Part shown: positions 1 to 64,000 of the stretch, piece after piece
Layout: each line of letters begins with the position of its first letter
How positions within the stretch are numbered: the stretch's first letter is position 1
DNA from: Gemmatimonadota bacterium
GTDB lineage: Bacteria > Gemmatimonadota > Gemmatimonadetes > Gemmatimonadales > GWC2-71-9
Length of the DNA: 64,000 nt
NCBI GenBank assembly: GCA_041497135.1
Contig: JBGQFX010000005.1
Span: forward strand, 27,683-91,682
Direction: 5' to 3'
Program-made: the position numbers and the translations under genes
Notes under the pieces: generated by a model
Database searches by the model: none
The model's input: only the letters and a program-made list of their open reading frames with translations
What the model was told of the DNA's origin: nothing

Positions 1-2
1 TC

Positions 3-380
3 GGGGTGCTCATGTCGCCCGAGCTGCCGCTCACGCGCCGGCAGCACGAGATGATCACTACCATGGTGTCCGTCACCAACCGGTGTCGCTACTGAATCAC
101 CTCCCACGCAGAGTTTCTGCGTCGGGTCACACTGGATGCAGCGCTGGTGGCGGCGCTGGAGGACGACTACACCAAGGCCTCCATCCCGGCGCAGGACCGG
201 GTCATGCTGGATTACGTGGTGCAGCTGACGCGCGACGCCACGCGCATCGGGCCGGCGCATCACGACGGCCTGCGTGCGGCGGGCTTCGACGACCGCGCCA
301 TCTTGCAGATCACGCTGATCGCCTCCTGGTTCAACTACATCAACCGCGTGGCCGACGCGCTGGGCGTGGGCCGAGACTGA
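3..380 (+). CDS. AhpD/carboxymuconolactone-decarboxylase (CMD) family peroxidase-related protein, 5'-partial, containing an in-frame UGA (candidate selenocysteine) at 93-95
   Basis: Frame 3 reads ...[36 protein letters not shown]... and continues without break into the listed 147..380 ORF (...[21 protein letters not shown]). This matches the N-x-C-x-Y-C-x-x-x-H CMD motif, with TGA at the second Cys. Confidence 0.75.
93..126 (+). other. UGA (putative Sec codon) plus SECIS-like hairpin
   Basis: TGA at 93-95. Hairpin 103-126 is CCCACGCAGA-GTT-TCTGCGT(C)GGG, a 7 bp + 3 bp stem with one bulged C. Its apical loop lies 18-20 nt after the UGA. Confidence 0.5.
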
Positions 381-397
381 CCGCGGGCCGTCACCGA

Positions 398-2386
398 TCA
401 GCGGTCCGGGAAGGCGGCGGAGAGGATCCGCAGCCAGGCGCCAAGCAGGGGGTCTCCTGGGCTGCGAGCTTGCTCGGCGCGCAGCGCATCCCGCACCGCG
501 AGCCGGAGGCTGTCGGGGAGCGGAACGGTCAGCGGCCCGGCCCCCGAACCGGAGAGCGTCGCGACCGTCGTCGCGTACGCGCGGTCGAGGTCGAGCCGCA
601 AGGCTAAGCGGGCGCTGAAAGCGGCGAGCGCCGCCCGCACGCGCGTGAACTCTCCGGCCGCGGCGAACAGGTTCGTCGCCCACGCATAGGCCTGTGTCAT
701 GGCCGGCACCGTGGCGAACAGCTCCCCCCCGAAATAGCGGGCGTTCCACAACGAGTCCGCGATCCGGCGCGCGTCGTCCAGGCGCCCGAGCTTCCCCAGC
801 AGGATCATCCGCCGTGCCGCCACGGCCTCTGCTTCGGTCTCCACGCCGAGCGAGTCGGCCACGGCCAGCTCGTGGAGTGCGGCTTCCAACGCGCCGTCCA
901 GCTCGAGCACACGGGCCGCCGTGCGGTGCGCTTCGGCTTCCGCCGGCCCGGCGGCCAGCCAGCGCCTAGCCCACGCCTGGGCGGCGGCCCGCGCGCGGGA
1001 CCGGGACGCTCGCAACGTCTCGGGCGCGATCGCCGAGAGAGAATCGAGTGGGATGAGCTCGATCGAGTCCCGGAGCAGCGGCACGAGCATCAGGTCTGGG
1101 TCGGCAGTCTGGTCGAGCGCCGAGTCACTCCCACCGGTCGACGCTCGTCCCGCAAGTCCAAGTTCGCAGCTGCACCAGGCGCGAACCGAGCTGCGCACGG
1201 GGCGCGGAAACTCGTGGCGGTACCCCGCCACCGCACCCGGCGACTGCCCGGCCGCGAGGGAGTAGATCGCCACCAGCCCCTGGTAGGCTCCGTGCCGGGT
1301 GGGGTCGAGATCGAGCACGCGCTTGGCCAGCCGGACCGCCGCGTTGAGCGACCCGCGGCGCCCCTCGCCGGCCGGCATCGCCACGAGCAGCGGGTCGAGG
1401 AACTCCAGGCTCGCGAGCGTCTCGAGCGCGTCCACGTCGTTCGAGTCCTGGGCGACGAGGCTCTCCAACTCCCCCCGTGCCACGGTGAAGTCCGCGTTCA
1501 AGAGACCGTGGAGCGCGCGGACGTGACGCGCCGCCCGGGGCGGCAACCGTCCGCGGAGCGCCGCGGCGCGGTCGGCGTAGCCGTAGGCCGGGTTGCCGGG
1601 ATCCAGTACGGAAAACGCGAGTAGCGAGACTTCCGCGAGCTTGGCGTACGCCTGCGCGAAGGTGCTGTCGAAGCCGACCGCCTCCTCCAGCGCGGTGCGC
1701 GCGCGCCGGTACTCCTCCCGGTTCAAGTGCGCCATGCCGCGCAGGTACGCCCGGTACGCCTCGAGCGAGTGTGTCGTGGCCGTCGCCAGATCCGCGGTCG
1801 CGTTCTCCAGCCCGCCCGCGCGCAACAGGACCGTCGCAATCTGTCCGTATGCGTCCCGGATGTCGTCCTTGGAGCCGACTTCGACGGTTGTGCGGGCCAC
1901 TAGGTGCTCGGTCACGACGTCGTACGCCCGGACGCTCACGCGCAACCGGTCCGTCACGGCGACGATTTCGCCGGTCACCGCCGTCCACCCGCCGGTCTCC
2001 GCCGCCACGCGTCGGACGCGCGCCAGATCCATCACGTCTCCGGACCGAAGCCCGTGTCGGCGCAGGGCCGGATAGAGCCGCTCGTCGGTGACGACGGTGA
2101 TCTCTGTCCAACGGCCGAGCGCGTCCGCGAGCATCGTGGGCGACGCCTCGATCAGCCACTGGCTCTCGGGCGTGGGCGACAAGTTGCGGAACGGGAGCAC
2201 GAGGAACGTCCGCGAGCGGTCCGGCTCGGCGGGAGGCGGGCGCGTCGCGAACGCTCGGGGAAACGATCCGGTGCACGGGGGGGGCGAGCCGTCGGGGCAC
2301 TGGGCTGCGGCGGACCTCACCAGCAGCGCGAACAGCAACGCCCACATGGCGCCGCGGAGCCTGGGCGACATAGAGTCAACGAACAT
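398..2386 (-). CDS. secreted TPR-repeat protein with N-terminal CPDGSPPPC motif and LPFxNLS (TolB-N/FlgO-like) module
   Basis: 670-aa ORF. Signal-like MSPRLRGAMWALLFALLVRSAAAQ is followed by CPDGSPPPC, then FLVLPFRNLSP, then TPR-like helices (YRAYLRGMAHLNREEYRRARTALEEAV...). Start is ambiguous: TTG 2410, ATG 2386 or ATG 2371. Confidence 0.75.
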   Translation of the reverse strand: MFVDSMSPRLRGAMWALLFALLVRSAAAQCPDGSPPPCTGSFPRAFATRPPPAEPDRSRTFLVLPFRNLSPTPESQWLIEASPTMLADALGRWTEITVVTDERLYPALRRHGLRSGDVMDLARVRRVAAETGGWTAVTGEIVAVTDRLRVSVRAYDVVTEHLVARTTVEVGSKDDIRDAYGQIATVLLRAGGLENATADLATATTHSLEAYRAYLRGMAHLNREEYRRARTALEEAVGFDSTFAQAYAKLAEVSLLAFSVLDPGNPAYGYADRAAALRGRLPPRAARHVRALHGLLNADFTVARGELESLVAQDSNDVDALETLASLEFLDPLLVAMPAGEGRRGSLNAAVRLAKRVLDLDPTRHGAYQGLVAIYSLAAGQSPGAVAGYRHEFPRPVRSSVRAWCSCELGLAGRASTGGSDSALDQTADPDLMLVPLLRDSIELIPLDSLSAIAPETLRASRSRARAAAQAWARRWLAAGPAEAEAHRTAARVLELDGALEAALHELAVADSLGVETEAEAVAARRMILLGKLGRLDDARRIADSLWNARYFGGELFATVPAMTQAYAWATNLFAAAGEFTRVRAALAAFSARLALRLDLDRAYATTVATLSGSGAGPLTVPLPDSLRLAVRDALRAEQARSPGDPLLGAWLRILSAAFPDR

Positions 2387-2427
2387 CGTGCTGCCGCGCG
2401 GATCCGGCAAGGCCGGAGTCCCGCCCG

Positions 2428-2598
2428 TTACTTCATTGGTCGGCTTGCTCCACCTTCGTCAGACAGGCCGCGCTGCGTTTTCACAAACGCGCGATACCCA
2501 CAGGTACAGGACTCCGTTGTGCGGCCGGAACGATCGATGTTGAAGTGGAGGCGGAGACCGCATCCCTGACAGAAGGGCGGGCCGCCGTCGGTCAACAT
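2428..2598 (-). CDS. small zinc-ribbon-like protein (56 aa), hypothetical
   Basis: MLTDGGPPFCQGCGLRLHFNIDRSGRTTESCTCGYRAFVKTQRG... carries CxxC ... CxC pairs. It lies downstream of infA on the same strand. The SD is weak, so the call is tentative. Confidence 0.35.
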   Translation of the reverse strand: MLTDGGPPFCQGCGLRLHFNIDRSGRTTESCTCGYRAFVKTQRGLSDEGGASRPMK

Positions 2599-2630
2599 GC
2601 CGGCGCGTCCGAGCTCCGACTGTGAGCGGT

Positions 2631-2849
2631 TCATTTGTGCCTGAAGGTGATGCGCCCGCGCGTCAGATCGTACGGGGACACCGCGAGGGTCACCCGGTCG
2701 CCGGCGAGCACCCGGATGCGGAAGCGGCGCATCTTGCCGGCGATGGTCGCGAGGACGTAGTGCCCGTTGGGCAGATGGACGCGAAACGTGGTGTTGGGTA
2801 GCACGTCCTCCACGATGCCGTCGATCTCGATCGCTTGTTCCTTGGCCAC
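2631..2849 (-). CDS. infA: translation initiation factor IF-1
   Basis: 72 aa, [72 protein letters not shown], a canonical IF-1 sequence. GTG start. Confidence 0.95.
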
Positions 2850-3092
2850 TCAAACCCCCTCGATGGTCGCCGGGACCAGCGCGAAACCCAGGCGGATCAC
2901 GTCCTGAGCGACAGCGCCTGGCCCGATCTGCTTCACGCGGAACTCAACCTGCTCGCCGGCGGCGAGTGGGTTGCAGACGGTACCCCGCAGCGCCGAGTGG
3001 TCCACGTGGCAGTCCGCTTCGTCCCTCTCGCGGCCAATCACTCCCAAGCCCCGGATCAAGTCGAACCACTTGACGGTGCCGGTGAACCGCAT
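2850..3092 (-). CDS. divergent cold-shock-domain-like (OB-fold) protein
   Basis: MRFTGTVKWFDLIRGLGVIGRERDEADCHVDHSAL...GEQVEFRV has a CSD-like layout, but the RNP1/RNP2 motifs are degenerate (RGLGVI, CHVDH). GGAGG lies 8 nt upstream of ATG 3092. Its TGA stop abuts the infA GTG. Confidence 0.6.
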   Translation of the reverse strand: MRFTGTVKWFDLIRGLGVIGRERDEADCHVDHSALRGTVCNPLAAGEQVEFRVKQIGPGAVAQDVIRLGFALVPATIEGV

Positions 3093-3123
3093 ACGCCCGT
3101 CCTCCATCCACGAAACAACTGAG

Positions 3124-3163
3124 CCAAAACAAAAGCGGGACCGGCGCATTGGCCAAGTCCCGC
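3124..3163 (-). terminator. rho-independent terminator (minus strand)
   Basis: Minus strand reads GCGGGAC-N15-GTCCCGC followed by TTTTGTTTTGG. It lies downstream of the 3267..3461 gene and upstream of the CSD-like/infA unit. Confidence 0.6.
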
Positions 3164-3266
3164 CTTGACGTTTGCTGCTCCGGCCACGCAGCACGGCGTG
3201 TCGGATGCTGCTCGAAGCTTAGTCAGGGCCGGCAGCGAAGTCAAACGCTCGCCGCTTGTTGGCGAC

Positions 3267-3461
3267 TTAGCCGGTCGCGGTCCGCCTGCGGATGAAGATG
3301 ACGATGGCCGAAGAGAGCAGCCAGAACCCTCCGCCAATACCCATCACCCCATACTCGGCCGGCGTGCCCCCGCCAAAGTACTTGGCGAATCCCATCGCCA
3401 TTCCGAACAATCCGCCAAGAAAAAAGACCCACGTCAGGATGCTGAGCAGATTCTTGTCCAC
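3267..3461 (-). CDS. small two-TM membrane protein, hypothetical
   Basis: 64 aa with two hydrophobic Gly-rich helices (LLSILTWVFFLGGLFGMAMGF; GIGGGFWLLSSAIVIFI). Strong SD: AGGAGG 5 nt before the GTG. Confidence 0.6.
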   Translation of the reverse strand: MDKNLLSILTWVFFLGGLFGMAMGFAKYFGGGTPAEYGVMGIGGGFWLLSSAIVIFIRRRTATG

Positions 3462-3581
3462 GCATTCCTCCTCTCGGGCGCCTGGGCCGGGTGCATCGGA
3501 GATCCAGGCCGGCGAGTGTATGGCTATCCGAGGGAGTCGTCAATCAACCCTGATGCGGTCAAAACCAACGCCTGAGCCAGT

Positions 3582-3869
3582 TCACAAGCGGAGGTTCTGC
3601 GATTCGCCTCTCCGCGTCAGGAGCCGCTCGGCGAAATCCAGCCGCGACTCAAGCTCCGCCACGCGGCCCTCAAGTTGCTCGATCTGATCTTGCCTCTGCT
3701 GTTCCCGCGCCTCAAGTCCTTCCATCCGGGAAGAATGCGGCTGGCGCTCATCGTCTCCTTGTCTGCGGTGACCCGACCACCAGCGGTGCCGCATTGGACC
3801 GAGCATGACGAACAGCATGAACAGCGGGATCAGCACCCATGGCCACCACATTCCCCCGTATCCCATCAT
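3582..3869 (-). CDS. small membrane protein with C-terminal coiled coil (PspB-like architecture)
   Basis: MMGYGGMWWPWVLIPLFMLFVMLGP (TM) is followed by ...EQQRQDQIEQLEGRVAELESRLDFAERLL. GGAGG SD. The start overlaps the methyltransferase stop (ATGA). Confidence 0.6.
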   Translation of the reverse strand: MMGYGGMWWPWVLIPLFMLFVMLGPMRHRWWSGHRRQGDDERQPHSSRMEGLEAREQQRQDQIEQLEGRVAELESRLDFAERLLTRRGESQNLRL

Positions 3870-4621
3870 TGTGCCCTCCTCGTCCTCCGACTCCGCGCGC
3901 CGGCTCCGTCGGCAGCCCACGTCTGCACGGGCTTGGGTTTCCGGCTGGCGACGGCAATGAACGCGGCACCAATCCAGGTCAGTCGACCGAGGAAGCGATC
4001 GAGCGGGCCCAGGAGCGTGGCGAACGGGACCGACGGCGGATAGAACACGGCCGCTGCTCGCGCGCTCGGCTGCAGCCCGCTGCGGCGCATCAGCGTCCGG
4101 AGCTTCGGCACCGTCCAGAAGCGCGCCGCGGCCCAGAGCCCGCCTCGTAGCCATCCGTGCACGCGCCGGCTCGCGGCCCAGGTGCTCCAGCGGCCCAACT
4201 CGCCCACGACGACGAGTCCGCCCGGTCGGACCACGCGTGTCAGCTCCGCCATGATGGCTGGGGGATCGTTCGCGACGCACAGCAGAGTGATCGCGAGCGC
4301 TGCGTCGCAACCATTGCTGGCGAGGGGGAGCCGGGTGGCGTCGGCCTGGACGAGGTGCACGCGCCTATCGTCGCTACCCAGGGTTCGCGCTCTCGCGGCC
4401 GACAACATGGAGCGCGACCCATCCACCGCAATGACACTCGCGCCATCGCTCGCGATCTGGGCTGCGAGGCGTCCATCTCCCGCGCCCGCATCGACGACCC
4501 GGCACCCTCTGAGGTTTCCCATTAGGCGCGTCAGGGCCCTGCGTTCATCTGCCCACACCCGTACTCCGAGAGGAGACTCGAACCACGTCCGATACGCTGT
4601 CGGATCGAATTCTCGTCGCAC
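3866..4621 (-). CDS. class I SAM-dependent methyltransferase
   Basis: VVDAGAGDGRLA (SAM motif I) ... VHLVQADATRLPL ... VVRPGGLVVV. GTG start 1 nt after the SQR stop. Confidence 0.8.
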   Translation of the reverse strand: MRREFDPTAYRTWFESPLGVRVWADERRALTRLMGNLRGCRVVDAGAGDGRLAAQIASDGASVIAVDGSRSMLSAARARTLGSDDRRVHLVQADATRLPLASNGCDAALAITLLCVANDPPAIMAELTRVVRPGGLVVVGELGRWSTWAASRRVHGWLRGGLWAAARFWTVPKLRTLMRRSGLQPSARAAAVFYPPSVPFATLLGPLDRFLGRLTWIGAAFIAVASRKPKPVQTWAADGAGARSRRTRRAQ

Positions 4622-4622
4622 T

Positions 4623-5780
4623 TTAGAACCACTTGTGTAGCCACCGCTTTTCGAACAGCACCTTGCCGAGGTGCCACCAGCGACTTGGCGGGTGGAGCCT
4701 TATCGCCGGCGTCGGTTCAGCGTAGAAGTCGCCGCTGCCAAAGCCCGCCTTTCCGCCGCCGGCCTCGATGAAGCACGAGCCGTGGCCGTCGAACCGCGCG
4801 CTTTCACCCCGATTCATCCAGGCACGGGCGAGATTCCGCGCCACGACTTCGGCTTGGCCGTGGGCAAATACCCCTGCCTTGGGAAGGGGCTTGCCGAGCT
4901 TGAGCGGGATCGCCGTCACGTCCCCCAACGCGTAGACGAACGGGAAACGCGTTTCGAGGGTATGCCGGTCGACCGTGATCCAGCCGCTCTCACCCGCGAG
5001 CCCGCTCTCCCGTACGACGGCGGGTGCCCGATGTGGCGGGACGTAGAGGAGCAGATCGTACTCGGCCGTTGTGCCGTTGGTAAACGCGATCCGTCGGCTC
5101 GTGCCGTCCACCGACTGCACCTGGTGCTCGGGGTGGTAGTGGACGCCCTTGTGTTCCACCATCTGCCGGACGGCGGCAGAGACCTGCGGTCCTGCGACAC
5201 CCATCGGGCCGGGCTCGGCGGCATAGAAATCGACTTGCACGTCATCCCGAATGCCGCGTCGCCGGAACTCGCCTTCGATCAGCATGGCTGCCTCGTAGGG
5301 CGCCGCCGGGCACTTGTAGGCCGGAGCGGCGGTGAGCACTACGACACGGCCACCTGAAAACTGCCGGAGCGCGTCCCGCAACGCGGTCGCGCCTTGCAGG
5401 TTGTAGAGGTTGTGACCGGCTTGCCCTAATCCAGGGATTTGGTCGGGCGCAAGGTCCGCGCCCAGTGCAATCACGACCGCATCGGCCCTCAATTGCCGTC
5501 CAGAGACCCGAGCGGTCCTCTCGGCTGGATCGATCCGTTCGATCTCCCCGTGGACGACGTCGATCCCTTTGCGCTGCAGCCGATCCAGCGGGCGACGGAT
5601 CTGCTCCGGCTCCCGTTGTCCGATCATCAGCCAGAGGAGGGAGGGTTGAAAGAGGTGGTGGCGCTCTCGGTCGATGAGGACGACACGGTGGTCCATCGGC
5701 AGATAACTCCGAAGGCGATGGGCTGCGACCACGCCGCCCACGCCACCGCCGAGTACGAGCACGGATTTCCGGTCAGCCAT
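4623..5780 (-). CDS. sqr: sulfide:quinone oxidoreductase-like FAD-dependent pyridine nucleotide-disulfide oxidoreductase
   Basis: VLVLGGGVGGVVAA (FAD GxGxxG), AAPAYKCPAAPYEAA and HGSCFIE Cys motifs, YALGDVTAIP. GAGGAGG SD. Confidence 0.8.
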   Translation of the reverse strand: MADRKSVLVLGGGVGGVVAAHRLRSYLPMDHRVVLIDRERHHLFQPSLLWLMIGQREPEQIRRPLDRLQRKGIDVVHGEIERIDPAERTARVSGRQLRADAVVIALGADLAPDQIPGLGQAGHNLYNLQGATALRDALRQFSGGRVVVLTAAPAYKCPAAPYEAAMLIEGEFRRRGIRDDVQVDFYAAEPGPMGVAGPQVSAAVRQMVEHKGVHYHPEHQVQSVDGTSRRIAFTNGTTAEYDLLLYVPPHRAPAVVRESGLAGESGWITVDRHTLETRFPFVYALGDVTAIPLKLGKPLPKAGVFAHGQAEVVARNLARAWMNRGESARFDGHGSCFIEAGGGKAGFGSGDFYAEPTPAIRLHPPSRWWHLGKVLFEKRWLHKWF

Positions 5781-5789
5781 CGAGCCTCC

Positions 5790-6143
5790 TCAGAACACCA
5801 GGACCTGATCGGCCCACTGAGTCCAGGTTGTGAGTTCGTCCATACTGCTGCGCCGGCATCCCTCGGCGAGGTCCGCGTCTGCGATGCCTCGGGCATCCAT
5901 GCAGGAGCCACAGACACCGATTTCCCCTCGGCGCAGCGTGACCGCTGCCAGCATGGTCTCAATGTTGTAATAGCCCCTGGGCACGCTCTGGCCGCGCTTG
6001 GCGCAGGAGGAGGCGTCACCGATGAGGAAGACCTTGAGCTGCTCACCGTCGTGCTTGGCGAGTGACCCGGCTAGGCGCAGGCCGTTGTAACTTCGTTCCG
6101 TGCCGTACGGCGGGTCGTTCAGGATGAACAACGCCTTGCTCAT
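5790..6143 (-). CDS. DsrE/DsrF-like sulfur-relay family protein
   Basis: 117 aa, MSKALFILNDPPYGTERSYNGLRLA...VFLIGDASSCAKRG...IGVCGSCMDARG. The upstream part of the 253-aa track ORF is not coding. The start overlaps the regulator stop (ATGA). Confidence 0.75.
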   Translation of the reverse strand: MSKALFILNDPPYGTERSYNGLRLAGSLAKHDGEQLKVFLIGDASSCAKRGQSVPRGYYNIETMLAAVTLRRGEIGVCGSCMDARGIADADLAEGCRRSSMDELTTWTQWADQVLVF

Positions 6144-6826
6144 GGGCTTTCTCCCACCGCCACCCGAAAGCCTCGGGCGCGCCAGTCGGGGACGCCGTCT
6201 TCCAAGCGGGCCGCTTTGAAGCCTCGCGTGCGCAATATCCTCACCGCTTCCACGGCGAGAACGCAAAATGGGCCACGGCAATAGGCCACGATCTCGTGCT
6301 GGCGAGGCAGCTCCGCGAGTCGGCGCTTCAGTTCCGCAAGCGGCACCGACACCGCGCCCGGAATGTGTCCGGCGATGTATTCCGAGCGGGGCCGCACGTC
6401 GAGTACCGTGACTTCCCCGCGCCGCACCCGCCCAACCAGGGCCTTGCGATCCACCGGCTCCATGAGACCCCGCTCGTGAAGAAACTGGCGAGTCACCCGC
6501 GTGACGTCGGCGAGATGCGACTCGGCCACACGGCGGAGCGTCCGGAAGCACTCGCTCACGTCCTCGCCGGCCAGCTCATACGTCACGAAGAGGCCAGCCT
6601 TCTCGGCCGTGACCACGCGGGCCGCGCGCAGCACCTGGAGGTGCTGGGAGGTGTTCGCCACGCTTTGCGCGGTCTCGTGTGCCAGCGATTCGACGGTACG
6701 GGGCCCCTGACCGAGAAGGTCGAGCAGTTCAAGACGGCGAGGGCTCGCGAGCGCCTTGCCGATGCGAGCGAACTGCTCGTAGATGGTGTCCTTGAAGGAG
6801 CGGCCAGTGGTCTTGTTAGGAGTCAT
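6140..6826 (-). CDS. ArsR/SmtB-family HTH regulator fused to a C-terminal rhodanese domain
   Basis: N-terminal ArsR HTH (FARIGKALASPRRLELLDLLGQGPRTVESLAHETAQSVANTSQHLQVLRAARVV). C-terminal rhodanese (VLDVRPRSEYIAGHIPGAVSVP...IVAYCRGPFC, active-site Cys loop). Confidence 0.85.
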   Translation of the reverse strand: MTPNKTTGRSFKDTIYEQFARIGKALASPRRLELLDLLGQGPRTVESLAHETAQSVANTSQHLQVLRAARVVTAEKAGLFVTYELAGEDVSECFRTLRRVAESHLADVTRVTRQFLHERGLMEPVDRKALVGRVRRGEVTVLDVRPRSEYIAGHIPGAVSVPLAELKRRLAELPRQHEIVAYCRGPFCVLAVEAVRILRTRGFKAARLEDGVPDWRARGFRVAVGESP

Positions 6827-6830
6827 ATAG

Positions 6831-6852
6831 TATTCAAATGAGTTATTGAATA
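6831..6852. promoter_or_regulatory. AT-rich inverted repeat TATTCAA-N8-TTGAATA (candidate ArsR-type operator)
   Basis: Lies 5 nt upstream of the ArsR-rhodanese ATG, in a GC-rich background. No SD is visible between it and the start codon. Confidence 0.4.
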
Positions 6853-6951
6853 GTCCGCTGTCGGGCGGGGTCAGTCAAGCCCTCCGATCGGCTACGTTGA
6901 TGCGATGACCTCGATAGGGAGGCCTAGGGAAGCACGGCGTCATCACACCTG

Positions 6952-6957
6952 TATAAT
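6952..6957 (+). promoter_or_regulatory. TATAAT -10-like hexamer
   Basis: A perfect TATAAT in a divergent intergenic region of a high-GC genome. The -35 is poor (GAAGCA). Confidence 0.25.
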
Positions 6958-6977
6958 ATATTGCTGGCTATCGAGTT

Positions 6978-9260
6978 GTGTCGCGTCCCCGGGTGCTTCC
7001 AGCCTCGCGGGGCTCGGCGAAGCGCTGTGGCATACGCCCTGCTGCATCTGTTTCAATACAGGTGAATTCCCGACCGACTCCCAGACTATCGAGCCGCGCT
7101 GCCGTGCGCGGGCTCCTCGCCGCGGCTGCCGTGCTGGCGGCGACGACGTGCCGTCTCGACCAGTTGATCGTCCTCCCCCACGCCGCGTTGCTCTGCGTCA
7201 CACCGTCCGTTCCCGATACGCTCCTGGACTCCGCGGCCGGTGGGAGCACCACGACGCGCAGTGACCAGGTCAGTATCAACAACTGCGGTGCCGGAACGCT
7301 GCATTGGACGGCCTTCGTCAAGCAGGGCAGTCAGTGGCTGTCCGTTGCGCCGGACTCCGGCATCGTCGGTGGGCTGGACCGCGCAACACCGTGGGTCATT
7401 CTCAATCCCGCCGCGCTCGACACCGGCATCTATCACGAGACGGTGGTCGTCAGTTCTACGACCGGGAGCGGCGCCGCGGAGATCCCGGTCTCGTTCTACA
7501 TCCATCCGTGCCGCGTCACGCCGATTGCGATCGATGACTCGGCCCTGGCGACCCTGACGCCGGATGATTGCGGCGCGCCGCACCGGCCCGGCCGATACGC
7601 GAGGATGTACGGCTTTCCCGGTACGGCCAACGACTCGGTCTCAATCGAGCTCCCGGCCGGTTTCGATGCCTACGTGGAGCTCGACACGACGCTGGATGCC
7701 TCCCGGCCGGCGTGGGTCGAGACGGACGACTCGCTCCTCTATTATCAGCGCCTGCCGCGCAACGCCACCTATTACGTCGAAGTGACGAGCGCGGCGGCCG
7801 CCGACACCGGTTCCTTCACACTCCATCTGACGCATCCGCGGCTCCCTAGATCACCTCAGGATCTCGATCAACGGATGATCGATTCGGTGACCAGCGTCAT
7901 TCCCGGAGCGACCGTCGCTCAGCCGAGCATTTTGTTGCGCGCGGTGCTGACCGATCCTGATCTGGGCGACTCGCTGCACCTGGAAGCCGAAGTGCGGCCG
8001 GTGACGGTCGGGTTCAGCGGATCCAACGTGCCGAACGGGCCGGCAGTGGCAAACGGCAGCCCCGCCTGGTTGAGTGTCGGCGGCCTGGCCGACAAGACCT
8101 CGTACCACTGGCGCGTCCGCACTGGGGACCATACCGGTCGTTCCGGTCCATGGACGTCGTTTGGCGGAAGTCCCGACTTCGTCGTGAACGTCCCCCACGC
8201 GCCCAACGCCCCGACGACACTCGGTCAGGCAAGAAGCGATGGGACCGGAATCCTCACGGGCGGCACGATCGACGACAACGTGGTCATTCTAAGCGCCGTC
8301 GTGTCGGATCCCGACCCCGGCGATCAATTGCGGTTGCAGGTGGAGGTGCGACCCATCGGGTCGCCATTCTCCGACCCCACGGACTCGAGCGATCCGGTGC
8401 CCGACGGCGGCCCATTGCAGGTGCTCGTCGGCCCGCTGCCCAGCGCGACGAGCTACCACTGGCGGGCGCGGGCCGTGGATCAGACGGGCGACACCAGCAC
8501 CTGGGTGGCCTACGGCGGCAACTCGGAAAGCGCGATCGACTTCCGCATTGCCCTGCTGCAGATCCCCAATCCACCCAGCGACCTGTCACAATTGCAGAGT
8601 GGGGACCTGACCCCGATCCCGGTGGGCGGTGCTGCGGTGTCCAACTCGATCGTCGTCACCGGTGTGGTGAGCGACCCCGACGCGAGTCAGACGGTGCAGC
8701 TCGAGGTGGAAGTCCAGCCCGTCGGTCAGGGCTTCGTCGGGCTGCCCAATTACACCAGCTCGCTCGTCCCAAGTAGCTCGACGGCGCAGGCGTCGGTCGG
8801 TCCCTTGACCGCCAACACCGACTATCACTGGCAGGCGCGCACCAAGGACTCGGGCGGCTTCACCAGCACGTGGGTCGCGTTCCCTATCTCACCGGCCAAC
8901 CCGGAGACGGCTACCGATTTCAGCTACCAGCCCCTGCCGCCGCCGGCGCAGCTCGTGTTTACGGTTCAACCGACGACCACCAGAGCCGGGGCGATCATTG
9001 TGCCCGCGGTGCAGGTGACCGCTCTGGACGGAAATGGCCAGATCAGCACCGGTTTTACGGGTTCCATCACCATGACGCTCGAGCCGAGCTTGTACGGCGG
9101 CAAGCTCATGGGGACGACCACCGTGAAAGCAGCCGGCGGCGTGGCGACGTTCGTGAATTTGAGCATCAACAAGCTGGGGTTCGGCTATCGCCTGCGCGCC
9201 ACCACCGTCCAACCTTCACTGACAGTGGTCAGCGCCCCATTCAACGTCACGCGCCGCTGA
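6978..9260 (+). CDS. large secreted/lipoprotein with PPC-like domain, three tandem ~115-120-aa beta-sandwich repeats and a C-terminal Big-like domain
   Basis: Signal/lipobox-like RGLLAAAAVLAATTC, with an alternative GTG start at 7104. Three repeats each contain SDPD..L.LEVEV.P...YHWR.R..D..G..S.W. C-terminal segment PAQLVFTVQPTTTRAGAIIVPAVQVTALDGNG... Confidence 0.7.
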   Translation: MSRPRVLPASRGSAKRCGIRPAASVSIQVNSRPTPRLSSRAAVRGLLAAAAVLAATTCRLDQLIVLPHAALLCVTPSVPDTLLDSAAGGSTTTRSDQVSINNCGAGTLHWTAFVKQGSQWLSVAPDSGIVGGLDRATPWVILNPAALDTGIYHETVVVSSTTGSGAAEIPVSFYIHPCRVTPIAIDDSALATLTPDDCGAPHRPGRYARMYGFPGTANDSVSIELPAGFDAYVELDTTLDASRPAWVETDDSLLYYQRLPRNATYYVEVTSAAAADTGSFTLHLTHPRLPRSPQDLDQRMIDSVTSVIPGATVAQPSILLRAVLTDPDLGDSLHLEAEVRPVTVGFSGSNVPNGPAVANGSPAWLSVGGLADKTSYHWRVRTGDHTGRSGPWTSFGGSPDFVVNVPHAPNAPTTLGQARSDGTGILTGGTIDDNVVILSAVVSDPDPGDQLRLQVEVRPIGSPFSDPTDSSDPVPDGGPLQVLVGPLPSATSYHWRARAVDQTGDTSTWVAYGGNSESAIDFRIALLQIPNPPSDLSQLQSGDLTPIPVGGAAVSNSIVVTGVVSDPDASQTVQLEVEVQPVGQGFVGLPNYTSSLVPSSSTAQASVGPLTANTDYHWQARTKDSGGFTSTWVAFPISPANPETATDFSYQPLPPPAQLVFTVQPTTTRAGAIIVPAVQVTALDGNGQISTGFTGSITMTLEPSLYGGKLMGTTTVKAAGGVATFVNLSINKLGFGYRLRATTVQPSLTVVSAPFNVTRR
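7848..8927 (+). repeat. three tandem intragenic domain repeats (about 345-375 nt each)
   Basis: Protein-level repeats at about aa 291-405, 406-525 and 526-650 of the 760-aa ORF, with conserved DPD...EVRP...SYHWRxR...W blocks. Confidence 0.6.
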
Positions 9261-9283
9261 CGTCCGAGGGTAGTTTTTCGGTC

Positions 9284-10189
9284 ATGGGTCTGGGATTCCG
9301 GTGCTGCATTGCCGTCGCGACGTGGGCGTCGCTCACGAGCTCACCCGCCACCGCTCAGCGGGCGGGGAAGTCGCCTCAGATCGCGTGGCGCCCGCCGGTG
9401 CCGCTGCAAGGGTCGCTGGTACTGATCGGTGTGGAGGCACGGGGGACCGACAGCGTGCGGTCAGTTCGCGGTGAGCTGGCCGGCGAGCCGCTGCATTTCG
9501 AGCTCATCAATGGCTGGTTCCGCGCCATCGGGGGCGTGCCGCTCGGCGCGGGTACCCCTCTGACGGCTACCGTGGTGATCGAGCGGGCCGGTGGCGCCCA
9601 TGACACACTCACCCCGCGGCTGCCCGTGGCTCCACGCCGCACGCGGAGCGAGCGGCTGCAGACCGACCCTCGCTTCCTCCAGCCGCCGGAGTCGCTCCGG
9701 TCGCGAATTGAGACTGAGCGTGCCTTGGTGCGCGAGCTGAAGCGGCGGACCCACGATACACCGCGCCGGTGGCGTGTGCCGTTCATACGGCCGCGGCCCG
9801 GGCCGGTCACGAGCGCCTTCGGGACGGGCCGAATTTTCAACGGTCAACTGCGCAGCCGGCACCTAGGTGTGGATTTCGATGGCGCAGTGGGGGATTCGGT
9901 GCTCGCGACCAACCGCGGGGTGGTGGCCTACGCCGGTGACCTGTACTACAGCGGTACCACCGTGTTCATCGATCACGGGGCAGGGCTGCTCAGCGCGTAT
10001 CTGCACTTGAGCAGCGTCCTGGTCGCAGCGGGGGACTCGGTCGCCCCCGGGCAGCTCATCGGGCGGGTTGGCGCCTCCGGGCGGGTCACCGGACCGCACC
10101 TGCATTGGCTCGCTTCCTACGGCAACATCACCGTCGATCCCATGGATTTGCTGGACATCGATCCGGCGGCGCCTCTGACCCCTCGTTGA
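9284..10189 (+). CDS. M23 family metallopeptidase (secreted)
   Basis: HLGVDFDGAVGDSVLATNRGVV...IDHGAGLLSAYLHLS...GRVGASGRVTGPHLHW (HxxxD ... HxH motifs). ATG 9284 with a signal-like N-terminus. The upstream part of the 439-aa track ORF overlaps the preceding gene. Confidence 0.85.
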   Translation: MGLGFRCCIAVATWASLTSSPATAQRAGKSPQIAWRPPVPLQGSLVLIGVEARGTDSVRSVRGELAGEPLHFELINGWFRAIGGVPLGAGTPLTATVVIERAGGAHDTLTPRLPVAPRRTRSERLQTDPRFLQPPESLRSRIETERALVRELKRRTHDTPRRWRVPFIRPRPGPVTSAFGTGRIFNGQLRSRHLGVDFDGAVGDSVLATNRGVVAYAGDLYYSGTTVFIDHGAGLLSAYLHLSSVLVAAGDSVAPGQLIGRVGASGRVTGPHLHWLASYGNITVDPMDLLDIDPAAPLTPR

Positions 10190-10199
10190 TCGACACGGC

Positions 10200-11861
10200 T
10201 CAGACCGTTTGCAGATACCGGTGAATCATGCCCACCGCCGCCGATCCTTCCCCCACTGCCGAGGCCACGCGCTTGGTGGAGCCGAGTCGGACGTCGCCGG
10301 CGGCGAAGATGCCGGGCAGGCTGGTTTCCAGCGGGAACGGATCGCGATCGAGCGTCCATCCCTTCGGTCGCCTGCCGTCCTTCAGCAGATCGGGACCGGT
10401 GACGATGAAGCCCGTCTCGTCCCGCTCCACGAGACCCGCGACCATGCCGGATTGCGGGGTCGAGCCGATGAGCACGAACATCGCCGCCGCGGGCAGCGTG
10501 GTGCGCTCGCCGGCATCGTCGCGCACGAGCTCGACTGCTTCGAGCCGGCCAATCCCACGCACACCGGCCACGGCGGTGTGCGTCCGCACCTCGATGTTGC
10601 CCGCGGCTTCGATGCGATCGATCAAGTACGTGGACATCGTGGCCTGGAGCGACGCGCCGCGGACGACCATCGTCACCTTGGCGGCATAGCGGGCGAAGAG
10701 CAAGGCGGCTTGTCCGGCGGAATTGGCGCCCCCGATGATGACGACCTCGGCCCCCCGGCAGGCGGCCGCTTCCGACAGGGCCGCGCCGTAATAGACGCCG
10801 GCCCCGGTGAGTGCCTCCACACCGGGCACATCGAGCCGCCGAACCTGCATCCCGGTCGCGAGCAGCAACGCATAGCACTGCAGCTCTGATCCGTCGTCGA
10901 GCGTCACGATCCGGTAGGGATGCTCGGCGCGGATCGCAGCGACGCCCCGCGCCGTGACGACCTCCGCGCCAAACCGCCGGGCCTGCGTCGTCGCCCGTCG
11001 CGCCAGGTCCGCTCCGGCGATGCCGCCCGGGAAGCCGAGGTAGTTCTCGATCTGTGAGCTGGTACCCGCCTGCCCGCCCGTCACGTCCAGCTCGATCAGG
11101 ATCGTGCGTAACCCCTCGGACGCACCGTAGACCGCGGCGGCCAGGCCGCTCGGGCCGCCACCGACGACGATGAGATCGTAGAACGGATTCCGCGCCTCGG
11201 TCTGCAGGCCAATCCGCTCGGCCAGCTCCCGGGTGGTGGGCGCCAGCAGCGTCGTGCCATCAGGAAAGAAGACGACCGGTTGCCGCTTGAGGCCCGGCGT
11301 CAGCGTCTCGACCAGCGCGCGCGTCGCCCCGTCGGTGTCCAGATCGATCCATGCGTACGGCGTCTGCGTGCGGGCAAGAAAATCCCTCAGCTCGTGACTC
11401 CGGGGCGACCAGCGTGAGCCCGCGACCCGGATGCCGTCGAACGGCGGCCGGAACGTCGCGGCCCAGTCGGCCAGCACATCGTCCAGCACGGGGTACAAGT
11501 GCTGCTCCGGCGGATCCCACGGTTTCATCAGGTAGTGATCGAGCCCGACTTCGTTGATGCCGCGGATCGCCGCCTCGCTGTCGGCGTAGGCGGTCAGCAG
11601 CACCTTGCGCGACTCCGGGTGCAGCGTGCGGACCTCGCGCAGCAGCTCGGTCCCCGTCATGCCGGGCATCCGCTCGTCCACGAGAAATAGGGCGATCGGC
11701 GTCCCGCGCTGCTTCAGCTCCCGCGCGGCTTCGAGCGCTTCGCGGCCGGAGCCGGCTTTGAGGATGCGGTAGTCGCTCTGGAAGTGTTCGCGCAGATCGC
11801 GCTCGATGGCGGCCAGCACCAGGGCGTCGTCGTCGACGCTCAGGATCACGGGTTTGGCCAC
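10200..11861 (-). CDS. fused response regulator / thioredoxin-reductase-like FAD oxidoreductase
   Basis: REC domain (VILSVDDD...LFLVDERMPGMTG...LLTAYAD), a Trx-fold-like linker without CxxC (GSRWSPRSHELRDFL), and a TrxB-like FAD/NAD domain (DLIVVGGGPSGLAAAVY...GGANSAGQAA...GIFAAGDVR) that lacks the CxxC redox pair. Confidence 0.9.
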   Translation of the reverse strand: MAKPVILSVDDDALVLAAIERDLREHFQSDYRILKAGSGREALEAARELKQRGTPIALFLVDERMPGMTGTELLREVRTLHPESRKVLLTAYADSEAAIRGINEVGLDHYLMKPWDPPEQHLYPVLDDVLADWAATFRPPFDGIRVAGSRWSPRSHELRDFLARTQTPYAWIDLDTDGATRALVETLTPGLKRQPVVFFPDGTTLLAPTTRELAERIGLQTEARNPFYDLIVVGGGPSGLAAAVYGASEGLRTILIELDVTGGQAGTSSQIENYLGFPGGIAGADLARRATTQARRFGAEVVTARGVAAIRAEHPYRIVTLDDGSELQCYALLLATGMQVRRLDVPGVEALTGAGVYYGAALSEAAACRGAEVVIIGGANSAGQAALLFARYAAKVTMVVRGASLQATMSTYLIDRIEAAGNIEVRTHTAVAGVRGIGRLEAVELVRDDAGERTTLPAAAMFVLIGSTPQSGMVAGLVERDETGFIVTGPDLLKDGRRPKGWTLDRDPFPLETSLPGIFAAGDVRLGSTKRVASAVGEGSAAVGMIHRYLQTV

Positions 11862-13286
11862 TCAGGGGGCTCCGGGGGGCGACGCGACGGCTGCCGGAAC
11901 CGGGAGGCGCACGCGGAACTCCGTCCGGCCCGGTCGCGAGTCCACGTCGATCTCCCCATCATGCCGCTGGATCAGCCGGCGCACGATGTCGAGGCCCAGG
12001 CCCGCTCCCTCCCCGACCGGTTTGGTAGTGAAGAACGGATCGAAGATGCGCGCGCGAATATCGGCGGGGATACCGGGGCCGTCGTCGACCACCCGCACCA
12101 GGACGGCGCCGCCGCTCGTCGTGGCCGCGATCTCTACCCGCCCGCCCGTCGCCACCGCATCGAGCGCGTTGTCGATCAGATTCAGCCACACCTGGTTCAG
12201 CTCGCCACCGAAGCCCTGGACCTTGGGGAGATCGGCCGCGACCTGCACCGCCACCCCCACGGACTTGGCCCGGGCCTTGGCCTGGAGCACAGCGAGCGTA
12301 TCGGAAAGCCCGCGACCGATGTCGACCGCTTCGGGTACGGTCGCATGGTCCATGCGAGTGAATCCCTTGACCGCGGCCACCAGATCGTAGATGCGGGCCG
12401 CCGCCTGCTCGATCTCCGAGGCGAGCTGCCGGGTCGCGCAGCCGGAGGCGATCCACCGCAGCGCGGCATCGAGCGACGTGCGATCGAGCGCCGCGGCCAG
12501 CCGGTCGAGCGCCTCGAGCGTGACCGCGGTCTCCGCCAGGGGCTGGGCCGCGGTCCGATCGGCGCCCCGCGCGTCGAGCCATGCGGCGACCGCGTCCTCC
12601 CGATCGGCCCGCTCGAGCGGGGAGCGAACCGCCGTGAGCGGGGTGGTGAGACAGATCTCGCGCACGCCGTGCACGGCGGCGATCTGCGACGGGGTGAGTC
12701 CGGTGCCGCCGAGCGCGCGCGAGGCTTCTTCCAGGCTGATCAGGCGGTCGGTGAGTCCCTTGGCACTGCGCGCGATGGCCGAGGCGGGGTTGTTCAGCTC
12801 GTGCGCCAGGCCCGCCGCGAGCTTGCCGAGGGACAACAGCTTTTCGTCGTGGAGATCGCTCGAGGTGAAGTGCCGGGTGCGATCGAGCATCACGTGCACG
12901 AACACTGCGGTGAGCTCGTGGCACTGACGGATCATTTCGGGGAAATGGTCGCGGTGGACGGAAACCAGCTCCGTCGGCTCTTCGGCCACCACGTCGCCGA
13001 GGGTCGCGGCCAGCCGTGAATACGGCAGGAAGCCGGTTACCTCACCGCTGCGCCACTCCATCGCCTTCCGCCGCCCGGTGCCGCGGTCGACGTGAATCAC
13101 GAGGTGGCCGGACAGCACCAGGTACAAGGCATCCACCTTGGTCCCTTGCTTGTACAGCAACTCGCCACCGGCGAGCTGACGCAAGCGGCCGTGCGCCGCC
13201 ACCCACGCGATCTGCTCGCGTGGCAGGCCGCGCATCAACGTGTGGTTCTCCAGGCGATCGAGGAGATCGACGGGTGGAGCGCTCAT
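11862..13286 (-). CDS. sensor histidine kinase with N-terminal cyclic-nucleotide-binding-like domain
   Basis: cNMP-like beta-roll (ELLYKQGTKVDALYLVLSGHLVIHV...GEVTG), H-box LAAGLAHELNNPASAI, HATPase motifs (NLIDNALDA, DDGPGIP, GAGLGL). The TGA stop directly abuts the RR GTG. Confidence 0.9.
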   Translation of the reverse strand: MSAPPVDLLDRLENHTLMRGLPREQIAWVAAHGRLRQLAGGELLYKQGTKVDALYLVLSGHLVIHVDRGTGRRKAMEWRSGEVTGFLPYSRLAATLGDVVAEEPTELVSVHRDHFPEMIRQCHELTAVFVHVMLDRTRHFTSSDLHDEKLLSLGKLAAGLAHELNNPASAIARSAKGLTDRLISLEEASRALGGTGLTPSQIAAVHGVREICLTTPLTAVRSPLERADREDAVAAWLDARGADRTAAQPLAETAVTLEALDRLAAALDRTSLDAALRWIASGCATRQLASEIEQAAARIYDLVAAVKGFTRMDHATVPEAVDIGRGLSDTLAVLQAKARAKSVGVAVQVAADLPKVQGFGGELNQVWLNLIDNALDAVATGGRVEIAATTSGGAVLVRVVDDGPGIPADIRARIFDPFFTTKPVGEGAGLGLDIVRRLIQRHDGEIDVDSRPGRTEFRVRLPVPAAVASPPGAP

Positions 13287-13343
13287 CGCGTCCGAAGATA
13301 GAGCGGCCGCGCAACGGGGGGGAGGTGACGCGCGACTCTCGTG

Positions 13344-14360
13344 CTAGGGCTCGAGGACGAGGAGCGCGAACGTCCCCGACAGAACGGGTGGACGGGGCCG
13401 CGGTCGATCGGCCGTGGGTGCTGGGGTGGGCCCGAAATCCGCGGAGGCGGTGTACACGCGGTGTGTACGGAGATCCAGCTCCATGGTGCGTGCGCCGCGC
13501 TTCGTCGGGACCGTCCCGACCACGGTGTAGCGGTCGGGGGTGTCCTGGTGGATGACGGTCAACGCGCCGTCGCCCGTCGAGGCGAACGCGAGCGCCGTGG
13601 CCGGATCGAACCGGCACGCATCCACGCCCTGGCCGATCGGCACCGTGGTGATCAACCGGCCGGCGCCCGCGTCGGAGATCGCCATGACCTGATTGCGGCA
13701 GCCGCTGAACAGTCGATGGTGCGCGCGGTCGATCGCGAGACCGGTGGGCGACTCGCAGGGCGCCAGCGACCAGCGGCGTACCACCCTCATCGCGGCGGCG
13801 TCGATCTCGACCACCTGTGCCGAGTCCTCGATGTTCACGTACAGTGTCCCGTCGACGCCGGACACGCCGAACTCGGGGAAGCCACCCAGGTCGATCGTGC
13901 CGAGGCGCTCACCCGACACGGCGTCGATCACTGTGGACGAGCGCGCATCGCCGTTGAAGGTGAACAGATGCGTGGTGACCGGATCGAAGAGAATCGCGTC
14001 CGCGTCCGGGGCGGCGTCGGTGCGCTTCAGCACCTGGAGCGTGGTCAGGTCGAACATGAGCACGGTGCCGTCACCGCCCGAGGTCGCGAAGCCGTGGCCC
14101 GCGGCGTACGCGAACGCCACGCCGTGGGCGCGGTTCAATCCAGGGATCTCGCTTGTCACGCGTCCGCGTTCGGGGTCGACGACCATGATCCGGTCCTGAC
14201 GCGCGATGAACAGACGATGTCCGACGGTGTCCAAGGCGAGGTAGTCCCAGCCGCCGTCCCCGCCCAGGGTGTCGGTGTGCGTCAGGTGATAGGATTGCGC
14301 ACCGGCAGTGGCGCTCGCGCCCAGGAGGAGCGCCAGACAGGACAGTGCTCGACTACGCAT
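13344..14360 (-). CDS. secreted YncE/YVTN-like beta-propeller protein
   Basis: Signal peptide MRSRALSCLALLLGASATAGAQ, followed by repeated ...G..P.G.A.D....lf..n....v.viD blades. Confidence 0.65.
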   Translation of the reverse strand: MRSRALSCLALLLGASATAGAQSYHLTHTDTLGGDGGWDYLALDTVGHRLFIARQDRIMVVDPERGRVTSEIPGLNRAHGVAFAYAAGHGFATSGGDGTVLMFDLTTLQVLKRTDAAPDADAILFDPVTTHLFTFNGDARSSTVIDAVSGERLGTIDLGGFPEFGVSGVDGTLYVNIEDSAQVVEIDAAAMRVVRRWSLAPCESPTGLAIDRAHHRLFSGCRNQVMAISDAGAGRLITTVPIGQGVDACRFDPATALAFASTGDGALTVIHQDTPDRYTVVGTVPTKRGARTMELDLRTHRVYTASADFGPTPAPTADRPRPRPPVLSGTFALLVLEP

Positions 14361-14375
14361 CTTAGGGGGGAACGA

Positions 14376-15944
14376 CTAAGACGCGGCGCCCGCCACGGCC
14401 AACGTCGGGGGTTCTTCGGCTTTGAGATAGGCGTGCGGATCGTGATACAAGGCGCCCGCCGGAAGCCACTGGTGCAGCTCGCCCAGCTCGCGACGCACCC
14501 GGTCCACGAAGAACGCCGGTAGTTCGTCCGATTCCTGCTCGAAATAGGCGCGGAACGACGGGTCGGCGTCCAGGCGCCGCCGCACTTCCTTGTAGTACTT
14601 GATCCGACCGAACCCCTCCGAGGAAATCGCGCGCAACACGTTCATCCATTTGGGGATCATGGTACGGTTGGCCCGGAAGCGGTTGACGATCGCCCGCCAC
14701 GAGAACGTGTACTCCGTCAGACCGATCACCTGATCGTAGAACTCGGGCCAGGTGTAGTTCTTCGGCTTGACGTTCATCGCTTGATTGTTATCCAGGAAAT
14801 GGAACGGGAACCCCAGCACGCGATCGGCGCGCTGATACTCCAGGTTCAGGGGGGCCGCCCGCCCGAATGCCGACAACAGCGAATAGCCGGGGAAGGCGCC
14901 CGGCGTCAGATCGACGAACCGCTTGGTCAGCTCGAACGGCTCCGTCCCGGCGTCTCCATCCAGGCCCAGGACGAAGTTCGTCTGCACGTAGGGCAGGTAG
15001 CGCATGATCAGGTTCACGTGCTCGGACACTTCGCGCACCTTGTCCATCCCGGTGCGCTTGCCCGTCTTCGACTTGTTGCCCAGGTCGTACCACGATTCGA
15101 TCCCGGGCAGCACGGCCTTGAAGCCGTTGCGCCGCAGCCGGACGAGATGCGGTTCCGCCAGGAGCGACAGGCTGCTTTCGGCGACGAAGTCGATGCTGTC
15201 CGGCGGCGCGGCCGCCTCGATCGCCTCCATGATGTCGTCGAAGCGGACGCCGAAGTTCGGATCGTGCCACCCCACGCGCGGCCGTTTCTGCTGCTGCAGC
15301 AGGAACTGGAGATCCTTCGTGATCTCGCCGAAGTCGAGCGGCTGATAGGGCACGACCGAGTCGATGCAAAAGCTGCACGTATAGGGACAGCCCAGACTGC
15401 CGAGCATGCCCACGAGCTTCAGGACCGGCGCCTTGTCGATCGTGGCCTTGATGAATTTCCAGCGATCCCGCACCCCCGGGAGGGCGGCCGGCTGCCGCGC
15501 GGCGGCCAGATGCACGCCCAGCGGCCGGTGCCGCGCGCAGTCCTGGAGCACGTCGCGAACCACGGTGCGGTCGGTGAAACCCAGGACGTAGTCGAAGTAC
15601 TTGCGAGCGTCTTCGGGATAGCACCGGGCGTGGGGGCCGCCCAGGACCGTCACGGCACCGCGGGAGCGGAACAGGCTGCTGAGCGCGTAGGCGGTGAGCG
15701 CGGCCTGGCTGAACGCGCCGATGAACACCAGATCGACGTCGGTCGGCAGCTCGTCCACCAGGTTTTCGAACCCGGTGTAGCTGACGTAGGTCACGTCGTG
15801 GCCCTCGGCCTCGCACCAGACCGCCACGACCTGGGGCATGATGCTGGCGAGGTTGGCGTTCATGGCTCGCGCCCACAGGGCGCGGCTGGGGCCTCGGGTG
15901 GCCATGTCGATGATGCCAATGCGGAGCTTGTGCACGCGCCTCAT
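14376..15944 (-). CDS. B12-binding-domain radical SAM protein (class B-like)
   Basis: N-terminal Rossmann-like B12-type region (LVFIGAFSQAALTAYALS...VLGGPHA) and radical SAM motif GSLGCPYTCSFCIDS (CxxxCxxC). ATG 15944 is preferred; a TTG at 15989 is also possible. Confidence 0.85.
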   Translation of the reverse strand: MRRVHKLRIGIIDMATRGPSRALWARAMNANLASIMPQVVAVWCEAEGHDVTYVSYTGFENLVDELPTDVDLVFIGAFSQAALTAYALSSLFRSRGAVTVLGGPHARCYPEDARKYFDYVLGFTDRTVVRDVLQDCARHRPLGVHLAAARQPAALPGVRDRWKFIKATIDKAPVLKLVGMLGSLGCPYTCSFCIDSVVPYQPLDFGEITKDLQFLLQQQKRPRVGWHDPNFGVRFDDIMEAIEAAAPPDSIDFVAESSLSLLAEPHLVRLRRNGFKAVLPGIESWYDLGNKSKTGKRTGMDKVREVSEHVNLIMRYLPYVQTNFVLGLDGDAGTEPFELTKRFVDLTPGAFPGYSLLSAFGRAAPLNLEYQRADRVLGFPFHFLDNNQAMNVKPKNYTWPEFYDQVIGLTEYTFSWRAIVNRFRANRTMIPKWMNVLRAISSEGFGRIKYYKEVRRRLDADPSFRAYFEQESDELPAFFVDRVRRELGELHQWLPAGALYHDPHAYLKAEEPPTLAVAGAAS

Positions 15945-16115
15945 GGAAAACGGGTCTCCCAAGGTCGCCCCATGGGCCTCCCTCCGCAAGCGCGATTTCC
16001 GGCGAACCCTGCTCTGCCGCTGTGTTTACGACCTCGATTTAGCGATATTTCCTGCTCGCGCCCGCCTGGGCTGCAGATGGTGCGTGTTTTTGGCCCGTTC
16101 CAACGAGGAGATACC

Positions 16116-16745
16116 GTGCCCCCAGCTGTACGGCTCAAGGATCCCATTCCGGTCGGGCGGCTCGTCCAGCGCCGTCTGCGCGAGCTCAAGCGGACGCCGC
16201 GCGAGCTGGCAGAGGCCGTGCGGGTCTCGGAAAACTACATCGCGGATATCGTGTCGGGCCGGCGCCGGGCGCCGGCACCGGGCAGCGACGTCTACGTGAC
16301 GATGGGAAAATTCCTCGGCCTGCATCGGGACGATCTTCCCACCTGCGCGCGCGCCGAGCGCGCCGCCGAGCGTCCCGGCGGCCGGCCCCATCCCGATGTC
16401 CGGCGACGGGTGCTCGACCTGTGCGATCCGCAGCACGCCAAGACGCTGGAGCGCCGCTTGGCCCGCCCCGAGGGCGCCGAGCTCGAGTGGGTGATCGTGG
16501 GGCGTCTGCTCGAGGTGGCACGCGGGTTCGTCAGTCGCCAGCTCGACGATGAGGTGGGAATGCGGGTGGCCGCGGGGCGCGAAGGTCGCGCCTATCTGGA
16601 CGTGCGGATGCGGTTGCTGGAATTCCTCGATGTCGTGCCGGATTCCCTCACGGCCCAGGACTGCGAGGATTTCGTGAGCTCCCGGATCAATTCCTGGCAG
16701 ATCGACGTCGAAAGCCGGGCCATGAAGATCCAGCTGCGCTCCTGA
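16116..16745 (+). CDS. XRE-like HTH domain protein, hypothetical regulator
   Basis: GRLVQRRLRELKRTPRELAEAVRVSENYIADIVSGRR (HTH_3-like). GAGGAG lies 5-6 nt before GTG 16116; ATG 16077 is an alternative. The rest of the 654-aa track ORF is antisense to the radical SAM gene. Confidence 0.6.
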   Translation: MPPAVRLKDPIPVGRLVQRRLRELKRTPRELAEAVRVSENYIADIVSGRRRAPAPGSDVYVTMGKFLGLHRDDLPTCARAERAAERPGGRPHPDVRRRVLDLCDPQHAKTLERRLARPEGAELEWVIVGRLLEVARGFVSRQLDDEVGMRVAAGREGRAYLDVRMRLLEFLDVVPDSLTAQDCEDFVSSRINSWQIDVESRAMKIQLRS

Positions 16746-16762
16746 CGGTTTTCTGAACGCGA

Positions 16763-16792
16763 AACGGCGCCGCCTGTGCGGGCGGCGCCGTT
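16763..16792. terminator. bidirectional stem-loop terminator between convergent genes
   Basis: ACGGCGCCGCC-tgtgcg-GGCGGCGCCGT (11-12 bp GC stem), flanked by T-rich runs on both strands (tcgtgttgt / ttcgcgttc). Confidence 0.65.
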
Positions 16793-16814
16793 CGTGTTGT
16801 CAGGCTCCGGGTGG

Positions 16815-17024
16815 TTACAGCTTGACGACGTTCTGCGCCGCCGGGCCCTTCTGTCCTTGCACGACTTCGAACTCGACCCGCTGACCTTCGGCCAGCGTCT
16901 TGAACCCGTCCGCCTGGATCGCGGTGTGATGCACGAAGCAGTCCTTCTCCCCGTTCTCGGGCGTGATGAAGCCGAAGCCCTTCGCGTCGTTGAACCACTT
17001 TACGGTGCCGATGATGCGTGCCAT
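16815..17024 (-). CDS. cold-shock protein (CspA family)
   Basis: 69 aa, [69 protein letters not shown], with canonical RNP1/RNP2. Confidence 0.95.
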
Positions 17025-17041
17025 CGTCGTGCCACTCCTCA

Positions 17042-17242
17042 CTAGTATTGATGTTCGCGACGGTGTGCGGTCTTCGCCTTGCGGCGCGCCGCGGCCTTCT
17101 CCTTGCGCCGTCGCTGAGCGCCAGGGGCCTCGTAGAATCGTTTCCGCTTCATGTCCTGAAACAAACCGGATTTCGCGATCTGGCGGCGGAATTTCTTCAA
17201 CACGAATTCCAGTCGATCGTTGTCCGTTAAGGTGACTTCCAC
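17042..17242 (-). CDS. rpsU: 30S ribosomal protein S21
   Basis: [55 protein letters not shown]... GTG start at 17242 with AGAGG 5 nt upstream. The longer track ORF N-terminus is unlikely to be coding. Confidence 0.85.
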
Positions 17243-17437
17243 CCAGCCTCTTTTCCCGTTCGGGTCTCCCAGAAACGCCAAAGGACCATGGGCACTGGCC
17301 CAGGTCCTTGAAACGTTCTCTGGTTCGTGTCTCCTCTGAACCATCGCCCCGCGGCGCGATTCTGTCAACTGGGCCGGTTGTGACCTCGCACCCTGACCCC
17401 CGGGTATCCAATACCGAATCCTCCTCCGAGCTGCCAC

Positions 17438-18934
17438 ATGGGCCACCGTGCGTCGTCGCTGCTTGCCATCCTCCTCGCCCTCGGTACCGGAGCCACGGCC
17501 CAGATCATACCGATTCGCACGGTTCCGCTGGCGCAGGGGGATCAGTACCTGATCTTTCCGTCCACCAACCTGGGCCGGGGAGGCGTGTCCATCGCCCTGG
17601 CCGATTCGCTGCTCGACCCGTTCCGGAACCCGGCGTTTGGCGCCAGGGTCGGAGCGTTTAGGCTGTTCAGCTCCCCCACGGTCTACAGCATCTCCCGGGA
17701 AACAGGGGGCGGACGCACCCTGCCGCTGGGGATCCTCGGCCGCGACGGAACCTGGTTCGGCGGGTTGTCCGGCGCGATCCAGCAGGTCGAAGCGAGCCGG
17801 CCGTTCACGCCGCCGGTCATCTTCGTGCGGGGAGGGCCGGTCCCGCTTCAGCAGGAGGTCGTCGCTTCAGGCGATCGGTCGCACGGCAACAGCTACGCCT
17901 TTGCGTCGCTGGGCAAGGTCCTGAACGGTAGCGGGCTGTCGCTCGGTGGCAGCGTGCTCTGGTCAGGGCTCCATGCGCTGGACGGGGTCGATTTGCTCTA
18001 TCCGGACGGGCAGGGGCTGACCCAGTCCGGACGCGGGCTCGATTTCCGGTTGGGTCTGCTCAAACAGTGGTCGGAGACCCGCTCGCTCGAAGCCCTGGTC
18101 CGCTACGATCGGTTCCGGATGACGCACGAGGTCACCTACCTCGATCTGTTCTGGGATCCGGCCACGCAGCAGTTCGTCCAAACCCCACGCGTCGAGCACC
18201 ACCTCGACCGCACCACCACGACCGGGCTGCACGTCGCCTACCAACGCCCGCTGACGGCGTCGGGCTGGCGCATCGGGTGGATCGGGACGGCCAACTACCT
18301 CTCCCAGCCGCGCATCGCCCGCAACGAGATCGTGACGATCCCGCGCGACCAGGGACATTCCTCCGCCTACAACGTGGGACTTGGGTTCTCCAAGACGCGG
18401 GGTCCGGCAACGTTCGGGCTGGACGCGATCTACGAGCCGATCTGGAGCACGACGTGGGCCGTGGCGGAGGCTCCGCTCCTGACCGCGCTGGGTGACACGA
18501 TCCCCGCGGGTGGCCGGACCACCGTCAACCGCTTCCACTTCTCGAACGCGGTGCTCCGACTCGGTGTCAGCCGGGACGTGGCGCTCGCCGGCCTGCAGAA
18601 GGCGGTGGGGTTGGAGCTGGGTCTCTCGGTTCGGGCGATGCACTACCGGCTGGTGCAGAGCGACCGGGTGGCCGCCACCGAGCAGCCCTTCCGGACCGGC
18701 TGGGTCGAATGGTCACCGACCTGGGGCTTGAGCCTGCGGTTTCCGGAGCTCGAATTGCGCTACCGCGGGCGCATCGTGAACGGAGCCGGCCGGCCCGGCG
18801 TGTTGGGGTTCTTCCCCGTACCGCTGACGGATGTCGGCCCGAACAACTTCGTGGCAGTGCCCGGCAGCACGCTCAACCTGGCCGGCGTCACGACCGTCAC
18901 GCATCAGATCTCGCTGTCGCTTCCCCTGCGCTGA
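17438..18934 (+). CDS. secreted hypothetical protein, outer-membrane beta-barrel-like
   Basis: Signal [22 protein letters not shown], followed by alternating hydrophobic/Gly-Tyr-rich strands throughout. No motif I can name. Confidence 0.55.
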
Positions 18935-18949
18935 CCGAGGAGACCGGCC

Positions 18950-20275
18950 ATGATGAGACACGTGGTGAGAGCGATGTGCGTGGGCTGGCTCGTCGGTGCG
19001 GGCGCCTGCGTGGAGACCGATCGTTTGCTCCCGCAACCACCGTCGCTGGATGCCGAGCTGCGGCAGTCGCTGCCGCAGTGGGGGGTGGTCCCGATCAACG
19101 CGCAACCGGTCCAGGATCCGTCGCTGGTCGCGCTCGGTCAGGCGTTGTTCTTCGACAAGGTGCTGAGCGGTAACCGCGACATTGCCTGCGCGACGTGTCA
19201 CAACCCAGCCACGGCGATGGGCGACGGCCAGTCGCTGGCGGTCGGCACCGGCGGCACCGGCGTCGGCCCCGCGCGCACGCTGGGCCCGGGACGGCAATTC
19301 GTGCCCCGCAATGCACCGACGTTGCTCAATGTGGCGCTTGGCCTTCCATATGTGTTCTGGGATGGCCGGGTAACGGGCTTCGCGGGCCAGTTCCAGACGC
19401 CAGCCGGCGCGGCATTGCCTCCCGGATTGCCCAGCATCCTCGCGGCGCAGGCGATGTTCCCGGTCACCAACCGCACCGAGATGCGCGGGGAGCCCGGCGA
19501 TGCGGATGTGCTCGGGAAGCCCAATGAGCTGGCACAGTACGGCGACAGCCAGTGGACCGAGATCTGGCGCGCGGTGATGCTCCGGCTGCTCGCGATCCCC
19601 GCCTACACGGCCAGATTCAGCGCCGCGTTCCCGGGTACGCCCACGAATCAGCTCGGCTTCCAGCACGCAGCCGCAGCGATCGCCGCGTACGAGACGCAGG
19701 TGCTCACGAGAACCGATTCACCATTCGACCGGTATCTGAAGCGGGACGATGACGCCTTGACGGCGGAACAAAAGCGCGGTGCGTTGCTCTTTTTCGGGAA
19801 GGCGACCTGCTCGAGCTGCCACAACGGCCCGCAGCTCGGTGCCGGGAACTTCGTCGACGTCGGCGTACCGCAGCTCGGGCCGGGCGTGGGCCCCGAGCCG
19901 CCGCTCGATCTCGGGCGCGGCGCGCTCCCCGACAACGAGTTCTATCGCTTCGCGTTCCGCGTAGCCCCGCTGCGCAACGTCGAGCTGACGGCGCCCTACT
20001 TCCACGATGGGGCCTACCCGACGCTCGAGGCCGTAGTGCGGCACTACAACGACGTCCGGGTGGCGCTGTCGGGGTTCGACGCGGCTCAACTGGCGCCGGA
20101 CCTGCGCGCCACCTATCACGGTGACGCCGCCACGGTCGTCGCAGTGCTCGAGCGACTGGACTTCCGCCTGCAGCAGCCGCTGCGCCTCACCGAGACAGAG
20201 CGCGCCGAGCTGGTGGCGTTTCTCAAGGCGCTCACCGATCCGTCGGCACGGGACCTGAGCGCGCTGGTGCCCTAG
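18950..20275 (+). CDS. di-haem cytochrome c peroxidase (CCP/MauG family)
   Basis: Two CxxCH haem motifs (CATCHNP, CSSCHNG), conserved ...PLRNVELTAPYFHDG... GAGGAG SD. N-terminal signal/lipoprotein-like. Confidence 0.9.
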   Translation: MMRHVVRAMCVGWLVGAGACVETDRLLPQPPSLDAELRQSLPQWGVVPINAQPVQDPSLVALGQALFFDKVLSGNRDIACATCHNPATAMGDGQSLAVGTGGTGVGPARTLGPGRQFVPRNAPTLLNVALGLPYVFWDGRVTGFAGQFQTPAGAALPPGLPSILAAQAMFPVTNRTEMRGEPGDADVLGKPNELAQYGDSQWTEIWRAVMLRLLAIPAYTARFSAAFPGTPTNQLGFQHAAAAIAAYETQVLTRTDSPFDRYLKRDDDALTAEQKRGALLFFGKATCSSCHNGPQLGAGNFVDVGVPQLGPGVGPEPPLDLGRGALPDNEFYRFAFRVAPLRNVELTAPYFHDGAYPTLEAVVRHYNDVRVALSGFDAAQLAPDLRATYHGDAATVVAVLERLDFRLQQPLRLTETERAELVAFLKALTDPSARDLSALVP

Positions 20276-20784
20276 CGGCGCACGCCGTGTTGCACCGGCG
20301 CCTGCACGTGCGCCTCGACGAACCACAGCCACTTGTCGATGCCGCGCGAGATCTCGGTGCAGATGTCCGCGCTGCCGGCGTCGCCCAACTCGTCGGTTTC
20401 GTCGATCGCCTTGCGGATGCGCGACCCGAATTCCGCCAGGGCGCCCGCGAAGGCGCCGGCATGGTCCGCGCCATCCGCGATGGTGCGCGGGTAGTCGGTG
20501 AGCTCGGTGCGTCCGGCGACCATTCGGACCGTGCCTTCCGCGATGCCGCCGACCTGCACCACACGCTCGGCCAGGAGGTCCGCGTACTCGCTCACTGCGG
20601 CGCGCACTTCGTCGAACAGCTTGTGCAGCGCGATGAACTGCGGACCCTTCACATTCCAGTGTGCCTGCTTGGCTTGTGAGGCCAGATCCACGGCGTCTGC
20701 CAGACGCTCGTTCAAGAGATCGGCGACCTGCGCCCGGGTGGTCTCGGGGAGATCGTTGCTGGTTTCGTACACGATGCTGGACAC
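20272..20784 (-). CDS. dps: Dps (DNA starvation/stationary-phase protection) ferritin-like protein
   Basis: QAKQAHWNVKGPQFIALHKLFDE...AERVVQVGG...DE.DELGD..SADI. GGAGG SD before the GTG. Confidence 0.9.
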   Translation of the reverse strand: MSSIVYETSNDLPETTRAQVADLLNERLADAVDLASQAKQAHWNVKGPQFIALHKLFDEVRAAVSEYADLLAERVVQVGGIAEGTVRMVAGRTELTDYPRTIADGADHAGAFAGALAEFGSRIRKAIDETDELGDAGSADICTEISRGIDKWLWFVEAHVQAPVQHGVRR

Positions 20785-20949
20785 GTTGGCCTCCGGGGTG
20801 ATCGACGCTAGGTCTCTGCGTAGCCGAACGGTGCCTGTTTGTGTCTGAGGTTATTGCCAATCCTCGATGAGGAATTCGTGCTGTCGCTGGACCGGTTGCC
20901 CCGAGCTTGTCGCGTGGGCATTATTTGCGGGTCCACTCGAGAGCAAGGT

Positions 20950-22851
20950 ATGGCGCTGACTCGCTTAATCGAACCGCTGGTCCGTGACAAGGGCGTCCTT
21001 CGCCAGGCTACCTGGGAGGAAGCGTTGGACCGGGCCGCCGATGGCTTCCGCCGCGTGAAGACGCAGTATGACGGTGACGCCATCGGCACGTTCAGCTGCT
21101 CCAAGGCCAGCAATGAGATGAATTTTCTGGCCGCGAAGCTGAGCCGCGTCGTGTTCGGGACACACAACATCGACAGCTGCAACCGGACGTGACACGCTCC
21201 TAGCGTCGTCGGTCTGGCGACAGTGTTTGGCGCCGGTGGAGGCACCAGCTCCTACCGTGAAGTGGAAGAGACGGACGTCATCTTCCTGTGGGGAGCGAAC
21301 GCCCGGGAAAACCACCCTATTTTTTTCCATCACGTCCTGAAGGGCGTGCACCGGGGCGCACGGCTGTACGCCGTTGACCCGCGGCGCACCTCCTCGGCGC
21401 AATGGGCCGACGAGTGGCTCGGCATCCACGTGGGCACGGACATCGCGCTCGCCAATGCGATGGCGCGCGAGATCATCCACGCCGGGCTCGTGAACGAGGC
21501 ATTCATCAAGCATGCGACGATAGGGTTCGACGCATACCGCGACGGCGTCGAGCGTTACACGCTGGCGTATGCCGAACGGGAAACCGGGGTCCCGGCCGAC
21601 GTGATCCGCCGCGCCGCGCTCGCGTATGCGCGCGCCGACCGGGCGATCATCTGCTGGACGCTGGGCATCACCGAGCACCACAACGCGGTCGACAACGTGC
21701 TCGCGCTGATCAACCTGGCGCTCCTGACGGGCCATGTGGGACGCTACGGCTCGGGTGTCAACCCGCTGCGGGGACAGAACAACGTCCAGGGCGGTGGGGA
21801 CATGGGTGCCATCCCGAACCGCCTCGTGGGATTCCAGGACTGGACCACGGACCCCGAGGTGCGCGCCAAGTTCGAGCGCGCCTGGGGCGTGGCGCTCAAG
21901 CCCGAGTACGGCAAGAACCTCACGATGATGTTCGAGGCGATGGAACATGGCGAGCTCAAGGCGGTCTACGCCATCGGTGAGAACCCGGCGCTGTCCGAAG
22001 CGGACCAGCACCGTGCGCAAAGGCTGCTCGCCGGCCTCGAGCACCTCGTCGTACAGGACATCTTCCTCACCAAGACGGCCGAATTTGCCCACGTCGTGCT
22101 GCCGGCGTCGTCGAGCTGGTGTGAAGCCGAGGGCACAGTCACCAACAGCGAGCGACGCGTGCAGCGCATGCGGCCGGCACTCACCCCGCCCGGCAACGCG
22201 CGCGACGACATCGGCATCATCGTCGAGATCGCCCGGCGGCTCGGCCATGAGTGGGGTCAGCCCAGTGCGGAACAGATCTGGAACGAGGTACGAAGTCTGG
22301 CACCGATGTTCGCGGGCATGAGTTACGAGCGGCTGGAGCAGGAGGGCGGGCTGCAGTGGCCCTGCTACGACGAGAATCATCCGGGGGAGCTGTTTCTCCA
22401 CGGCCGCCTCTGGCAGGAGCCGCGTGAGGGCCCGCCGGCGCCCTTCTCCGTGGTGGAGCATGACCCGCCGCTAGAGCGGCCCGATGCGGAGTATCCCTTC
22501 ACGCTGACCACCGGGCGGCGGCTGGATTCGTACAACACCGGCGTGCAGACCGCCGGGTACAAGTCGCCGCTGCGGCGCGGGGAGACACTCGACATTTCGC
22601 CGGAGGACGCGGACCGCCTCGGTCTAGCGGACGGCGACCGCGTGCGCGTGACGTCCCGGCGTGGCAGTGTGGTCGCTCCGGCGCACCTGGACCGCGGGTT
22701 GCGGCCCGGCCTCGTCTTCATGACGTTGCACTTCCAGGACGACGTGACCACCAACGTGCTGACCGTCGATTACACCGACCCGAAATCGGGCACGGCCGAG
22801 TTCAAGGCTTGCGCCGTGCAGGTCACGCCGCTTGGATCTTCGACTTCCTGA
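20950..22851 (+). CDS. formate dehydrogenase catalytic (Mo/W-bisPGD) polypeptide, selenocysteine-containing. It lacks the N-terminal Fe-S domains, which are encoded separately at 24640..25605.
   Basis: Two same-frame track ORFs are joined by TGA 21190-21192: ...VVFGTHNIDSCNRT-U-HAPSVVGLATVFGAGGGT... (compare E. coli FdhF NNVDCCARVUHGPSVAGL). The N-terminus MALTRLIEPLVRDKGVLRQATWEEALD aligns just after the Fe4S4 motif of FdhF. Confidence 0.9.
21190..21221 (+). other. UGA (Sec) codon and fdhF-type SECIS stem-loop
   Basis: TGA CAC GCT CCT AGC then GTCGTC-GGTCT-GGCGAC (21205-21221): 6-bp stem including one G-U, with loop GGUCU. Position and loop resemble the E. coli fdhF SECIS (..GCAGGUCUGC..). 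Confidence 0.7.
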
Positions 22852-24643
22852 CGCGACGCCGGCCGTGGCCGAGCGCGCCGCGATCGACACGCTGCTAGGA
22901 GCCCCCAGCTCCGGTTGGGACGGCGGCCCCCGCCAGGCTCGCGACGCGCACACCGCCCAGGGCGGCCACGCCGCCCGCGGCCAGCGCCACCTGCTGTTGC
23001 CGGCGCTCGAGGCGGTGCAGGCACGCGTCGGCTGGATCAGCCCCGGCGCCTTCAACTATATCTGTGAGCGTCTGACCGTTCCCCCCGCCGAGGCGTATGG
23101 AGTGGCCACGTTCTACGCGCTGCTGCCTACCGTGCCGCGGCCGGCACGGGTGGTGCACGTATGCGACGACATCGCGTGCCGGGTGAAGGGTTCTGCCAGG
23201 CAGTTCGCGGACGGCTGGCTCCACAGTCCGTGTCTCGGTCTGTGCGATCAGGCGCCGGCCGCGCTGCTCATAGAAGCGGGCGAGAGTCCGGTCGAGCGGC
23301 TATTCGGGAACGCGACCGCGGCCTCGATCACGCAGGTGATGAAAGGCGACCTCGGCCCGACGACCGTGCCGCGCCTCCGTCTTCCGCAAGCGGGCGACCC
23401 CTCGCTACAGATCCTGCGCCGCGTCGATATCATCGATCCCTCGAGCCTGGACGACTACAAAGCCCATGGTGGATACGACGCGCTGCGACGGGCGATCGAG
23501 CTCGGCCCCGAAGGCGTGATCCGCGAGGTGACTGATTCCCGCCTGATGGGGCGGGGCGGCGCCGCGTTCCCGACCGGCAGGAAGTGGGACGCCGTCGCCC
23601 GCCAGCCGGTCCGGCCCCATTACCTGGTCTGCAACGCCGACGAGTCGGAGCCGGGGACGTTCAAGGATCGCGTCCTGATGGAATGTGATCCGTTCAGCGT
23701 CGTCGAAGCGATGACGATCGCGGCCTATGCGACCGGGTGCGAGCGCGGGTTCATCTACCTGCGGGGCGAGTATCCGCTGGCCCGCGAGCGGCTGCAGCAC
23801 GCCATCGACGCGGCGAAAAGCCGCGGCCTGCTGGGCGATGCCGTGATGGGGCAGTCCTTTGGGTTCGACATCGAGATCCGTCGCGGCGCCGGCGCCTACA
23901 TTTGTGGCGAGGAGACCGCGATTTTCAACTCGATCGAGGGATTGCGCGGCGAGCCCCGCAACAAGCCGCCGTTCCCGGTCCAGGCCGGGTTGTTCGGCAA
24001 GCCCACCGTCGTCAACAACGTCGAAACCCTGGTCAACGTGCTCGAGATCCTCCGCCTCGGCGGGCCCGCCTACGCGAAGATCGGGACCGAGGGCTCGACG
24101 GGCACGCGGCTCTTCTGCCTCTCGGGATGTGTGACGCGTCCCGGCGTGTACGAAGTGCCGTTCGGCATCACGTTGCGACGGCTGCTTGATCTCGCGGGTG
24201 GCGTGGCCGGAGGCCGGAAGCTCCAGGCGATCCTGTTGGGCGGCGCGGCCGGTGTGTTCGTGCGTCCCGACGAGCTCGACTTGCCGCTCAGCTTCGAGGG
24301 GGCGCGGGCGGCCGGCGCGACCCTGGGCTCCGGTGTGGTCATGGTTTTCGACGACACGGTCGACATGGCGGACATCGTGCTTCGCATCGCGGCGTTCTTC
24401 CGCGACGAGTCCTGCGGGCAGTGCGTGCCCTGCCGGGTGGGCACGGTGCGACAGGAGGAGGCGTTGCACCGGCTCACGCGCGGCAGGCCGCGGGGCGGGG
24501 TGAAGGGAGAGCTGGCGTTGCTCGAGGAGATCGGGGTCGCGATGAAGGACGCGTCGATCTGCGGACTGGGACAGACGGCCTACAGTGCGGTCGAGTCGGC
24601 CGTCAAACGGCTAAACCTGTTCGACGGAGCCAAAGGCCGATGA
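22832..24643 (+). CDS. NAD-reducing diaphorase subunit: NuoE-like (FdsG) fused to NuoF-like (FdsB)
   Basis: The N-terminus carries the 2Fe-2S pattern VCDDIAC...SPCLGLC. This is followed by GRGGAAFPTGRKW, YLVCNADESEPGTFKDR, GAGAYICGEETA and ESCGQCVPCR (FMN/NADH/4Fe-4S motifs). The TTG start overlaps the fdh catalytic gene end. Confidence 0.9.
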   Translation: MDLRLPDATPAVAERAAIDTLLGAPSSGWDGGPRQARDAHTAQGGHAARGQRHLLLPALEAVQARVGWISPGAFNYICERLTVPPAEAYGVATFYALLPTVPRPARVVHVCDDIACRVKGSARQFADGWLHSPCLGLCDQAPAALLIEAGESPVERLFGNATAASITQVMKGDLGPTTVPRLRLPQAGDPSLQILRRVDIIDPSSLDDYKAHGGYDALRRAIELGPEGVIREVTDSRLMGRGGAAFPTGRKWDAVARQPVRPHYLVCNADESEPGTFKDRVLMECDPFSVVEAMTIAAYATGCERGFIYLRGEYPLARERLQHAIDAAKSRGLLGDAVMGQSFGFDIEIRRGAGAYICGEETAIFNSIEGLRGEPRNKPPFPVQAGLFGKPTVVNNVETLVNVLEILRLGGPAYAKIGTEGSTGTRLFCLSGCVTRPGVYEVPFGITLRRLLDLAGGVAGGRKLQAILLGGAAGVFVRPDELDLPLSFEGARAAGATLGSGVVMVFDDTVDMADIVLRIAAFFRDESCGQCVPCRVGTVRQEEALHRLTRGRPRGGVKGELALLEEIGVAMKDASICGLGQTAYSAVESAVKRLNLFDGAKGR

Positions 24644-25605
24644 GCGCCCTGGTCCGCATCGAGCCGGTCCGCCGCACGGTCGAGCTCACGATCGACGGCG
24701 AGAAGGTGCGCGCGCCCGAGGGCTCGACGATCCTCGACGCCTGCCGCCAGCGTGGCCAGTCGATCCCAACGTTGTGCTACATCGACACGTTGCACCCGGT
24801 CAACGTGTGTCGCGTATGTGTTGTGGAGGTCGAAGGCTCGCGCGTGCTCGTCCCGTCCTGCTCGCGCAAGGTCGAAGCCGGGATGGTCGTGAAGACCGAC
24901 AGCGAGCGGGTGCGGCACAGCCGCAAGATGGTGCTCGAGTTCCTCGCATCGTCGGTGGACCTCTCGACCACGCCGGACGTCGCCGGATGGCTCACCGATT
25001 ACGGGGCCGACCCGGAGCGGTACGGGCCGCCGGCCACGAGCGACGGGCGTGACGCGGCGCAACCGGGTCACCATGCGCCCCCGGACCCCGATCGCCGGGC
25101 GACCGTGGCGCAGCCAACGAAGATCGACAACGATCTCTACATCCGCGACTACAAGAAGTGCATTCTGTGCTACAAGTGCGTCGAGGCGTGTGGCTCGGAT
25201 TGGCAGAACACGTTCGCGATCGCCGTAGCGGGGCGGGGGTTCGATGCGCGCATTTCGACCGAGTTCGCGACCGAGCTTCCCAAGTCGGCGTGTGTCTATT
25301 GCGGCAACTGCATCGCGGTGTGCCCCACGGGTGCTTTGATGCCGAAGAGCGAATTTGATCACCGGGCGGCGGGCACGTGGGATGAATCGCGCCAGACTGT
25401 TACGCGCACCGTATGTCCCTATTGCGGTGTGGGGTGCAACCTCGAGTTGCACGTGCAGGACAACACGATCGTAAAGGTCACCTCGCCCCTCGATCACGAT
25501 GTGACCAGCGGCAATCTCTGCATCAAGGGGCGGTTCGGCTGGGAGTACGTCCAGAGCCGGGCTACGCCTCCCACTCCGGACGGTCGGAAAAAGAAGAAGC
25601 GCTAG
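24640..25605 (+). CDS. NuoG-N-terminal-like Fe-S protein, equivalent to the N-terminal third of an FdsA/FdhF alpha subunit (2Fe-2S, 2x 4Fe-4S, MopB Fe4S4 motif)
   Basis: ELTIDGEKVRAPEGSTILDACRQRG...CRVCVVEV; CILCYKCVEACG; CVYCGNCIAVCP; TVCPYCGVGCNLELHV...GNLCIKGRFGWEYV. It ends with the basic tail RKKKKR. ATGA overlap with the preceding gene. Confidence 0.85.
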   Translation: MSALVRIEPVRRTVELTIDGEKVRAPEGSTILDACRQRGQSIPTLCYIDTLHPVNVCRVCVVEVEGSRVLVPSCSRKVEAGMVVKTDSERVRHSRKMVLEFLASSVDLSTTPDVAGWLTDYGADPERYGPPATSDGRDAAQPGHHAPPDPDRRATVAQPTKIDNDLYIRDYKKCILCYKCVEACGSDWQNTFAIAVAGRGFDARISTEFATELPKSACVYCGNCIAVCPTGALMPKSEFDHRAAGTWDESRQTVTRTVCPYCGVGCNLELHVQDNTIVKVTSPLDHDVTSGNLCIKGRFGWEYVQSRATPPTPDGRKKKKR

Positions 25606-26453
25606 AGCGACAGTCGCTCGGGGTGGGTATAGACCGTGAGGCGGTCCCGGCGCGCGAAGCCGACCAGCGTCAGTCCCGCCTGCTCGGCCAGGCGCACGGC
25701 CAGGCCGGTCGGACCCGAAATCGCGACTAACAGCGGTGCGCCGAGCACCGTCGTCTTCTGCACCATTTCGAAGCTTGCCCGGCTGGTGACGATCACGAAC
25801 CCATCGTGGGGCGTGACGCCACGCCGGAGCAGCGCGCCGATCAACTTGTCGAGCGCGTTGTGCCGGCCGACATCCTCCCGTACCAGTTCGACCGTGCCGT
25901 CGCGACGAGCCCAGGCCGCGGCATGCACTGTGCCGGCAGCGGCGTTCAGCTGCTGCTGCTTCGTGAGGGAGTCGAGCGCTGCCTCGATTGCCGGGCGAGC
26001 AACCGTCGTACCCTGCGACACCGGGTGCAGCGTCTTCAGGACCGCGTCGATGCTGTCGGTGCCGCAGATTCCGCATCCCGTGCGTCCGGTGAGGCGACGT
26101 GAGCGGGTGGCGATCACGGCCTCGCATTCGGGCGGAACCGTGGCCTGCACTTCAATCCCCTGACCGTAGCGCACGACCTTGATGTCGCCCAGGTCGGTCG
26201 CTGTGCGAATCAGCTCCTCCGTGATGCTAAACCCAACGATGAAATCTTCCAGGTCGGCAGGCGTCGCCATCATCACGACGTGCGGGATGCCGTTATAGAC
26301 GAGGACTACTGGCGTTTCTTCGACGATTTGCTCTGCGCGCTCCTGGACCTGGCCGTCCCGCCATTGGCGGGCCTGGAGCTCGAGCAGCGGCCCGGCATAG
26401 CCGAGGCGTTGCAGGCCGAGCGGGTGTTGCATCTGGTTGAGATCGGCGGGCAT
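25602..26453 (-). CDS. fdhD: formate dehydrogenase accessory sulfurtransferase FdhD
   Basis: ...LTGRTGCGICG...VHAAAW...EDVGRHNALDKLIGA...VTSRASFEMVQK... Confidence 0.9.
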   Translation of the reverse strand: MPADLNQMQHPLGLQRLGYAGPLLELQARQWRDGQVQERAEQIVEETPVVLVYNGIPHVVMMATPADLEDFIVGFSITEELIRTATDLGDIKVVRYGQGIEVQATVPPECEAVIATRSRRLTGRTGCGICGTDSIDAVLKTLHPVSQGTTVARPAIEAALDSLTKQQQLNAAAGTVHAAAWARRDGTVELVREDVGRHNALDKLIGALLRRGVTPHDGFVIVTSRASFEMVQKTTVLGAPLLVAISGPTGLAVRLAEQAGLTLVGFARRDRLTVYTHPERLSL

Positions 26454-26555
26454 GGGGCAAGTATAACGGGCCTACGCTGCAGGAAGGCTCTAAGGTGGCC
26501 TTCAGCCGCGACGACGGCTTGTCGCCGCTCCGCTACGGCCCATACCTTATCCACC

Positions 26556-26834
26556 ATGACGGCTTGGCACTCGGACCTCCCCGCCGCCGATCTGATCTCG
26601 GCCGGGCTGGCGGACCTGGAACGTGGAGTCGCGTCGGTGCCCGCGCTGCTCGTCTCCATCGGCGCCCCGCGCCTCGCGACGCTCGGCGTGTCCGTGCCGC
26701 GTCCTCTCTCGGATCCCGAGCGGCGGCTGTACGAGCTCCTGCGGCAGAACGACCCCGACGCCGCCCACTCGCGCTACAATGCACTGGTGCGCCGGCTCGT
26801 CAGCTTCGAGCGCGCGCTCGCATGCGCGCCCTAG
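26556..26834 (+). CDS. small helical hypothetical protein (92 aa), upstream partner of a nucleotidyltransferase-fold gene
   Basis: ATG 26556. Its end overlaps the next gene's ATG by 13 nt. No motif I can name. Confidence 0.45.
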   Translation: MTAWHSDLPAADLISAGLADLERGVASVPALLVSIGAPRLATLGVSVPRPLSDPERRLYELLRQNDPDAAHSRYNALVRRLVSFERALACAP

Positions 26835-27343
26835 CGGGCGGCGACGGCATCCGGCGGTTCATGCAGGCACTTGCCGCCGAAGCGCGCCAGGACGCGCGTG
26901 TTTACTTCACGGGCGGCGCCACGGCGGTGCTGTCGGGCTGGCGAGACAGCACGATCGACGTGGACCTCAAGCTGGTTCCCGAACAGGACGCCTTGCTGCG
27001 CGCCATCCCGGCGCTCAAGGAGTCCCTCCAGCTCAACGTGGAGCTCGCGAGTCCGGCCGATTTCATCCCCGTGCCTCCCGGATGGGAGGATCGCAGCCCC
27101 TTCATTGAACGGCTGGGCCGCGTCTCGTTCCATCACTTCGATCTTTACGCGCAGGCGTTGGCGAAGGTGGAGCGCGGTCATGCGCAGGACGTGGCGGACG
27201 TGCGCGAGATGCTGCAACGGGGGCTGGTCGACTCTGGCCGGGCGCTGGAGTATTTCGGTCGTATCGAGCCCGAGCTGTACCGCTATCCGGCAATCGACCC
27301 GCCTGCCTTCCGGCGAGCGGCCGAGCAGGCCTTCGGGAGCTGA
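26822..27343 (+). CDS. minimal nucleotidyltransferase-fold protein (DUF6036-like), hypothetical
   Basis: VYFTGGATAVLSGWRDSTIDVDLKL (hGG-x9-R-x-T-x-DVD NTase signature), followed by a helical C-terminus. Confidence 0.55.
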   Translation: MRALAGGDGIRRFMQALAAEARQDARVYFTGGATAVLSGWRDSTIDVDLKLVPEQDALLRAIPALKESLQLNVELASPADFIPVPPGWEDRSPFIERLGRVSFHHFDLYAQALAKVERGHAQDVADVREMLQRGLVDSGRALEYFGRIEPELYRYPAIDPPAFRRAAEQAFGS

Positions 27344-27379
27344 TCACCCTAACCGTTGCCTCAACGGGCGGCGCGGCAA

Positions 27380-27419
27380 GCCCTCCCCGGGCCCTGAGGC
27401 CGAGGAGGGCTGTTGTTTT
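27380..27419. terminator. stem-loop terminator (T-run on the plus strand), shared by convergent genes
   Basis: GCCCTCC-N17-GGAGGGC followed by TGTTGTTTT. A homologous hairpin occurs at 30800-30830. Confidence 0.6.
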
Positions 27420-27791
27420 CTACCGCACTCCTACATTCACCGAGATGTTGCTGCCGTCATTCAGTAGCGCCGTGATCGCGTAGGTACCGCTGGTCCATCC
27501 CTTGGTCCCCAAGTTGAAGATGTACTGCTGACTCACTACATCGTAGCGGAAGGTGATTCCCTGATTTGGCACCGTGGACGTCACGGTTTCGTTGACGTTG
27601 CTCGGCGCGCTGTTGGACACCCTGTTCACCTGGATCGTCGCTACGGCGGTGCTCACCGGTGTCACTCCGTCCGCCAGGAAGAGCTGGAACTTCACCGGGA
27701 TCGTGGACCCGATCTTGAACACGCTCTGTGCTTGCGGCGGCGTGTTGATCGGCTGGAGGAAGCCGTGGCCTACGGCGGTGTTGTACAGCAC
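27420..27791 (-). repeat. 372-nt 3'-terminal coding module duplicated at 30870..31241
   Basis: By-eye alignment gives about 30 mismatches in 372 nt, including a 99-nt perfectly identical run (27508-27606). Flanking terminator hairpins are also homologous. Confidence 0.85.
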
Positions 27792-30554
27792 CGCAATCGA
27801 GACGCTCTTCGCCGCGGTGCTGTAGTCCACCTGGTCGTCTGGCGTGAAGCTCACGCCGAGGGGCTGCGGCCCCGGGTTCAGGATCGTGCCCGCGGGTGGT
27901 GCGTAGCTGAACGTGCCGGTGAGAGACACACCACCCACGCCGGTCGCGGTCGCGTTCAGCTGGGTGCTGCCCAACGCCTGGCCGTAGAGCATCGAGCTCG
28001 GCGGATTCCAGGTGATGAGCGGCGTTGCCTTCGCGATGGAGAAGCTCTGTACCACACTCGGCGCCGGGTTGAAGCTGGCGTCGCCGGCCTGGTCGGCGGT
28101 GATCGTGCAGGCACCTGCGCCGGTGAGGGAGACTATGTTCCCGGAGACCGTGCAGCTGCCGCTCGCCGAGAAGGTCACGGGCAGCCCAGAGGCTGCACTC
28201 GCATTGATCGCGAACGGCGGCTCGCTGAACAAATGGCTGCTCAGGGTGCCAAAGCTGATCGTCTGGTCGGCTTTGCTCATCAAAAGCCGCGTCCCGTTTC
28301 CGCCATTCCATATCCGGGCGATTTCAGCATCCGACAGCGCTCTGTTCCAGATAGCAATTTCGTCGAGAGATCCGTCGAATGAAAAATCTCTGCCGTCCTG
28401 AGCATCTCGCTTGCCAATCAGCAGTGGGTTGGGGGAGCCGATTACCACCCCCCCCGAGGGCCCGAAACCGCGCAGACTTCCATCAAAGAACAAATAGCCA
28501 GTGTTCCCGCTTTGCCGAGTGACGATTTGATGCCAGACGCCGGTGGTAACCGTTCCCAGGGAGAGGGAGGCCGTGGTGTAAGTCCACCCGCCAGGCCCGC
28601 AGCAACCTGTCCACTTCTCGATAAGCGCTTGCTCCCGATAGTTGATGTTTGTGTTAAACCAAACCTGGACAGTGTTGTCGCCGGACACGAGATCGAAAGC
28701 GGGGTCGTTCGTCGGTTGTTGTGCGTAGGAGTCGTTATTGCCTGGCAGGACGAGCGCCTGCCCCAGCAGTCCGGGGCCGAATCCTGCACCGCCAAACAGG
28801 GACAGATTCCGCCCGTTGCCGGATGCATCGTTCGCGGTTCCTTCGAAAGGCCAGTAGCCGAGAAGGCCAGTGGTGATTGTCTGGTTGTTGCCCGTGTGGT
28901 AGAGGGCTGCGATTTCGACTCCAGACAAGGCGCGGTTGTAGATCTCCGGCTCGTCAATCTCCCCGTTCAGGTGTGCTCCCTGGAGGATGTACGAGCCGAA
29001 ACGAAGGTTGGCCGAATGAGAATCGAGGAAGGCTGGAACGGGGGAACGGGTGTCTTCCAGGACTCCGTTGACGTACAGCGAGAAGCTACCCGAGCTCTTG
29101 ACGGCGGCAACGTGGTACCACACGCCGGTCACCGCGTGCGTGGTACTGAATAGGGTGTAGGCAGGGTCATAACACCGGTTGCCCGACCCGCCACCGAAGC
29201 AGAACCAGAAACGGTTGTCAACCTGCTTCAGGAGGCGCCAGCCATCGGTGTCCACCCCGTTGGCGGACATTTTATCCACGATGGACTCATCACCGCCCCA
29301 ATCGCTACTAAGCGAGTTGAACAGCACCCATGCGTCTACCGTGAAGTCGCCGCCTGAGACCTGAAGGTTTGGCGCATTGCCGACGTCGACGTAGTCATCG
29401 ATGCCGTCCAAGAGGAACGCCTGTCCCACCCTGCCTGAAGCGAACGTGGCGCCGTTCTCCAGCGTGCCATCGTTGCCATCCACAACATCATTCGCGCTTC
29501 CGTCACCCGGCCACCGACTGACTGGACCCGTGCTCGCTGCCGCGGGGGTGAACGCCTCGACCGCCGCGACGAAGTTGCCTGGGCTACTTGACCCACCCAT
29601 GACGTAGAGCGAGCCATTCACCACGCCCACTGCTGGAGCGAACTGGGGTGCAGGCAGCGAGGCGACTGAGGTCCAAGTATCGGTCGCCGGATCGTATGCG
29701 TCGACCGTCGATAGCATGCTGCCGTTGTACCCGCTCACCGCATAGAGCACGCCGTTTACCACTCCCACGCCGGAGCCGTACCGAGGGACAGGCAGGGATG
29801 CCTTTGTGGTCCACGTGTCCGTTCCAGGGTTGTAAGCCTCGACCGTCCCGAGGAAACCGCCGTCGTATCCCCCCACCGCATAGAGCACGCCGTTTACCAC
29901 GCCCACCGCCAGGTCCTTTCGCGGTGTCGGCATCGATGACTTGGTGGTCCACGTGTCGGTACTAGGATCATAGGCCTGGACCGTCCCGACGATGTCGGAG
30001 GGGTTGTTACCGGGGCTGGTGTATCCACCAACGGCATAGAGCACACCATTCACTACGCCCACTGCAAGGCCTGAACGTGGCGTCGGCATCGACGCTTTGG
30101 TACTCCAAGCGTTCGTGCCGGGGTCATAGGCCTCGACGGTCCCGAGTTGGGTGAAACCGTTATTCATTCCACCAACCGCGTAGAGTACACCATTCACCAC
30201 GCCCACTCCGACAAAATCCCCTCGCGGAGTCGGCATCGATGTCTTAGTGGTCCAGGCGTCGGTACTGGGGTCATAGGCCTCGACCGTCTCGACAAACGTG
30301 CCAAAGTTGTTCCCCCCCACGGCGTAGAGCACACCGTTCACAACGCCTCCCCCGAGCCCATCCCTTGGCACTCCCATCGGAGTCTTCGTGGTCCACATAC
30401 CGCTGCCGGGGACAATCTGGAAACTGGGAGTCAAGTTCGGCGGGCCCGCTGGGGATGACACATCCCGGTTGCACCCGAACAACACAAGGCTGACCGAAGT
30501 CAGCACGGCCAGCGCACTCAGCCGCGACAACTCCCGTGGGCTCACTCGATGCAT
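27420..30554 (-). CDS. giant lipoprotein: Kelch-repeat propeller + two LamG-like jelly-roll domains + Ig-like domains + conserved C-terminal ~122-aa module
   Basis: Lipobox LVLFGC after MHRVSPRELSRLSALAVLTSVS (ATG 30554, AGGAGG SD). About six VVNGVLYAVGG...YDP.T..W Kelch blades. LamG-like segments (AFLLDGIDDYVDVG...FTVDAWV; ...GSLDEIAIWNRALS). C-terminal ...GSTIPVKFQLF... Confidence 0.8.
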   Translation of the reverse strand: MHRVSPRELSRLSALAVLTSVSLVLFGCNRDVSSPAGPPNLTPSFQIVPGSGMWTTKTPMGVPRDGLGGGVVNGVLYAVGGNNFGTFVETVEAYDPSTDAWTTKTSMPTPRGDFVGVGVVNGVLYAVGGMNNGFTQLGTVEAYDPGTNAWSTKASMPTPRSGLAVGVVNGVLYAVGGYTSPGNNPSDIVGTVQAYDPSTDTWTTKSSMPTPRKDLAVGVVNGVLYAVGGYDGGFLGTVEAYNPGTDTWTTKASLPVPRYGSGVGVVNGVLYAVSGYNGSMLSTVDAYDPATDTWTSVASLPAPQFAPAVGVVNGSLYVMGGSSSPGNFVAAVEAFTPAAASTGPVSRWPGDGSANDVVDGNDGTLENGATFASGRVGQAFLLDGIDDYVDVGNAPNLQVSGGDFTVDAWVLFNSLSSDWGGDESIVDKMSANGVDTDGWRLLKQVDNRFWFCFGGGSGNRCYDPAYTLFSTTHAVTGVWYHVAAVKSSGSFSLYVNGVLEDTRSPVPAFLDSHSANLRFGSYILQGAHLNGEIDEPEIYNRALSGVEIAALYHTGNNQTITTGLLGYWPFEGTANDASGNGRNLSLFGGAGFGPGLLGQALVLPGNNDSYAQQPTNDPAFDLVSGDNTVQVWFNTNINYREQALIEKWTGCCGPGGWTYTTASLSLGTVTTGVWHQIVTRQSGNTGYLFFDGSLRGFGPSGGVVIGSPNPLLIGKRDAQDGRDFSFDGSLDEIAIWNRALSDAEIARIWNGGNGTRLLMSKADQTISFGTLSSHLFSEPPFAINASAASGLPVTFSASGSCTVSGNIVSLTGAGACTITADQAGDASFNPAPSVVQSFSIAKATPLITWNPPSSMLYGQALGSTQLNATATGVGGVSLTGTFSYAPPAGTILNPGPQPLGVSFTPDDQVDYSTAAKSVSIAVLYNTAVGHGFLQPINTPPQAQSVFKIGSTIPVKFQLFLADGVTPVSTAVATIQVNRVSNSAPSNVNETVTSTVPNQGITFRYDVVSQQYIFNLGTKGWTSGTYAITALLNDGSNISVNVGVR

Positions 30555-30799
30555 ACATCCCTCCTGGGAATTTGGGTTGGGCACGGCTGCAGCTGTGGGC
30601 TAGGCCCGTTGTGTCGCAAACCACGGCGCTGATCCACGTGCGCTGTTCGCATGCTTACGCTGTTTCTCGCCCTTGCGGCTCTTCTAGACTCTGTGCCATT
30701 AGACCCGCCCCCGTGACACCAGTGGAACGTCGGTGGGGCACGCCAGACGCGAATTCGAACGGACCGCGCGCGACGGTGGGGAGCTTCGACTGACAGAAC

Positions 30800-30830
30800 A
30801 GCCCTCCCCGGCCTGAGGCCGGAGAGGGCT
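30800..30830. terminator. stem-loop downstream of the second Kelch lipoprotein gene
   Basis: AGCCCTC-CCC-GGCC-TGA-GGCC-GGA-GAGGGCT, homologous to the 27380-27410 hairpin. No clear T-run on the minus strand. Confidence 0.45.
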
Positions 30831-30869
30831 GCCACGGTCAGCCGCGACTACCTATAGGTGCTTGGCTTG

Positions 30870-31241
30870 CTACCGCGCTCCTACATTCACCGTGATGTTG
30901 CTGCCGTCATTCAACAGCGCGGTGATCTGGTAGGTCCCGCTGGTCCATCCCTTGGTGCCCAAGTTGAAGATGTACTGCTGACTCACTACATCGTAGCGGA
31001 AGGTGATTCCCTGATTTGGCACCGTGGACGTCACGGTTTCGTTGACGTTGCTCGGCACGCTGTTGGACACCCTGTTCACCTGTATCGTCGCCACGGCAGT
31101 ACTCACGGGCGTCACGCTGTCCGCCAGGAAGAGTTGGAATTTCACAGGAATAGTGGAGCCGATCTTGAACACGCTCTGTCCTTGCGGTGGGGTGTTGATC
31201 GGCTGGAGGAAGCCGTGTCCCACGGCGGTGTTGTAGAGCAC
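30870..31241 (-). repeat. 372-nt 3'-terminal coding module, copy 2 of 27420..27791
   Basis: See the copy 1 entry. The encoded 123 aa differ at only a handful of positions. Confidence 0.85.
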
Positions 31242-33431
31242 AGAGAAGGTCTGCTGGACGCTCGGCGCCGGATTGAAGTGATCGTCGCCGCCCTGATCGG
31301 CGGTGATGGTGCAGGAGCCGACGCCGGTAAGGGAGACGGTGCTCCCGGAGACCGTGCAGCTGCCGCTCGCCGAGAAGCTCACGGGTAGGCCCGAGGATGC
31401 GCTCGCGCTGATCGTGAACAGTGGATCGCCGAAGGTTCGGTTGCTGAGTGTGCCGAAGGTAATTGCCTGATCGGTCTTGGTCGGCGCGGGGACGGTTATG
31501 CGGCCGATCTTGTTCGCGCCGCTCTCGTTGAACCACAGGGCCCCATCAGGTCCGGCGATAATGGCGGAAGGCCCGCTGCTGGCCGTGGAGACGGGGAATT
31601 CGGTGATGACGCCGGCGGTGGTGATCCGGCCGATCTGGTTTGCGGGGTACTCGGTGAACCAGAGGGCGGCATCCGGCCCCGCAGTTATGCCGAAAGGCCC
31701 GCTGCTAGCCGTGGGGGTTGTGAATTCGGTGATGACGCCAGCGATGGTGATCCGGCCAATCGTGTTGCCGTGCGGAACGGCTGCACCGTCAAGCGGTGCG
31801 GACTCGGTGAACCAGAGGGCGGCATCCGGCCCCGCAGTTATGCCGAAAGGCCCGCTGCTGGCCGTGGGAATTGTGAATTCGGTTATCGCGCCGCCGGTGG
31901 TGATTCGGCCAATCTGGTTGCCGTTGAACTCGGCGAACCAGAGGGCGCCATCCGGTCCCGCGGCAATACCGAGAGGCCGGCTAGCGGGCGTCGGAATGAC
32001 GAATTCGGTGATGACGCCGGCGGTGGTGATCCGGCCGATCTGGTTGCCGAACTGCTCGGTGAACCAGAGGGCGCCGTCGGCCCCGGCAGTGATACTTAGG
32101 GGAAAGGCGCCGGCCGTGGGGACGGCGAATTCGGTGATGGCGCCGGTCGTGGTGATCCGGCCAATCGCGTTGGAGCCCTGTTCGGCGAACCAGAGGGCGT
32201 CATCCGGCCCCGCAGCAATGTTCAAAGGCACGCTGCCAGCCGTGGGGACGCTGAATTCGGTGATGACGCCGCCGGTAGTGATCCGGCCGATCGTGCCGCC
32301 CTGTTCGGTGAACCAGATGGCGCCGTCCGGCCCTGCGGTGATGCCGAAAGGCACGCTGGCCGTGGGAATGGGGAACTCGCTGAAGTTCCCCGCGGTGGGT
32401 GCTGGGGTGAAGGCCTCGTTTGTCGAAACCGTCACCAGGCCGCCGCCCTCCGCGGCATTCCCCCCCACGACGTAAAGCACACCGTTGATCCCCTGTGGCT
32501 GCGTGGAGAAGCGAGCAGTCGGGATCGGTGCCAAGCTCGTCCAGCTGTCGGTCGCCGGATCATACGCCTCAACTGTGTTGACAACGCCAGGCCCGCTGCC
32601 AGTCCAGCCGCCCACTGCGTAGAGAATGCCGTTTACTTCACCGACGCCAATACTTATTCGTCCGGTCGGCATTGGGGTCTTGGTCGCCCACGTATCCGTG
32701 GCAGGATCGTATACCTCAAGAGCAGCACTACCATTGACTGAAGTCTGGTCGGTCTGACCTCCGGCGACGTAGAGTTTTCCATTGATGACTGCAGCTCCGG
32801 CCCGCAGGCGAGCCGTGGGCATCGGGGCCTTGGTCGCCCACGTATCCGTAGCCGGATCGTATGCCTCCAGCGTGGCGAAAGGAGGGCAGCCTAAGTGATC
32901 GCAGGGAGCTCCCCCGACAACATAGAACTTCCCCCCTATAGCTCCCGCCGCTGATTCGAAGCGCGCTGTGGGCATCGGGGTCTTGGTCGCCCAATGATCG
33001 GTCGCCGGATCATAGACTTGGAGTGTGTTGTGCGGCGCACTACATCCCGGGGCGCATCCGCCCGCGATATAGAGCTTGCCAGCGATAGTCGCAGCGCCGA
33101 ACTCCGCCGCCGCTGCCGTTGGCATGCCAGCCCCCGTGGCCCACGCATCGGTCACGGGATTGTATACGATGACCGGGCCGCCGAAGCTCAGGTTATTGAC
33201 CAAGTACAGGTTCCCGCTAATGACCGCACTTGCAAAGCAGCAGGCGGAGGGCTCGGGGGTCCTAGTCGTCCAGGTGCCGCTGCCGGGGAGTATCTGGAAA
33301 CTGGGCTTCGGGGTCCTCGGTCCCGTGAGGGAGGACTCCTCGCGGTTGTCACTGCAACCCGCCAACGCCAGGCCAACCAATGCCAGCGCCATCGGGGCGA
33401 TCCATCCCACCGACTGTCGTGTGCGAAACAT
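30870..33431 (-). CDS. giant lipoprotein: Kelch-repeat propeller + seven-bladed Vgb(virginiamycin B lyase)-like propeller + Ig-like domain + the same C-terminal ~122-aa module
   Basis: Lipobox LALAGC after MFRTRQSVGWIAPMALALVG (ATG 33431, GGGAGG SD). Kelch blades (GKLYVAGG...YDPATDTWATK). Seven repeats of F.IPTA.S.P.GITAGPDGALWFTE...N.IGRITT.G.ITE. Confidence 0.8.
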   Translation of the reverse strand: MFRTRQSVGWIAPMALALVGLALAGCSDNREESSLTGPRTPKPSFQILPGSGTWTTRTPEPSACCFASAVISGNLYLVNNLSFGGPVIVYNPVTDAWATGAGMPTAAAAEFGAATIAGKLYIAGGCAPGCSAPHNTLQVYDPATDHWATKTPMPTARFESAAGAIGGKFYVVGGAPCDHLGCPPFATLEAYDPATDTWATKAPMPTARLRAGAAVINGKLYVAGGQTDQTSVNGSAALEVYDPATDTWATKTPMPTGRISIGVGEVNGILYAVGGWTGSGPGVVNTVEAYDPATDSWTSLAPIPTARFSTQPQGINGVLYVVGGNAAEGGGLVTVSTNEAFTPAPTAGNFSEFPIPTASVPFGITAGPDGAIWFTEQGGTIGRITTGGVITEFSVPTAGSVPLNIAAGPDDALWFAEQGSNAIGRITTTGAITEFAVPTAGAFPLSITAGADGALWFTEQFGNQIGRITTAGVITEFVIPTPASRPLGIAAGPDGALWFAEFNGNQIGRITTGGAITEFTIPTASSGPFGITAGPDAALWFTESAPLDGAAVPHGNTIGRITIAGVITEFTTPTASSGPFGITAGPDAALWFTEYPANQIGRITTAGVITEFPVSTASSGPSAIIAGPDGALWFNESGANKIGRITVPAPTKTDQAITFGTLSNRTFGDPLFTISASASSGLPVSFSASGSCTVSGSTVSLTGVGSCTITADQGGDDHFNPAPSVQQTFSVLYNTAVGHGFLQPINTPPQGQSVFKIGSTIPVKFQLFLADSVTPVSTAVATIQVNRVSNSVPSNVNETVTSTVPNQGITFRYDVVSQQYIFNLGTKGWTSGTYQITALLNDGSNITVNVGAR
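31485..32384 (-). repeat. seven tandem ~126-nt coding repeats (propeller blades)
   Basis: Blades 5 and 6 share an identical FT.PTASSGPFGITAGPDAALWFTE stretch. The corresponding DNA is near-identical over about 75 nt (about 31655-31730 vs 31805-31880). Confidence 0.75.
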
Positions 33432-33496
33432 ACGTCCTCCCGCTCCAGTGGAATTGTGATGCGATGACGCAGCAAGGACCGCCTTGCTATCCCCAC

Positions 33497-33521
33497 GAAC
33501 GACGCGGATGTTTGCTCCGTC
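33497..33521 (+). promoter_or_regulatory. candidate ECF-type promoter GAAC-N17-CGTC
   Basis: acGAAC gacgcggatgtttgctc CGTCt lies about 49 nt upstream of the sigma-factor GTG. This is the general ECF -35/-10 pattern (GGAAC...CGTC). Confidence 0.35.
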
Positions 33522-33569
33522 TCCGTCCGCTAGAGTCACTTAGAGATCTGTGCCTCACCACAGGCGCTC

Positions 33570-34184
33570 GTGACACCCCCGGAGCGTTCCTCCGCCCCGA
33601 TTGAGAGCGTCGCCGCCGCGGCGGTCGAACTCCACTGCCTCCGCGACGGCCTGCGCATCCTCGCCTTGCGCGCGCTGCGCGACGCCGATGCCGCCGAGGA
33701 GGCGGTGCAGGAGACCATGGCCCGCGCCGTCCAGGCACTGCGCGACGGGCGGCTGTCCGATCCGGCAAAGCTTGGAGCGTACGTCGCGGGAATCGCGCGG
33801 CACGTGTTCTCCCATGCCCGTCGCGATCAGAAGGCGACCGTGTCGCTCGAGGTCATGCCGCCCGAGACCGGTGTCGCCGCCGGCCCCGATCCACTCGAGG
33901 CGCTCATTACCGCCGCCGAGACCGACCGGTTGCGCCGGGCGTTCGGGGCTCTCTCGGGTGAAGACCAACGGCTGCTGCGGTTGTGCTTCTACGAGAACCG
34001 GTCACCAAGCGAAGTGGCCGCGGCCCTGGGCGAGCCAGCCGAGCGCGTACGCAAGCGCAAGTCCCGTGCGCTGGATCGCTTGCGTCGGGCGTTCCTGGGA
34101 GAGGAGCCCGGTCACGGCGTCGGCAATTCTGGCACAACAGGACAGGAAGCACCGGGAGGGAAGAAGGAGCGCGAACCGGTATGA
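33570..34184 (+). CDS. ECF-type RNA polymerase sigma-70 family factor
   Basis: Region 2 (AEEAVQETMARAVQALRDG...GAYVAGIARHVF) and region 4 HTH (LRLCFYENRSPSEVAAALGEPAERVRKRKSRALDRLR). Confidence 0.85.
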   Translation: MTPPERSSAPIESVAAAAVELHCLRDGLRILALRALRDADAAEEAVQETMARAVQALRDGRLSDPAKLGAYVAGIARHVFSHARRDQKATVSLEVMPPETGVAAGPDPLEALITAAETDRLRRAFGALSGEDQRLLRLCFYENRSPSEVAAALGEPAERVRKRKSRALDRLRRAFLGEEPGHGVGNSGTTGQEAPGGKKEREPV

Positions 34185-34894
34185 TCGATAAGCACGGACC
34201 CGAGGATGCTCCGGAGCGCTACGCAGCGGGCCTGCTGAGCGCCGCCGAGGCGCGGGCGTTTGAAGACCACCTGGTGGTGTGCGCGCGGTGCCAGACGGAG
34301 GTGCGGCTTGCGGTCGGTGTGCGGCGCGTCGCGCGCGCTGCGACCGGCCGCTCTCGTCGCCAGCGGATGAGGCTTATCGCCGGCGCGTCACTCGGTCTCG
34401 CGGCCGGGCTTGCCGCACTGCTGCTATGGCCACGCGGTCCGAATCGGGAGGTCACCGCGCTGGGACGCGTCCGCGAGCCGCCGGCCTACCTGGGCCTCGC
34501 CGTCCGGGCGGCGCCGCGCGCCGGCGACTCCCTGTTCGCGGCGGCGATGGATGCGTACGTGACGCAGCGCTATGACGTGGCGGCCGCCGGGTTGCGCGCG
34601 GCCCTCGCCGCCGGGGTAGACACGGTGCCCGCCGAGTTCTTTCTCGCCGCGGCGGAGCTGATGCGAGGGAAGCCACGTGAGGCGGTCGACGGCTACGCAC
34701 AAGTGATAGCCGCGGGGGACGCGGCTGCTCCTTATCTGCCTGAGGCCCACATGTACCGCGCACGAGCATCGCTCCAGCTTAGCCGCGCGCGTCAAGCGCT
34801 CGCCGACCTCGAAGCGGTCCTGCGTTTTGGTGGCGCCGATTCGAGCTCGGCCCGCGCCCTCGCCGATAGCGTGCGGAAGGCGATGCGACGCTAG
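34181..34894 (+). CDS. anti-sigma factor (zf-HC2 N-terminus, one TM, periplasmic TPR-like domain)
   Basis: FEDHLVVCARCQ (Hx3Cx2C), TM MRLIAGASLGLAAGLAALLLW. ATGA overlap with the sigma gene. Confidence 0.75.
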   Translation: MIDKHGPEDAPERYAAGLLSAAEARAFEDHLVVCARCQTEVRLAVGVRRVARAATGRSRRQRMRLIAGASLGLAAGLAALLLWPRGPNREVTALGRVREPPAYLGLAVRAAPRAGDSLFAAAMDAYVTQRYDVAAAGLRAALAAGVDTVPAEFFLAAAELMRGKPREAVDGYAQVIAAGDAAAPYLPEAHMYRARASLQLSRARQALADLEAVLRFGGADSSSARALADSVRKAMRR

Positions 34895-34950
34895 CGCTCG
34901 TCCTGCTCGCCACGGGTGCCCTCACCGCCCAGACCCCGCCGCACGATTCC

Positions 34951-37900
34951 TTGCGTGCCGCTCGGCTGCGTCTCGCCGCCATCGAGCAGCGGACCGTGCT
35001 GAACGAGGACAGCGCGCTGTCGCTATACCGTGCAGCGATCGCCGCCGACTCCGAGTATCTCCCAGCACAATTCGAATACATCACCATGATGCGCGGCGAC
35101 TTGTTTCGCGGGCCGGAGCTTACTCGGGAGTACGGCGCCTCGGCTGGGCACATAGGGATCCATGGGTGCCTCGCCGCCGCCACGTCAGGAGCGAACGATA
35201 TCGGGCGGCCGATCACTCTGCTCCTCGCCCTCGAGCGCCGCGCGGGGCTCTCGTCGTGTACCGACATCTTTCTGATCGCCTGGTCTCAGTTCCGTGAAGG
35301 ATCACCGGAGGGGCTGCGTGACGGATTGGCGCGCGGCGCGCGTCTCGTCCGGGAACTTCCAGAGGTGTCCAACGTGTGGTCGTCATACGCCAGTCGCCTG
35401 GCCGCGGCCGGCCGCGCTGGCGAGGCGGAGCGCGTGCTGCGTGAAGGGATCGCGCGCGTCGCAGATCCGTTTGCCCGATTCAACATGATGGGAACGCTGG
35501 GCGGATTCCACTTGAGTCAAGGAGACACAGCTGGCGCTGTCGCCCTGTGGCGAGCGGCTCGCGATGCCGTTCTGCGCGATGGCCGTCCGCGTCTCGAGGC
35601 TCAGTATCTCTCGGGTGTATGCGATGGTGCCTGGCTCTCGGACCCGACACCCGCCGCGCGGGAACGCGCCTGCCGCGAGCAGCTCGCGATCCTCCACGCG
35701 CACCATGCCTGGCTCTCGGAATGGGGTGACGCACGCAATCGTGGACACGTCCTGGTCGATCGCGGCTTCTTCGCAGCCGCCCTTCTGTACCTCAATCGAG
35801 CGGTGGCGCTGGCGGACAGCGTCGGCACGCCGGGCCTACGCCTGATAGCGCACAATGAGCGTGGGCGAGTGTACTCGAAGCTCGGCCGGCTGGCGCTCGC
35901 TGAACGGGACCTGCGGCTGGCCATCGCGGCGGGGGCGACGGCCGATGAGCCGTATTACCTAGCCGAAGCCTACCACAACCTCGCGCACACTTACGAAGGA
36001 GCGGGCCGCTTCGCGGAAGCGGCGGGCGCCGCCGATACGTTCGCGGCGCTCACCGCCCCGATGCGCTGGAACCCCGAACGGATGATCAGCCGCTACGACG
36101 CCGGGACGATCCGCTGGAAGGCGGGGTGGCACGCCGCGGCAGCCAGAGACTTCGCCGCGATGGTGCGGATCGTCGATGAGCAAGGCGTGTCGCAGTACTT
36201 CGCGGGGGAGTACTATGAGCGCGTCGGCGACTTGGGCCGCGCGTTGCGGTACTACCGTGACGGCGCGCGCATCGACAACGAGCCCCGCAGCCTGGCCGCA
36301 CTCGCGCGCCTCTACGAGGCGCTCGGCCTACCAGACAGTGCGGCAGAAGTAGCCAGGCTGCATGACGCACGGCCGATGAAGTGGACGATCCTCGAGGGCC
36401 CCTTGCTGCCCGGCGTGCTGGCGAGGCGGGGGCGGCTCTCAGAAGCTATCGCGCTGAGCGAGGGATGGGCGCGCCAGGAACTACTCAACGGAAACGTGGA
36501 GGGCGCCGCCGCGGCCAACCTCCAGCTCGCCCAGTTCCAGCTCCAAGACCATGAGCCTGGGGCGGCCCTCACCTCCGCCACGCGAGCCGACAGCTTGAGC
36601 CGCACGCTGCACCTCACGGGCGAGAGCATCAAGGCGTGGAGGCTCGAAGGGCGTGCGCTGCTCGAGACAGGGAAGCGGACCCAGGGGATGGCCGCCCTAC
36701 GGGAGGCGGTGTCGCTCGCGCGGGCCCATCCCACCGCGGCAGAGTTGTTGGAGACCGACCTCGCGCTCGGCGACGCATCGCGGACGGGCGGCGACCCCGC
36801 GGCCGCACTCGCGGCGTACGACCGCGCCGCCGCGGTGACCGAGCGTCTGACGGCCGGACTCGAGGACGATCCCGATCGCACCGGGTTTCGTGCCCTACAC
36901 CTGGCCCCATTCGACGGCGCGCTCCGCATCCTGCTCCGTCCGGGGGCGGCGTCGTCGGCGGACGCCGCGCTGCGCTGGTCGGCACGACGCAAGGGAGCCG
37001 CACTCGTACTCGCAGGTCTCCCGACGACGGCCCTCCATCCACCTTCCGCGAATGACATCCACGCGACTATCGGTCGGGATGAGGCGCTCGTCGACTACAC
37101 CGTGCTCGATTCGGGAGTCACGGCGTTCGTCGTCGGTCGTCGCGGGGCGACAATCGTGCCGCTCAGCACGCCTCTGGCCCGGCTGGCCTCGTGGACGGAA
37201 GCCATTCGGCGCCCGCTCGTGGCGGCCCCGGGCGGGCGCGTGGATCTCGCCCACGCACGCTTCGACATCGCGGCGGCGGAAAGTCTGTTTCGCGCGCTGG
37301 TGGCGCCGCTCACGGAGGCGCTTGGCAGCGCCCGCCGCCTGGCAATCATACCCGATGGCTTGTTGTGGTATGTGCCGTTTCCCGCGCTCGTCGTGGACTC
37401 AGCCTACCTGATCGACCGCTACGAGGTCCGTTTGCTGCCCTCCGCACAATTCCTCACGGTCGCGTCCCAGCACGGTACCCTTCCCACACGGTTTCATGTT
37501 CTCGCGATGAGCTACGACGTGCCGGGCGGCGCCGCGGAGGTCGCAAGGGTTCGGAATGCGCTTGGGGCGGGGCAGGTGCAGACGCTGGAGGGGGGCGCCG
37601 CGACGGAGCACGCGGCCCTCGAGGCTTCGGTAGACGTCCTCCATCTGGCCGCGCACGGTCTGGTTGATGATCGGGATCCTCTCGCCTCTCACTTGCGCTT
37701 GGCGCCCGACCGACGAGACGACGGTTTGTTGCACGTCTCGGAGATCGCGGCACAGCGGCGCGTCCCCCGACTGGTGGTGCTCAGCGCATGCGAATCGGTG
37801 AGCGGACGCCTGTATGCGGGAGAGGGTCTGGTGGGGTTGGCGCGCGCCTTCTTGGTGGGGGGCGCCCGTCAGGTCGTGGCCAGTCAGTGGCCGGTGGACT

Positions 37901-38073
37901 CGAGTGCGGCAGCTCTGATGGGAGTCTTTTACGAACAGCTCGCTAAGGGCCATTCGCCTTCAGCAGCCCTACGGGAGGCTCAACTTGCGCTCAAGGCACG
38001 CCCGAATACTGCTCATCCGATCCACTGGGCAGGGTTCGTAGTGTTCCAAGGGGGGATGGCTGGCGCTCGGTGA
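34951..38073 (+). CDS. TPR-repeat CHAT-domain (caspase-like) protease
   Basis: About 650 aa of TPR-like helices, then CHAT: RRLAIIPDGLLWYVPFPAL...VLHLAAHG (His)...LVVLSACESVSG (Cys)...GLARAFLVGGARQVVASQWPV...WAGFVVFQG. The start is uncertain (first canonical start is TTG 34951; see findings). Confidence 0.8.
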   Translation: MRAARLRLAAIEQRTVLNEDSALSLYRAAIAADSEYLPAQFEYITMMRGDLFRGPELTREYGASAGHIGIHGCLAAATSGANDIGRPITLLLALERRAGLSSCTDIFLIAWSQFREGSPEGLRDGLARGARLVRELPEVSNVWSSYASRLAAAGRAGEAERVLREGIARVADPFARFNMMGTLGGFHLSQGDTAGAVALWRAARDAVLRDGRPRLEAQYLSGVCDGAWLSDPTPAARERACREQLAILHAHHAWLSEWGDARNRGHVLVDRGFFAAALLYLNRAVALADSVGTPGLRLIAHNERGRVYSKLGRLALAERDLRLAIAAGATADEPYYLAEAYHNLAHTYEGAGRFAEAAGAADTFAALTAPMRWNPERMISRYDAGTIRWKAGWHAAAARDFAAMVRIVDEQGVSQYFAGEYYERVGDLGRALRYYRDGARIDNEPRSLAALARLYEALGLPDSAAEVARLHDARPMKWTILEGPLLPGVLARRGRLSEAIALSEGWARQELLNGNVEGAAAANLQLAQFQLQDHEPGAALTSATRADSLSRTLHLTGESIKAWRLEGRALLETGKRTQGMAALREAVSLARAHPTAAELLETDLALGDASRTGGDPAAALAAYDRAAAVTERLTAGLEDDPDRTGFRALHLAPFDGALRILLRPGAASSADAALRWSARRKGAALVLAGLPTTALHPPSANDIHATIGRDEALVDYTVLDSGVTAFVVGRRGATIVPLSTPLARLASWTEAIRRPLVAAPGGRVDLAHARFDIAAAESLFRALVAPLTEALGSARRLAIIPDGLLWYVPFPALVVDSAYLIDRYEVRLLPSAQFLTVASQHGTLPTRFHVLAMSYDVPGGAAEVARVRNALGAGQVQTLEGGAATEHAALEASVDVLHLAAHGLVDDRDPLASHLRLAPDRRDDGLLHVSEIAAQRRVPRLVVLSACESVSGRLYAGEGLVGLARAFLVGGARQVVASQWPVDSSAAALMGVFYEQLAKGHSPSAALREAQLALKARPNTAHPIHWAGFVVFQGGMAGAR

Positions 38074-38094
38074 TCATACGCAGTAATATTGAGT

Positions 38095-38484
38095 ATGAGC
38101 AAGATCGCCCGCATCTCGATCACCCTCCCACAGGAGCTCGTAGTGGCGGCGGACCGCCGCGCTCGACAACTCGACCGCTCGCGCAGCTGGGTCGTGGCGG
38201 ACGCGTTGCGGACTGCGCTCTCCGCCAGCACGACTCAGTCGCCCGGTCAGGTTCGTGAACCGGCACCGGTTTACGCTGCGGCCGCCGTGGCCGAAGCGCG
38301 GCAGCGACACCTCTCGGCGGATCTCGCGCTATCGCTCGAGGAGCGCGTGCGCCGGGCAGAGGATCTGTCGCGGCTTGCCAAGCTCGCGCGCCGCCTGCCC
38401 ACGGGTCGGCGACAGCAGATCATCGGTTTCGACGCCTACGAGGATTACTACCAATGGAAGAAGGCACGCCTCGCCGGGGCGTAA
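38095..38484 (+). CDS. ribbon-helix-helix (CopG/RHH) domain protein, antitoxin-like
   Basis: MSKIARISITLPQELVVAADRRARQLDRSRSWVVADALRTAL (RHH beta-alpha-alpha). ATG 38095, or TTG 38089. Confidence 0.7.
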   Translation: MSKIARISITLPQELVVAADRRARQLDRSRSWVVADALRTALSASTTQSPGQVREPAPVYAAAAVAEARQRHLSADLALSLEERVRRAEDLSRLAKLARRLPTGRRQQIIGFDAYEDYYQWKKARLAGA

Positions 38485-38936
38485 CGCCGCAGACCGTTGC
38501 GGCCCAGGTTTGCGAAGCGCTGAATACCGCCGGGGCCGCTTACCTCGTCATCGGCGGGATCGCATGCATCCTGCACGGGTATGTCCGCGCCACCACGGAC
38601 GTGGACATCCTGATCGAGCGCACCCGGGACAACGCCGTGCGGGTGCTCAAGGCGCTCGCGACGATTGGCTACGGCTTCGCCCGGGAGTGGGCGCCCGAGG
38701 AAATCCTGCAGCGGCCGATCACGGTCATCGGCGACGACCCTGCGGTCGACGTCTTTACGGTTGCCTGGAGCGTCAAGTACGACAGTGCGGCCAAGCGATC
38801 GACCGTCGTGAACGTCGAAGCGGTGGCGATCCCGCTGATCAGTCTCGAAGACTTGATCGAGACCAAGCGGACGGGACGCTTGCAAGACGCGGCCGACATC
38901 GAGGTGCTGGAGGAGATTCGGCGGCGGGTGGGTTAG
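38454..38936 (+). CDS. minimal nucleotidyltransferase-fold protein, hypothetical (toxin/antitoxin-like partner of the RHH gene)
   Basis: AYLVIGGIACILHGYVRATTDVDILI (hGG-x9-R-x-T-x-DVD). Overlaps the RHH gene by 31 nt. Confidence 0.6.
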   Translation: MEEGTPRRGVTPQTVAAQVCEALNTAGAAYLVIGGIACILHGYVRATTDVDILIERTRDNAVRVLKALATIGYGFAREWAPEEILQRPITVIGDDPAVDVFTVAWSVKYDSAAKRSTVVNVEAVAIPLISLEDLIETKRTGRLQDAADIEVLEEIRRRVG

Positions 38937-38945
38937 GCGCCGTCG

Positions 38946-41204
38946 TCACAACCGCATCTTCTTCACCAGCGCCTCGAATCGCGCATGCCCCCGCACGGGA
39001 TCGAGAATCGGATTCACCTTGAGGTAGGCGAGCCACCCGCGGCGCTCCTCGTATGCCCGCTCGGTCCAGTCGAGTACACGATCCGCCTCCCCCAGTCCCA
39101 GGTAAAGTGTGGCGAACGCGACCGGCGACACGTAGTCGCGCTGCGCTTCCGCCTCGAGCGCGCGCAACACCGCGCGCGCCTCGGCTTCCTTTCCTGCGCG
39201 ACCGAGCACGTAGCCGAGCGCCGCCTGGGTGTACGTGCCGGCCCCGGGCAGTTCCGTCGCCTCGCGCGCAATGCGGAGCGCCTCGGGGAGGTCGCCCTGC
39301 TGCGCCAGCGTCAGCGCCAGGACCCGATAGCTCTCGTCCGCCGTGGGGTTCATGGCGATGGCGCGTAGCTGGTGATAGCGCGCCTGATCGTGGCGACGCG
39401 CGTAGTAGTACGCCCAGCCGAGGCTGCGGCGCACCGAGACCGACGTCGGATCGAGCTGTTGCGCCACATGCGCTTCGGCGACCGCTTCGTCCAGTCGTCC
39501 TTGCGTCGCCAGCAGAAACGCGTGCCATTGCCGCGCCGTGGCGTAGCGCGGGTCCAGCTCGATCGCCCGCCGGAACTCCCGGTCGGCGCCCGTCCAGTCC
39601 CAGTCATAGATGAACAGGCTCCAGGCGAGCGACGCGTGGGCCTCGGCGAGCGTTTCGTCCAGCAGCAGCGCGCGGCGCGCATAGTCCTTGGCTCGGGCAA
39701 GTCCCTCGGCGACCGGAACGCTGCGGTAGTCCAATTGCAGCGCGTAGGAGTCCGCGAGCCCCGTGTACGCCAGCGCGTAGCTGGGGTCCATGGCGATCGC
39801 CTGCTCGAAGTACTCGATCCCCTCGGCGACGCCCTCGCGCGTGCGCTTGTTCCACGCGAAGCGGCCCTTGAGGTACAACCCGTACGCTTTGACGTTCTCG
39901 GTGGCCCGTTTCGGGGCAGGGGCGATCAGATCGGCGAACGACGTAGCCCGCAGGGTGTCGACGATCGTCCGCCCGATCTCGTCCTGGATCGCGAACACGT
40001 CGTCCTGGCGCCGGTCGTAGCGCTGCGACCACAGCAGCCGGCCGTCCTCGGTGGAGCTGAGCTGCGCGGTGATCCGCAGCCGGTCGCCGGCCTTGCGGAC
40101 GGCGCCCTCGAGTAAGACGGATGCGCCGAGCAGAGCCCCGATAGCCCGCGCGTCCTGGGGCTTGCCTTTCAGGGCGAACACCGACGTGCGGGAGGCGACC
40201 CGCAACCCCTCGACCTTCGCGAGCGCGTCGATCAGCTCGTCGGTGATCCCATCGCTCAGGTATTCGTTCTCCGGATCCGGGCTGGCGTTGACGAACGGCA
40301 GCACCGCGATGGTACGGGTGGCCTCGGGGAGCGGGTGATCTTCGCCCGCATCGGGCGCGTCGAGTGCGGCGATGAAGTCGACGACGCTGGCGAACCGTTC
40401 GTCGGGATCCTTGGCCAGCGCCCGGTGCACCGCCCGGTCGACGCTCGGCGGGGCCTCGGGTCGGAGCGCCCGCAACGGTCGCGGCGCCTGGGTGACGTGT
40501 TTGGCCATGGTGGCGCGCGGCGTGGGCTCGTTGAACGGCGGCTCCCCGGTGAGCATCTCGTACAGCACGCACGCGAGGCTGTACACGTCACTTTGACTGC
40601 CGAGGTTCTGGTCTCCGCTCGCCTGTTCCGGACTCATGTACTCCGGGGTGCCGAGGGCTAGGCCGACCTCCGTCACAGCCGGTCCACCGCCGGGGGAGCA
40701 ACACGCCCGGGCGATGCCGAAGTCAGCGAGCACCGCATGCCCGTCGGCGAACAGGATGTTCTCGGGCTTCACGTCCCGGTGCACGAACCCGTTGCGATGC
40801 GCGTAGTCCAGGCCGGCCCCGACCTCTTGCGCGATGCGCAGCGCGTCTTTCACCGGCAGCGGCCGCTCCTGGTCGAGTCGGTCGCGCAGCGACCCGCCGG
40901 GGACGTACGCGGACACGTAGTACAGCAACCCGGCCGCTTCCCCGGAATCGATCAACGGCACGATATGAGGGTGGGAGAGCTGCGCCGCGATCCCGATTTC
41001 CCGCAGGAATCGCTCGGCGCCGAAGGCGGCGGTGAGGTCGGGGCGCAACACTTTGATGGCCACCTTGCGGCCGTGCTTCTGGTCCAGCGCGAGGTAGACC
41101 GTCGCCATCCCGCCACGACCCAGCACGCGCTCGATCTCGTAGCGCCCGGCGAGGGCCGCCGTCAGGGGCGTGACTGGCTCGGACATGAAGGAAGGAATAT
41201 GCAT
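38946..41204 (-). CDS. Ser/Thr protein kinase fused to an LPFxN (TolB-N/FlgO-like) module and TPR repeats
   Basis: GRGGMATVYLALD..VAIKVL, HRDVKPENIL, DFGIA, GTPEYMSPEQ. Then IAVLPFVNASPDPENEYLSDGITDELIDAL, then TPR helices. Confidence 0.9.
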   Translation of the reverse strand: MHIPSFMSEPVTPLTAALAGRYEIERVLGRGGMATVYLALDQKHGRKVAIKVLRPDLTAAFGAERFLREIGIAAQLSHPHIVPLIDSGEAAGLLYYVSAYVPGGSLRDRLDQERPLPVKDALRIAQEVGAGLDYAHRNGFVHRDVKPENILFADGHAVLADFGIARACCSPGGGPAVTEVGLALGTPEYMSPEQASGDQNLGSQSDVYSLACVLYEMLTGEPPFNEPTPRATMAKHVTQAPRPLRALRPEAPPSVDRAVHRALAKDPDERFASVVDFIAALDAPDAGEDHPLPEATRTIAVLPFVNASPDPENEYLSDGITDELIDALAKVEGLRVASRTSVFALKGKPQDARAIGALLGASVLLEGAVRKAGDRLRITAQLSSTEDGRLLWSQRYDRRQDDVFAIQDEIGRTIVDTLRATSFADLIAPAPKRATENVKAYGLYLKGRFAWNKRTREGVAEGIEYFEQAIAMDPSYALAYTGLADSYALQLDYRSVPVAEGLARAKDYARRALLLDETLAEAHASLAWSLFIYDWDWTGADREFRRAIELDPRYATARQWHAFLLATQGRLDEAVAEAHVAQQLDPTSVSVRRSLGWAYYYARRHDQARYHQLRAIAMNPTADESYRVLALTLAQQGDLPEALRIAREATELPGAGTYTQAALGYVLGRAGKEAEARAVLRALEAEAQRDYVSPVAFATLYLGLGEADRVLDWTERAYEERRGWLAYLKVNPILDPVRGHARFEALVKKMRL

Positions 41205-41255
41205 CTTGAGTAACCGGGGCGTGCCGGGGCCTGGTTCCCAGAGCTAGCTTTGGGC

Positions 41256-42362
41256 ATGACTGGAAGGGCCATCGCGGTGATCGTCGCGCTCGTTGCGGCT
41301 TGCAGCGACAGTCAGAGCTCGAATCCGGTCGCCCGCCTCAGTCTCTCACCGCCGTGGGCCTCGATCGATGTGGGCCAGGGCGCGACGCGGGATACGGTGC
41401 GCGCGACGTTCATCAACGCCGCCGGCGATACCGTCCGTTCGGATTCGGTGCAATGGTCCAGCTCCAATTCTGGAGTTGCCTCGATCACCGCGGCCGGACT
41501 GATCCGACCGCAGGCGGTCGGGCAGGCGACCATCCGGGGCACCGTCGGCGCCGAGGTGGCGAGTCGATCGATCACCGTCACCGACCCCGTCCTGATCGGG
41601 GCGGGCGATATCGGCAGCTGCGTCTCGCCGCACGACGAAGCGACCGCGGTGCTCATCGACAGCCTCGCCGGGACCGTGGTCACGCTGGGGGACAACGACT
41701 ATTCCGACGCAACGCCGACCCCAGCCTACGGCGTCTGCTACGACTCGACCTGGGGCCGACACAAACCGCGCACGCATCCAGCCCCCGGCGATGACGACCG
41801 GCGCGGCGGGAGCCTCGCCGACTACTTCGCACACTTTGGCGCCGCGGCCCACGGCCCGACCGGCTATTACAGCTTCGATCTCGGCGATTGGCACATCGTG
41901 GTCCTCAATACCACCCCGTTCGCCGACTCCACCCAGGCGCGCTGGTTGCGAGACGACCTGGCGGCTCACCCGAAGCTGTGCACCCTCGCGATCTCGCATC
42001 GCCCACGATTCAGCTCCGGCAACACGCATAGCGCGGCCACCCAGGGACCGGTCTTTCAGCCGTTGTATGACGCCCATGCCGAAATCCTGTTGTCCGGGAA
42101 CGACCACGACTACGAGCGGTTTGGGCCGCAGGCCCCGGACCAGACGCCCGACGCCGACAGCGGCGTGGTGCAGTTCGTAGTCGGGACGGGCGGAAAGAGC
42201 CACGGCAAGATCAACCTGCCGCTCGAGCCGAGCAGCGTGGCGCAGAACGACGACAGCTACGGGGTGCTCACCCTGACCCTCCACGCCAGCGGGTACGACT
42301 GGCGATTCGTTCACGTGGCGGGGAGGACGTTCACCGACTCGGGAACCGCCGCCTGCCACTAG
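41256..42362 (+). CDS. lipoprotein with Big_2-like domain and calcineurin-like metallophosphoesterase domain
   Basis: Lipobox LVAAC. VQWSSSNSGVASITAAGLIRPQAVGQATI (Big_2). GAGDIGSC...TLGDNDY...LAISHRP...SGNDHDYERF. A TTG at 41250 is also possible. Confidence 0.75.
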   Translation: MTGRAIAVIVALVAACSDSQSSNPVARLSLSPPWASIDVGQGATRDTVRATFINAAGDTVRSDSVQWSSSNSGVASITAAGLIRPQAVGQATIRGTVGAEVASRSITVTDPVLIGAGDIGSCVSPHDEATAVLIDSLAGTVVTLGDNDYSDATPTPAYGVCYDSTWGRHKPRTHPAPGDDDRRGGSLADYFAHFGAAAHGPTGYYSFDLGDWHIVVLNTTPFADSTQARWLRDDLAAHPKLCTLAISHRPRFSSGNTHSAATQGPVFQPLYDAHAEILLSGNDHDYERFGPQAPDQTPDADSGVVQFVVGTGGKSHGKINLPLEPSSVAQNDDSYGVLTLTLHASGYDWRFVHVAGRTFTDSGTAACH

Positions 42363-42363
42363 T

Positions 42364-44835
42364 CTATCGCGCCTCGACTCTCCGCAGGAACTCCCGAATC
42401 ACCTGGACGTAGCGGTCCGGCTCGTCCTGCATCGGCAGGTGCCCGCTGTCGTCAAAGATCTCCAGCTCGGATCCTGGTAAGCGACTCTGGTAGAAGCGCG
42501 CGGTCGCCGGCGTCGCATTGTCGTAACGACCGACGACAAAGAGCGTCGGCGTCGTAATCTCCGTGAGCCGATCGGTGCGGTCGTACGCCCGGAGATAGTC
42601 CCTCATCGCGCGGGAGGCCGACCGGTCCTGGTGACCGACCGCGCTATCGAGGTCCGCGGACCAGGGCTGCCGGCGGGCGTAAAACCGTTTGAGATACTCG
42701 AGCCTCGCCGCCTGGTACTCCGGAGAGTCGGTCGTACCCGCGTTCTCGTGGCGGCGAATGGCGGAGGCGATCGAGTCCGGCAGCAAGCTGACGAGACTGT
42801 CGTTGTCGTGCCGGAAGCGTGCCGTGTTGAGGACGGGGCCGGCGAGGATGAGGCTCCGGACCCCCGCTGGTCGGGTGAGCATGTACTCGACCGCCAGGAT
42901 GGTGCCCCAGGAATGGCCGTAGAGATGGACCTCCTCGAGTCCCAGGGCCTGGCGCACGCGGTCCAACTCCTCCAGGAAGCGCTCCATGTGCCAGAGCGTC
43001 GTGTCGGTCGGGTGGTCGGAACGGCCCGCTCCGAGCTGCTCGTAAAAGACAACCGGACGTTCATCGGCGAGGGCCGCGAGCGGTTTGAGGTAGGTACTCG
43101 GCACCCCGCCACCGTGGAGCACGAGGATTGGCGTTCGGGTGCCGCTCCCCACGATGCGGTACCACACACGTCCCCCCGGCACCTGCACGTATCCTTCCCC
43201 CGGCGACAGCCCCCGCTGGCGGTCGAGGGCGGGCTCGATCGCGCGGACTTCCACTGCGATATGCCGAAACCGGGGGTCCTGCCGCACGGGATCCCAAAGC
43301 GGATTCTGAATCGAGAGCCGGAGCTGGCTCGGTGGTACCCGCTCCAACACGGCGAGGCCCCGATCGAACGCCCCGACCGCGACCAACGCGGCGGCGAGGT
43401 TCACGAGCATGGTGCCGACCTCGATGGATTCCGGCGGATAGCGCCCCAGCAGGGTGTCGAGGCCGGACCGGGCGGCGGTCGAATCGCCGCTCTGCGCCTC
43501 CACCAGGACTCGCATCGAACGGGAGAACACGTCGGCGATGGAATCGTCCGGTGGCCGCTCGCCCAGCAATCTCCCGACGACCTCCAGCTCGGTCCGAGCA
43601 CCGGCACCGTCGCCCAGGGCCAGCTTCGCCTGCAGGCGCAACGAATGTACCGACAGGTCGTGTCGTCCCAGTGCGATCGCGCTATCCAGCATGCGCAGCG
43701 ACTCCGCAAAGCGGTGATGGATCAGATACGCCCAGCCAAGGATCCAGGCCGTGACGGCGCGATCGGGATCGAGGGTCAGGGATCGCTCAAACGCCGAGTC
43801 GCCCGTGCCAACGCGATCATCGAGGAAGAACGTGCGGCCGTACTGGTACCAGATCTCCGCGTTTCTGGGATCGAGCTCGAGGGCGTGCGCAAGCGCATTC
43901 CGAGCCTGCCGCACGCACTCGGACGCCGGCAACGAGCACGTCAATTCGGCGGCGTTCAATGCCGGGTTCAGCGCAAACCCACGCCACCCATCGGGGGTCG
44001 TCGGTGCGGGAACGAACAGAAAGCCGCGCGCGAGCCAGCCGTCGGCGCTCGCCGAGTCGAGCGCGATGGCGCGGTTCGCGGCGGCGAGTCCCAGCGCGAT
44101 GAGACTGTCATGCGTGAGTCCGGCGTAGGGCCAGGGCCAGCTTGCGTAGATGCCGTACACGAGCCCCAGGCGGCCGAGCGCCGAGGGGAAGGCGGGGTCG
44201 AGGCGGAGCGCGGCCTGGTATTCCTCGAGGGCACGGCGGCCGTCGGCCTGCGACGTGCGGCGGGAGAGATAGAAATTGCCGCGCAGGTAGTGGTCGTAGG
44301 CCTGGGGGTCGCGCGTCGGGCGCGCGGTGAGGGCGATCCGTTCGCTGGAAGCCAGACGCCCAATCACCTCGTGCGCCACCGCCTGGGCGATGTCGTCTTC
44401 GATTGCCAGCGCGTCCCCGTCTGGTCGGTCGAACGTCTGGCCCCACATGTGTCGCCCCGACGTGGCGGCCACGAGCTCCACCCGTACCCGCGTGCGTGGG
44501 CCCGCACGCTCCACGCTGCCGGTCACCAGGTGCATCACGCCCAACGCCCGGCCAAGGGCCGCGGGGTCCTGGTCGGTGTGCCCGCGGAACCGACGCACGG
44601 CGTAGCGAGACTTGACCGCGAGACGCGCCACCTGCCCCAGACGTGAAATGATCTCTTCGGTGATTCCGTCGGCGAGGTACAGGTCATTCGAATCGCGCGA
44701 CAGGTTGTCGAGGTACAGCACGGCCACGCTGCGGGGCGGGGGCGCCGGGCGAACAGTGCGACAGGGGGGTGGTGAGCCGTCCGGGCATTGGGCATGCACG
44801 GCGATCGCGGTGAGCATGGACAGGACCGGAGCCAC
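42364..44835 (-). CDS. secreted CPDGSPPPC / LPFxN-like / TPR protein fused to a C-terminal alpha/beta-hydrolase (proline iminopeptidase-like) domain
   Basis: MAPVLSMLTAIAVHAQCPDGSPPPC (GTG 44835, 1 nt after the upstream TAA). VAVLYLDNLSRDSNDLYLADGITEEIISRL, then TPR. C-terminal ILVLHGGGVPSTY...LYGHSWGTILA (GxSxG)... Confidence 0.8.
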   Translation of the reverse strand: MAPVLSMLTAIAVHAQCPDGSPPPCRTVRPAPPPRSVAVLYLDNLSRDSNDLYLADGITEEIISRLGQVARLAVKSRYAVRRFRGHTDQDPAALGRALGVMHLVTGSVERAGPRTRVRVELVAATSGRHMWGQTFDRPDGDALAIEDDIAQAVAHEVIGRLASSERIALTARPTRDPQAYDHYLRGNFYLSRRTSQADGRRALEEYQAALRLDPAFPSALGRLGLVYGIYASWPWPYAGLTHDSLIALGLAAANRAIALDSASADGWLARGFLFVPAPTTPDGWRGFALNPALNAAELTCSLPASECVRQARNALAHALELDPRNAEIWYQYGRTFFLDDRVGTGDSAFERSLTLDPDRAVTAWILGWAYLIHHRFAESLRMLDSAIALGRHDLSVHSLRLQAKLALGDGAGARTELEVVGRLLGERPPDDSIADVFSRSMRVLVEAQSGDSTAARSGLDTLLGRYPPESIEVGTMLVNLAAALVAVGAFDRGLAVLERVPPSQLRLSIQNPLWDPVRQDPRFRHIAVEVRAIEPALDRQRGLSPGEGYVQVPGGRVWYRIVGSGTRTPILVLHGGGVPSTYLKPLAALADERPVVFYEQLGAGRSDHPTDTTLWHMERFLEELDRVRQALGLEEVHLYGHSWGTILAVEYMLTRPAGVRSLILAGPVLNTARFRHDNDSLVSLLPDSIASAIRRHENAGTTDSPEYQAARLEYLKRFYARRQPWSADLDSAVGHQDRSASRAMRDYLRAYDRTDRLTEITTPTLFVVGRYDNATPATARFYQSRLPGSELEIFDDSGHLPMQDEPDRYVQVIREFLRRVEAR

Positions 44836-44836
44836 G

Positions 44837-46552
44837 TTAAAAGCCCCCGCCGCCGCCACCGCCGCCGCCCCCACCCGACGATCCGCCGCCGAATCCGGAT
44901 CCGCCGGGGCTGCGGGGCGATGACGACAGCGTCGAGCTTGCCTTGCTCGACATCGCGGCCAGGCTGGTCGAGAGATTGCTCACACTGAAGCCCGGCCCGC
45001 CCGATCCGACGTACCACCTGGGCGGCTCCGTGTAGATGCCCTCGAAGGCCTTGGCCCATTTCTTTTCCACGCCGAACGCCATCGCGAACGGCAAGTAGCG
45101 GTCGAACAGCTCCGGCTTGTCCAGGATGACGCGCTTGAAGTGCTCGGCCTCCACGCGCCGCAGGAACTCCTCGAAACCGAGCACCTGCTCCAGCATGCGC
45201 GCGCCGACGGTGGTGCGGGCGGGCATGATGCGGCCGAATCCGACGAGGATCAGCGCTACGAGCACGCCCGCCACGACGAACGGCACCGGCGTCAACAGGA
45301 ATCGACTCGCGACGCCGCCACCCACGGCGGCGATCAGCACGCCGAGCAAAGCGCCTGCGACCATCCAGCCGGTGCGCACACCGTCCGGGCGGGCATGGTA
45401 GGCGCCGCGCTCGATCAGCTGATCGAAGAGGCTGGTCCGGACGTCCGGCAGCTTGGTGTAGAAGTCGTTCTCGAGCTCGGACAACTCCACCGACGCGCCA
45501 CGACCGGAGAAGACCCCGTCGAAGATGAGCCGCTCGTGGGGTGCGAGCGCGACGGCTTGCGGCGGCGGATCGAGCCGGTGCAACACGTACTCGCGCGTGC
45601 TGATCAAGCCGAACAGCTTGCGGTCCTCCCGCTCCTCGATACGGAGGTACCCTCGCACCGCCAGGTCCACCAGCGTCGCGGTGACGTCGCGCATGTCCGC
45701 GGAGTTGTCGAGCAATGTGCCCGCTTCGCTCGGGGTGAGCCCCTGGGGCGGCTCGTATTGCACGGTGACGGGCAGCCGCCGCGGGTCCTTGCCCCGGCGG
45801 CGCCAGATGGCGAACGCCAGCAGGAAGACGGGGATCGGGATCGCGAGCGGCCAGTTGCTGCTGAATACGCCCGCGGCGCGGACGGCGGTGCTTGGCTCGG
45901 TCACCACGCCCTTGTTCCACCCGACCACGGCCGTGAGCCCCTCGTGATAGCCGAGCGCGTGGGGCATCGTAACCCGGACTGTCGTGCCGCTGGTTTGGAG
46001 CTCGGCCTCCTGCGCGGTGGATCCGTACACCCCGTTGAAGGCCACGGCCCGGACGCCATCCGCGCCTGGGGGCAGCTCGATCCGCGCGGTGGCTGCCTCG
46101 ATCGGCATATCCCACTCATCGCCGGTCACGTTCCAGTAGAGCTCGTCGTGATCGTCGAAGAACCGCAACGCGTTGGTGGCGCGGTAGCGCAGCACCACCG
46201 TACGCGTGACGTCCAGGGCGCCCGGGACCCAGATCTTGTACTTGATGTAGTGCCGCTCGCGGCTCGCCTCGACGCGCAACCGTCGGCCCTCCGCGTCGGT
46301 GGCGCCCTCGAGGTCCAGCCCCAGGGTCCAGTTCAAGGCCTGGGCTGTACGGCATTTCACCGGGATGGTGCGGTAGATACCGTTCCACGAGCCGGTGAAC
46401 CGCGCGACGATCGTCTCCGTCACCCTGATGGCGGCGCCCGGCTCGACCTGGATCACGGCGTCGAACCGCTCGATGGCGAGCGAGCGCTGCGCGAGCGCGG
46501 GGGCCCCCCATGCTGCGGTGAGCAGCAGTAGCAGCGAAAGGCGGAGCTTCAC
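44837..46552 (-). CDS. DUF2207-like membrane protein with poly-Gly C-terminal tail
   Basis: Signal [60 protein letters not shown], several TM helices, and tail [20 protein letters not shown] overlap with the LemA gene. Confidence 0.75.
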
Positions 46553-47100
46553 ACGCCGGTCTCCACGCGGGGCACGGCCCGCTCGTCGGCGTCGTCGAGA
46601 CCGAAGAACTCGCGCGGGTGGAATCCCAGGAGGCGAGCCACGAGCATGGCCGGAACCTGAGCGATCGCGGTATTCAGGTCTCGCACGACGGCGTTGTAGT
46701 ACCGGCGTGCGTTCTGGAGGTGGTCCTCGACGTCGATCAGCGTGCGTTGCAGCGCGGCGAAGCTCGCGGCGGCCTGGAGATCGGGGTAGGCCTCTGCGAT
46801 GGCGAAAATACGCCGCAGCCCGTTGCCGATCGGATCCTCCTCCCGGGAGCGGGCGGCTGGACCACTCGCCTGGAGGGCGCGGCCGCGCGCGGCGGCCAGG
46901 GCCTCGAACGTCTCCCGCTCATAGCCCGCGTGCCCCTTTACGACGGCGACGATGGCAGGGATGAGGTCGTGACGCCGTTTGAGCTGAACGTCGATGTCAG
47001 CCCATGCGTTGCCGCTCAATTGGCGGAGCCGCGTGAGGCGGTTGAACGTCAGAATCGCCCAGCCGACGGCGGCGACCCCGATGATGACGGTCAGGCCCAT
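46549..47100 (-). CDS. lemA: LemA family protein
   Basis: 183 aa, N-terminal TM then [32 protein letters not shown]...AEAYPDLQA...[15 protein letters not shown]. The upstream part of the 337-aa track ORF is not coding. Confidence 0.85.
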
Positions 47101-47242
47101 GCCAGTGTCTCCGGGACAGAGCGCGGGAGAACGAGAATATATGGCGCGCGGGGCCCGGTTCAGCACGGTGTTGACAGTCGAAGCCTGGGGACGGAGCTTG
47201 CCCTTCCACGCCGGAAGCGGCTCGCGCGTAACAGGAACAGCC

Positions 47243-48358
47243 ATGCGTCGTTCCCTTGTCTGTTGCGTCCTCCTGGTAGCCCCCGTCGCCGCCTGCTCGT
47301 CCCGGGCGGTCAGCGGTCCCCCGCGCGTTCCGGTGAGCGTCGCCCGGGTCGAGCGCCAGGACCTGCCATATGCGATCGACGCCACCGGCACGGTGGAGCC
47401 GATCCGTACGGTCGACGTCACCTCCCAGGTCAGCGGCATGCTGCAGCACGTGCGATTCGCCGAAGGCGACGAGGTCACGCCGGGGCAGCTGCTGTTCGTG
47501 ATCGATCGACGTGCGTACGAGGCCGCGGCGCAACAGGCCGAGGCGGCACTCAGTCGCGACATGGCTCAGGCTGAGAACGCCGCGCGGGAGGCCGAACGCT
47601 ACCGGGCGCTGGCCCGTGACAAGTCGGTCACGGAAGAGGACTATCAGCAGAGGCAGGCGACTGCCGACGCACTGCGGGCAACCGTCCGGGCGGACTCGGC
47701 CGCCCTGACCATCGCCCGTCTGAATCTCGAGTACGCCACCATTCGGGCGCCGATCGGCGGCAGGACCGGCGGCCTGCTGGTCCACGAGGGCAACCTGGTG
47801 CGTGCCAGTGCCGCGGCGCCGCTCGTGACCATCAACCAGCTGCGTCCCATTCTCGTGCGCTTCGCCGTCCCCGCGGCGCAGCTCCCTGCGCTGCAGCGCC
47901 GGGGCGGAGAGGCGCTGCGGGTCCAGGCGAGAGTCGCCCGCGACACCACCCGGACGGCCGAGGGCGTGCTGTCGTTCATCGATAACCACGTGGATTCGGC
48001 CACCGGCACCGTCTTGTTGAAGGCACGATTCCCGAACCACGATGCCGCGCTCTGGCCGGGCGAGTTCGTGGAGGTCACGCTGATTCTCGGAATCCAGACC
48101 GGGGCCACCGTGATCCCCGCCCAGGCGGTCATGACCGCGCAACGCGGGACGTACGTGTTCGTGGTCGGAGCCGATGGCACGGCGCGGCAGCAAGCCGTCA
48201 CGGTGCAGCGGACCGTCGACAGCCTCGCGGTCATCGCCGACGGTTTGGCACCGGGGTCGCTCGTGGTCACGGACGGGCAGCTGCGCCTCACGCCCGACGC
48301 CCGCGTCGAGATCCGCGGCGGCCTTCCGGTCGAAGACAGCACCCGGACGGCACAATGA
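47243..48358 (+). CDS. RND efflux periplasmic adaptor (membrane fusion protein)
   Basis: Lipobox VAAC. ...VDVTSQVSGMLQHVRFAEGDEVTPGQLLFVID...LEYATIRAPIGGRTG... Confidence 0.85.
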   Translation: MRRSLVCCVLLVAPVAACSSRAVSGPPRVPVSVARVERQDLPYAIDATGTVEPIRTVDVTSQVSGMLQHVRFAEGDEVTPGQLLFVIDRRAYEAAAQQAEAALSRDMAQAENAAREAERYRALARDKSVTEEDYQQRQATADALRATVRADSAALTIARLNLEYATIRAPIGGRTGGLLVHEGNLVRASAAAPLVTINQLRPILVRFAVPAAQLPALQRRGGEALRVQARVARDTTRTAEGVLSFIDNHVDSATGTVLLKARFPNHDAALWPGEFVEVTLILGIQTGATVIPAQAVMTAQRGTYVFVVGADGTARQQAVTVQRTVDSLAVIADGLAPGSLVVTDGQLRLTPDARVEIRGGLPVEDSTRTAQ

Positions 48359-51300
48359 GTATCTCGGGTTTGTTCATCCGTCGGCCGGTGGCCACCACCC
48401 TGGTGATGCTGGCGATTCTGCTGTTCGGCGTGATGGGCTACCGGCTGCTCCCGGTGAGCGATCTGCCGAACGTGGATTTCCCCACGATCCAGGTCTCCGC
48501 GGGGCTCCCGGGGGCGAACCCCGAGACAATGGCCGCGGCGGTGGCGACTCCGCTGGAGAAGCAGTTTTCGACCATCGCCGGCCTGGACGCGATGACGTCG
48601 TCGAGCTTGCAGGGCGGCACATCCATCACGCTGCAGTTCAGTCTGTCGCGGGACATCGACGCCGCCGCTCAAGATGTGCAGGCGGCGATCTCGCAGACGT
48701 TGCGACAGCTCCCGCAGGGGATGCTACCGCCGTCCTTCCGCAAGGTGAATCCGGCCGATTCGCCGATCCTGTTCATGGCCGTCAGCTCGCCCACCCTGTC
48801 ACTGTCCGTGCTGGACGAATACGCACAGACGTTCCTGGCGCAACGGATTTCCACCGTGGACGGCGTGGCGCAGGTGCAGGTGTTCGGCTCCCAGAAATAC
48901 GCCGTCCGCGTGCAGATCGACCCACAGGCGCTGCTGGCGCGGGGCATCGGCATCGACGAGGTGGCGGCCGCCGTGGACGCGGGCAACCCCAACGTGCCCA
49001 CCGGCATTCTGTGGGGGCCGCATCGCGCCTACACCGTGCTCTCCGACGGCCAGATTTCGAGCGCGCCGGAGTTCCGGCAGCTCGTCGTGACCTATCGCAA
49101 CGGGGCCCCGGTGCGACTGCAGGACGTGGCCCGGGTGCTGGACGACGTACAGGACAACAAGACGGCGAGCTGGTTCGACGGCGCCCGCGCCATCATGCTC
49201 GCGGTGCAGCGGCAACCCGGCACCAACACGGTGGCAGTGGCCGACGCCGTGTCGCGCACCATCGCGGCACTCGGCCCGCAGCTCCCCGGATCGGTGCGGG
49301 TGCAAACGCTGTACGATCGCTCGCAGGCAATCCGCGACTCGGTCCACGACGTGAAGCTGACCCTGTTCATCACGTTGTGCCTGGTGGTCCTCGTCATCTT
49401 CCTGTTCCTGCGCAACCTCTCCGCGACGGTGATCCCGAGTCTCGCCCTGCCGTTGTCGATCGTGGGCACGTTCGCCGCGATGTACCTGCTGGGGTACAGT
49501 CTGGACAATCTCTCGCTGATGGCGCTGACGCTGTCGGTCGGGTTCGTGGTGGACGACGCCATCGTGATGCTCGAGAACATCGTGCGTCACATGGAAATGG
49601 GGAAGCGCCCGATGCAGGCCGCCCTCGACGGGGCGCGCGAGATCGGCTTCACCATCGTTTCGATGACGCTGTCGTTGTCGGCCGTGTTCATCCCCGTGCT
49701 GTTCATGGGCGGCATCATCGGCCGGTTGTTCCATGAGTTCGCCGTGACGATCGGCGTCGCGATCCTCGTATCCGGATTCGTCTCCCTGACGTTGACGCCC
49801 ATGCTCGCGAGCCGGTTCCTGCGTCCGCCCGGTGAGCAGCGTCACGGTCGCTTCTATGAGGCCACCGAACGGGCCTACCGCCGAGTGCTCGGCGTGTATG
49901 AGCGCAGTCTCGCCTGGGTCATGGACCACCGGCCGGCCGCCCTCGCGTTCTCAGTCGCGATTCTCGCCGGCACCGTGGCATTGTTCGCCCTCGTGCCGAA
50001 AGGGTTCATCCCGACGGAGGACATCGGGTTCATCTCGGGCACAACGGAAACCCTGGAGGGCAGCTCCTACGACGCGATGGTGAGTCACCAGCAGCAGGTA
50101 GCGGCGGTGCTCGCACAGGATCCCAACGTTGCCCACTTCATGTCGACCGTCGGCGGCGGCACGATGAATCAGGGCCAGGTGCGCATCCGGCTCACGCCGC
50201 GCAGCGAGCGCGTCAGCGCCGACGAGGTCATCCGGGAGCTTCAGCCCAAGCTCGCCGCGATCCCCGGCATTCGGACGTTCCTGCAGGTGCCGCCGGTGAT
50301 CCGCGTCGGCGGCCGCTCCAGCAAGACGCTGTATCAGTTCACGCTGCAAAGCTCGGACGTGCAGTCGTTGTACGACAACGCCGCGGCGCTCGAAACGAAA
50401 CTGCGCGCCGTCCCCATGCTTCGCGACGTTACCACCGATCTCCAGATCAAGAACCCGCAGGTCGAGGTGCACATCGACCGCGACCGCGTCGCCTCCCTGG
50501 GCCTCACCGTCGAGCAGGTGGAGCAGGCGCTCTACGACGCCTACGGGGCGCACCAGGTCTCGACGATTCTCACCCCCAACAATCAGTATTGGGTGATTCT
50601 CGAGCTGTTGCCGCAGTACCAGCGGGACCTGTCGGCCTTGAACCTGCTCTACATCCGTTCACCGCAGGGACCGCTGGTCCCCCTCTCCTCGGTGGCGAGC
50701 GTGACTCCCGATGTGGGGCCGCTGAGCGTGAACCACAGCGGCCAGATGCCATCGGTCACTCTGTCGTTCAACCTCGCGCCCGGGGCGTCCTTGGGGGAGG
50801 CGGTGACCGCGGTCCAGCGGCTCGCGAACCAGACGCTGCCTTCGACCATCAGCACCGGGTTCTCCGGGACGGCCCAGGCGTTTCAGGCCAGCCAGCAGGG
50901 TCTGGTGTTCCTGCTGCTGCTCGCGGTGCTGGTGATCTACATCGTGCTGGGCATTCTCTACGAGAGCTTCATTCACCCCTTGACCATTCTCTCGGGGCTG
51001 CCGTTCGCCGGTTTCGGCGCACTGCTCACGCTGCTACTGTTCCGCACCGAGCTCAGTATCTACGCCTTCGTCGGCATCATCATGCTGGTAGGACTGGTGA
51101 AGAAGAACGCCATCATGATGATCGACTTCGCGATCGAAGCGGAGCGGCGTGACAACAAGTCCGCGCGCGATGCGATTCTCGAAGCGTGCAGTGTGCGGTT
51201 CCGGCCCATTATGATGACGACGATGGCGGCCCTGATGGGTACGCTGCCGATCGCCATTGGCTGGGGGGCCGGGGCTGAATCGCGGCGCCCCTTGGGACTA

Positions 51301-51453
51301 GCCGTGGTCGGGGGCTTGGCCTTCTCACAGCTCGTGACGCTGTACGTCACCCCCATGTTCTATACCTACCTCGACGCGTTGCAGCACCGTCTGGGGCACC
51401 TGCGCCGACCGGCGGCTGGTCCCGGCCCTGTCCCGGAACCGTCTCGCCTCTGA
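48355..51453 (+). CDS. RND efflux transporter permease (AcrB/MdtB/C-type)
   Basis: 1032 aa. MSISGLFIRRPVATTLVMLAILLFG...DLPNVDFPTIQV...VVDDAIVMLENI... ATGA overlap with the adaptor gene. Confidence 0.9.
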   Translation: MSISGLFIRRPVATTLVMLAILLFGVMGYRLLPVSDLPNVDFPTIQVSAGLPGANPETMAAAVATPLEKQFSTIAGLDAMTSSSLQGGTSITLQFSLSRDIDAAAQDVQAAISQTLRQLPQGMLPPSFRKVNPADSPILFMAVSSPTLSLSVLDEYAQTFLAQRISTVDGVAQVQVFGSQKYAVRVQIDPQALLARGIGIDEVAAAVDAGNPNVPTGILWGPHRAYTVLSDGQISSAPEFRQLVVTYRNGAPVRLQDVARVLDDVQDNKTASWFDGARAIMLAVQRQPGTNTVAVADAVSRTIAALGPQLPGSVRVQTLYDRSQAIRDSVHDVKLTLFITLCLVVLVIFLFLRNLSATVIPSLALPLSIVGTFAAMYLLGYSLDNLSLMALTLSVGFVVDDAIVMLENIVRHMEMGKRPMQAALDGAREIGFTIVSMTLSLSAVFIPVLFMGGIIGRLFHEFAVTIGVAILVSGFVSLTLTPMLASRFLRPPGEQRHGRFYEATERAYRRVLGVYERSLAWVMDHRPAALAFSVAILAGTVALFALVPKGFIPTEDIGFISGTTETLEGSSYDAMVSHQQQVAAVLAQDPNVAHFMSTVGGGTMNQGQVRIRLTPRSERVSADEVIRELQPKLAAIPGIRTFLQVPPVIRVGGRSSKTLYQFTLQSSDVQSLYDNAAALETKLRAVPMLRDVTTDLQIKNPQVEVHIDRDRVASLGLTVEQVEQALYDAYGAHQVSTILTPNNQYWVILELLPQYQRDLSALNLLYIRSPQGPLVPLSSVASVTPDVGPLSVNHSGQMPSVTLSFNLAPGASLGEAVTAVQRLANQTLPSTISTGFSGTAQAFQASQQGLVFLLLLAVLVIYIVLGILYESFIHPLTILSGLPFAGFGALLTLLLFRTELSIYAFVGIIMLVGLVKKNAIMMIDFAIEAERRDNKSARDAILEACSVRFRPIMMTTMAALMGTLPIAIGWGAGAESRRPLGLAVVGGLAFSQLVTLYVTPMFYTYLDALQHRLGHLRRPAAGPGPVPEPSRL

Positions 51454-51465
51454 CCGCGTCGCGCC

Positions 51466-54012
51466 TCACTCGCTGAGCTCGCGCCACACCGCGAGCGGCG
51501 GCTTCGAGAGCGCCGTGCGACTGTTGGCCAGCCCGACCGCCGCCACGAGCCCGACCACCGCGGCCCACACACCGGCCAATGCCAACGAGGGCAGTCGGAA
51601 GCGCAGCTCGAACAGCCGCGCCACGAGCGCCCACCCGGCCACACCCGCCAGCAGCACTCCAGTCAGGGCGGCCAGGGAGCCCCAGGCGAAGTACTCGGTG
51701 AGAAAAATGCGGCGGACCTGCCCGGCGCTGGCGCCAATGGTTTTCAGCAGCACCGCCTCGCGGATGCGCTGCAACCGCGACGCCGTCAGCGCGCCGACCA
51801 GGATCACGAGCCCGCTGCCGATCGAGAACAGCGCCATGAACCGGATCGCGAGCGTCACCTTGGAGACGATGCCGTCCAGCGCCTGCTGCACCAGCGTGAG
51901 ATCGAGGGAGACCACGTTGGGGTAGGCGATCACGATGTCGCGCTGCAGCTCGGCGCGCCGCGTGGCGTCGCCCTCCCGGGCCAGCAACACGAAGGTCTGT
52001 GGGGCGCGTTCCAGCACGCCGGGCTCGAACACAACGAAGAAGTTGGGCTCGAACCGCGCCCAGCTCACCTGGCGCAGACTCGCGATCCGGGTCTCTATCA
52101 GGACGCCCTGCACGTTCCACGTGATGCGATCGCCCACGCGGACCCCCACCTCGGTCGCCAGCTCCTCTTCAACGGAGATGCGCGGGAGCTCGCCCTCCCG
52201 CCGCGCGGCGCTCCGCCCCCACCACGCTCCCGCCGTGAGGCGCTCCGAGCTTACCAGGGTGTCGCGATAGGTGTTGCGATAGTCCCGCCGTAACGCCCAG
52301 CGGTTCGGCCCCCGGCCCAGCGAATCGGCCGTCACAGAGTCGGTGGGGTGTCCGTTCACGCGCGCGATCCGCGCCGGCACGATTGGCGTGACCCCGAGGG
52401 GGCTCACCCCGTGGCCGGTGAACACCCCGACCACGCCGTCCCGCTGATCTCTCTGTACGTCGAAGAACACGAGGTTGGGCCGGTCCGGTCGCGAGTCGAG
52501 CGCGAGCTGGTCCAGGAGATTCCGCTGCACGACGTACAGCGTCGCGATGAGAAAGACGCCGAACCCGATCGCGAGAATGACGGCCGTGGTCTGGTTCTGC
52601 GGGCGGAACAGGTTGGCGATTCCCTGCCGGACGACGTAGCTCGCGCGGCGCGGGAACCAGCGCCGGGTTGCCCACATCAGACTCCGGGCCGTGAGCCACA
52701 GCAGGGCCGTGGTGACGAGGACGCCGCCCGCGAACGCGAGGCCTGCCTCACGGCGCTGGGCCTGCCAGACGGACAGCGCGACAAGCCCGACGAGCAGCGC
52801 GCCGTACGCGACCCAGCTCCACAAACGGGTCGCACGGCTCCCGCTGCCGAGCTCGCGGCGCAGGGCCCGCAGGGGACTCACGGCCTGGAGCCGGAGCAGC
52901 GGCGGCAAGGCGAACAGCGCCGCTGTCCCCGCGCCGATGCCGAGCCCGGCGACGACCGGGGTCCACTGGAGCGACACCGCTACATCGAGCGGCAGCAATC
53001 CGCCCAGCACCGCAGGGAGCGCGGCCTGCACGATCAGACCCAGAACGACGCCGGCACCCGCGCCCACGAGACCCAGCGCGATTGCCTGGAGTAGATAGAC
53101 GGCCAGCACCGTGCGCTGCCGCGCACCGAGGCAGCGGAGCAGGGCGGCGCTGTCGAGCTTGTCGCCGACGAAGACGTTCACGGCACTGCCCACGCCCAGG
53201 CCGCCGAGCAGCAGCGCCACGAGCCCGACGAGACCGAGATAGCGCGCCAGCCGTCCCAGTGCCCGCGTCAGATCCTCTTCCTGCTCGGCCACGGTCTCGT
53301 TGCCGATCCGGTATCGCTGGAACAGCGCGTTATGGCGATTGAGAAACCGCTGCACCGTGGCGTCCGGCAATTCGAGGTACGCACGGTACTGCGCGAGGCT
53401 GCCGAATCGCAGCAGGTTGGTCTCCTCCAGGTACTGGGCCGGCAGGAAGACACGTGGGCCGATCGCGGTCCACAGCGCGGCATCGCCGGGGGCGCCGCTG
53501 ACCACGCCGGCCACTACGAAACGGGCGTCGCCCACGTGTACCGTGTCGCCGACGCGGGCGCCGAGGGACACGAGCACGGCGGGGTCTACGAGGACCGCCC
53601 GCGCCGCGCGGAATGTGGTCCAGAGACCGGGCGGATCGGTCGTCACGATTCCATAGAAGGGGAAATCGCCGGACACCGCGCGGACCTCGACCAACCGGGT
53701 GCGGCCCGTCCGCTGGGCGAGCACCATTGACGCGAAGCTCGTCACCCGGGCGAGTCGGACGCCCGAGCGGCGCACCGAGTCGAGCACAGCCTCGACGGAG
53801 TCGGGGAAAGCCGCTCGGGAGCGGAGCTCGAGGTCGGCACCGAGCAGGGTGCGCGCCTGCGCGTGCACGGAGGTCCTGACGTTCGCGCCGAACGAGTTGA
53901 TCGCCACCAGGGCGGCGACGCCGAGACTCACCGAGCTCAGATAGAGTGCCAGCCGCCGCCGGCTGCCGCGGCTCTCACGCCACGCGAGAACGAGCGCGAA
54001 CGGCGGCCTCAC
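51466..54012 (-). CDS. ABC transporter permease with two FtsX domains (YbbP/MacB-like)
   Basis: 848 aa with duplicated 4-TM FtsX-type regions. GTGA overlap with the ATPase gene. Confidence 0.8.
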
Positions 54013-54701
54013 GCTCCCTCCGTGCGCGTGTCGGAGACAATGGTTCCGCCGGCGAGCCGGATCACCCGCCGCGCGCGCGCGGCCAGCGCGGGATCGTGCG
54101 TGACGAGCACGAGCGTTGTACCGGCGTCGCGGTTCAGCTCGACCAGCAGATCGATCACCGCCCGGCCGGTCTCGGCGTCGAGGCTGCCGGTCGGCTCATC
54201 GGCGAGCAGCACCTTGGGCTCAGCCGCGAACGCCCGCGCTACCCCCACCCGTTGCTGCTCGCCGCCCGACAACTGCGCCGGGTAATGGTCCAAGCGGTCG
54301 CCTAGGCCGACGCGCTCGAGCAGCTGCCGGGCGCGCGTCGCGGCCGCCGCCCCATTTCCACGGCCACGCAGCTCGAGCGGGACCAGCACGTTCTCGAGCG
54401 CGGTAAGCGTGGGCATCAGCTGAAAAGTCTGGAATACGAAGCCCACCTTCTCGACCCGCAGCCTGGCGCGGGCGTCTTCGGAGAGGCGGCCGAGATCTTC
54501 CCCGTCCAGCCGGACGACGCCCCGCGTCGGGCGGTCGAGCCCGGCGAGCAGGCCAAGCAAGGTGGTCTTCCCGCTCCCCGACGGGCCCATCACCGCCACG
54601 AACTCTCGCGGCGCGATCGCGAGGTTAATTTGCCGCAGCACGGTGAGCGGCCGGCCGCCGCTCAGGTACGTCTGCTCCAAGTCACGGGCTTCGATGATCA
54701 T
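54009..54701 (-). CDS. ABC transporter ATP-binding protein (YbbA/LolD-like)
   Basis: [11 protein letters not shown] (Walker A), [14 protein letters not shown] (signature), [11 protein letters not shown] (Walker B). Confidence 0.9.
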
Positions 54702-55440
54702 GCGGCGAATGATAGTGGGCGCGATGCTGGTGTGGCTCGGCGCGGCCTGCGGCACGCGGCGAGATGATGACGCGTCGTCCTCCCGCCTGCCACGGGACAC
54801 GGCGTCGCTCACGCCGGCGCCAGACGCTCGGCCCGTGGTGCTGTGCTTCGGGACCAGCCTCACGGCCGGCGCGGGCCTCGCGCCCGAAGAAGCGTATCCC
54901 GCCCTCCTGCAGCATAAGGTCGACTCGGCGGGACTCGGGTTCCGGGTCGTGAACGCCGGCGTGAGCGGCGAGACCGCCGCTGCCGGCCTGCGACGCATCG
55001 ATTGGCTGCTCGACCAGCCGGTTGGCGTGCTGCTCCTGGAGCTCGGCGCCAACGACGCGTTGCGCGGCCAGGATCTGGCGGATGCGAAGCACAACCTCCA
55101 GCAGATCATCGACCGCACCCGTGCGCGCTATCCCCGCGTGCGCTTGGTGGTCGCCGGGATGGAGGCGCCGCCCAACCTGGGGCGTCGCTACACGCGGGAG
55201 TTCCGCGATCTGTTCGTGGCTCTGGCGCGCAAGAACGACGCGGTGCTGATCCCGTTTCTGCTCGAAGGCGTGGCGGGGCAGGCGGAGCTCAACCAGGCAG
55301 ACGGCATCCACCCCACCGCAGCGGGGGCGCGCAAAGTGGCGGACCACGTCTGGAAGGTGTTGGAGCCGGTGCTGCGCGCGGTTGGCTCGAGCGGCTCCAG
55401 GCCCGCAAACGGGCGAAACGACCAAGGGTCTGGCCCGTAG
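54694..55440 (+). CDS. SGNH/GDSL hydrolase (TesA/arylesterase-like), secreted
   Basis: VVLCFGTSLTAG (block I, Ser), GANDALRG (block III), DGIHPTAAG (block V). Start is ATG 54694, 54700 or 54709. The upstream part of the track ORF is antisense to the ATPase gene. Confidence 0.8.
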   Translation: MIMRRMIVGAMLVWLGAACGTRRDDDASSSRLPRDTASLTPAPDARPVVLCFGTSLTAGAGLAPEEAYPALLQHKVDSAGLGFRVVNAGVSGETAAAGLRRIDWLLDQPVGVLLLELGANDALRGQDLADAKHNLQQIIDRTRARYPRVRLVVAGMEAPPNLGRRYTREFRDLFVALARKNDAVLIPFLLEGVAGQAELNQADGIHPTAAGARKVADHVWKVLEPVLRAVGSSGSRPANGRNDQGSGP

Positions 55441-55446
55441 GACGAC

Positions 55447-57036
55447 GTGGACATGACGCCACCGATGACCGCCGAATACCTGGCCCTCCAAGAGGTGCTG
55501 GCCGGCCGCTACTCGATCGAGCGCGAGCTCGGGCGAGGCGGTATGGGGATCGTGCTGCTCGCCCGCGACGTGGCGCTCGACCGTCCGGTGGCGATCAAGC
55601 TCCTGCCTCCCCACCTGGCGGAGAGCCCCGCCGAGCGGGACCGCTTCCTCAAGGAAGCACGGACGGCGGCGGGCCTCTCGCATCCGAACATCGTGCCGAT
55701 TCACCTGGTCGAAGCACGGGGCGAGCTGGTGTACTTCGTGATGGGCTACGTGGACGGTGAGACGTTGCGGGAGCGGGTGGAGCGTGCCGGGCCGCTCGCG
55801 CCCCGGCTGGCGATGAAGTTGCTGCAGGAAGTGGCGTGGGCGTTGGCCTACGCGCACCAGCGCGGGGTCATCCACCGGGACGTGAAGCCCGACAACATCA
55901 TGATCGAGCGCGCCACCGATCGCGCCCTCGTCACCGATTTCGGGATCGCGCTCGGCGCCAGGGATGCGGATAGTCCCAGCGGTCCGGTCGTCGGGACGGC
56001 GCGCTACATGAGTCCCGAGCAAGCGTGCGGCGAGCCAGTGGACGCGCGCAGTGACCTGTACTCCCTGGGCGCGACATTCTTCTACGCACTCACCGGTCGG
56101 GCGCCGTTTGAGGGATCCAATCTCCCCGCGATCCTTACGAAACAAGTTTCCGAGGCCGCGCCCCTCGTCCAGGTGATCCGGCCGGAGGTACCGGCCAAAC
56201 TCGCGGCCGTGATCGATCGCTGCCTTCGGAAGGCCCTCGCCGACCGGCTCCAGACGGGCGATGACGTGGCGCGGGTGGTGGGGGAGGCGCGGGGACGGGA
56301 GTTTCGCGCCCCGCCGCTGGTGCGCGCCTTCATGCGGAACGCGCAGGTCTCGACGATGGTGCTCCTGGCGATGGCATTGGCGGGCCAGAGTGTGACCGCG
56401 AGCCGCACGGGGGTGACCGTTTCATTCGGGGGCCCCGGACTGATCGGGATCATCCTCGTCTTCCAGCTGGTCGTGGTGGCGCGCCGGCTGTTGAAGGACG
56501 GTTACGCCTTCGGCGATATTCGGGCCGCCCTGCTCGCCGAAGGACAGGTGCAGGCGGAAGAGACCGAGGTCATCAAGCAGCGACGTTGGGTCAGGCGGCT
56601 CGAGACCTTTTGGTACCGGCTGTGGGCCGGGAGAATGGGGCGCTGGTTCTTCCGCATGGCTGGGATGGGCGTCAAGGTGTCCGGTCGGCAGGCACTCCCA
56701 TCGGTCGAGCGGACGGAGCTGGTGCTCGGACGCTCGGCACTCTCTGCCTACAAGGCGCTTCCCGATGCCGAGCGGCACCAGGCACCAGACGTCCCCCGCG
56801 TGCTCGAACGGCTGGAAGCGGGGGCGGAGGCGCTGCGGGAACGCGGCGACACCGGTGAGCGGCTGACTGAGGCTGTGGCTGCGCTCGAACACCTGCGGCT
56901 CGCTCTTTTCCGGCTGCAGACGGGGGTGGGGTCCGTCCCGGATCTCACACTCGCGCTGGAGCGCGCCAAGGAGATCGGCGACCACGTCGATCGCCGGCTC
57001 GCAGCGGTGCGGGAGGTTGAGGGCCTGTTACAGTAG
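55447..57036 (+). CDS. Ser/Thr protein kinase with C-terminal two-TM and helical domain
   Basis: [44 protein letters not shown]. Confidence 0.9.
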   Translation: MDMTPPMTAEYLALQEVLAGRYSIERELGRGGMGIVLLARDVALDRPVAIKLLPPHLAESPAERDRFLKEARTAAGLSHPNIVPIHLVEARGELVYFVMGYVDGETLRERVERAGPLAPRLAMKLLQEVAWALAYAHQRGVIHRDVKPDNIMIERATDRALVTDFGIALGARDADSPSGPVVGTARYMSPEQACGEPVDARSDLYSLGATFFYALTGRAPFEGSNLPAILTKQVSEAAPLVQVIRPEVPAKLAAVIDRCLRKALADRLQTGDDVARVVGEARGREFRAPPLVRAFMRNAQVSTMVLLAMALAGQSVTASRTGVTVSFGGPGLIGIILVFQLVVVARRLLKDGYAFGDIRAALLAEGQVQAEETEVIKQRRWVRRLETFWYRLWAGRMGRWFFRMAGMGVKVSGRQALPSVERTELVLGRSALSAYKALPDAERHQAPDVPRVLERLEAGAEALRERGDTGERLTEAVAALEHLRLALFRLQTGVGSVPDLTLALERAKEIGDHVDRRLAAVREVEGLLQ

Positions 57037-57111
57037 GTGCTGTCTCGGCTCCCGGCGGAGTGAGCACCCGGGGGGTGATCTCCCTCACCGAAGCCCATGT
57101 CATCTTAGGGT

Positions 57112-58173
57112 ATGCGATCCACACCCGTGTTCATGGCCCTGGCCACCTGCGCGACCCCGCTCGCCGCCCAGCGGGCGCATCAACTCGAGATCGGCGGCTA
57201 CGGGAGCGTCATCCGGTACGATCATCTGATGAGCCTGAGATGGCGCGTCGGGGCGGGGGCGCGTCTCGGGTACTTCCTCAGTAATGGGCTGGCACTCGAG
57301 ATCGAAGGCGGCCTCGCCCAGCCGAGAACACAGACCCCGCTGGTGTTCACGACGGCACGCTGGGCCAGCGCGAGTGTCGTGCTGAACGTCCGGGCCGGCC
57401 GCAACGCGCCGTACCTCCTGGGCGGCTACACCCGCATCGTTTACGGCGGCGCCAACGACGCCCCCTACAACTTCGGGGACCACGCCATCCACGGCGCCAT
57501 CGGCGACCGGATCACGCTCATCGAGGGTGTCGCGCTCCGACTGGAAGGGCGGGCCATCTTCGCTCCGCGCACGGATTCACGTTTCGGCGGCTCCTGGGCC
57601 GGTCACGTGGTGGGCTCGTTCGGACTGTCGATGTTCGCACTGGGCCGGCGCGCGGGCGACGCCGATCGCGGTCATGCCCGCGCGTCCGTCGTCGACAGTC
57701 TCGACTGCTGTGCGAGCACGACCCGTGGTGCGCAGGTCGATCCGTCGGGATGCCCGCTCGATGCCGACGGGGATGGGGTCGCCGATGCGCTCGATCGCTG
57801 CGCCTCCACGGCCCGGGGCATCGCCGTGGATGCGGCCGGTTGTCCGGTCGCGAGCGCGGACATGAGTCGTCTGTTCGGCGTGATGCGCGGGGTTGGCTTC
57901 GAAGCCGGCGGTTCGGCGTTGACCGCGGGATCCTATGCGGGGCTCAATGACATCGCGGCTGCCCTGATCGCCCACCCGGACGTCCGCGTCGAGATCGCGG
58001 TCTATACGGACGACGCCGGCGTGCCCGGGACGATCGTGCGCCTGACCCAGCTTCGCGCCGAGGTGGTTCGGAGCTATCTGGCGGGACGAGGAGTCGCGTC
58101 GACCGCCGCGTGGAGCTGCACCGGCTGCCGTGAGGGAATCGCGACAACTAGCCACACCGTCCGGGGGTGGTAG
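57112..58173 (+). CDS. OmpA-family outer-membrane protein (beta-barrel + TSP3-type Cys/Asp repeats + OmpA_C-like domain that appears 3'-truncated or frameshifted)
   Basis: Signal MRSTPVFMALATCATPLAAQ. DCCASTTRGAQVDPSGCPLDADGDGVADALDRCAST..GCP. The OmpA_C-like domain reads ...VEIAVYTDDAG...LTQLRAEVVRSYLAGRGVAS, then an atypical tail. Confidence 0.65.
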   Translation: MRSTPVFMALATCATPLAAQRAHQLEIGGYGSVIRYDHLMSLRWRVGAGARLGYFLSNGLALEIEGGLAQPRTQTPLVFTTARWASASVVLNVRAGRNAPYLLGGYTRIVYGGANDAPYNFGDHAIHGAIGDRITLIEGVALRLEGRAIFAPRTDSRFGGSWAGHVVGSFGLSMFALGRRAGDADRGHARASVVDSLDCCASTTRGAQVDPSGCPLDADGDGVADALDRCASTARGIAVDAAGCPVASADMSRLFGVMRGVGFEAGGSALTAGSYAGLNDIAAALIAHPDVRVEIAVYTDDAGVPGTIVRLTQLRAEVVRSYLAGRGVASTAAWSCTGCREGIATTSHTVRGW

Positions 58174-58182
58174 CTTCGGGCC

Positions 58183-58554
58183 ATGGCCCTTGTCGCCACC
58201 GAGTTGACCGTCACGCTGCAGTCCAGCGTCCCCGGAGCGTTGGCGACCGCGCTCGAGGCTATCGCCCGCGCCGGCATCAACGTCGACGCGCTCAATGTGC
58301 GCGAAGGGACCATGCACCTGCTCACCCGGGATGCCCCGGCGACCCAGCGGGCACTGCGTGCGGCCGGCGTGCGGGTCCGGAGCGAGCGTCAGGTGGCCGT
58401 TGTCGAAGTTGACGATCGGCCCGGCGTGGTGGCCGGTCTAATCCGTCGCGTCGCGGAGGCGGGGCTGAACGTGGATTTCAGCTACCTGGCGATCGGCAAT
58501 CGCCTGGTCGTAGGCGGCGACGACCCCCAGAGGATCGCGAAGCTTCTGGCGTAA
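58183..58554 (+). CDS. ACT-domain protein
   Basis: Two beta-alpha-beta-beta-alpha-beta-like halves (LTVTLQSSVPGALATALEAIARAGINVDAL...; VAVVEVDDRPGVVAGLIRRVAEAGLNVDF). Confidence 0.6.
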   Translation: MALVATELTVTLQSSVPGALATALEAIARAGINVDALNVREGTMHLLTRDAPATQRALRAAGVRVRSERQVAVVEVDDRPGVVAGLIRRVAEAGLNVDFSYLAIGNRLVVGGDDPQRIAKLLA

Positions 58555-58697
58555 CGAGATAGCCCGACTGTGCGGCCCGCCCTGTGGCGGACCTCCAACA
58601 TGTGTTCAACATTCTATTTCACATCGAGTTACGTGGCGATCCGCCGCCGGCGCGGCACGGCCCCGGGCTTGCCTGTAGGCATGCCTCCGAGCACTCT

Positions 58698-59465
58698 ATG
58701 TCCACTGCCATGACTTCGTTACGCACGTTTCTGACCGCCCTTGGCCCCGTGCTGGCTCTCGCCGCCTGTGCGGGCCACTCGCAGCCGGATCCCGTGCCGG
58801 TGCCGGATTCCACGCCGGCCCCGGTCCGCGTGGTCACCGAGACCGTGACGGTTCGGGATCATGACCTGGAGCAGCGCGTTTCGCGACTCGAGCTGCGGGT
58901 GATGGAGCGGGATGCCCAGGTGGAAGATCTGCAAGCCCGTCTGGATGAGGCGCGCCGGGAAGTGGTGCGCTCGATGGCCAAGGTCCAGACGCTGGCTACG
59001 CGCGCCGAGGCGGCGTCCGGGATGGCGGAGGCGGAGATCGCGTTGCGGACGTTGCGGCGCTCGGCGGGCAGTCAGGCGGCGCCCGAGCTGGCCAAGGCGG
59101 CCAAGTTGCTCGAGGACGCCACGAAGGAATTCAACATCCAGAACTACGGTGGGTCGCTCTGGCTGGCGAATCAGGCCAAGTCAACCGCGGGGGTCGGCCG
59201 GAGCCGGTTCGCGAGTGGTGACCCTGCTGCGGCCCGCCCCGGTGAAGTGATGTTCGCCGTGCCGCTCCGCCTGCAAACCGTGGGTCGCAGCAAGGTGCGC
59301 GAAGGTCCGGGCACGGCGTATCGCACGATCGGGACGCTGGAGTCCGGGACCTCGCTGGTCGGGCTCTCGTACGTCGATCAGTGGATGCGTGTACAGGACG
59401 ACAGCGGTCGGGCGGGGTGGGTGTTCTGGAACCTAGTGCAGAAACGGCAGGCGGCTTCCCGCTAG
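58698..59465 (+). CDS. lipoprotein with coiled-coil region and C-terminal SH3-like domain
   Basis: Lipobox LALAAC. Coiled coil LEQRVSRLELRVMERDAQVEDLQARLDEARRE. C-terminal ...VREGPGTAYRTIGTLESGTSLVGLSYVDQWMRVQDDSGRAGWV. Confidence 0.7.
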   Translation: MSTAMTSLRTFLTALGPVLALAACAGHSQPDPVPVPDSTPAPVRVVTETVTVRDHDLEQRVSRLELRVMERDAQVEDLQARLDEARREVVRSMAKVQTLATRAEAASGMAEAEIALRTLRRSAGSQAAPELAKAAKLLEDATKEFNIQNYGGSLWLANQAKSTAGVGRSRFASGDPAAARPGEVMFAVPLRLQTVGRSKVREGPGTAYRTIGTLESGTSLVGLSYVDQWMRVQDDSGRAGWVFWNLVQKRQAASR

Positions 59466-59527
59466 TGCCGTTCCAACTATTCACGCCGAAAAGAGCCCCG
59501 GTATAAACAAGTTGGAACGGCACTAGC
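59461..59527. repeat. perfect 17-bp inverted repeat (GCTAGTGCCGTTCCAAC / GTTGGAACGGCACTAGC) with a 33-nt AT-richer spacer
   Basis: Verified base by base. Each arm contains the stop codon (TAG) of one of the two convergent genes. No U-tract on either side. Confidence 0.9.
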
Positions 59528-61220
59528 CGCGCGCGGCCTTCGTATCCTTGACCAGTTTCAGCCCGGCGCGGCGCACCTTGTCGCGCCCTTCGCGCTTCGC
59601 TTCGTACAGCGCTTCATCCGCGGCCGCGATCACCTGCTCCGGGGTGTCCCCATGCAGCGGGAACTCGGCCACGCCGATGCTCACGGTCATGCGGCGCCCC
59701 GGGAGGACCTCGTCGGCGATCCGGGCGCGGATCCGCTCGGCGATGTCGAGCGCCTCCGGCATACCCGTCTCGGGGAGCATGACGAGGAATTCCTCCCCGC
59801 CGTAGCGGGCGACATGGTCCACCTCGCGTGTCGCGTCCCGCAGGATCGCGGCCACGCGCGAGAGCACGCCATCCCCCGCCAGATGCCCGAACGAATCGTT
59901 GTACTTCTTGAAGTGGTCGACGTCCACCATCAACACGGCGAACGTGTGCTTGAGTCGCTGCGACCGGCGCGCTTCGTCGGTGACCGCTTCCATCAGACGC
60001 CGGCGATTGAACAATCCGGTCAGTCCATCGGTGACCGAGAGCCGCTCGAGCTCTTCGTTCTTGCGGCGCAACGTCTCGTTGGCGGCGTCCAGCGCTTCGC
60101 GGCCCTCGCGCAGGCGGACCACCATGTTGTTGAACACCTGAGTCAGGTATCCGACTTCACCGCCTGAGAGCACCGGCAAGTCCACGTCGAGATTGCCGGC
60201 CGCTACCTTCGCGGCCCCCTTGGCGAGCCGGTGCAGGGGTCGCACGATGAAGAGGCCCAGGAAGTACGCGATCAGTCCGACCCCGATGAGCAGCGCGGTC
60301 ACGAGCAGGAGCATGGTGTTGCGCAGCTGGGTCACCTGGCGGAAGGCCAGCGACGCCGGGGCTTCGGCCACCACGGCCCAGCGCAGCAGGGGCTCGTTGC
60401 GCATGCTGCCGACCACCCGCTCCCCGTCGTAGCCGCGATAGCTCGCCAGGCTGCCGTCGTGCGCCGATAGGCGCTGCATGGAAGCCGTGGTCAACCGGGT
60501 GCCCGAACCCGTCGCCCGCCCGGTCACGATCTCTCCCTCGTTCGACACCAGATACACCCGGCCCGAGTCGGACGGAGCGTAGCGGCGCAGGATTTGGTCC
60601 ATGGACGAGAGATTCAGCTTGGCGGTCAGCGCTCCCAGAAAGCGGCCGCTGGGCACGTGCACCTGGACGGCCACGACGAGCAGCGCCGCCCCCAGGACGG
60701 GGTCGCGGTAGGGATCGCCCATGGCGGGGTTGTCCGCGAGCACCTCGTCGGTCCAGCCCCGGGGCATCTGGATCGGGCGCAGCTGTCGCGCACTCGTCGC
60801 CACGATGCCCCCCTGAGGATCCACCACCATCAGCTCCACGTAGTCGGCAAAGCGCTCCCGCACCGAGTTGAGATAGTCCGTCAGCCGGCGCACGGAGGGG
60901 CTCCGGGCGCCGCCGCTGCGCGGCCGCTCTTCCAGGTTTTCGGTCACTTCGTAGGAGCTGGCGAAGACGCGCAGCTCGTACAGCCGCTCCTTGAGCCAGA
61001 GCCCGAGCTCGCGCGCGCTTTGGGTGCTCGCGCTCTCCATCTCCTCGGTGATCTTGCCGTTGAGCGATCGCCGGATGTGGTTGTAGGCGATCCAGGTCGT
61101 GAGCAGGGACGGAATCAGCGTCGCCAGCACCGCGAAGAACAGAATCCGGTTTCGGATGCTGTCCAAGTGCAGCAGGCGGGTGTGCTTCGAAACCGACTGT
61201 TCTATGGCGCTGAGCCGCAT
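59523..61220 (-). CDS. membrane sensor diguanylate cyclase (Cache-like periplasmic domain + HAMP + GGDEF)
   Basis: TM, periplasmic region, second TM, HAMP (RPLHRLAKGAAKVAAGNLDV...), GGDEF (DGLTGLFNRR...RYGGEEFLVMLPET). ATG 61220 with a GGGAGA SD. Confidence 0.85.
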   Translation of the reverse strand: MRLSAIEQSVSKHTRLLHLDSIRNRILFFAVLATLIPSLLTTWIAYNHIRRSLNGKITEEMESASTQSARELGLWLKERLYELRVFASSYEVTENLEERPRSGGARSPSVRRLTDYLNSVRERFADYVELMVVDPQGGIVATSARQLRPIQMPRGWTDEVLADNPAMGDPYRDPVLGAALLVVAVQVHVPSGRFLGALTAKLNLSSMDQILRRYAPSDSGRVYLVSNEGEIVTGRATGSGTRLTTASMQRLSAHDGSLASYRGYDGERVVGSMRNEPLLRWAVVAEAPASLAFRQVTQLRNTMLLLVTALLIGVGLIAYFLGLFIVRPLHRLAKGAAKVAAGNLDVDLPVLSGGEVGYLTQVFNNMVVRLREGREALDAANETLRRKNEELERLSVTDGLTGLFNRRRLMEAVTDEARRSQRLKHTFAVLMVDVDHFKKYNDSFGHLAGDGVLSRVAAILRDATREVDHVARYGGEEFLVMLPETGMPEALDIAERIRARIADEVLPGRRMTVSIGVAEFPLHGDTPEQVIAAADEALYEAKREGRDKVRRAGLKLVKDTKAARG

Positions 61221-61305
61221 GTGTCTCCCGGAAACCCCCTTAAGATGAAGGAGCGGCTTGCCCACGCAAGTAGGGTGCCCGAGACGCAGGCAGGAACGCC
61301 TAGTG

Positions 61306-61320
61306 TGCAAACAGTTTGCA
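61306..61320. promoter_or_regulatory. 15-bp palindrome TGCAAAC-A-GTTTGCA in a divergent intergenic region
   Basis: Located between the GGDEF (minus) and MATE (plus) genes. Candidate dimeric regulator site, but not statistically exceptional on its own. Confidence 0.25.
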
Positions 61321-61423
61321 GTCTGCAGCCGCCCGACGCTGCGTCCGGCCTCACGTGAATCGAGGTGATATGCGTCACCCCGGATGGCCGCCGGGGCCAC
61401 CAACTCCGCGGTAGCTTGCGCCG

Positions 61424-62800
61424 ATGTCCGCGCCCTTCATTTCCCGCCGCCAGTTCCGCGCCGAGCTGGTCGAGCTGCTGCGTCTCGCGGTGCCCACGGT
61501 CGCCGTCCAGGTCGGCTGGATGTCGATGGGGGTCGTGGACACGATCGTCGTCGGGCACGTGTCGGCGGATGCCATGGCGGCGGTGGCGCTCGGGAGCCTG
61601 CTGTTCCTCGCGGTTTCGATCTTCGGGATGGGCGTGCTCACCGGGCTCGACCCGGTCATCTCCCAGGCCGTCGGCGCGCGCGACGAGCCGGCGGTGGCGC
61701 GTGGCGTCCAACGCGGGCTGATCCTCACGCTCGGGCTCACCGTGCTCTCCACGCTGGTGATCGTACCGGCGCGACCGCTGCTCGAAGCCCTGCGCCAGCC
61801 GCCCGAGATCGTGCCCACCGTGGTGGCCTACATGCGGGTCGCGGCCGGCGGCTTGCTGCCGTTCTACGCGGTCGTCCTGGTGCGCGTGTTGCTGCAGGCG
61901 ACCGGCCGCGTGGCCCCGATGGTGTGGGCGACGTTCGCCGCCAATGTGCTGAATCTCGCCCTCAACTGGGTGTTCGTGTTCGGTCACCTCGGCGCCCCGG
62001 TGCTGGGCGCGATCGGGTCGAGCTGGGCAACCACGCTGTCCCGCTGGGCGCTGGCGCTGTTCATGGTGGCGTTTTCATGGCGAGAGCTGCGGCACCGGGT
62101 CCGGCCATGGGCGCGGGACTCCCTGGCCGTCCGGTCCCTGGGTCGCGTCCTCGCGCTCGGCGCGCCGATCGGCATGCAGTATGTGCTCGAGCTCGGCATT
62201 TTCAGCCTGGTGGGGCTGATGATGGGGCGGCTGGGGGCGATCCCGATGGCCGCCAATCAGGTCGCCCTGAACCTCGCCTCGATCACGTTCATGGTCCCCC
62301 TCGGCGTGTCGATCGCTGCCTCGGTGCTGGTCGGCCGGGCGATCGGGCGGGGCGATATGCGCGAAGCGCGGCGCGCCGCGCTGGCGTCGCTCGTCTGCGG
62401 CATCGGGTTCATGGCGTTCTCGGCCCTCGTCATGCTGGTGCTGCCGGAGACGCTGGCGCGCGTGTACACGACCGATGCGGGAGTCGCCGCGCTCGCGGCG
62501 ACGCTGATCCCGATCGCGGGCGTGTTCCAGGTGTTCGACGGCACGCAGGTGGTTTCGATCGGCGTGCTGCGTGGCACCGGCGACACGCGCACGCCGATGC
62601 TCGTCAACATCCTGGGCTACTGGATGATCGCGCTGCCGCTCTCGGCGTGGCTGGGGTTGTACACGCCCGCCGGGCCGGCGGGGATGTGGTGGGGGCTCGT
62701 CGCGGGGCTGGTGGTCGTGGCGCTGATCCTGGCGACGCGGGTGCGCGTCCGGCTGCGCGGTGAGGTGCGACGGTTGGAGGTCGAGACGGCGCCATTCTAG
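61424..62800 (+). CDS. MATE family efflux transporter
   Basis: 458 aa, 12 TM-like segments. ELLRLAVPTVAVQVGWMSMGVVDTIVVGH... and the internal duplicated half ...LALGAPIGMQYVLELGIFSLVGLMMGRLG. Confidence 0.85.
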   Translation: MSAPFISRRQFRAELVELLRLAVPTVAVQVGWMSMGVVDTIVVGHVSADAMAAVALGSLLFLAVSIFGMGVLTGLDPVISQAVGARDEPAVARGVQRGLILTLGLTVLSTLVIVPARPLLEALRQPPEIVPTVVAYMRVAAGGLLPFYAVVLVRVLLQATGRVAPMVWATFAANVLNLALNWVFVFGHLGAPVLGAIGSSWATTLSRWALALFMVAFSWRELRHRVRPWARDSLAVRSLGRVLALGAPIGMQYVLELGIFSLVGLMMGRLGAIPMAANQVALNLASITFMVPLGVSIAASVLVGRAIGRGDMREARRAALASLVCGIGFMAFSALVMLVLPETLARVYTTDAGVAALAATLIPIAGVFQVFDGTQVVSIGVLRGTGDTRTPMLVNILGYWMIALPLSAWLGLYTPAGPAGMWWGLVAGLVVVALILATRVRVRLRGEVRRLEVETAPF

Positions 62801-62874
62801 CCATCCTCGCCGCCTCTCGCTGGAGGCGCCAGCCGCGTGCACATTCTCCGGCCCCTTCAGATCCGGAGCCGCAC

Positions 62875-64000
62875 ATGCCTGCGTTGTCCCGCCGCGAATT
62901 CGTTCAGGTCGCCGCCGCGACCGGACTCGCCACCGCCGCGCCGCTCGCGGCGAGCGCCACCCCCCTCTCACGTCCCCACGTCCCCACTCCCCCGCCATTC
63001 GAGCTCGAGGAGATCACGGTCGCCCAGCTCCAGGCCGGACTGGCCGCCGGGCGCTACACCTCGCGGCGACTGTGCGAAGCGTATCTGGCCCGCATCGCGC
63101 AGTTGGACGGCCGCGGTCCGACACTGCGCTCGGTGATCGAAACCAACTCCGATGCGTTGGCGATCGCCGACCAGGCGGACGCGGAGCGCCGGACCGGGAA
63201 GACGCGGGGGCCGCTGCACGGCATTCCAGTGTTGATCAAGGACAACATCGCGACCGGTGACCGGATGAAGACAAGCGCCGGCTCGCTCGCGCTGGCCGAC
63301 ACGCCGGCTCCTCGCGATGCGTTCGTCGTTCGCAAGCTGCGCGATGCCGGAGCGGTCATCATCGGCAAGACGAATCTCTCGGAGTGGGCCAACTTCCGGT
63401 CCTCGCATTCGGTGAGCGGCTGGAGCGGACGCGGCGGCCAGTGCCGCAATCCGTATGCCTTGGACCGCAATCCCTGCGGCTCGAGCTCGGGCACCGGGGC
63501 AGCCATCTCGGCCAACCTCGCCGCGGTTGGGGTCGGGACCGAGACCGACGGATCGATCATCTGTCCGTCGGGCGCGAATTCGCTCGTCGGCATCAAGCCG
63601 ACGCTGGGGCTCGTGTCCCGGCGGGGGATCGTGCCCATCGCGCACAGCCAGGATACGGCGGGCCCGATGGCCCGGACCGTGGCCGATGCGGCGGCGTTGC
63701 TCGGTGCACTGGCCGGAACGGACCCCGAGGATCCGGCCACCGCCGACGCCGCAACCCGGGGGCAGACGGACTACACCGCGTCGCTCGATCCCAATGGCCT
63801 GAAGGGCGCCCGCATCGGTGTGGCGCGGGCCGTGTTCGGCACATCGGCCGTCGCCGACCGGCTCGTGAACGCGGCCATCGACGTTATGAAGGCGCAAGGG
63901 GCCGTGATCGTCGATCCGGCCGACATGCCCCACATGAACGATTACGGCGACGCCGAGAACACCGTGCTGCTGTACGAGTTCAAGGCCGATCTGAACGCGT
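62875..64000 (+). CDS. amidase (amidase-signature family) with twin-arginine signal, 3'-partial
   Basis: Own translation: MPALSRREFVQVAAATGLATAAPLAASA (Tat-like SRREF)...GIPVLIKDNI...GKTNLSEWAN...GGQCRNPYALDRNPCGSSSGTGAA...GTETDGSIICPS. GGAG SD. It runs off the window, so it is absent from the track. Confidence 0.85.
   Translation, partial: MPALSRREFVQVAAATGLATAAPLAASATPLSRPHVPTPPPFELEEITVAQLQAGLAAGRYTSRRLCEAYLARIAQLDGRGPTLRSVIETNSDALAIADQADAERRTGKTRGPLHGIPVLIKDNIATGDRMKTSAGSLALADTPAPRDAFVVRKLRDAGAVIIGKTNLSEWANFRSSHSVSGWSGRGGQCRNPYALDRNPCGSSSGTGAAISANLAAVGVGTETDGSIICPSGANSLVGIKPTLGLVSRRGIVPIAHSQDTAGPMARTVADAAALLGALAGTDPEDPATADAATRGQTDYTASLDPNGLKGARIGVARAVFGTSAVADRLVNAAIDVMKAQGAVIVDPADMPHMNDYGDAENTVLLYEFKADLNA

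Follow-up and report, generated by a model that had tools for sequence, protein, structure and literature searches.

An in-frame TGA codon (positions 93–95) in an AhpD-like gene is, with a probability of about 0.9, a selenocysteine (Sec) codon whose decoding depends on a SECIS hairpin located downstream. The gene is found at the edge of the window, that is, the whole stretch of DNA that was analysed (64 kb). At the level of sequence comparison, the pairing of this TGA with cysteine in homologues, the continuation of translation through it, a nucleotide constraint specific to the hairpin and the membership of the family are all demonstrated.

The gene occupies positions 3–380 of the forward strand. 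Translation confirms that frame 3, open from the window edge, runs through TGA 93–95 into the 147..380 ORF and ends at TGA 378–380, as originally predicted. The translation reads TNRCRY-TGA(93–95)-ITSHAEFL around the codon and finishes with ADALGVGRD, followed by the terminator (GVGRD*). The mechanical list of ORFs contains only the 147..380 piece (77 aa from GTG 147), so the ORF caller did truncate a single gene. Of about 188 codons, the window contains the last 125, the 63 or so N-terminal codons being cut off at the edge. An orthologue labelled uncultured Gemmatimonadaceae (L001) is 188 aa long, starts with MTWIRTIPL and is 93% identical to the window protein. The nucleotide similarity between the two is about 92% inside the gene and collapses directly after the terminator. 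The annotation can thus be corrected to one gene of about 188 codons, with a predicted Sec at codon 94, in place of the truncated 77-aa ORF. The features are listed in Table 1.

Table 1. Positions in the window of the elements of the AhpD-like gene, of the hairpins that follow its in-frame TGA, and of the formate dehydrogenase gene.
Feature	Position	Strand	Remarks
CDS 5′ of the Sec codon	3..92	+	5′-truncated; relay Glu GAG 48–50; first Cys of CxxU TGT 84–86
In-frame TGA, putative Sec codon	93..95	+	second position of C-R-Y-U; corresponds to Cys133 of M. tuberculosis AhpD
CDS 3′ of the Sec codon	96..377	+	relay His CAC 105–107; conserved C-terminal part
Terminator of the same gene, TGA	378..380	+	homologues end here
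Core SECIS-like hairpin	106..122	+	arms ACGCAGA 106–112 and UCUGCGU 116–122; loop GUU 113–115
Extended hairpin, CCC/GGG with bulged C123	103..126	+	folds in the window (−13.6 kcal/mol); not conserved
Formate dehydrogenase alpha subunit	20950..22851	+	in-frame TGA 21190–21192; SCNRT-U-HAPSVVGL; TIGR01591, 663 bits

Profile matches support the assignment of positions 3–380 to the 3′ two-thirds of a TIGR01926-type AhpD-like gene of the CMD fold. With U replaced by C, the translated fragment scores 100.7 bits against the NCBIfam HMM TIGR01926 ("peroxidase-related enzyme", curated cutoff 81.8), over profile positions 56–173 of 178, and 43.1 bits against the Pfam CMD family PF02627 (cutoff 23). Two other profiles that include selenoproteins were rejected: NF041238 (AhpD_rel_CFYUT (seleno)protein), with 56.4 bits for a cutoff of 175 and a motif that is CRYU and not CFYUT, and NF053654 (YciW-related (seleno)protein), with 26.7 bits for a cutoff of 310.

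The relay motif E-x11-C-x-Y-U-x3-H is present in the fragment, where U, followed by I-T-S-H, replaces the second cysteine. Solved structures (2pfx, 3c1l, 2prr, 2oyo and the AhpD 6k40) align with the fragment with E values from 2e-20 to 3e-16. In 2pfx, 3c1l and 2prr, the residue opposite the TGA is the second cysteine of N-x-C-x-Y-C-x-x-x-H. The original prediction had placed the TGA at the second cysteine of the CMD catalytic motif; both these alignments and the Cys-containing homologues, which do align across the TGA, bear it out. The Glu-x11-Cys-x-(His/Tyr)-Cys-x3-His proton relay has been described for AhpD from Mycobacterium tuberculosis (Mt) and for PA0269 from Pseudomonas aeruginosa (PMC3141380). 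In MtAhpD the second cysteine, Cys133, is the exposed residue, which forms a disulfide with AhpC (PMC6626918). Since the TGA is aligned with this exposed cysteine, Sec would take the attacking place, which is the usual arrangement in Sec/Cys pairs. A sequence search with the window fragment did not recover MtAhpD itself at E ≤ 0.01.

The homologous codon was compared in two sets of loci. A genome scan with one genome per species gave 80 loci with 78–93% protein identity to the window protein, and the codon is TGA in 80/80. The labels of these metagenome-assembled genomes are Gemmatimonadota, Acidobacteriota (Pyrinomonadaceae, Terriglobia, Thermoanaerobaculia and Blastocatellia), Planctomycetota, KSB1, Cytophagia (Bacteroidota-labelled) and Candidatus Cybelea (Eremiobacterota-labelled). 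For the metagenome scan (80 loci), an alignment of Cys-form proteins was chosen on purpose as the seed, in order to obtain Cys-form DNA as a control. Despite this seed, the codon is TGA in 79 loci and TGC in only one. Genomes and soil metagenomes taken together, TGA is therefore found in 159 of 160 loci from at least five phyla. The spacing between the TGA and the hairpin is constant in the 160 loci, without a single indel, and the TGA genes carry no other disruption. The Cys control beyond the TGC locus of the scan (L081) was put together from individual DNA look-ups and amounts to seven loci with TGC at the codon (L081 and L161–L166).

The conservation continues downstream of the TGA, and orthologues do not stop there. 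In the TGA genes (81 in the genome set with the window, 79 in the metagenome set), amino-acid identity at codons +1 to +94 after the TGA is mostly 0.9–1.0 while the synonymous entropy is 0.4–2.4 bits. The pattern upstream of the TGA is the same as downstream: the protein is conserved and synonymous positions change freely, with a codon entropy of typically 1–2 bits. This combination of amino-acid conservation and free synonymous change implies that translation continues through the TGA.

The same data bear on the possibility that translation really stops at the TGA, the locus being either a pseudogene or a 93-aa N-terminal fragment followed by a 77-aa peptide re-initiated from GTG 147. A pseudogene would not hold 78–93% protein identity across phyla, nor would a TGA be kept in 159 of 160 independent loci without other disruptions. 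The codons between the TGA and GTG 147 (+1 to +17), which a split gene would leave untranslated, are conserved in amino acids with synonymous variation, and the split would part the catalytic cysteine from the relay histidine. Termination at this codon is thus scarcely conceivable, even if mechanical ORF calling yields exactly such a split and the hairpin is not significant in a single sequence.

The minimal SECIS of E. coli is a 17-nt stem-loop located about 11 nt after the UGA. In the window, the core hairpin is separated from the UGA by 10 nt (stem) and 17 nt (loop), and its loop lies 18–20 nt after A95, in agreement with the predicted position. The minimum free energy is −14.3 kcal/mol for positions 90–140, −8.2 kcal/mol for the 17-nt core alone and −13.6 to −15.8 kcal/mol for the core in context. 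In the G+C-rich window sequence taken alone, the stability of the hairpin is not better than chance with respect to shuffled sequences (z = −1.35, 22 of 200 shuffles being equal or better). Its significance therefore comes only from the comparison with relatives.

This comparison reveals that six codons, +4 to +9 (CAC GCA GAG TTT CTG CGT, His-Ala-Glu-Phe-Leu-Arg, positions 105–122), are frozen in the TGA genes. Each of these positions is held by one codon in 80–81 of 81 genes of the genome set with the window and in 75–79 of 79 genes of the metagenome set, and elsewhere in these genes GCA, TTT and CGT are minority choices for their amino acids. The six-codon stretch has a mean synonymous entropy of 0.08 bits over 159 genes, compared to a median of 1.31 bits (Mann–Whitney p = 2e-5), and no degenerate codon outside the stretch falls below 0.39 bits. 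The five inner pairs of the stem form in all of the 150 unique sequences (100%) and the A-U pairs at its ends in 97–98%, and the loop is invariant. The hairpin is thus present, and invariant in its nucleotides, in essentially all TGA orthologues. In the Cys forms (L081, L161–L166), an identical or almost identical peptide is encoded by various codons (CAT/CAC, GCG/GCC/ACC, GAG/GAA, TTC/TTT, CTG/CTC, CGC/CGG/CGT/CGA). The exact element is found in 0/7 of these loci, while L161 and L165 retain a weaker version. This links the nucleotide freeze to the TGA.

The hairpin had been predicted to span positions 103–126. It folds as described and its 7-bp core is conserved, but the CCC/GGG extension is not. 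Indeed, pair 104–125, the only one that is free of coding constraint, forms in just 43 of the 150 unique sequences; pairs 105–124 and 103–126 say nothing on this point, since first and second positions of codons fix them. The extension was consequently rejected as a conserved feature.

The published criteria for bacterial SECIS elements (bSECIS) are a loop of 3–9 nt, an upper stem of 4–16 bp, a distance of 16–37 nt from the UGA to the apical loop, and a minimum free energy of −7.5 kcal/mol or less (PMC13188914). The loop should have a G in one of its first two positions, usually followed by G or U (PMC13188914). The predicted SECIS-like geometry holds on every count: the hairpin at 106–122 has a 3-nt GUU loop, in which G is followed by U, a 7-bp stem, a distance of 17 nt and a free energy of −8.2 kcal/mol. 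Rfam returned no SECIS-type match, either for the whole window at the gathering threshold or for positions 60–200 and 21150–21300 at E ≤ 10. This negative result is uninformative, because the element of the formate dehydrogenase was missed too.

It could be argued that the 18 nt are frozen for a reason unrelated to Sec, such as another binding site for RNA or protein or a translational pause, and that they are close to the UGA by coincidence. No covariation was found in the stem, which is invariant in its nucleotides in the 150 unique sequences, so that a structural constraint is inseparable from a pure constraint on sequence; the structure is in this sense unproven, and the weaker hairpin of L161 and L165 occurs in Cys forms. 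Such a coincidence is nevertheless highly improbable. The freeze is limited to the TGA lineage and its immediate TGG and TTA derivatives and is absent from Cys forms with an identical peptide, the spacing from the UGA does not change (0 indels in 160 loci), and the G-U of the loop and the sizes of stem and loop match the bSECIS model.

A second candidate for Sec decoding occurs in the same window. The Sec-type formate dehydrogenase (FDH) announced by the original prediction is real (Table 1). A hairpin, GUCGUC-GGUCU-GGCGAC, starts 12 nt after its UGA, and the gene is flanked by those of a NuoE/F-like subunit and of FdhD. No N-terminal Fe-S domain of FDH was found in the three forward frames of positions 20200–21000. 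A possible further selenoprotein at 4623–5780 on the reverse strand, which matches "SQR type III, selenoprotein subtype", was rejected: the ORF ends with TAA, is all-Cys and scores 249 bits for a cutoff of 525.

No selA, selB or selD was detected among the roughly 39 ORFs scanned in the 64-kb window, a set that did not extend to three ORFs above 1000 aa or to several below 250 aa, and no tRNA-Sec was found in the window, in which 0 tRNAs were detected. That sel genes are missing from a stretch of 64 kb is unsurprising. Because selA, selB, selC and selD are not in the window, the presumed capacity of the organism to decode Sec has its indirect support in the Sec-type FDH. The organism, probably a member of the Gemmatimonadaceae, would then use selenium in at least two proteins, the AhpD-like protein and FDH.

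A further question is whether the UGA at 93–95 is decoded as something other than Sec, by near-cognate read-through as Trp or Cys or by a reassignment specific to the lineage, the hairpin being a generic stimulator of read-through. Among the best 120 protein matches, the residue at this column is Trp in 76, Cys in 37 and Leu in 2. Three of the "Trp" proteins were traced to their DNA: two (P0015, locus L122, and P0022, locus L169) have TGA and one (P0035, locus L167) has a true TGG. The idea that every Trp in these proteins stands for TGA is therefore only partly right. The "Leu" protein P0018 has TTA in its DNA. The rare relatives with TGG, TTA or Ser at the codon still keep the hairpin intact, including the TGG and the TTA relative, and no Sec machinery was detected among the ORFs scanned in the window. 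On the other hand, the Trp residues of the two proteins with TGA evidently result from gene callers that use the TGA = Trp code on short contigs, and such artefacts carry no evidence on decoding. The terminator of the gene is also TGA (378–380) and homologues end there, so UGA is not generally reassigned and its decoding depends on context. The homologues have the catalytic cysteine at this position, a classic Sec/Cys pair, and Trp or Leu would remove the nucleophile. Finally, the hairpin fits the geometry and the loop rule of a SelB-type bSECIS, and the window contains a Sec-type FDH. Decoding as an ordinary amino acid thus seems very unlikely, and Sec is the preferred reading of the codon.

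With Sec at the codon, SelB-GTP carrying Sec-tRNA(Sec) would bind the mRNA hairpin at 106–122 as the ribosome reaches UGA 93–95, and the UGA in the A site would receive Sec in place of release factor 2. The UGA at 378–380, which has no hairpin, would lead to termination. The predicted product is an AhpD-like oxidoreductase of about 21 kDa with a C-x-x-U redox centre set in a Glu/Cys/Tyr/Sec/His proton-relay motif. The oxidised partner that the selenolate, at the solvent-exposed position, may attack would be a hydroperoxide or else a sulfenate or disulfide of the peroxiredoxin type; the selenenylsulfide would then be resolved by the adjacent cysteine. The activity is most likely that of a thiol/selenol-disulfide oxidoreductase which reduces a peroxiredoxin-type partner or a hydroperoxide. 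To our knowledge, there is no direct biochemical proof of selenium incorporation in the TIGR01926 AhpD-like CxxU selenoprotein family.

The neighbourhood of the gene was also considered. A gene for an amino-acid permease of the APC family is located directly upstream on the same strand in 61 of the 125 Sec-form loci with enough upstream DNA, and where this was inspected the permease gene and the AhpD-like gene overlap by 4 nt. Several Cys-form loci are arranged likewise. Neither in the window nor among the loci examined does a gene for AhpC or a peroxiredoxin adjoin the AhpD-like gene.

The family to which the window gene belongs is not new. In 2005, Zhang, Fomenko and Gladyshev described 27 sequences of AhpD-like proteins with a CxxU motif (COG2128) in data from the Sargasso Sea, and reported them as a selenoprotein family that was then new (PMC1088965). 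Zhang and Gladyshev later showed (2008) that "AhpD-like 1" is among the most abundant selenoprotein families of the GOS metagenomes, with 299 Sec forms for 902 Cys forms (PMC2398784). AhpD-like selenoproteins have also been reported in a few genomes (PMC1794560). The family appears as "AhpD-like protein, TIGR01926, CxxU" in a review of 2026 (PMC13188914) and is the worked example of a database of the same year (PMC13326102). The window gene is a further member of this family, and brings neither a new mechanism nor a new family. The soil context and the phyla of the Sec-containing clade may be modestly new. Gemmatimonadota and Acidobacteriota are not mentioned in the review or in the database article (PMC13188914 and PMC13326102), and soil is not mentioned in the review (PMC13188914).

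The nearest relatives comprise about 159 Sec forms for each Cys form, and the comparison indicates that the Sec form is the prevalent one of this clade in soil Gemmatimonadota and Acidobacteriota. Public protein sets hold the gene largely as a false Trp sequence, which matters for surveys of selenoproteomes and for the building of HMMs. A broader proposal, which we put forward tentatively and which is somewhat doubtful at present, is that the Sec-containing clade is horizontally spread and dominant in soil, with 78–93% identity and an invariant 17-nt SECIS in at least five phyla, and that public sets systematically mistranslate it (as Trp) or cut it short. Were this the case, it could rank with the most abundant soil selenoproteins that have escaped recognition, and its role could be tied to an imported amino-acid-like substrate and not to AhpC.

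Compared to the consensus used by bSECISearch and to the SECIS of E. coli fdhF, the window hairpin has the same small apical loop starting with G-U and the same short, G+C-rich upper stem, and it is likewise located inside the coding part of its gene, with a canonical spacing from the UGA. It differs in that the upper stem has no evident bulged U, the loop has just 3 nt and the lower stem is not conserved.

The closest solved relatives of the protein are 2pfx, 3c1l, 2prr and 2oyo, structural-genomics entries for uncharacterised peroxidase-related proteins, and 6k40, an AhpD of Deinococcus. They belong to the same length class (188–197 aa) and have the same NxCxYCxxxH motif, but all are Cys forms, unlike the window gene. 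The relay spacing of MtAhpD and PA0269, two all-Cys proteins of the CMD fold, is reproduced exactly, as E-x11-C-R-Y-U-I-T-S-H, with Sec where these proteins have cysteine. The comparison with MtAhpD and PA0269 also differs in the genomic context: there is no adjacent gene for AhpC or a peroxiredoxin here, and the frequent neighbour is an amino-acid permease.

As for the catalogued AhpD-like CxxU family, the counts in the literature are based on marine metagenomes together with a few genomes, whereas the relatives found here are from soil-type Gemmatimonadota, Acidobacteriota, Planctomycetota and others. A further particularity of the clade of the window gene is its single hairpin, invariant in its nucleotides. 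The clade and the catalogued family have in common the match to TIGR01926, Sec at the second position of CxxU, a downstream bSECIS with a G in a small loop, and widespread Cys-containing homologues.

The Sec form of the AhpD-like gene is found in metagenome-assembled genomes (MAGs) labelled as different phyla (Gemmatimonadota, Acidobacteriota, Planctomycetota, KSB1 and others). Protein identity between these MAGs is 78-93%, far above what is expected for vertical descent, the phyla being the MAG assignments in the record titles of the 80 genome loci (L001-L080). This suggests, from sequence comparison, that the Sec-form gene has spread horizontally, while MAG binning errors are a possible alternative source of the cross-phylum identity.

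An APC-family amino-acid permease gene (PF13520/PF00324) lies directly 5' of the AhpD-like gene, on the same strand, in 61 of the 125 Sec-form loci with sufficient upstream DNA, and it occupies the same place in several Cys-form loci. The inspected loci show a 4-nt overlap of the two genes. The pair is seen repeatedly across phyla; the equivalent upstream region of the gene studied here falls beyond the window edge.

Features of the window and of the permease-pair loci (coordinates of the permease are those of each locus)
Feature	Position	Strand	Remarks
Sulfide:quinone reductase-like gene	4623-5780	-	top NCBIfam match: 'type III SQR, selenoprotein subtype' model
Fusion ORF	10200-11861	-	N-terminal response-regulator-like segment (residues 5-121) and thioredoxin-disulfide-reductase/AhpF-like domain (residues 225-550)
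MauG-like di-haem enzyme gene	18950-20275		directly upstream of the formate dehydrogenase gene
Sec-type formate dehydrogenase alpha subunit	20950-22851	+	in-frame TGA 21190-21192; TIGR01591
Permease, L001	1436-2815	as AhpD-like gene	
Permease, L009	1280-2665	as AhpD-like gene	
Permease, L161, L164, L165, L168		as AhpD-like gene	

The formate dehydrogenase alpha subunit scores 663.2 bits on TIGR01591 (cutoff 666.25) and its alignment begins only at profile position 52, so the protein lacks the N-terminal 4Fe-4S part. No obvious Cys-rich Fe-S domain was found 5' of the ATG at 20950 in the three forward frames of window positions 20200-21000. The sulfide:quinone reductase-like protein reaches 249 bits on its top model, for a cutoff of 525; it is an all-Cys form whose gene ends in TAA, and it is therefore not a selenoprotein. 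The fusion ORF has an unusual architecture, and two redox selenoprotein genes lie in the same window.

Two Cys-form loci (L161 and L165) keep, at codons +4 to +9, a weakened version of the frozen hairpin of the TGA genes, GCGGAGTTTCTGCG, with G-U pairs. It could be a SECIS remnant left after a Sec-to-Cys change or, alternatively, a coding sequence predisposed to SECIS evolution.

In rare relatives the Sec position holds Trp (TGG), Leu (TTA) or Ser (proteins P0035, P0018, P0067 and P0014); in P0014 the relay is also altered, from His to Asn. DNA-level traces gave TGG in L167 and TTA in L168, both with the frozen hairpin intact, and none of the 160 loci sampled as DNA carries such a variant. Possible explanations are sequencing error, recent inactivation or genuine variation.

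Trp occupies the Sec position in 76 of the 120 best protein-database matches. For two such proteins traced to their DNA (P0015 in L122 and P0022 in L169), the codon is TGA, which indicates that gene callers translated short contigs with a code in which TGA is Trp. The AhpD-like selenoprotein is thus largely stored in public protein sets as a false Trp-containing sequence.

Follow-up and report, generated by a model that had tools for sequence, protein, structure and literature searches.

Can the alpha subunit of an NAD-type formate dehydrogenase (FDH) be made as two proteins coded from opposite ends of an operon? The question is raised by three co-directional genes on the plus strand of a metagenome contig from a Gemmatimonadota bacterium, a soil organism, which we analysed in a window of 64 kb (the whole stretch of DNA under study). 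A molybdenum catalytic gene (gene 1) is followed by a NuoE-NuoF gene (gene 2) and then by an iron-sulfur gene with an FS0 domain (gene 3). Judged by its sequence, the alpha subunit is two proteins here, and, because it is cut in this way, the catalytic half would need to obtain its nearest Fe-S cluster from a separate protein. The coordinates and features given in the original prediction for these three genes and for the adjoining fdhD all hold by translation, Pfam and NCBIfam.

Gene 1 (20950..22851, plus strand) is the putative C-terminal piece of FDH alpha, as indicated by its translation, its Pfam and TIGR01591 matches and its PDB relatives. It consists of 633 codons with a single in-frame TGA in the translation. 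Pfam places Molybdopterin (PF00384) at residues 5-429 and Molydop_binding (PF01568) at residues 517-622, and finds no Molybdop_Fe4S4 domain, which is never present in gene 1 across the 80 loci surveyed below. The curated Fdh-alpha profile TIGR01591 covers gene 1 at profile positions 52-672 only, with positions 1-51 missing and a score (663.2 bits) below the cutoff of 666.25, so that gene 1, lacking the N-terminal FS0 segment, falls outside the FdhF/FdhH-type alpha subunits as curated. Its best PDB matches are the FdhF of Thermoanaerobacter kivui HDCR (7qv7_S, E=1.5e-151) and Rhodobacter capsulatus FdsA from residue 308, with which gene 1 residue 5 aligns, in agreement with the claim that the gene starts where the alpha subunit should continue. 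A Mo/W-bisPGD domain, the Sec-His pair and the conserved Arg of the FDH class are all found in gene 1, with no variation at U81, H82 or R274 among 71-72 loci. A hidden Fe4S4-coding extension upstream of gene 1 was considered and rejected: the in-frame upstream sequence is unconserved and contains no CxxCxxxC motif, and in several loci a stop codon lies just 4 codons 5' of the start.

The putative N-terminal piece of alpha is gene 3 (24640..25605, plus strand), a HoxU/NuoG-N-like Fe-S protein according to its matches to PF13510, the Fer4 families and PF04879 and its alignment with FdsA. Its domains (Fer2_4, two 4Fe-4S ferredoxin motifs and Molybdop_Fe4S4) predict one [2Fe-2S] cluster, two [4Fe-4S] clusters and FS0, and Pfam thus recovers the 2Fe-2S and the two ferredoxin motifs already read from the sequence. 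The FS0 domain lies at 25396..25554 on the plus strand (PF04879, residues 253-305, E=1.3e-20), and TIGR01591 matches gene 3 at profile positions 1-52. All 16 cluster cysteines are conserved in 80/80 loci. They comprise the 12 ligands of the HoxU/NuoG-like region with clusters A2, A3 and A5, from which the off-path A4 alone has been lost, and the FS0 ligands C259, C262, C266 and C294, invariant in the 80 loci together with K296, which we take to be the pterin-contacting lysine. The proximal FS0 and conserved Lys of NAD+-dependent FDHs are therefore present, but on gene 3, a polypeptide apart from the bis-PGD domain. Gene 3 ends 16 residues past FS0, and its homologues end 2-50 residues past CxKGRFGxxxVQ, except for L005, L018 and L038 (apparent read-through or internal stops). 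Of the earlier description of a gene that ends just past FS0 with a basic tail, the end point stands; the tail (RKKKKR) is not conserved, the tails of its relatives being variable and often acidic. An AlphaFold2 model of gene 3 alone, based on 49 close homologues, was unusable (mean pLDDT 51, pTM 0.47).

The alpha pieces abut on R. capsulatus FdsA: residues 13-305 of gene 3 align with residues 24-304 (E=2.3e-45) and gene 1 follows from 308. Aligned with unsplit relatives from the database, gene 3 reaches as far as residue 275-289 and gene 1 takes up from 271-285. The nearest of these relatives share only ~37-46% identity, and the nearest one examined, P0370 (identity 46% for gene 1, 37% for gene 3), lies within a nuoE-nuoF-alpha operon; the search of representatives that served to find nearest unsplit relatives and divergent split members was full of fragmentary cluster representatives and is not suited to counting. 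All PDB relatives are unsplit, as are 120 relatives of P0370; the single alpha chain of the FDH class is absent from this locus. Three results fit the view that the split architecture is known from no characterised enzyme, as the original prediction suspected for the Fds and FdhF enzymes: the unsplit PDB relatives, the absence of any NCBIfam cutoff reached by gene 1 or gene 3, and the silence of the literature. Full-text searches for split FDHs, for FDHs of Gemmatimonadota or Thermoleophilia and for FS0 on its own polypeptide gave gene-presence surveys only, which does not prove absence. Neither a solved structure nor a curated family or publication came to light for a split, rotated FDH.

Between the alpha pieces lies gene 2 (22832..24643, plus strand), a putative diaphorase in which 2Fe-2S_thioredx (NuoE-like, PF01257) is fused to the NuoF-like Complex1_51K (PF01512), SLBB (PF10531) and NADH_4Fe-4S (PF10589). 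The fusion, proposed from the outset, is also evident from the alignment of residues 50-593 with the beta subunit of Methylorubrum extorquens Fdh1 (7e5z_B), which runs across the NuoE-like and NuoF-like regions. The predicted cofactors are a [2Fe-2S] cluster, an FMN/NAD(P) site and a [4Fe-4S] cluster, with conserved cysteines at Cys111/116/134/138 and Cys528/531/534/577; the NuoE-like part, in which cysteine spacing is unusually short, matches only about half of its Pfam profile. By Pfam, NCBIfam and ligands, gene 2 therefore contains the FMN/NAD(H) site and [4Fe-4S] of NuoF and the [2Fe-2S] of NuoE that characterise NAD+-dependent FDHs. It ends at the NADH_4Fe-4S region (residue 593 of 603) with no extra Fer4 domains, and so differs from the HydB of HydABC/HylABC.

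The junctions are as close as first described, with a TTG overlap at 22832 and an ATGA at 24640. Genes 1 and 2 overlap by 20 nt in the window, and the TTG aligns with the gene 2 start (ATG, GTG or TTG) in all other loci except L061, which has GAC there. Measured from the gene 1 stop, the start of gene 2 in those other loci falls between -1 and +39 nt, usually no more than 15 nt away, and the ATGA overlap of genes 2 and 3 is found again in many. Converging on the cluster, as had been claimed and as the coordinates, PF02634 and TIGR00129 confirm, is fdhD (25602..26453, minus strand; PF02634 E=7.7e-76; TIGR00129 210 bits, cutoff 140.9), an accessory sulfurtransferase and bis-PGD chaperone for FDH, which shares 4 nt with gene 3 at their 3' ends. 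An fdhD adjoins the cluster in most Gemmatimonadota and Gaiellales loci. A promoter and terminator scan of positions 20200-26800 gave nothing useful.

The in-frame UGA at codon 81 of gene 1 (21190..21192, plus strand; context SCNRT-U-HAPSVVGL) is probably read as selenocysteine (Sec), a reading supported by the retention of TGA at the homologous codon in 72/72 loci covering the site. The 120 best database homologues of gene 1 are pieces of 528-556 aa that follow the TGA, because gene callers break the gene there. Further support comes from a SECIS-like hairpin at 21205..21221 on the plus strand (GUCGUC stem, GGUCU loop, GGCGAC stem), which has a 6-bp stem and folds at -8.3 kcal/mol, and whose distance from the UGA matches, we presume, that in Escherichia coli fdhF. 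Across 71 loci, third-position variation at codons 85-90 is zero or near-zero, with codon 85 giving the only change, against a gene-wide mean of 1.11 bits, and the block of codons 82-93 that holds them has the lowest variation of 213 windows. The only hairpin variant, in L061, turns a G-U pair into an A-U pair. Since the 76 nt downstream of the TGA show no folding advantage over shuffled sequence (z = -0.74), the case for a SECIS comes from synonymous-site conservation, plain folding giving none. Gene 1 thus combines an active-site UGA with a conserved stem-loop, as bacterial selenoproteins do. Rfam returned no SECIS or Moco-riboswitch family, whether over the whole window at gathering thresholds or over the Sec region at E<=10, where there were chance miRNA-like matches only. 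Among 10 large ORFs scanned in the 64-kb window there was no selA, selB or selD, and the window has neither tRNA-Sec nor any other tRNA gene.

A scan of species-representative genomes found at least 382 related stretches, of which 80 loci were kept, from Gemmatimonadota, Thermoleophilia and one Chloroflexota MAG, some of them on long-read MAG contigs as long as 3.8 Mb. This survey of the architecture of FdhA homologues in related genomes finds the same split and order again: alpha is divided after FS0 in all 80 loci, and the catalytic, NuoE-NuoF and iron-sulfur genes follow one another in this order wherever a locus is long enough to show it. L082, the most divergent of the split members found (56% identity), has the same order. 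Values of dN/dS of 0.07-0.29 indicate purifying selection on all three genes. The possibility that gene 3 belongs to a different complex is disfavoured, since in every locus reaching upstream of it gene 3 lies directly beside the NuoE-NuoF gene, often with a 4-nt overlap, and the FS0 ligands and Lys296 are present in 80/80. The surveyed loci contain no further conserved partner genes.

We propose, with a probability of about 0.8 and by homology, that genes 1-3 code for a soluble cytoplasmic NAD(P)+-linked Sec FDH containing Mo or W, of the FdsABG/Fdh1AB (NuoEFG-like) kind but made of three polypeptides. Gene 1 would bind a bis-PGD cofactor matured by FdhD and oxidise formate at the Sec81/His82/Arg274 site. 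Gene 3 would dock on it non-covalently through its C-terminal FS0 domain, placing the proximal [4Fe-4S] cluster and Lys296 beside the pterin. Electrons would then pass from FS0 to the two ferredoxin-type [4Fe-4S] clusters and the [2Fe-2S], all in gene 3, and on to the [4Fe-4S] and FMN of gene 2, where NAD(P)+ would be reduced. Complex formation, acceptor and direction of catalysis are inferred, and the path is drawn by homology with R. capsulatus FDH, where it runs through bis-MGD, A1, A2, A3, A5, B6 and FMN with the His-ligated A4 off the path (PMC7171172). Alignment with FdsA indicates that A4 is the cluster lost from gene 3, and because it lies off the path the predicted chain would stay intact.

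The closest parallel is NAD+-dependent Mo-FDH FdsABG(D) of R. capsulatus and Cupriavidus necator (PDB 6tg9), which has the same main-chain cofactors: bis-PGD, FS0 (A1), [4Fe-4S] A2/A3, [2Fe-2S] A5, NuoF [4Fe-4S], FMN and NuoE-type [2Fe-2S]. Placed end to end, genes 3 and 1 account for FdsA residues 24-933 with nothing missing or doubled, and a maturation gene of the FdhD/FdsC type adjoins the operon as in the Fds system. However, FdsA is one chain of 958 aa instead of two proteins from opposite operon ends, and in our locus Sec replaces Cys at the active site, A4 is lost, NuoE and NuoF are fused and no FdsD was seen. The W-containing NAD+-dependent Fdh1AB of M. extorquens (PDB 7e5z), presumably a Cys and not a Sec enzyme, offers a precedent for the fusion in a beta subunit that spans NuoE-like and NuoF-like parts, but its alpha, homologous to genes 3 and 1, is a single chain of 989-995 aa that includes FS0. 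By sequence, gene 1 is closest to FdhF/FdhH-type enzymes (E. coli FdhH, 1aa6; T. kivui HDCR FdhF, 7qv7), with which it shares the Sec-His motif, yet in them FS0 is built into the catalytic polypeptide itself as domain I, and gene 1 begins exactly past that domain. A bis-PGD catalytic unit on two polypeptides has a precedent in FwdB/FwdD of formylmethanofuran dehydrogenase, which has a separate C-terminal subunit (PMC7171172). There it is the C-terminal cap domain (Molydop_binding) that is split off, whereas here it is the N-terminal FS0, and gene order is rotated as well.

An unlikely alternative is that the complex assembles as proposed but serves another role, as a CO2 reductase, with NADP+ or as a module in some larger or bifurcating assembly. 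Gene 1 has the CO2-reducing FdhF of T. kivui HDCR as its best PDB relative, the best gene 2 relatives are bifurcating or transhydrogenase subunits (9bov_B, 8oh5_B, 8a6t_B), and FDHs of the FdsABG class are reversible (PMC7171172). However, gene 2 lacks the extra C-terminal ferredoxin domains of the HydB-like neighbour of P0375, and the loci show no additional conserved partners. The Gemmatimonadota and Thermoleophilia hosts, which we assume to be aerobic soil heterotrophs, would also argue for formate oxidation.

Genes 2 and 3 could instead form a stand-alone HoxFU-like NAD(P)H diaphorase for another enzyme, leaving gene 1 to work without FS0 or with some other electron carrier. The HoxFU diaphorase of NAD+-reducing [NiFe] hydrogenases has the same NuoE/F and NuoG-N module and docks on a separately coded catalytic subunit; gene 3 resembles HoxU (135.8 bits) and NuoG N-termini, and gene 2 is nearer to the HoxF/HydB type than to FdsB (410 vs 304 bits). 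A catalytic subunit without FS0 is also conceivable, as some Mo-bisPGD enzymes, the DMSO and TMAO reductases among them, do without it. However, HoxU, whose partner is a hydrogenase, has no Molybdop_Fe4S4 domain, in contrast to gene 3, where FS0 and its lysine are invariant, and we know of no role for an FS0 domain with the conserved lysine away from a bis-PGD domain. The three genes moreover lie next to one another with short spacing in every locus of the three phyla, and the alpha pieces abut on unsplit FDH sequences, all of which makes this reading quite improbable.

Two further explanations have a practically negligible likelihood. An artefact of assembly or binning, or an ordinary fdsA that was recently rearranged and is becoming a pseudogene, might be suspected from a metagenome contig in which gene callers report gene 1 as two fragments, but that fragmentation is the conserved Sec TGA, and recurrence in 80 independent loci (multi-megabase long-read contigs among them), low dN/dS and invariant cofactor ligands led us to reject both forms. 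Rejoining of the alpha pieces into a single chain after translation, by split-intein-like splicing or similar, would suit pieces that abut exactly on unsplit homologues, but we also reject it, since gene 3 tails past FS0 are of no constant length or sequence, neither a conserved nucleophile nor an intein block is seen at gene 1 N-termini, and Pfam finds no intein domains.

Under our preferred reading of a three-polypeptide FDH, the gene order looks like a rotated nuoE-nuoF-alpha operon because the closest unsplit relative examined lies in such an operon. Rotation of this ancestor, possibly through tandem duplication of the operon and loss of both outer ends, is likely to have brought the 3' Mo-coding part of alpha to the front as first cistron, and NuoE and NuoF would also have fused; the operon would later have moved between soil phyla by horizontal transfer. 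A more speculative and rather doubtful extension is that rotation is adaptive, making the operon selenium-gated, with FS0 in trans acting as an assembly checkpoint that would link none but cofactor-loaded catalytic subunits to the electron chain. Failed Sec insertion would end translation early, at a UGA 80 codons from the gene 1 start, and lost translational coupling and polarity could then stop synthesis of an orphan diaphorase, which might make reactive oxygen. The 72/72 Sec codons, the conserved close junctions and the position of gene 1 as first cistron in the window are compatible with this idea.

To our knowledge, wherever a Mo/W-bisPGD enzyme has an FS0 cluster, that cluster belongs to domain I of its catalytic chain, whereas a strongly conserved natural family here appears to supply it from a separate protein. 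If so, the junction between FS0 and pterin can be a protein-protein interface, and the modular design, with a catalytic and a diaphorase cassette, may be of use in engineering CO2/formate catalysts. The family also provides a clean example of gene fission with cyclic operon rotation. It is common in abundant soil lineages, with at least 382 related stretches, yet poorly annotated: gene 3 appears in databases as '2Fe-2S iron-sulfur cluster-binding protein' or 'YjgC' only. One survey of soil formate oxidation lowered its FDH cutoffs (PMC8141241). Because gene 1 is broken at Sec and scores just under the TIGR01591 cutoff, and gene 3 is vaguely named, such surveys probably under-count this family.

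The alpha subunit of the formate dehydrogenase (FDH) in the window is divided between the first and third genes of an operon. Gene 1 (20950..22851, + strand), whose translation runs to 633 codons with one in-frame TGA, encodes the Mo/W-bisPGD catalytic piece, with Molybdopterin and Molydop_binding as its only Pfam domains. Gene 2 (22832..24643, +) joins a NuoE-like [2Fe-2S] thioredoxin-like domain to a complete NuoF, in which Pfam recognizes the FMN-binding domain, SLBB and the [4Fe-4S] region. Gene 3 (24640..25605, +) encodes the HoxU-like N-terminal piece of alpha, with a [2Fe-2S] Fer2_4 domain, two ferredoxin-type [4Fe-4S] motifs and the Molybdop_Fe4S4 domain that holds the proximal cluster, FS0; this last domain occupies residues 253-305, and the stop codon follows 16 residues further on. 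The 3′ end of fdhD (25602..26453, −) overlaps the 3′ end of gene 3. Translation, Pfam and NCBIfam showed the original prediction to be correct in all particulars as to gene content, coordinates, domains and the convergence of fdhD. The rejoined gene 1 protein covers positions 52-672 of the NCBIfam FDH alpha model TIGR01591, scoring 663.2 bits against a cutoff of 666.25; it falls 3 bits short because the FS0 segment, positions 1-52 of the profile, is absent from gene 1 and found on gene 3. In the gene 2 product, the NuoE-like part (residues 1-193, window 22832..23410) matches just positions 10-83 of the 145 in the Pfam profile, is preceded by a conserved N-terminal extension of about 45 residues ((M/V)DLRL...AERxAVDxxLG), and has its cysteines at C111, C116, C134 and C138, the second pair only 17 residues past the first.

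Aligned with R. capsulatus FdsA (6tg9_A), residues 13-305 of gene 3 match FdsA 24-304 (E=2.3e-45), and gene 1 matches from its residue 5 onwards, beginning at FdsA 308. In unsplit relatives from the database, the stretch matched by gene 3 runs to residue 275-289 and the one matched by gene 1 begins at 271-285; at the level of alignment, unsplit enzymes show an exact fit between the two parts of alpha. Split-type gene 3 proteins end in ...CIKGRFGxxxVQNR plus a variable tail and their gene 1 partners start with M(x)1-10 LTRLTEPLVR, and these junctions, compared between split and unsplit proteins, place the break within about 3 residues of the boundary between FS0 and domain II. The break does not fall at the seam between the HoxU-like and FdhF-like modules, which lies some 55 residues earlier and, in the R. 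capsulatus enzyme, near FdsA residue 250 (PMC7171172).

The split operon is real and conserved. The window itself corresponds to a contig of a JGI metagenome. Scanning one genome per GTDB species returned at least 382 related stretches, and the best 80 of these loci, which were analysed, belong to Gemmatimonadota (Gemmatimonadales, Gemmatimonadaceae and other MAGs), Actinomycetota (Gaiellales, Solirubrobacterales and other Thermoleophilia) and one Chloroflexota MAG. All of those long enough to judge, including loci on long-read contigs of 0.5-3.8 Mb, bear out the predicted split and permuted order, with the catalytic gene, the NuoE-NuoF fusion and the iron-sulfur gene following one another on one strand; the same order is found around P0248, at 56% identity the most divergent split member found (locus L082). 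In the database, more than 120 clusters that are 76-95% identical to gene 3 are 311-392 aa long and share its domain set. The placement of fdhD varies by lineage, being convergent, co-directional or with no copy nearby. The spacing of the genes is also tight: gene 2 starts at a homologous ATG, GTG or TTG in all loci but one (L061), anywhere between 1 nt ahead of the gene 1 stop and 39 nt past it but mostly within 15 nt, genes 1 and 2 overlap by 20 nt in the window, and in many loci genes 2 and 3 share the 4 nt ATGA. An FS0-coding extension hidden upstream of gene 1 can be dismissed because the in-frame upstream sequence is unconserved and, in several loci, contains a stop codon just four codons ahead of the start.

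All three genes are under purifying selection, with pairwise dN/dS of 0.07-0.29. The four [2Fe-2S] cysteines, eight ferredoxin cysteines, four FS0 cysteines and Lys296 of gene 3 are conserved in 80/80 of the best loci; the eight cluster cysteines of gene 2 are conserved across loci, and U81, H82 and R274 of gene 1 are invariant. In R. capsulatus, electrons pass between bis-MGD and FMN by way of A1 (FS0), A2, A3, A5 ([2Fe-2S]) and B6, while the His-ligated cluster A4 lies off the main path, at the dimer interface (PMC7171172). By comparison with FdsA, every main-path cluster is retained and the loss is limited to A4, whose His-Cys3 [4Fe-4S] site (NADH-G_4Fe-4S_3) is missing at about residues 100-165 of gene 3 (window 24937..25134), where R. 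capsulatus DHPLDCLTCAANGDCEL aligns to SSVDLSTTPDVAGWLTDYG. The site is absent from every split-type protein and from the unsplit P0355, P0370, P0384 and P0390. Since A4 sits off-path at the R. capsulatus dimer interface, the split enzyme may not assemble into an electronically linked dimer of that kind. Because the main-path clusters are kept, the electron chain would be complete as long as the FS0 domain from gene 3 does dock onto the gene 1 protein, running from bis-PGD (gene 1) through FS0, two [4Fe-4S] and the [2Fe-2S] cluster (gene 3) to the [4Fe-4S] cluster and FMN of gene 2, and on to NAD(P)+. We infer from sequence that the proteins form a complex, that NAD(P)+ is its acceptor and which way catalysis runs; a structure predicted for gene 3 on its own was of unusable quality. 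The insertion replacing the A4 loop holds a His144-His145 pair (window 25069..25074, motif PGHHAPPDP) in 79-80 of the 80 loci. Two more distant split members, P0241 and P0248, lack the pair, which might bind a metal or contact another subunit.

The in-frame TGA of gene 1 (21190-21192, +; context SCNRT-U-HAPSVVGL) is the probable selenocysteine codon, and it is TGA in 72/72 loci among the best 80. Gene callers consistently cut gene 1 there, into pieces of about 80 and 540 aa (window 20950..22851; P0121-P0240), and the best 120 homologues are all annotated as post-TGA pieces of 528-556 aa. Just past the UGA, codons 85-90 (AGC GUC GUC GGU CUG GCG) are almost invariant at the third position across 71 loci of different phyla, the sole change, at codon 85 of one locus, turning a G-U pair into A-U. 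Conserved four-fold sites elsewhere in gene 1 average 1.11 bits, and the block of codons 82-93 that includes this stretch is the most constrained of 213 windows. At −8.3 kcal/mol, the stretch folds into a hairpin with GGUCU as its loop and a stem of 6 bp (GUCGUC/GGCGAC). The SECIS element of E. coli fdhF also has a GGUC loop, at the same distance from its UGA. No Rfam family matched the hairpin or the Sec region, and neither tRNA genes of any kind within the 64-kb window nor sel genes among its large ORFs scanned were found.

The nearest unsplit relatives are about 37-38% identical to gene 3 and 40-46% to gene 1. The closest one examined is P0370, which belongs to a Nitrospinota MAG. Its A4 domain is missing too, and its operon (locus L086) consists of nuoE (103 aa), nuoF (375 aa) and alpha (904 aa); its own best 120 relatives, from anammox bacteria, Methanothrix, Planctomycetota, Bacillota and others, are all unsplit (892-1077 aa). 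Judged from these sequences, the order of catalytic gene, fusion and N-terminal gene corresponds to a cyclic rotation of E-F-[N|M]. If the operon was duplicated in tandem and its outer E-F-N and M segments were then lost, one type of event would account for both split and permutation; this route is offered as a hypothesis, since no intermediates of it were found. P0253 (1405 aa) apparently contains two tandem FDH-alpha-like units, the kind of arrangement to be expected midway if the rotated operon arose by duplication and then truncation. Between Gemmatimonadota and Thermoleophilia (L002-L081 compared with the window), gene 3 is 69-79% and gene 1 68-74% identical, far above expectation between phyla, and this high identity suggests horizontal transfer of the whole operon among soil bacteria.

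Upstream of gene 1 lies a divergent Dps/ferritin-like gene (20272..20784, −), adjoined by a di-haem cytochrome c peroxidase (CCP_MauG; 18950..20275, +). The link of the Dps gene to the operon is probably incidental, because L002 and L004, the nearest relatives, are the only loci that have it alongside. Two large secreted-looking proteins are encoded just downstream of the operon, one of 1054 aa with Kelch-like repeats (27420..30584, −) and one of 889 aa with Kelch and virginiamycin-B-lyase-family beta-propeller domains (30870..33539, −). Neither they nor the CHAT-TPR protein (34951..38073) and the Ser/Thr kinase with TPR repeats (38946..41204) beyond them appear to be tied to the FDH operon.

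Judging by its domains, the enzyme most likely functions like the NAD-linked FDHs FdsABG and Fdh1AB but constitutes a new architectural variant, since it lacks the single alpha chain of that family. The beta subunit of M. extorquens Fdh1, which aligns with residues 50-593 of gene 2, is a precedent for the NuoE-NuoF fusion. Bifurcating HydB-type subunits have extra ferredoxin domains that gene 2 lacks. Among solved structures in the PDB, FdsA, Fdh1A, FdhH, HDCR FdhF, F420-dependent FdhA and YjgC/ForC all bear FS0 on the catalytic chain, and in FwdB/FwdD, the bis-PGD enzyme known to be split in nature, the division lies at the opposite end of the protein (PMC7171172). Neither gene 1 nor gene 3 reaches the cutoff of any NCBIfam model, both have generic names in the source database, and a full-text literature search, where absence is no proof, found no description of the arrangement. 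The unsplit PDB relatives, the lack of an NCBIfam match above cutoff and the negative literature search all fit the prediction that this architecture is not recognizable from characterized enzymes. The chemistry is as expected; what is unexpected is the predicted supply of FS0 in trans, the rotated operon and its wide spread in abundant, poorly annotated soil lineages, where HMM-based surveys will probably overlook or misname this FDH.

Follow-up and report, generated by a model that had tools for sequence, protein, structure and literature searches.

Probable concerted evolution, by repeated ectopic gene conversion, of a C-terminal PxKF module in two tandem lipoprotein-type genes of a Gemmatimonadota bacterium

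Concerted evolution by gene conversion is known in bacteria, with tufA/tufB as one case. In the field of protein export, the C-terminal domains (CTDs) of type IX secretion are, as far as is known, restricted to lineages with that secretion machinery. The domains at issue here are members of NCBIfam family NF038114, the PxKF domain (“rightmost” for short; 113 model positions, curated cut-off 35 bits). NCBI already applies the name “PxKF” to relatives in Gemmatimonadales, Actinomycetota, Chloroflexota and Nitrososphaera. A search of a literature library for PxKF gave irrelevant matches only and no paper on the domain. For gene conversion, a prokaryote-wide survey of ectopic events between paralogues has been published (PMC6053082), as has concerted evolution in the repeat gene families of M. 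tuberculosis (PMC12046097).

The locus lies in a contig of a Gemmatimonadota bacterium, of which a stretch of 64,000 nucleotides (the window) was analyzed. It holds two tandem, same-strand genes of lipoprotein type, each ending in a PxKF module:

27420–30554, minus strand: gene A, 1044 aa
30870–33431, minus strand: gene B, 853 aa
27423–27791, minus strand: module copy A, a PxKF domain of 123 codons, stop codon at 27420–27422
30873–31241, minus strand: module copy B, a PxKF domain, stop codon at 30870–30872

A and B are tandem paralogues and belong to a family of modular, putative lipoproteins of Gemmatimonadota type, in which a lipoprotein signal is followed by a Kelch propeller, a variable center, an Ig-like block, an optional 82-residue insert and the C-terminal PxKF domain. 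Gene A occupies an ORF of 27420–30584, with AGGAGG preceding the ATG at 30554; gene B occupies an ORF of 30870–33539, with GGAGG preceding the ATG at 33431. A database protein (P0017, NCBI source) is 100% identical to residues 37–889 of the long ORF of B. In order, A encodes a lipoprotein-type signal peptide (..LVLFGC), a Kelch propeller (Kelch_1, 4.5e-65), two Laminin_G_3 stretches (1.9e-38), the Ig-like block, an 82-codon insert and the PxKF domain. B encodes a putative lipoprotein signal (..LALAGC), a Kelch propeller (Kelch_1, 2.7e-48), a Vgb-lyase-like seven-bladed propeller (Vgb_lyase, 2e-112) built from seven 126-nt repeats, the Ig-like block and the PxKF domain. Read by eye, the lipobox of B is canonical with its Cys and that of A has an atypical Phe at -2. 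Pfam and repeat finding agree with an earlier note on this DNA that the central domains are unrelated; the N-terminal lipoprotein-type signal and Kelch propeller common to both proteins (44% aa) were absent from that note.

The two modules align without gaps at an offset of 3450 nt. Between 27420–27791 and 30870–31241 there are 30 mismatches in 372 nt (91.9% identity), exactly as had been counted by eye, and the longest identical run measures 99 nt (27508–27606). BLASTN returns the module match as 375 nt at 91.7% and independent repeat finding as 300 nt at 92%; blastn finds only these two copies within the window. The 28 codons that differ comprise 22 synonymous and 6 nonsynonymous changes, and the module peptides are 95% identical. 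A permutation test gives P ~0.002 for an identical run of 99 nt or longer when 30 mismatches are spread over 372 nt, and P ~0.001 for a stretch of 41 codons without a third-position change. The identical run falls inside a longer tract:

27487–27632, minus strand: near-identical core of the module, 2 mismatches in 146 nt, B counterpart 30937–31082

Upstream of the module, the two genes differ by an insert and then align again, more weakly:

27792–28037, minus strand: beta-rich insert of 82 codons, present in A only
28038–28278, minus strand: Ig-like block in A (DQTISFGTLS...FNPAPSV), B counterpart 31242–31482

The weaker block reported in the earlier note is real, with 78% nucleotide and 69% amino acid identity between 28039–28278 and 31243–31482, and it matches no Pfam family above threshold. 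The extra segment in A, previously put at about 85 residues, amounts to 82 codons from the 246-nt difference between the offsets on its two sides (3450 and 3204). This insert is found in most related Gemmatimonadota tails, and residues 767–1054 of A align continuously with six related sequences (L002, P0015, P0016, P0018, P0026 and P0043) at 67–74%; it is missing from B and from L162, a contig described below. Similar 15-mers (AGCnTCTCnATnGCG) lie at both of its edges in A, and the junction in B falls two codons short of the length that simple deletion between these would leave. In a Pfam scan of the tail with E up to 10, neither the module nor the insert matched a family; our impression is that the insert may be MBG-like.

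Synonymous divergence between A and B falls steeply along the genes. It is saturated in the Kelch region (dS ~2.6; third-position identity 36%), 0.64–0.67 in the Ig block (dN 0.17), 0.30–0.32 in the module (dN 0.03) and 0 over module codons 62–94. At identical residues, the same codon is used in 40% of cases in the Kelch region, 67% in the Ig block and 81% in the module. Within the module, dS is 0.57 over the first 61 codons and 0.26 in the other block adjoining the dS = 0 core. The low dN is due to purifying selection on the domain, which does not account for this synonymous-site pattern. Uniform divergence after an old duplication, raised as an alternative in the earlier note, is rejected on the uneven dS, and likewise on the tree switch and three-block pattern that emerge when an orthologue is included.

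The one close orthologue compared, L162, is a metagenome contig of 2.1 kb. Its Kelch region is 78.6% identical in nucleotides to that of B and has only a 58-nt match to A; it is an orthologue of B. A metagenome scan gave no close tandem orthologous locus among the matches listed, the best of which reached 80% on a 2.1-kb contig. L162 shares 87.0% of module nucleotides with A and 85.4% with B, both below the A–B value. With an outgroup, the informative sites of the Ig block favor B+L162 at nine positions, A+L162 at five and A+B at none, and those of the module favor A+B at 15, A+L162 at two and B+L162 at one. B thus pairs with L162 in the Ig block and with A once the module begins. Unique sites among the three sequences are also unevenly placed: block 27791–27627 has 15 in B and 3 in A, block 27626–27506 (121 nt) has 18 in L162, 1 in A and none in B, and block 27505–27423 has 6 in A and 1 in B. 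This clustering is significant in a maximum chi-square permutation test (P<0.001), which allows for the breakpoints having been picked after viewing the data. The changes private to B are mostly GC-to-AT and synonymous. As a caution, unseen paralogues may have converted the L162 module too, or the contig may itself be a chimera.

These data bear on the possibility that the core is conserved at the nucleotide level, as a regulatory RNA, antisense transcript or recoding signal, without any recombination. A coding run of 99 nt lacking synonymous change is what suggests such an element. Because L162 differs from the shared A and B sequence at 18 sites in the 121-nt block, the stretch is not conserved between lineages and nucleotide-level constraint is ruled out; we give this explanation practically no weight.

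The similarity extends past the stop codons to a pair of hairpins:

27380–27410, minus strand: GC-rich hairpin of A, a putative terminator, 9 nt past the stop codon (GCCCTCCTCGGCC / GGCCCGGGGAGGGC)
30800–30829, minus strand: homologous hairpin of B, 40 nt past the stop codon (GCCCTCTCCGGCC / GGCCGGGGAGGGC)

Their homology, as previously proposed, is supported by a 36-nt blastn match at 86% and by the pattern occurring at only two sites in the window (0.3 expected). RNA folding gives -32.2 kcal/mol (z = -2.1) for the A hairpin and -53.4 kcal/mol (z = -5.3) for the B hairpin, the stem of which is lengthened by flanking bases. With respect to intrinsic termination, each forms a stable GC-rich stem-loop near the stop codon and neither is followed by a U-rich tract: the sequence after the stem is UUGCCGCG in A and UGUUCUGUC in B, and a terminator consensus scan called neither. 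Homology between A and B ends immediately past the hairpin. The earlier note placed the highest identity at the 3′ end including the non-coding flank; instead, identity peaks in mid-module and the stretches from stop codon to hairpin differ by a 31-nt indel.

One explanation would dispense with continuing conversion. A tail made up of Ig block, module and hairpin could have been copied once, well after the Kelch bodies had diverged, through partial duplication or acquisition as a cassette, and the copies could then have diverged in a clock-like manner under purifying selection that was stronger on PxKF. It is in keeping with this that the first 61 codons of the module have a dS like that of the Ig block, that the hairpin coincides with the end of homology, and that related proteins join the same tail to different bodies. 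However, a single transfer leaves unexplained why dS is 0 over 33 codons beside blocks with pS of 0.2–0.4, why the grouping switches from B+L162 to A+B, and why private changes cluster in three blocks. We regard it as improbable as a full account, and an older partial tail duplication does account for part of the dS gradient.

The likeness of the two tails is probably due to concerted evolution by repeated ectopic gene conversion, which has produced a mosaic. Short tracts of the PxKF-coding 3′ end would have been copied repeatedly from one gene to the other through non-reciprocal homologous recombination between direct repeats 3.45 kb apart. The mosaic consists of an almost identical core of ~146 nt, taken as the youngest tract, flanked by a 5′ block with private changes in B and a 3′ block with private changes in A, and the shared hairpin marks the end of the homologous 3′ unit. 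We infer both the recombination mechanism and its direction from this pattern, and likewise that 27487–27632 is the most recent conversion tract. A third paralogue may have been the donor of the block private to B. The uneven dS and the tree switch at the Ig/module boundary bear out the earlier proposal that the 3′ module had undergone gene conversion or been exchanged as a cassette. Two further details of it need revision. The exchange of a cassette stands as conversion of the module and falls as transfer of a single unit, since the pattern is a three-block mosaic. In addition, the word “recent” suits the core alone; with a dS of ~0.3 across the whole module, most of the similarity between A and B is not very recent.

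Highly similar repeats in a short-read metagenome assembly could also reflect collapse or phase switching. The module is where an independent short-read assembly, made from a strain 99.96% identical to this one, breaks off (at 27629), and a phase switch would be possible at the 99-nt identical run. Collapse, also raised in the earlier note, is ruled out by the 30 sites that differ between the copies and by that second assembly: JGI contig L001, from another sample, is 99.96% identical to window positions 17420–27629 and reproduces the last 210 nt of A (27420–27629) and the downstream flank exactly. Moreover, successive A/B differences lie at most 27 nt apart in each flanking block, so that ordinary k-mers link them to the unique body of the gene or to its unique flank downstream, and protein B is on record from two NCBI contigs. 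A switch at the run would place the flank of B behind the body of A, for which there is no consistent linear map. L001 is the only other assembly and, ending at 27629, it confirms the 3′ end of A and not linkage across the run. Overall, an assembly artefact is very improbable. The module repeat itself accounts for the breaks in short-read assemblies here; the JGI contig, for one, ends inside it.

Module-limited homology recurs in unrelated genomes, to judge from their sequences. Among the paralogues of Bin_57_9, nucleotide homology is confined to the module at three loci (415–550 nt, 81–88%). A Saccharibacteria MAG has two genes, 7.3 kb apart, whose nucleotide homology is likewise confined to the module (455 nt, 86%). 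On a related contig, a B-type gene is followed directly by the downstream neighbor of A, which suggests that the same repeats also mediate the gain or loss of whole genes.

The modules are ordinary members of NF038114 and differ from it in nothing. The module alone scores 76.1 bits (model positions 2–112 of 113), A scores 71.2 (residues 941–1053) and B scores 67.5, and the P-x-K-F motif reads GSTIPVKFQLF in both copies. Across 111 aligned PxKF sequences, P32 never varies, and conservation is at least 90% at both K34 and F35. This membership provides a name, not a function. A sequence-profile search of the PDB with the module found no structure. For module copy A, AlphaFold2 gives an all-beta sandwich (pLDDT 83.9), and the predicted fold is an Ig-like beta-sandwich. 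Foldseek searches of the PDB with two models returned generic Ig-like matches only. Invasin/intimin-type and Zir Ig-like domains likewise form a sandwich of about eight strands, as predicted here for the module; the best match is the ZirS C-terminal domain (PDB 2lv4; TM 0.56, rmsd 4.1 Å, 14% sequence identity). Because TM stays below 0.6 for every PDB match, the likeness is at fold level only and no function can be transferred.

The family is large, with ~11,000 protein clusters at 50% identity from many bacterial phyla and archaea; a profile scan of GTDB representative genomes had a best match of 66%. Gemmatimonadota PxKF genes have a conserved sigma / anti-sigma / CHAT neighborhood. The earlier note had suggested a role in anchoring or secretion recognition, and PxKF could indeed be a C-terminal sorting, anchoring or secretion-recognition tag kept uniform within each genome to fit one partner. 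In A and B the domain runs to the stop codon; nearly all of the best 150 representatives likewise have it end no more than a few residues short of the C-terminus. Of 137 PxKF proteins, 132 end in Arg or Lys, a further C-terminal anchor is absent, and ~71% of PxKF proteins carry an N-terminal hydrophobic, signal-like stretch. Copies in the same genome are often mutual closest relatives (89–93% compared with a median of 46%). On the other hand, known sorting tags are bound to one machinery and one lineage, whereas PxKF occurs in diderms, monoderms, Patescibacteria, Bacillota, Actinomycetota, Chloroflexota and archaea, a distribution that speaks against a sorting signal confined to one lineage. 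The predicted fold is no more than a generic Ig-like sandwich, and A and B have a putative lipid-anchor signal of their own at the N-terminus. Furthermore, when A, B and the module were scanned against NCBIfam (E<0.01), the tail matched only NF038114 and no sorting-domain model, TIGR04183 and TIGR04131 included. A tag of this sort is unlikely. Our working guess is that PxKF serves exported proteins as an Ig-like terminal domain for binding or presentation.

A broader version would make PxKF tails widespread exchangeable 3′ cassettes, serving across domains of life as an address or docking tag that fits one lineage-specific partner per cell. Strict C-terminal placement, the nearly constant Arg/Lys end and the likeness of copies in each genome, apparently maintained by recombination, form the pattern expected if PxKF proteins share one partner, which could be an envelope receptor, a processing enzyme (e.g. 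the neighboring CHAT protease) or a scaffold. The logic would be comparable to that of dockerins and of the type IX (T9SS) CTDs. The latter, as described by TIGR04183 and TIGR04131, resemble PxKF in being ~100-residue beta-sandwiches placed strictly at the C-terminus of diverse exported multidomain proteins. In contrast to them, PxKF extends far outside Bacteroidota, into Gram-positives and archaea, its sequences leave their HMMs unmatched, and A and B have a putative N-terminal lipobox. We consider the docking version improbable; if PxKF did prove to be a docking or sorting tag, this would be of real interest. Useful handles for studying the domain are its C-terminal position, the final Arg or Lys, per-genome similarity and the sigma / anti-sigma / CHAT neighborhood. 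At the level of evolution, this large family appears, in several phyla unrelated to one another, to act as a 3′ cassette that recombines.

As a case of gene conversion, the A/B pair is a clear but ordinary instance of a known process, tidy enough for a textbook and changing nothing in the field. It gives no sign of a programmed antigenic-variation system, and blastn found no silent cassettes in the 64-kb window. As in known ectopic gene conversion, there is a bounded tract in which the paralogues resemble each other more than they resemble the orthologue, the trees of flanking segments are discordant, the tracts are short and mosaic (the youngest here is ~150 nt), and the direct repeats lie a few kilobases apart. 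Unlike in the known cases, only a 3′ domain segment and its hairpin have been homogenized here, and the remaining parts of the genes are unrelated or saturated.

Two long open reading frames lie head-to-tail on the minus strand. Their likely ATG starts, at 30554 for A and 33431 for B, are preceded by Shine-Dalgarno sequences (AGGAGG and GGAGG) and yield proteins of 1044 and 853 amino acids respectively. Both carry a putative N-terminal signal peptide with a lipobox-like cysteine at its end (LVLFGC in A, LALAGC in B). The features are as follows:

27420-30584, minus strand: ORF of gene A, with six Kelch repeats, two Laminin_G_3 domains and a C-terminal NF038114 (PxKF) domain (Pfam, NCBIfam)
30870-33539, minus strand: ORF of gene B, with Kelch repeats, a Vgb-lyase-type propeller and a C-terminal NF038114 domain (Pfam, NCBIfam)
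27420-27791 and 30870-31241: shared 3' module in A and B
28039-28278 and 31243-31482: Ig block in A and B
27792-28037: insert of 246 nt (82 codons) between Ig block and module in A
27380-27410, minus strand: GC-rich hairpin of A, after a 9-nt spacer from the stop codon
30800-30829, minus strand: GC-rich hairpin of B, homologous to that of A, after a 40-nt spacer from the stop codon

The propeller of B (2e-112, Pfam) is built of seven 126-nt repeats. Over 58 nt, two adjacent blades are identical (31649-31706 and 31802-31859, offset 153); both encode the 22-residue peptide PTASSGPFGITAGPDAALWFTE, which points to recent intragenic duplication or conversion between blades.

The module copies align without gaps at a 3450-nt offset, with 30 mismatches in 372 nt (91.9% identity) and a longest identical run of 99 nt (27508-27606). 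There are 22 synonymous and six nonsynonymous codon differences, and the peptides are 95% identical. These values reproduce the alignment, mismatch count and identical run described in an earlier note; a repeat finder and blastn concur, the latter detecting two module copies in the window and no others. The weaker upstream block that the note described is likewise confirmed, at 78% nucleotide and 69% amino acid identity. The note had named uniform divergence as the mark of an old duplication. Synonymous divergence is sharply uneven between the segments of A and B, and a permutation test places an identical run of at least 99 nt in the module at P of about 0.002.

Table. Nei-Gojobori divergence between A and B by segment.
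Kelch region: dS about 2.6, saturated; 44% amino acid identity
Ig block: dS 0.64-0.67; dN 0.17
Whole module: dS 0.30-0.32; dN 0.03
Module codons 1-61: dS 0.57
Module codons 62-94: dS 0
Remaining module codons: dS 0.26

A collapsed repeat is ruled out because the two module copies differ at 30 sites. A metagenome contig from another sample (L001, JGI Ga0534155_0000391) has 99.96% identity to 17420-27629 and matches copy A exactly over 27420-27629, including all 11 positions there that differ between A and B. It terminates at 27629, inside the module and 3 nt from a boundary between site-pattern blocks (27626/27627), which indicates that short-read assemblies break at the repeat. Protein B has an entry of NCBI source in the protein collection, with two contigs. 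Within each divergent block of the module, no two neighbouring A/B differences are separated by more than 27 nt, so ordinary k-mers phase each block to the unique sequence on its own side. Linkage is independently supported everywhere but across the 99-nt run. The region downstream of A (17420-26453), syntenic in L001, holds ordinary metabolic genes: a DUF6036 nucleotidyltransferase-like gene, FdhD, and a formate-dehydrogenase/NADH-dehydrogenase-like cluster with molybdopterin, 51K and Fe-S subunits.

A second metagenome contig of 2.1 kb (L162, JGI Ga0483937_0019568 from sample 3300044495, 1-2102) encodes an orthologue of B. Its Kelch region has 78.6% nucleotide identity to B and matches A over merely 58 nt; it lacks the Vgb propeller and, as B does, the 82-codon insert. 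Informative sites in quartets of A, B, L162 and an outgroup indicate that the tree switches at the boundary between Ig block and module. In the Ig block, nine sites group B with L162, five group A with L162 and none group A with B; in the module, the respective counts are one, two and 15. Within the module, B is thus more similar to A, its paralogue in the same genome, than to its own orthologue. Three-taxon site patterns divide the module into three blocks (maximum chi-square permutation P<0.001).

Table. Unique sites in three-taxon comparison of the module.
27791-27627: B 15, A 3, L162 12
27626-27506: B 0, A 1, L162 18
27505-27423: B 1, A 6, L162 4

Constraint at the nucleotide level on the core where A equals B is ruled out, since L162 differs freely there. 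We conclude that the common ancestry of the A and B tails is probably younger than that of the gene bodies, and that the module has apparently undergone short-tract ectopic gene conversion in more than one episode. The most recent tract would span roughly 27487-27632. The earlier note had read the repeat as gene conversion or cassette exchange; its observation is correct and its interpretation largely so. The changes private to B in the 5' part of the module (31077-31241) are mostly synonymous and GC-to-AT, giving ACT, ATT, CCT, AAA, CAA, AGT and ATA codons. The genome has a GC3 of about 0.75-0.84, and an unseen donor paralogue of lower GC3 may be the source of these changes.

The hairpins are stable in context (-32 kcal/mol for A, -53 kcal/mol for B), and their motif occurs at just these two sites in the window. 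Because both lack a proper U-tract and a terminator scan calls neither, we regard them only as plausible, putative terminators. Comparison of L162 1-2102 with 26663-33374 shows a single B-type gene, a B-like spacer from stop codon to hairpin, A-like sequence beyond the hairpin, and then the downstream neighbour of A as the next gene (26663-26901, 84-88%). Close relatives thus differ in whether they have gene A and in whether they have the Vgb propeller, and the breakpoints lie at the shared tail and hairpin repeats. Either A was lost from the L162 lineage by recombination between direct tail/hairpin repeats, or it was inserted in the lineage of the window. The divergence of the Kelch regions argues that the A/B split predates the B/L162 split, which favors loss or translocation. 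The same arrangement could possibly reflect a chimeric L162 contig.

Other Gemmatimonadota-type proteins combine the same tail with different bodies, namely a 610-aa lipoprotein (L002) and six more (P0015, P0016, P0018, P0026, P0031, P0043). Their tails comprise Ig block, 82-residue insert and PxKF domain, with 66-74% identity to A; a tail without the insert, as in B and L162, therefore looks derived. At three loci of bacterium Bin_57_9 (L034, L041, L056), paralogues share nucleotide homology in the module alone (415-550 nt, 81-88%). Likewise, two genes of a Saccharibacteria MAG (CAYPFT010000004.1; L015, L030), separated by 7.3 kb, share module-limited homology of 455 nt at 86%. PxKF modules within one genome reach 89-93% amino acid identity, compared with a median of 46% over all pairs. 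Given such module-limited homology in unrelated genomes, PxKF tails in general seem to behave as cassettes. Module-confined nucleotide homology was also seen among the several PxKF genes of another genome (L143 and L114, Ga0207681_10000432).

The module matches the NCBIfam PxKF model at 76 bits (cut-off 35), and NCBI already names relatives as PxKF in Gemmatimonadales, Actinomycetota, Chloroflexota and Nitrososphaera. Searches returned no Pfam family (E up to 10), no sequence relative in the PDB, no known sorting-domain model and, in the literature library searched, no paper on the domain. When 1.84 billion representative proteins were searched with a profile, 11,259 matched at E<=1e-3 and 4,930 at E<=1e-10. 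Matches in genomes extend to Gemmatimonadota (the closest, 65-66%), Actinomycetota, Bacillota, Patescibacteria, Chloroflexota, Myxococcota, Acidobacteriota, Planctomycetota and archaea. Among the 150 best matches, nearly all carry the domain at the very C-terminal end of the protein. The final residue is Arg or Lys in 132 of 137 representatives and immediately follows the last beta-strand (..VGxR or ..RSK). By a crude test, none of the 137 has a C-terminal hydrophobic anchor and about 71% have a hydrophobic stretch at the N-terminus. The domains that accompany PxKF in 67 representatives are HYR (20), Kelch (9), MBG_2 (9), MBG_3 (6), LCAT-type lipases (7), YDG, PKD, RCC1 and Big; all are typical of extracellular proteins. 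An AlphaFold2 model from a 111-sequence alignment (pLDDT 83.9) is an all-beta sandwich, for which Foldseek retrieves generic Ig-like folds only (best the ZirS C-terminal domain, TM 0.56).

PxKF occurs across many envelope types and matches no known sorting-domain model, which speaks against a lineage-specific tag for secretion or anchoring, the role the earlier note had thought possible. Our working guess is that PxKF serves exported proteins as a terminal Ig-like domain for binding or presentation. We consider it improbable that PxKF is a docking or address tag homogenised within each genome to suit a shared partner. Far from the C-terminus of a 621-aa ORF upstream of the PxKF lipoprotein in L002 (1628-3493, plus strand) lies a PxKF-like motif, GRTVPIKFLITPG, which may be a non-terminal relative of the domain or a chance match.

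Upstream of B and divergent from it lie three plus-strand genes (33603-38073):

33603-34191, plus strand: sigma-factor-like gene
about 34214-34894, plus strand: zf-HC2 anti-sigma gene
34951-38073, plus strand: TPR and CHAT (caspase-like protease) gene, 1040 aa

The same trio adjoins a Kelch-LamG-PxKF lipoprotein in GCA_964643845.1 (L163; 50%, 43% and 49% amino acid identity), and a sigma/zf-HC2/CHAT set precedes the PxKF lipoprotein P0016 at two further loci (L164, L165). This looks like a conserved neighborhood, which suggests that an ECF sigma factor may control these lipoproteins and that they are perhaps processed by proteolysis.

Gene conversion is a well-documented cause of concerted evolution among bacterial paralogues (PMC6053082, PMC12046097), and the A/B locus displays the defining features of such evolution wherever these are testable. 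Both the process and the catalogued PxKF domain are already known, so the locus represents a further case of a known phenomenon.
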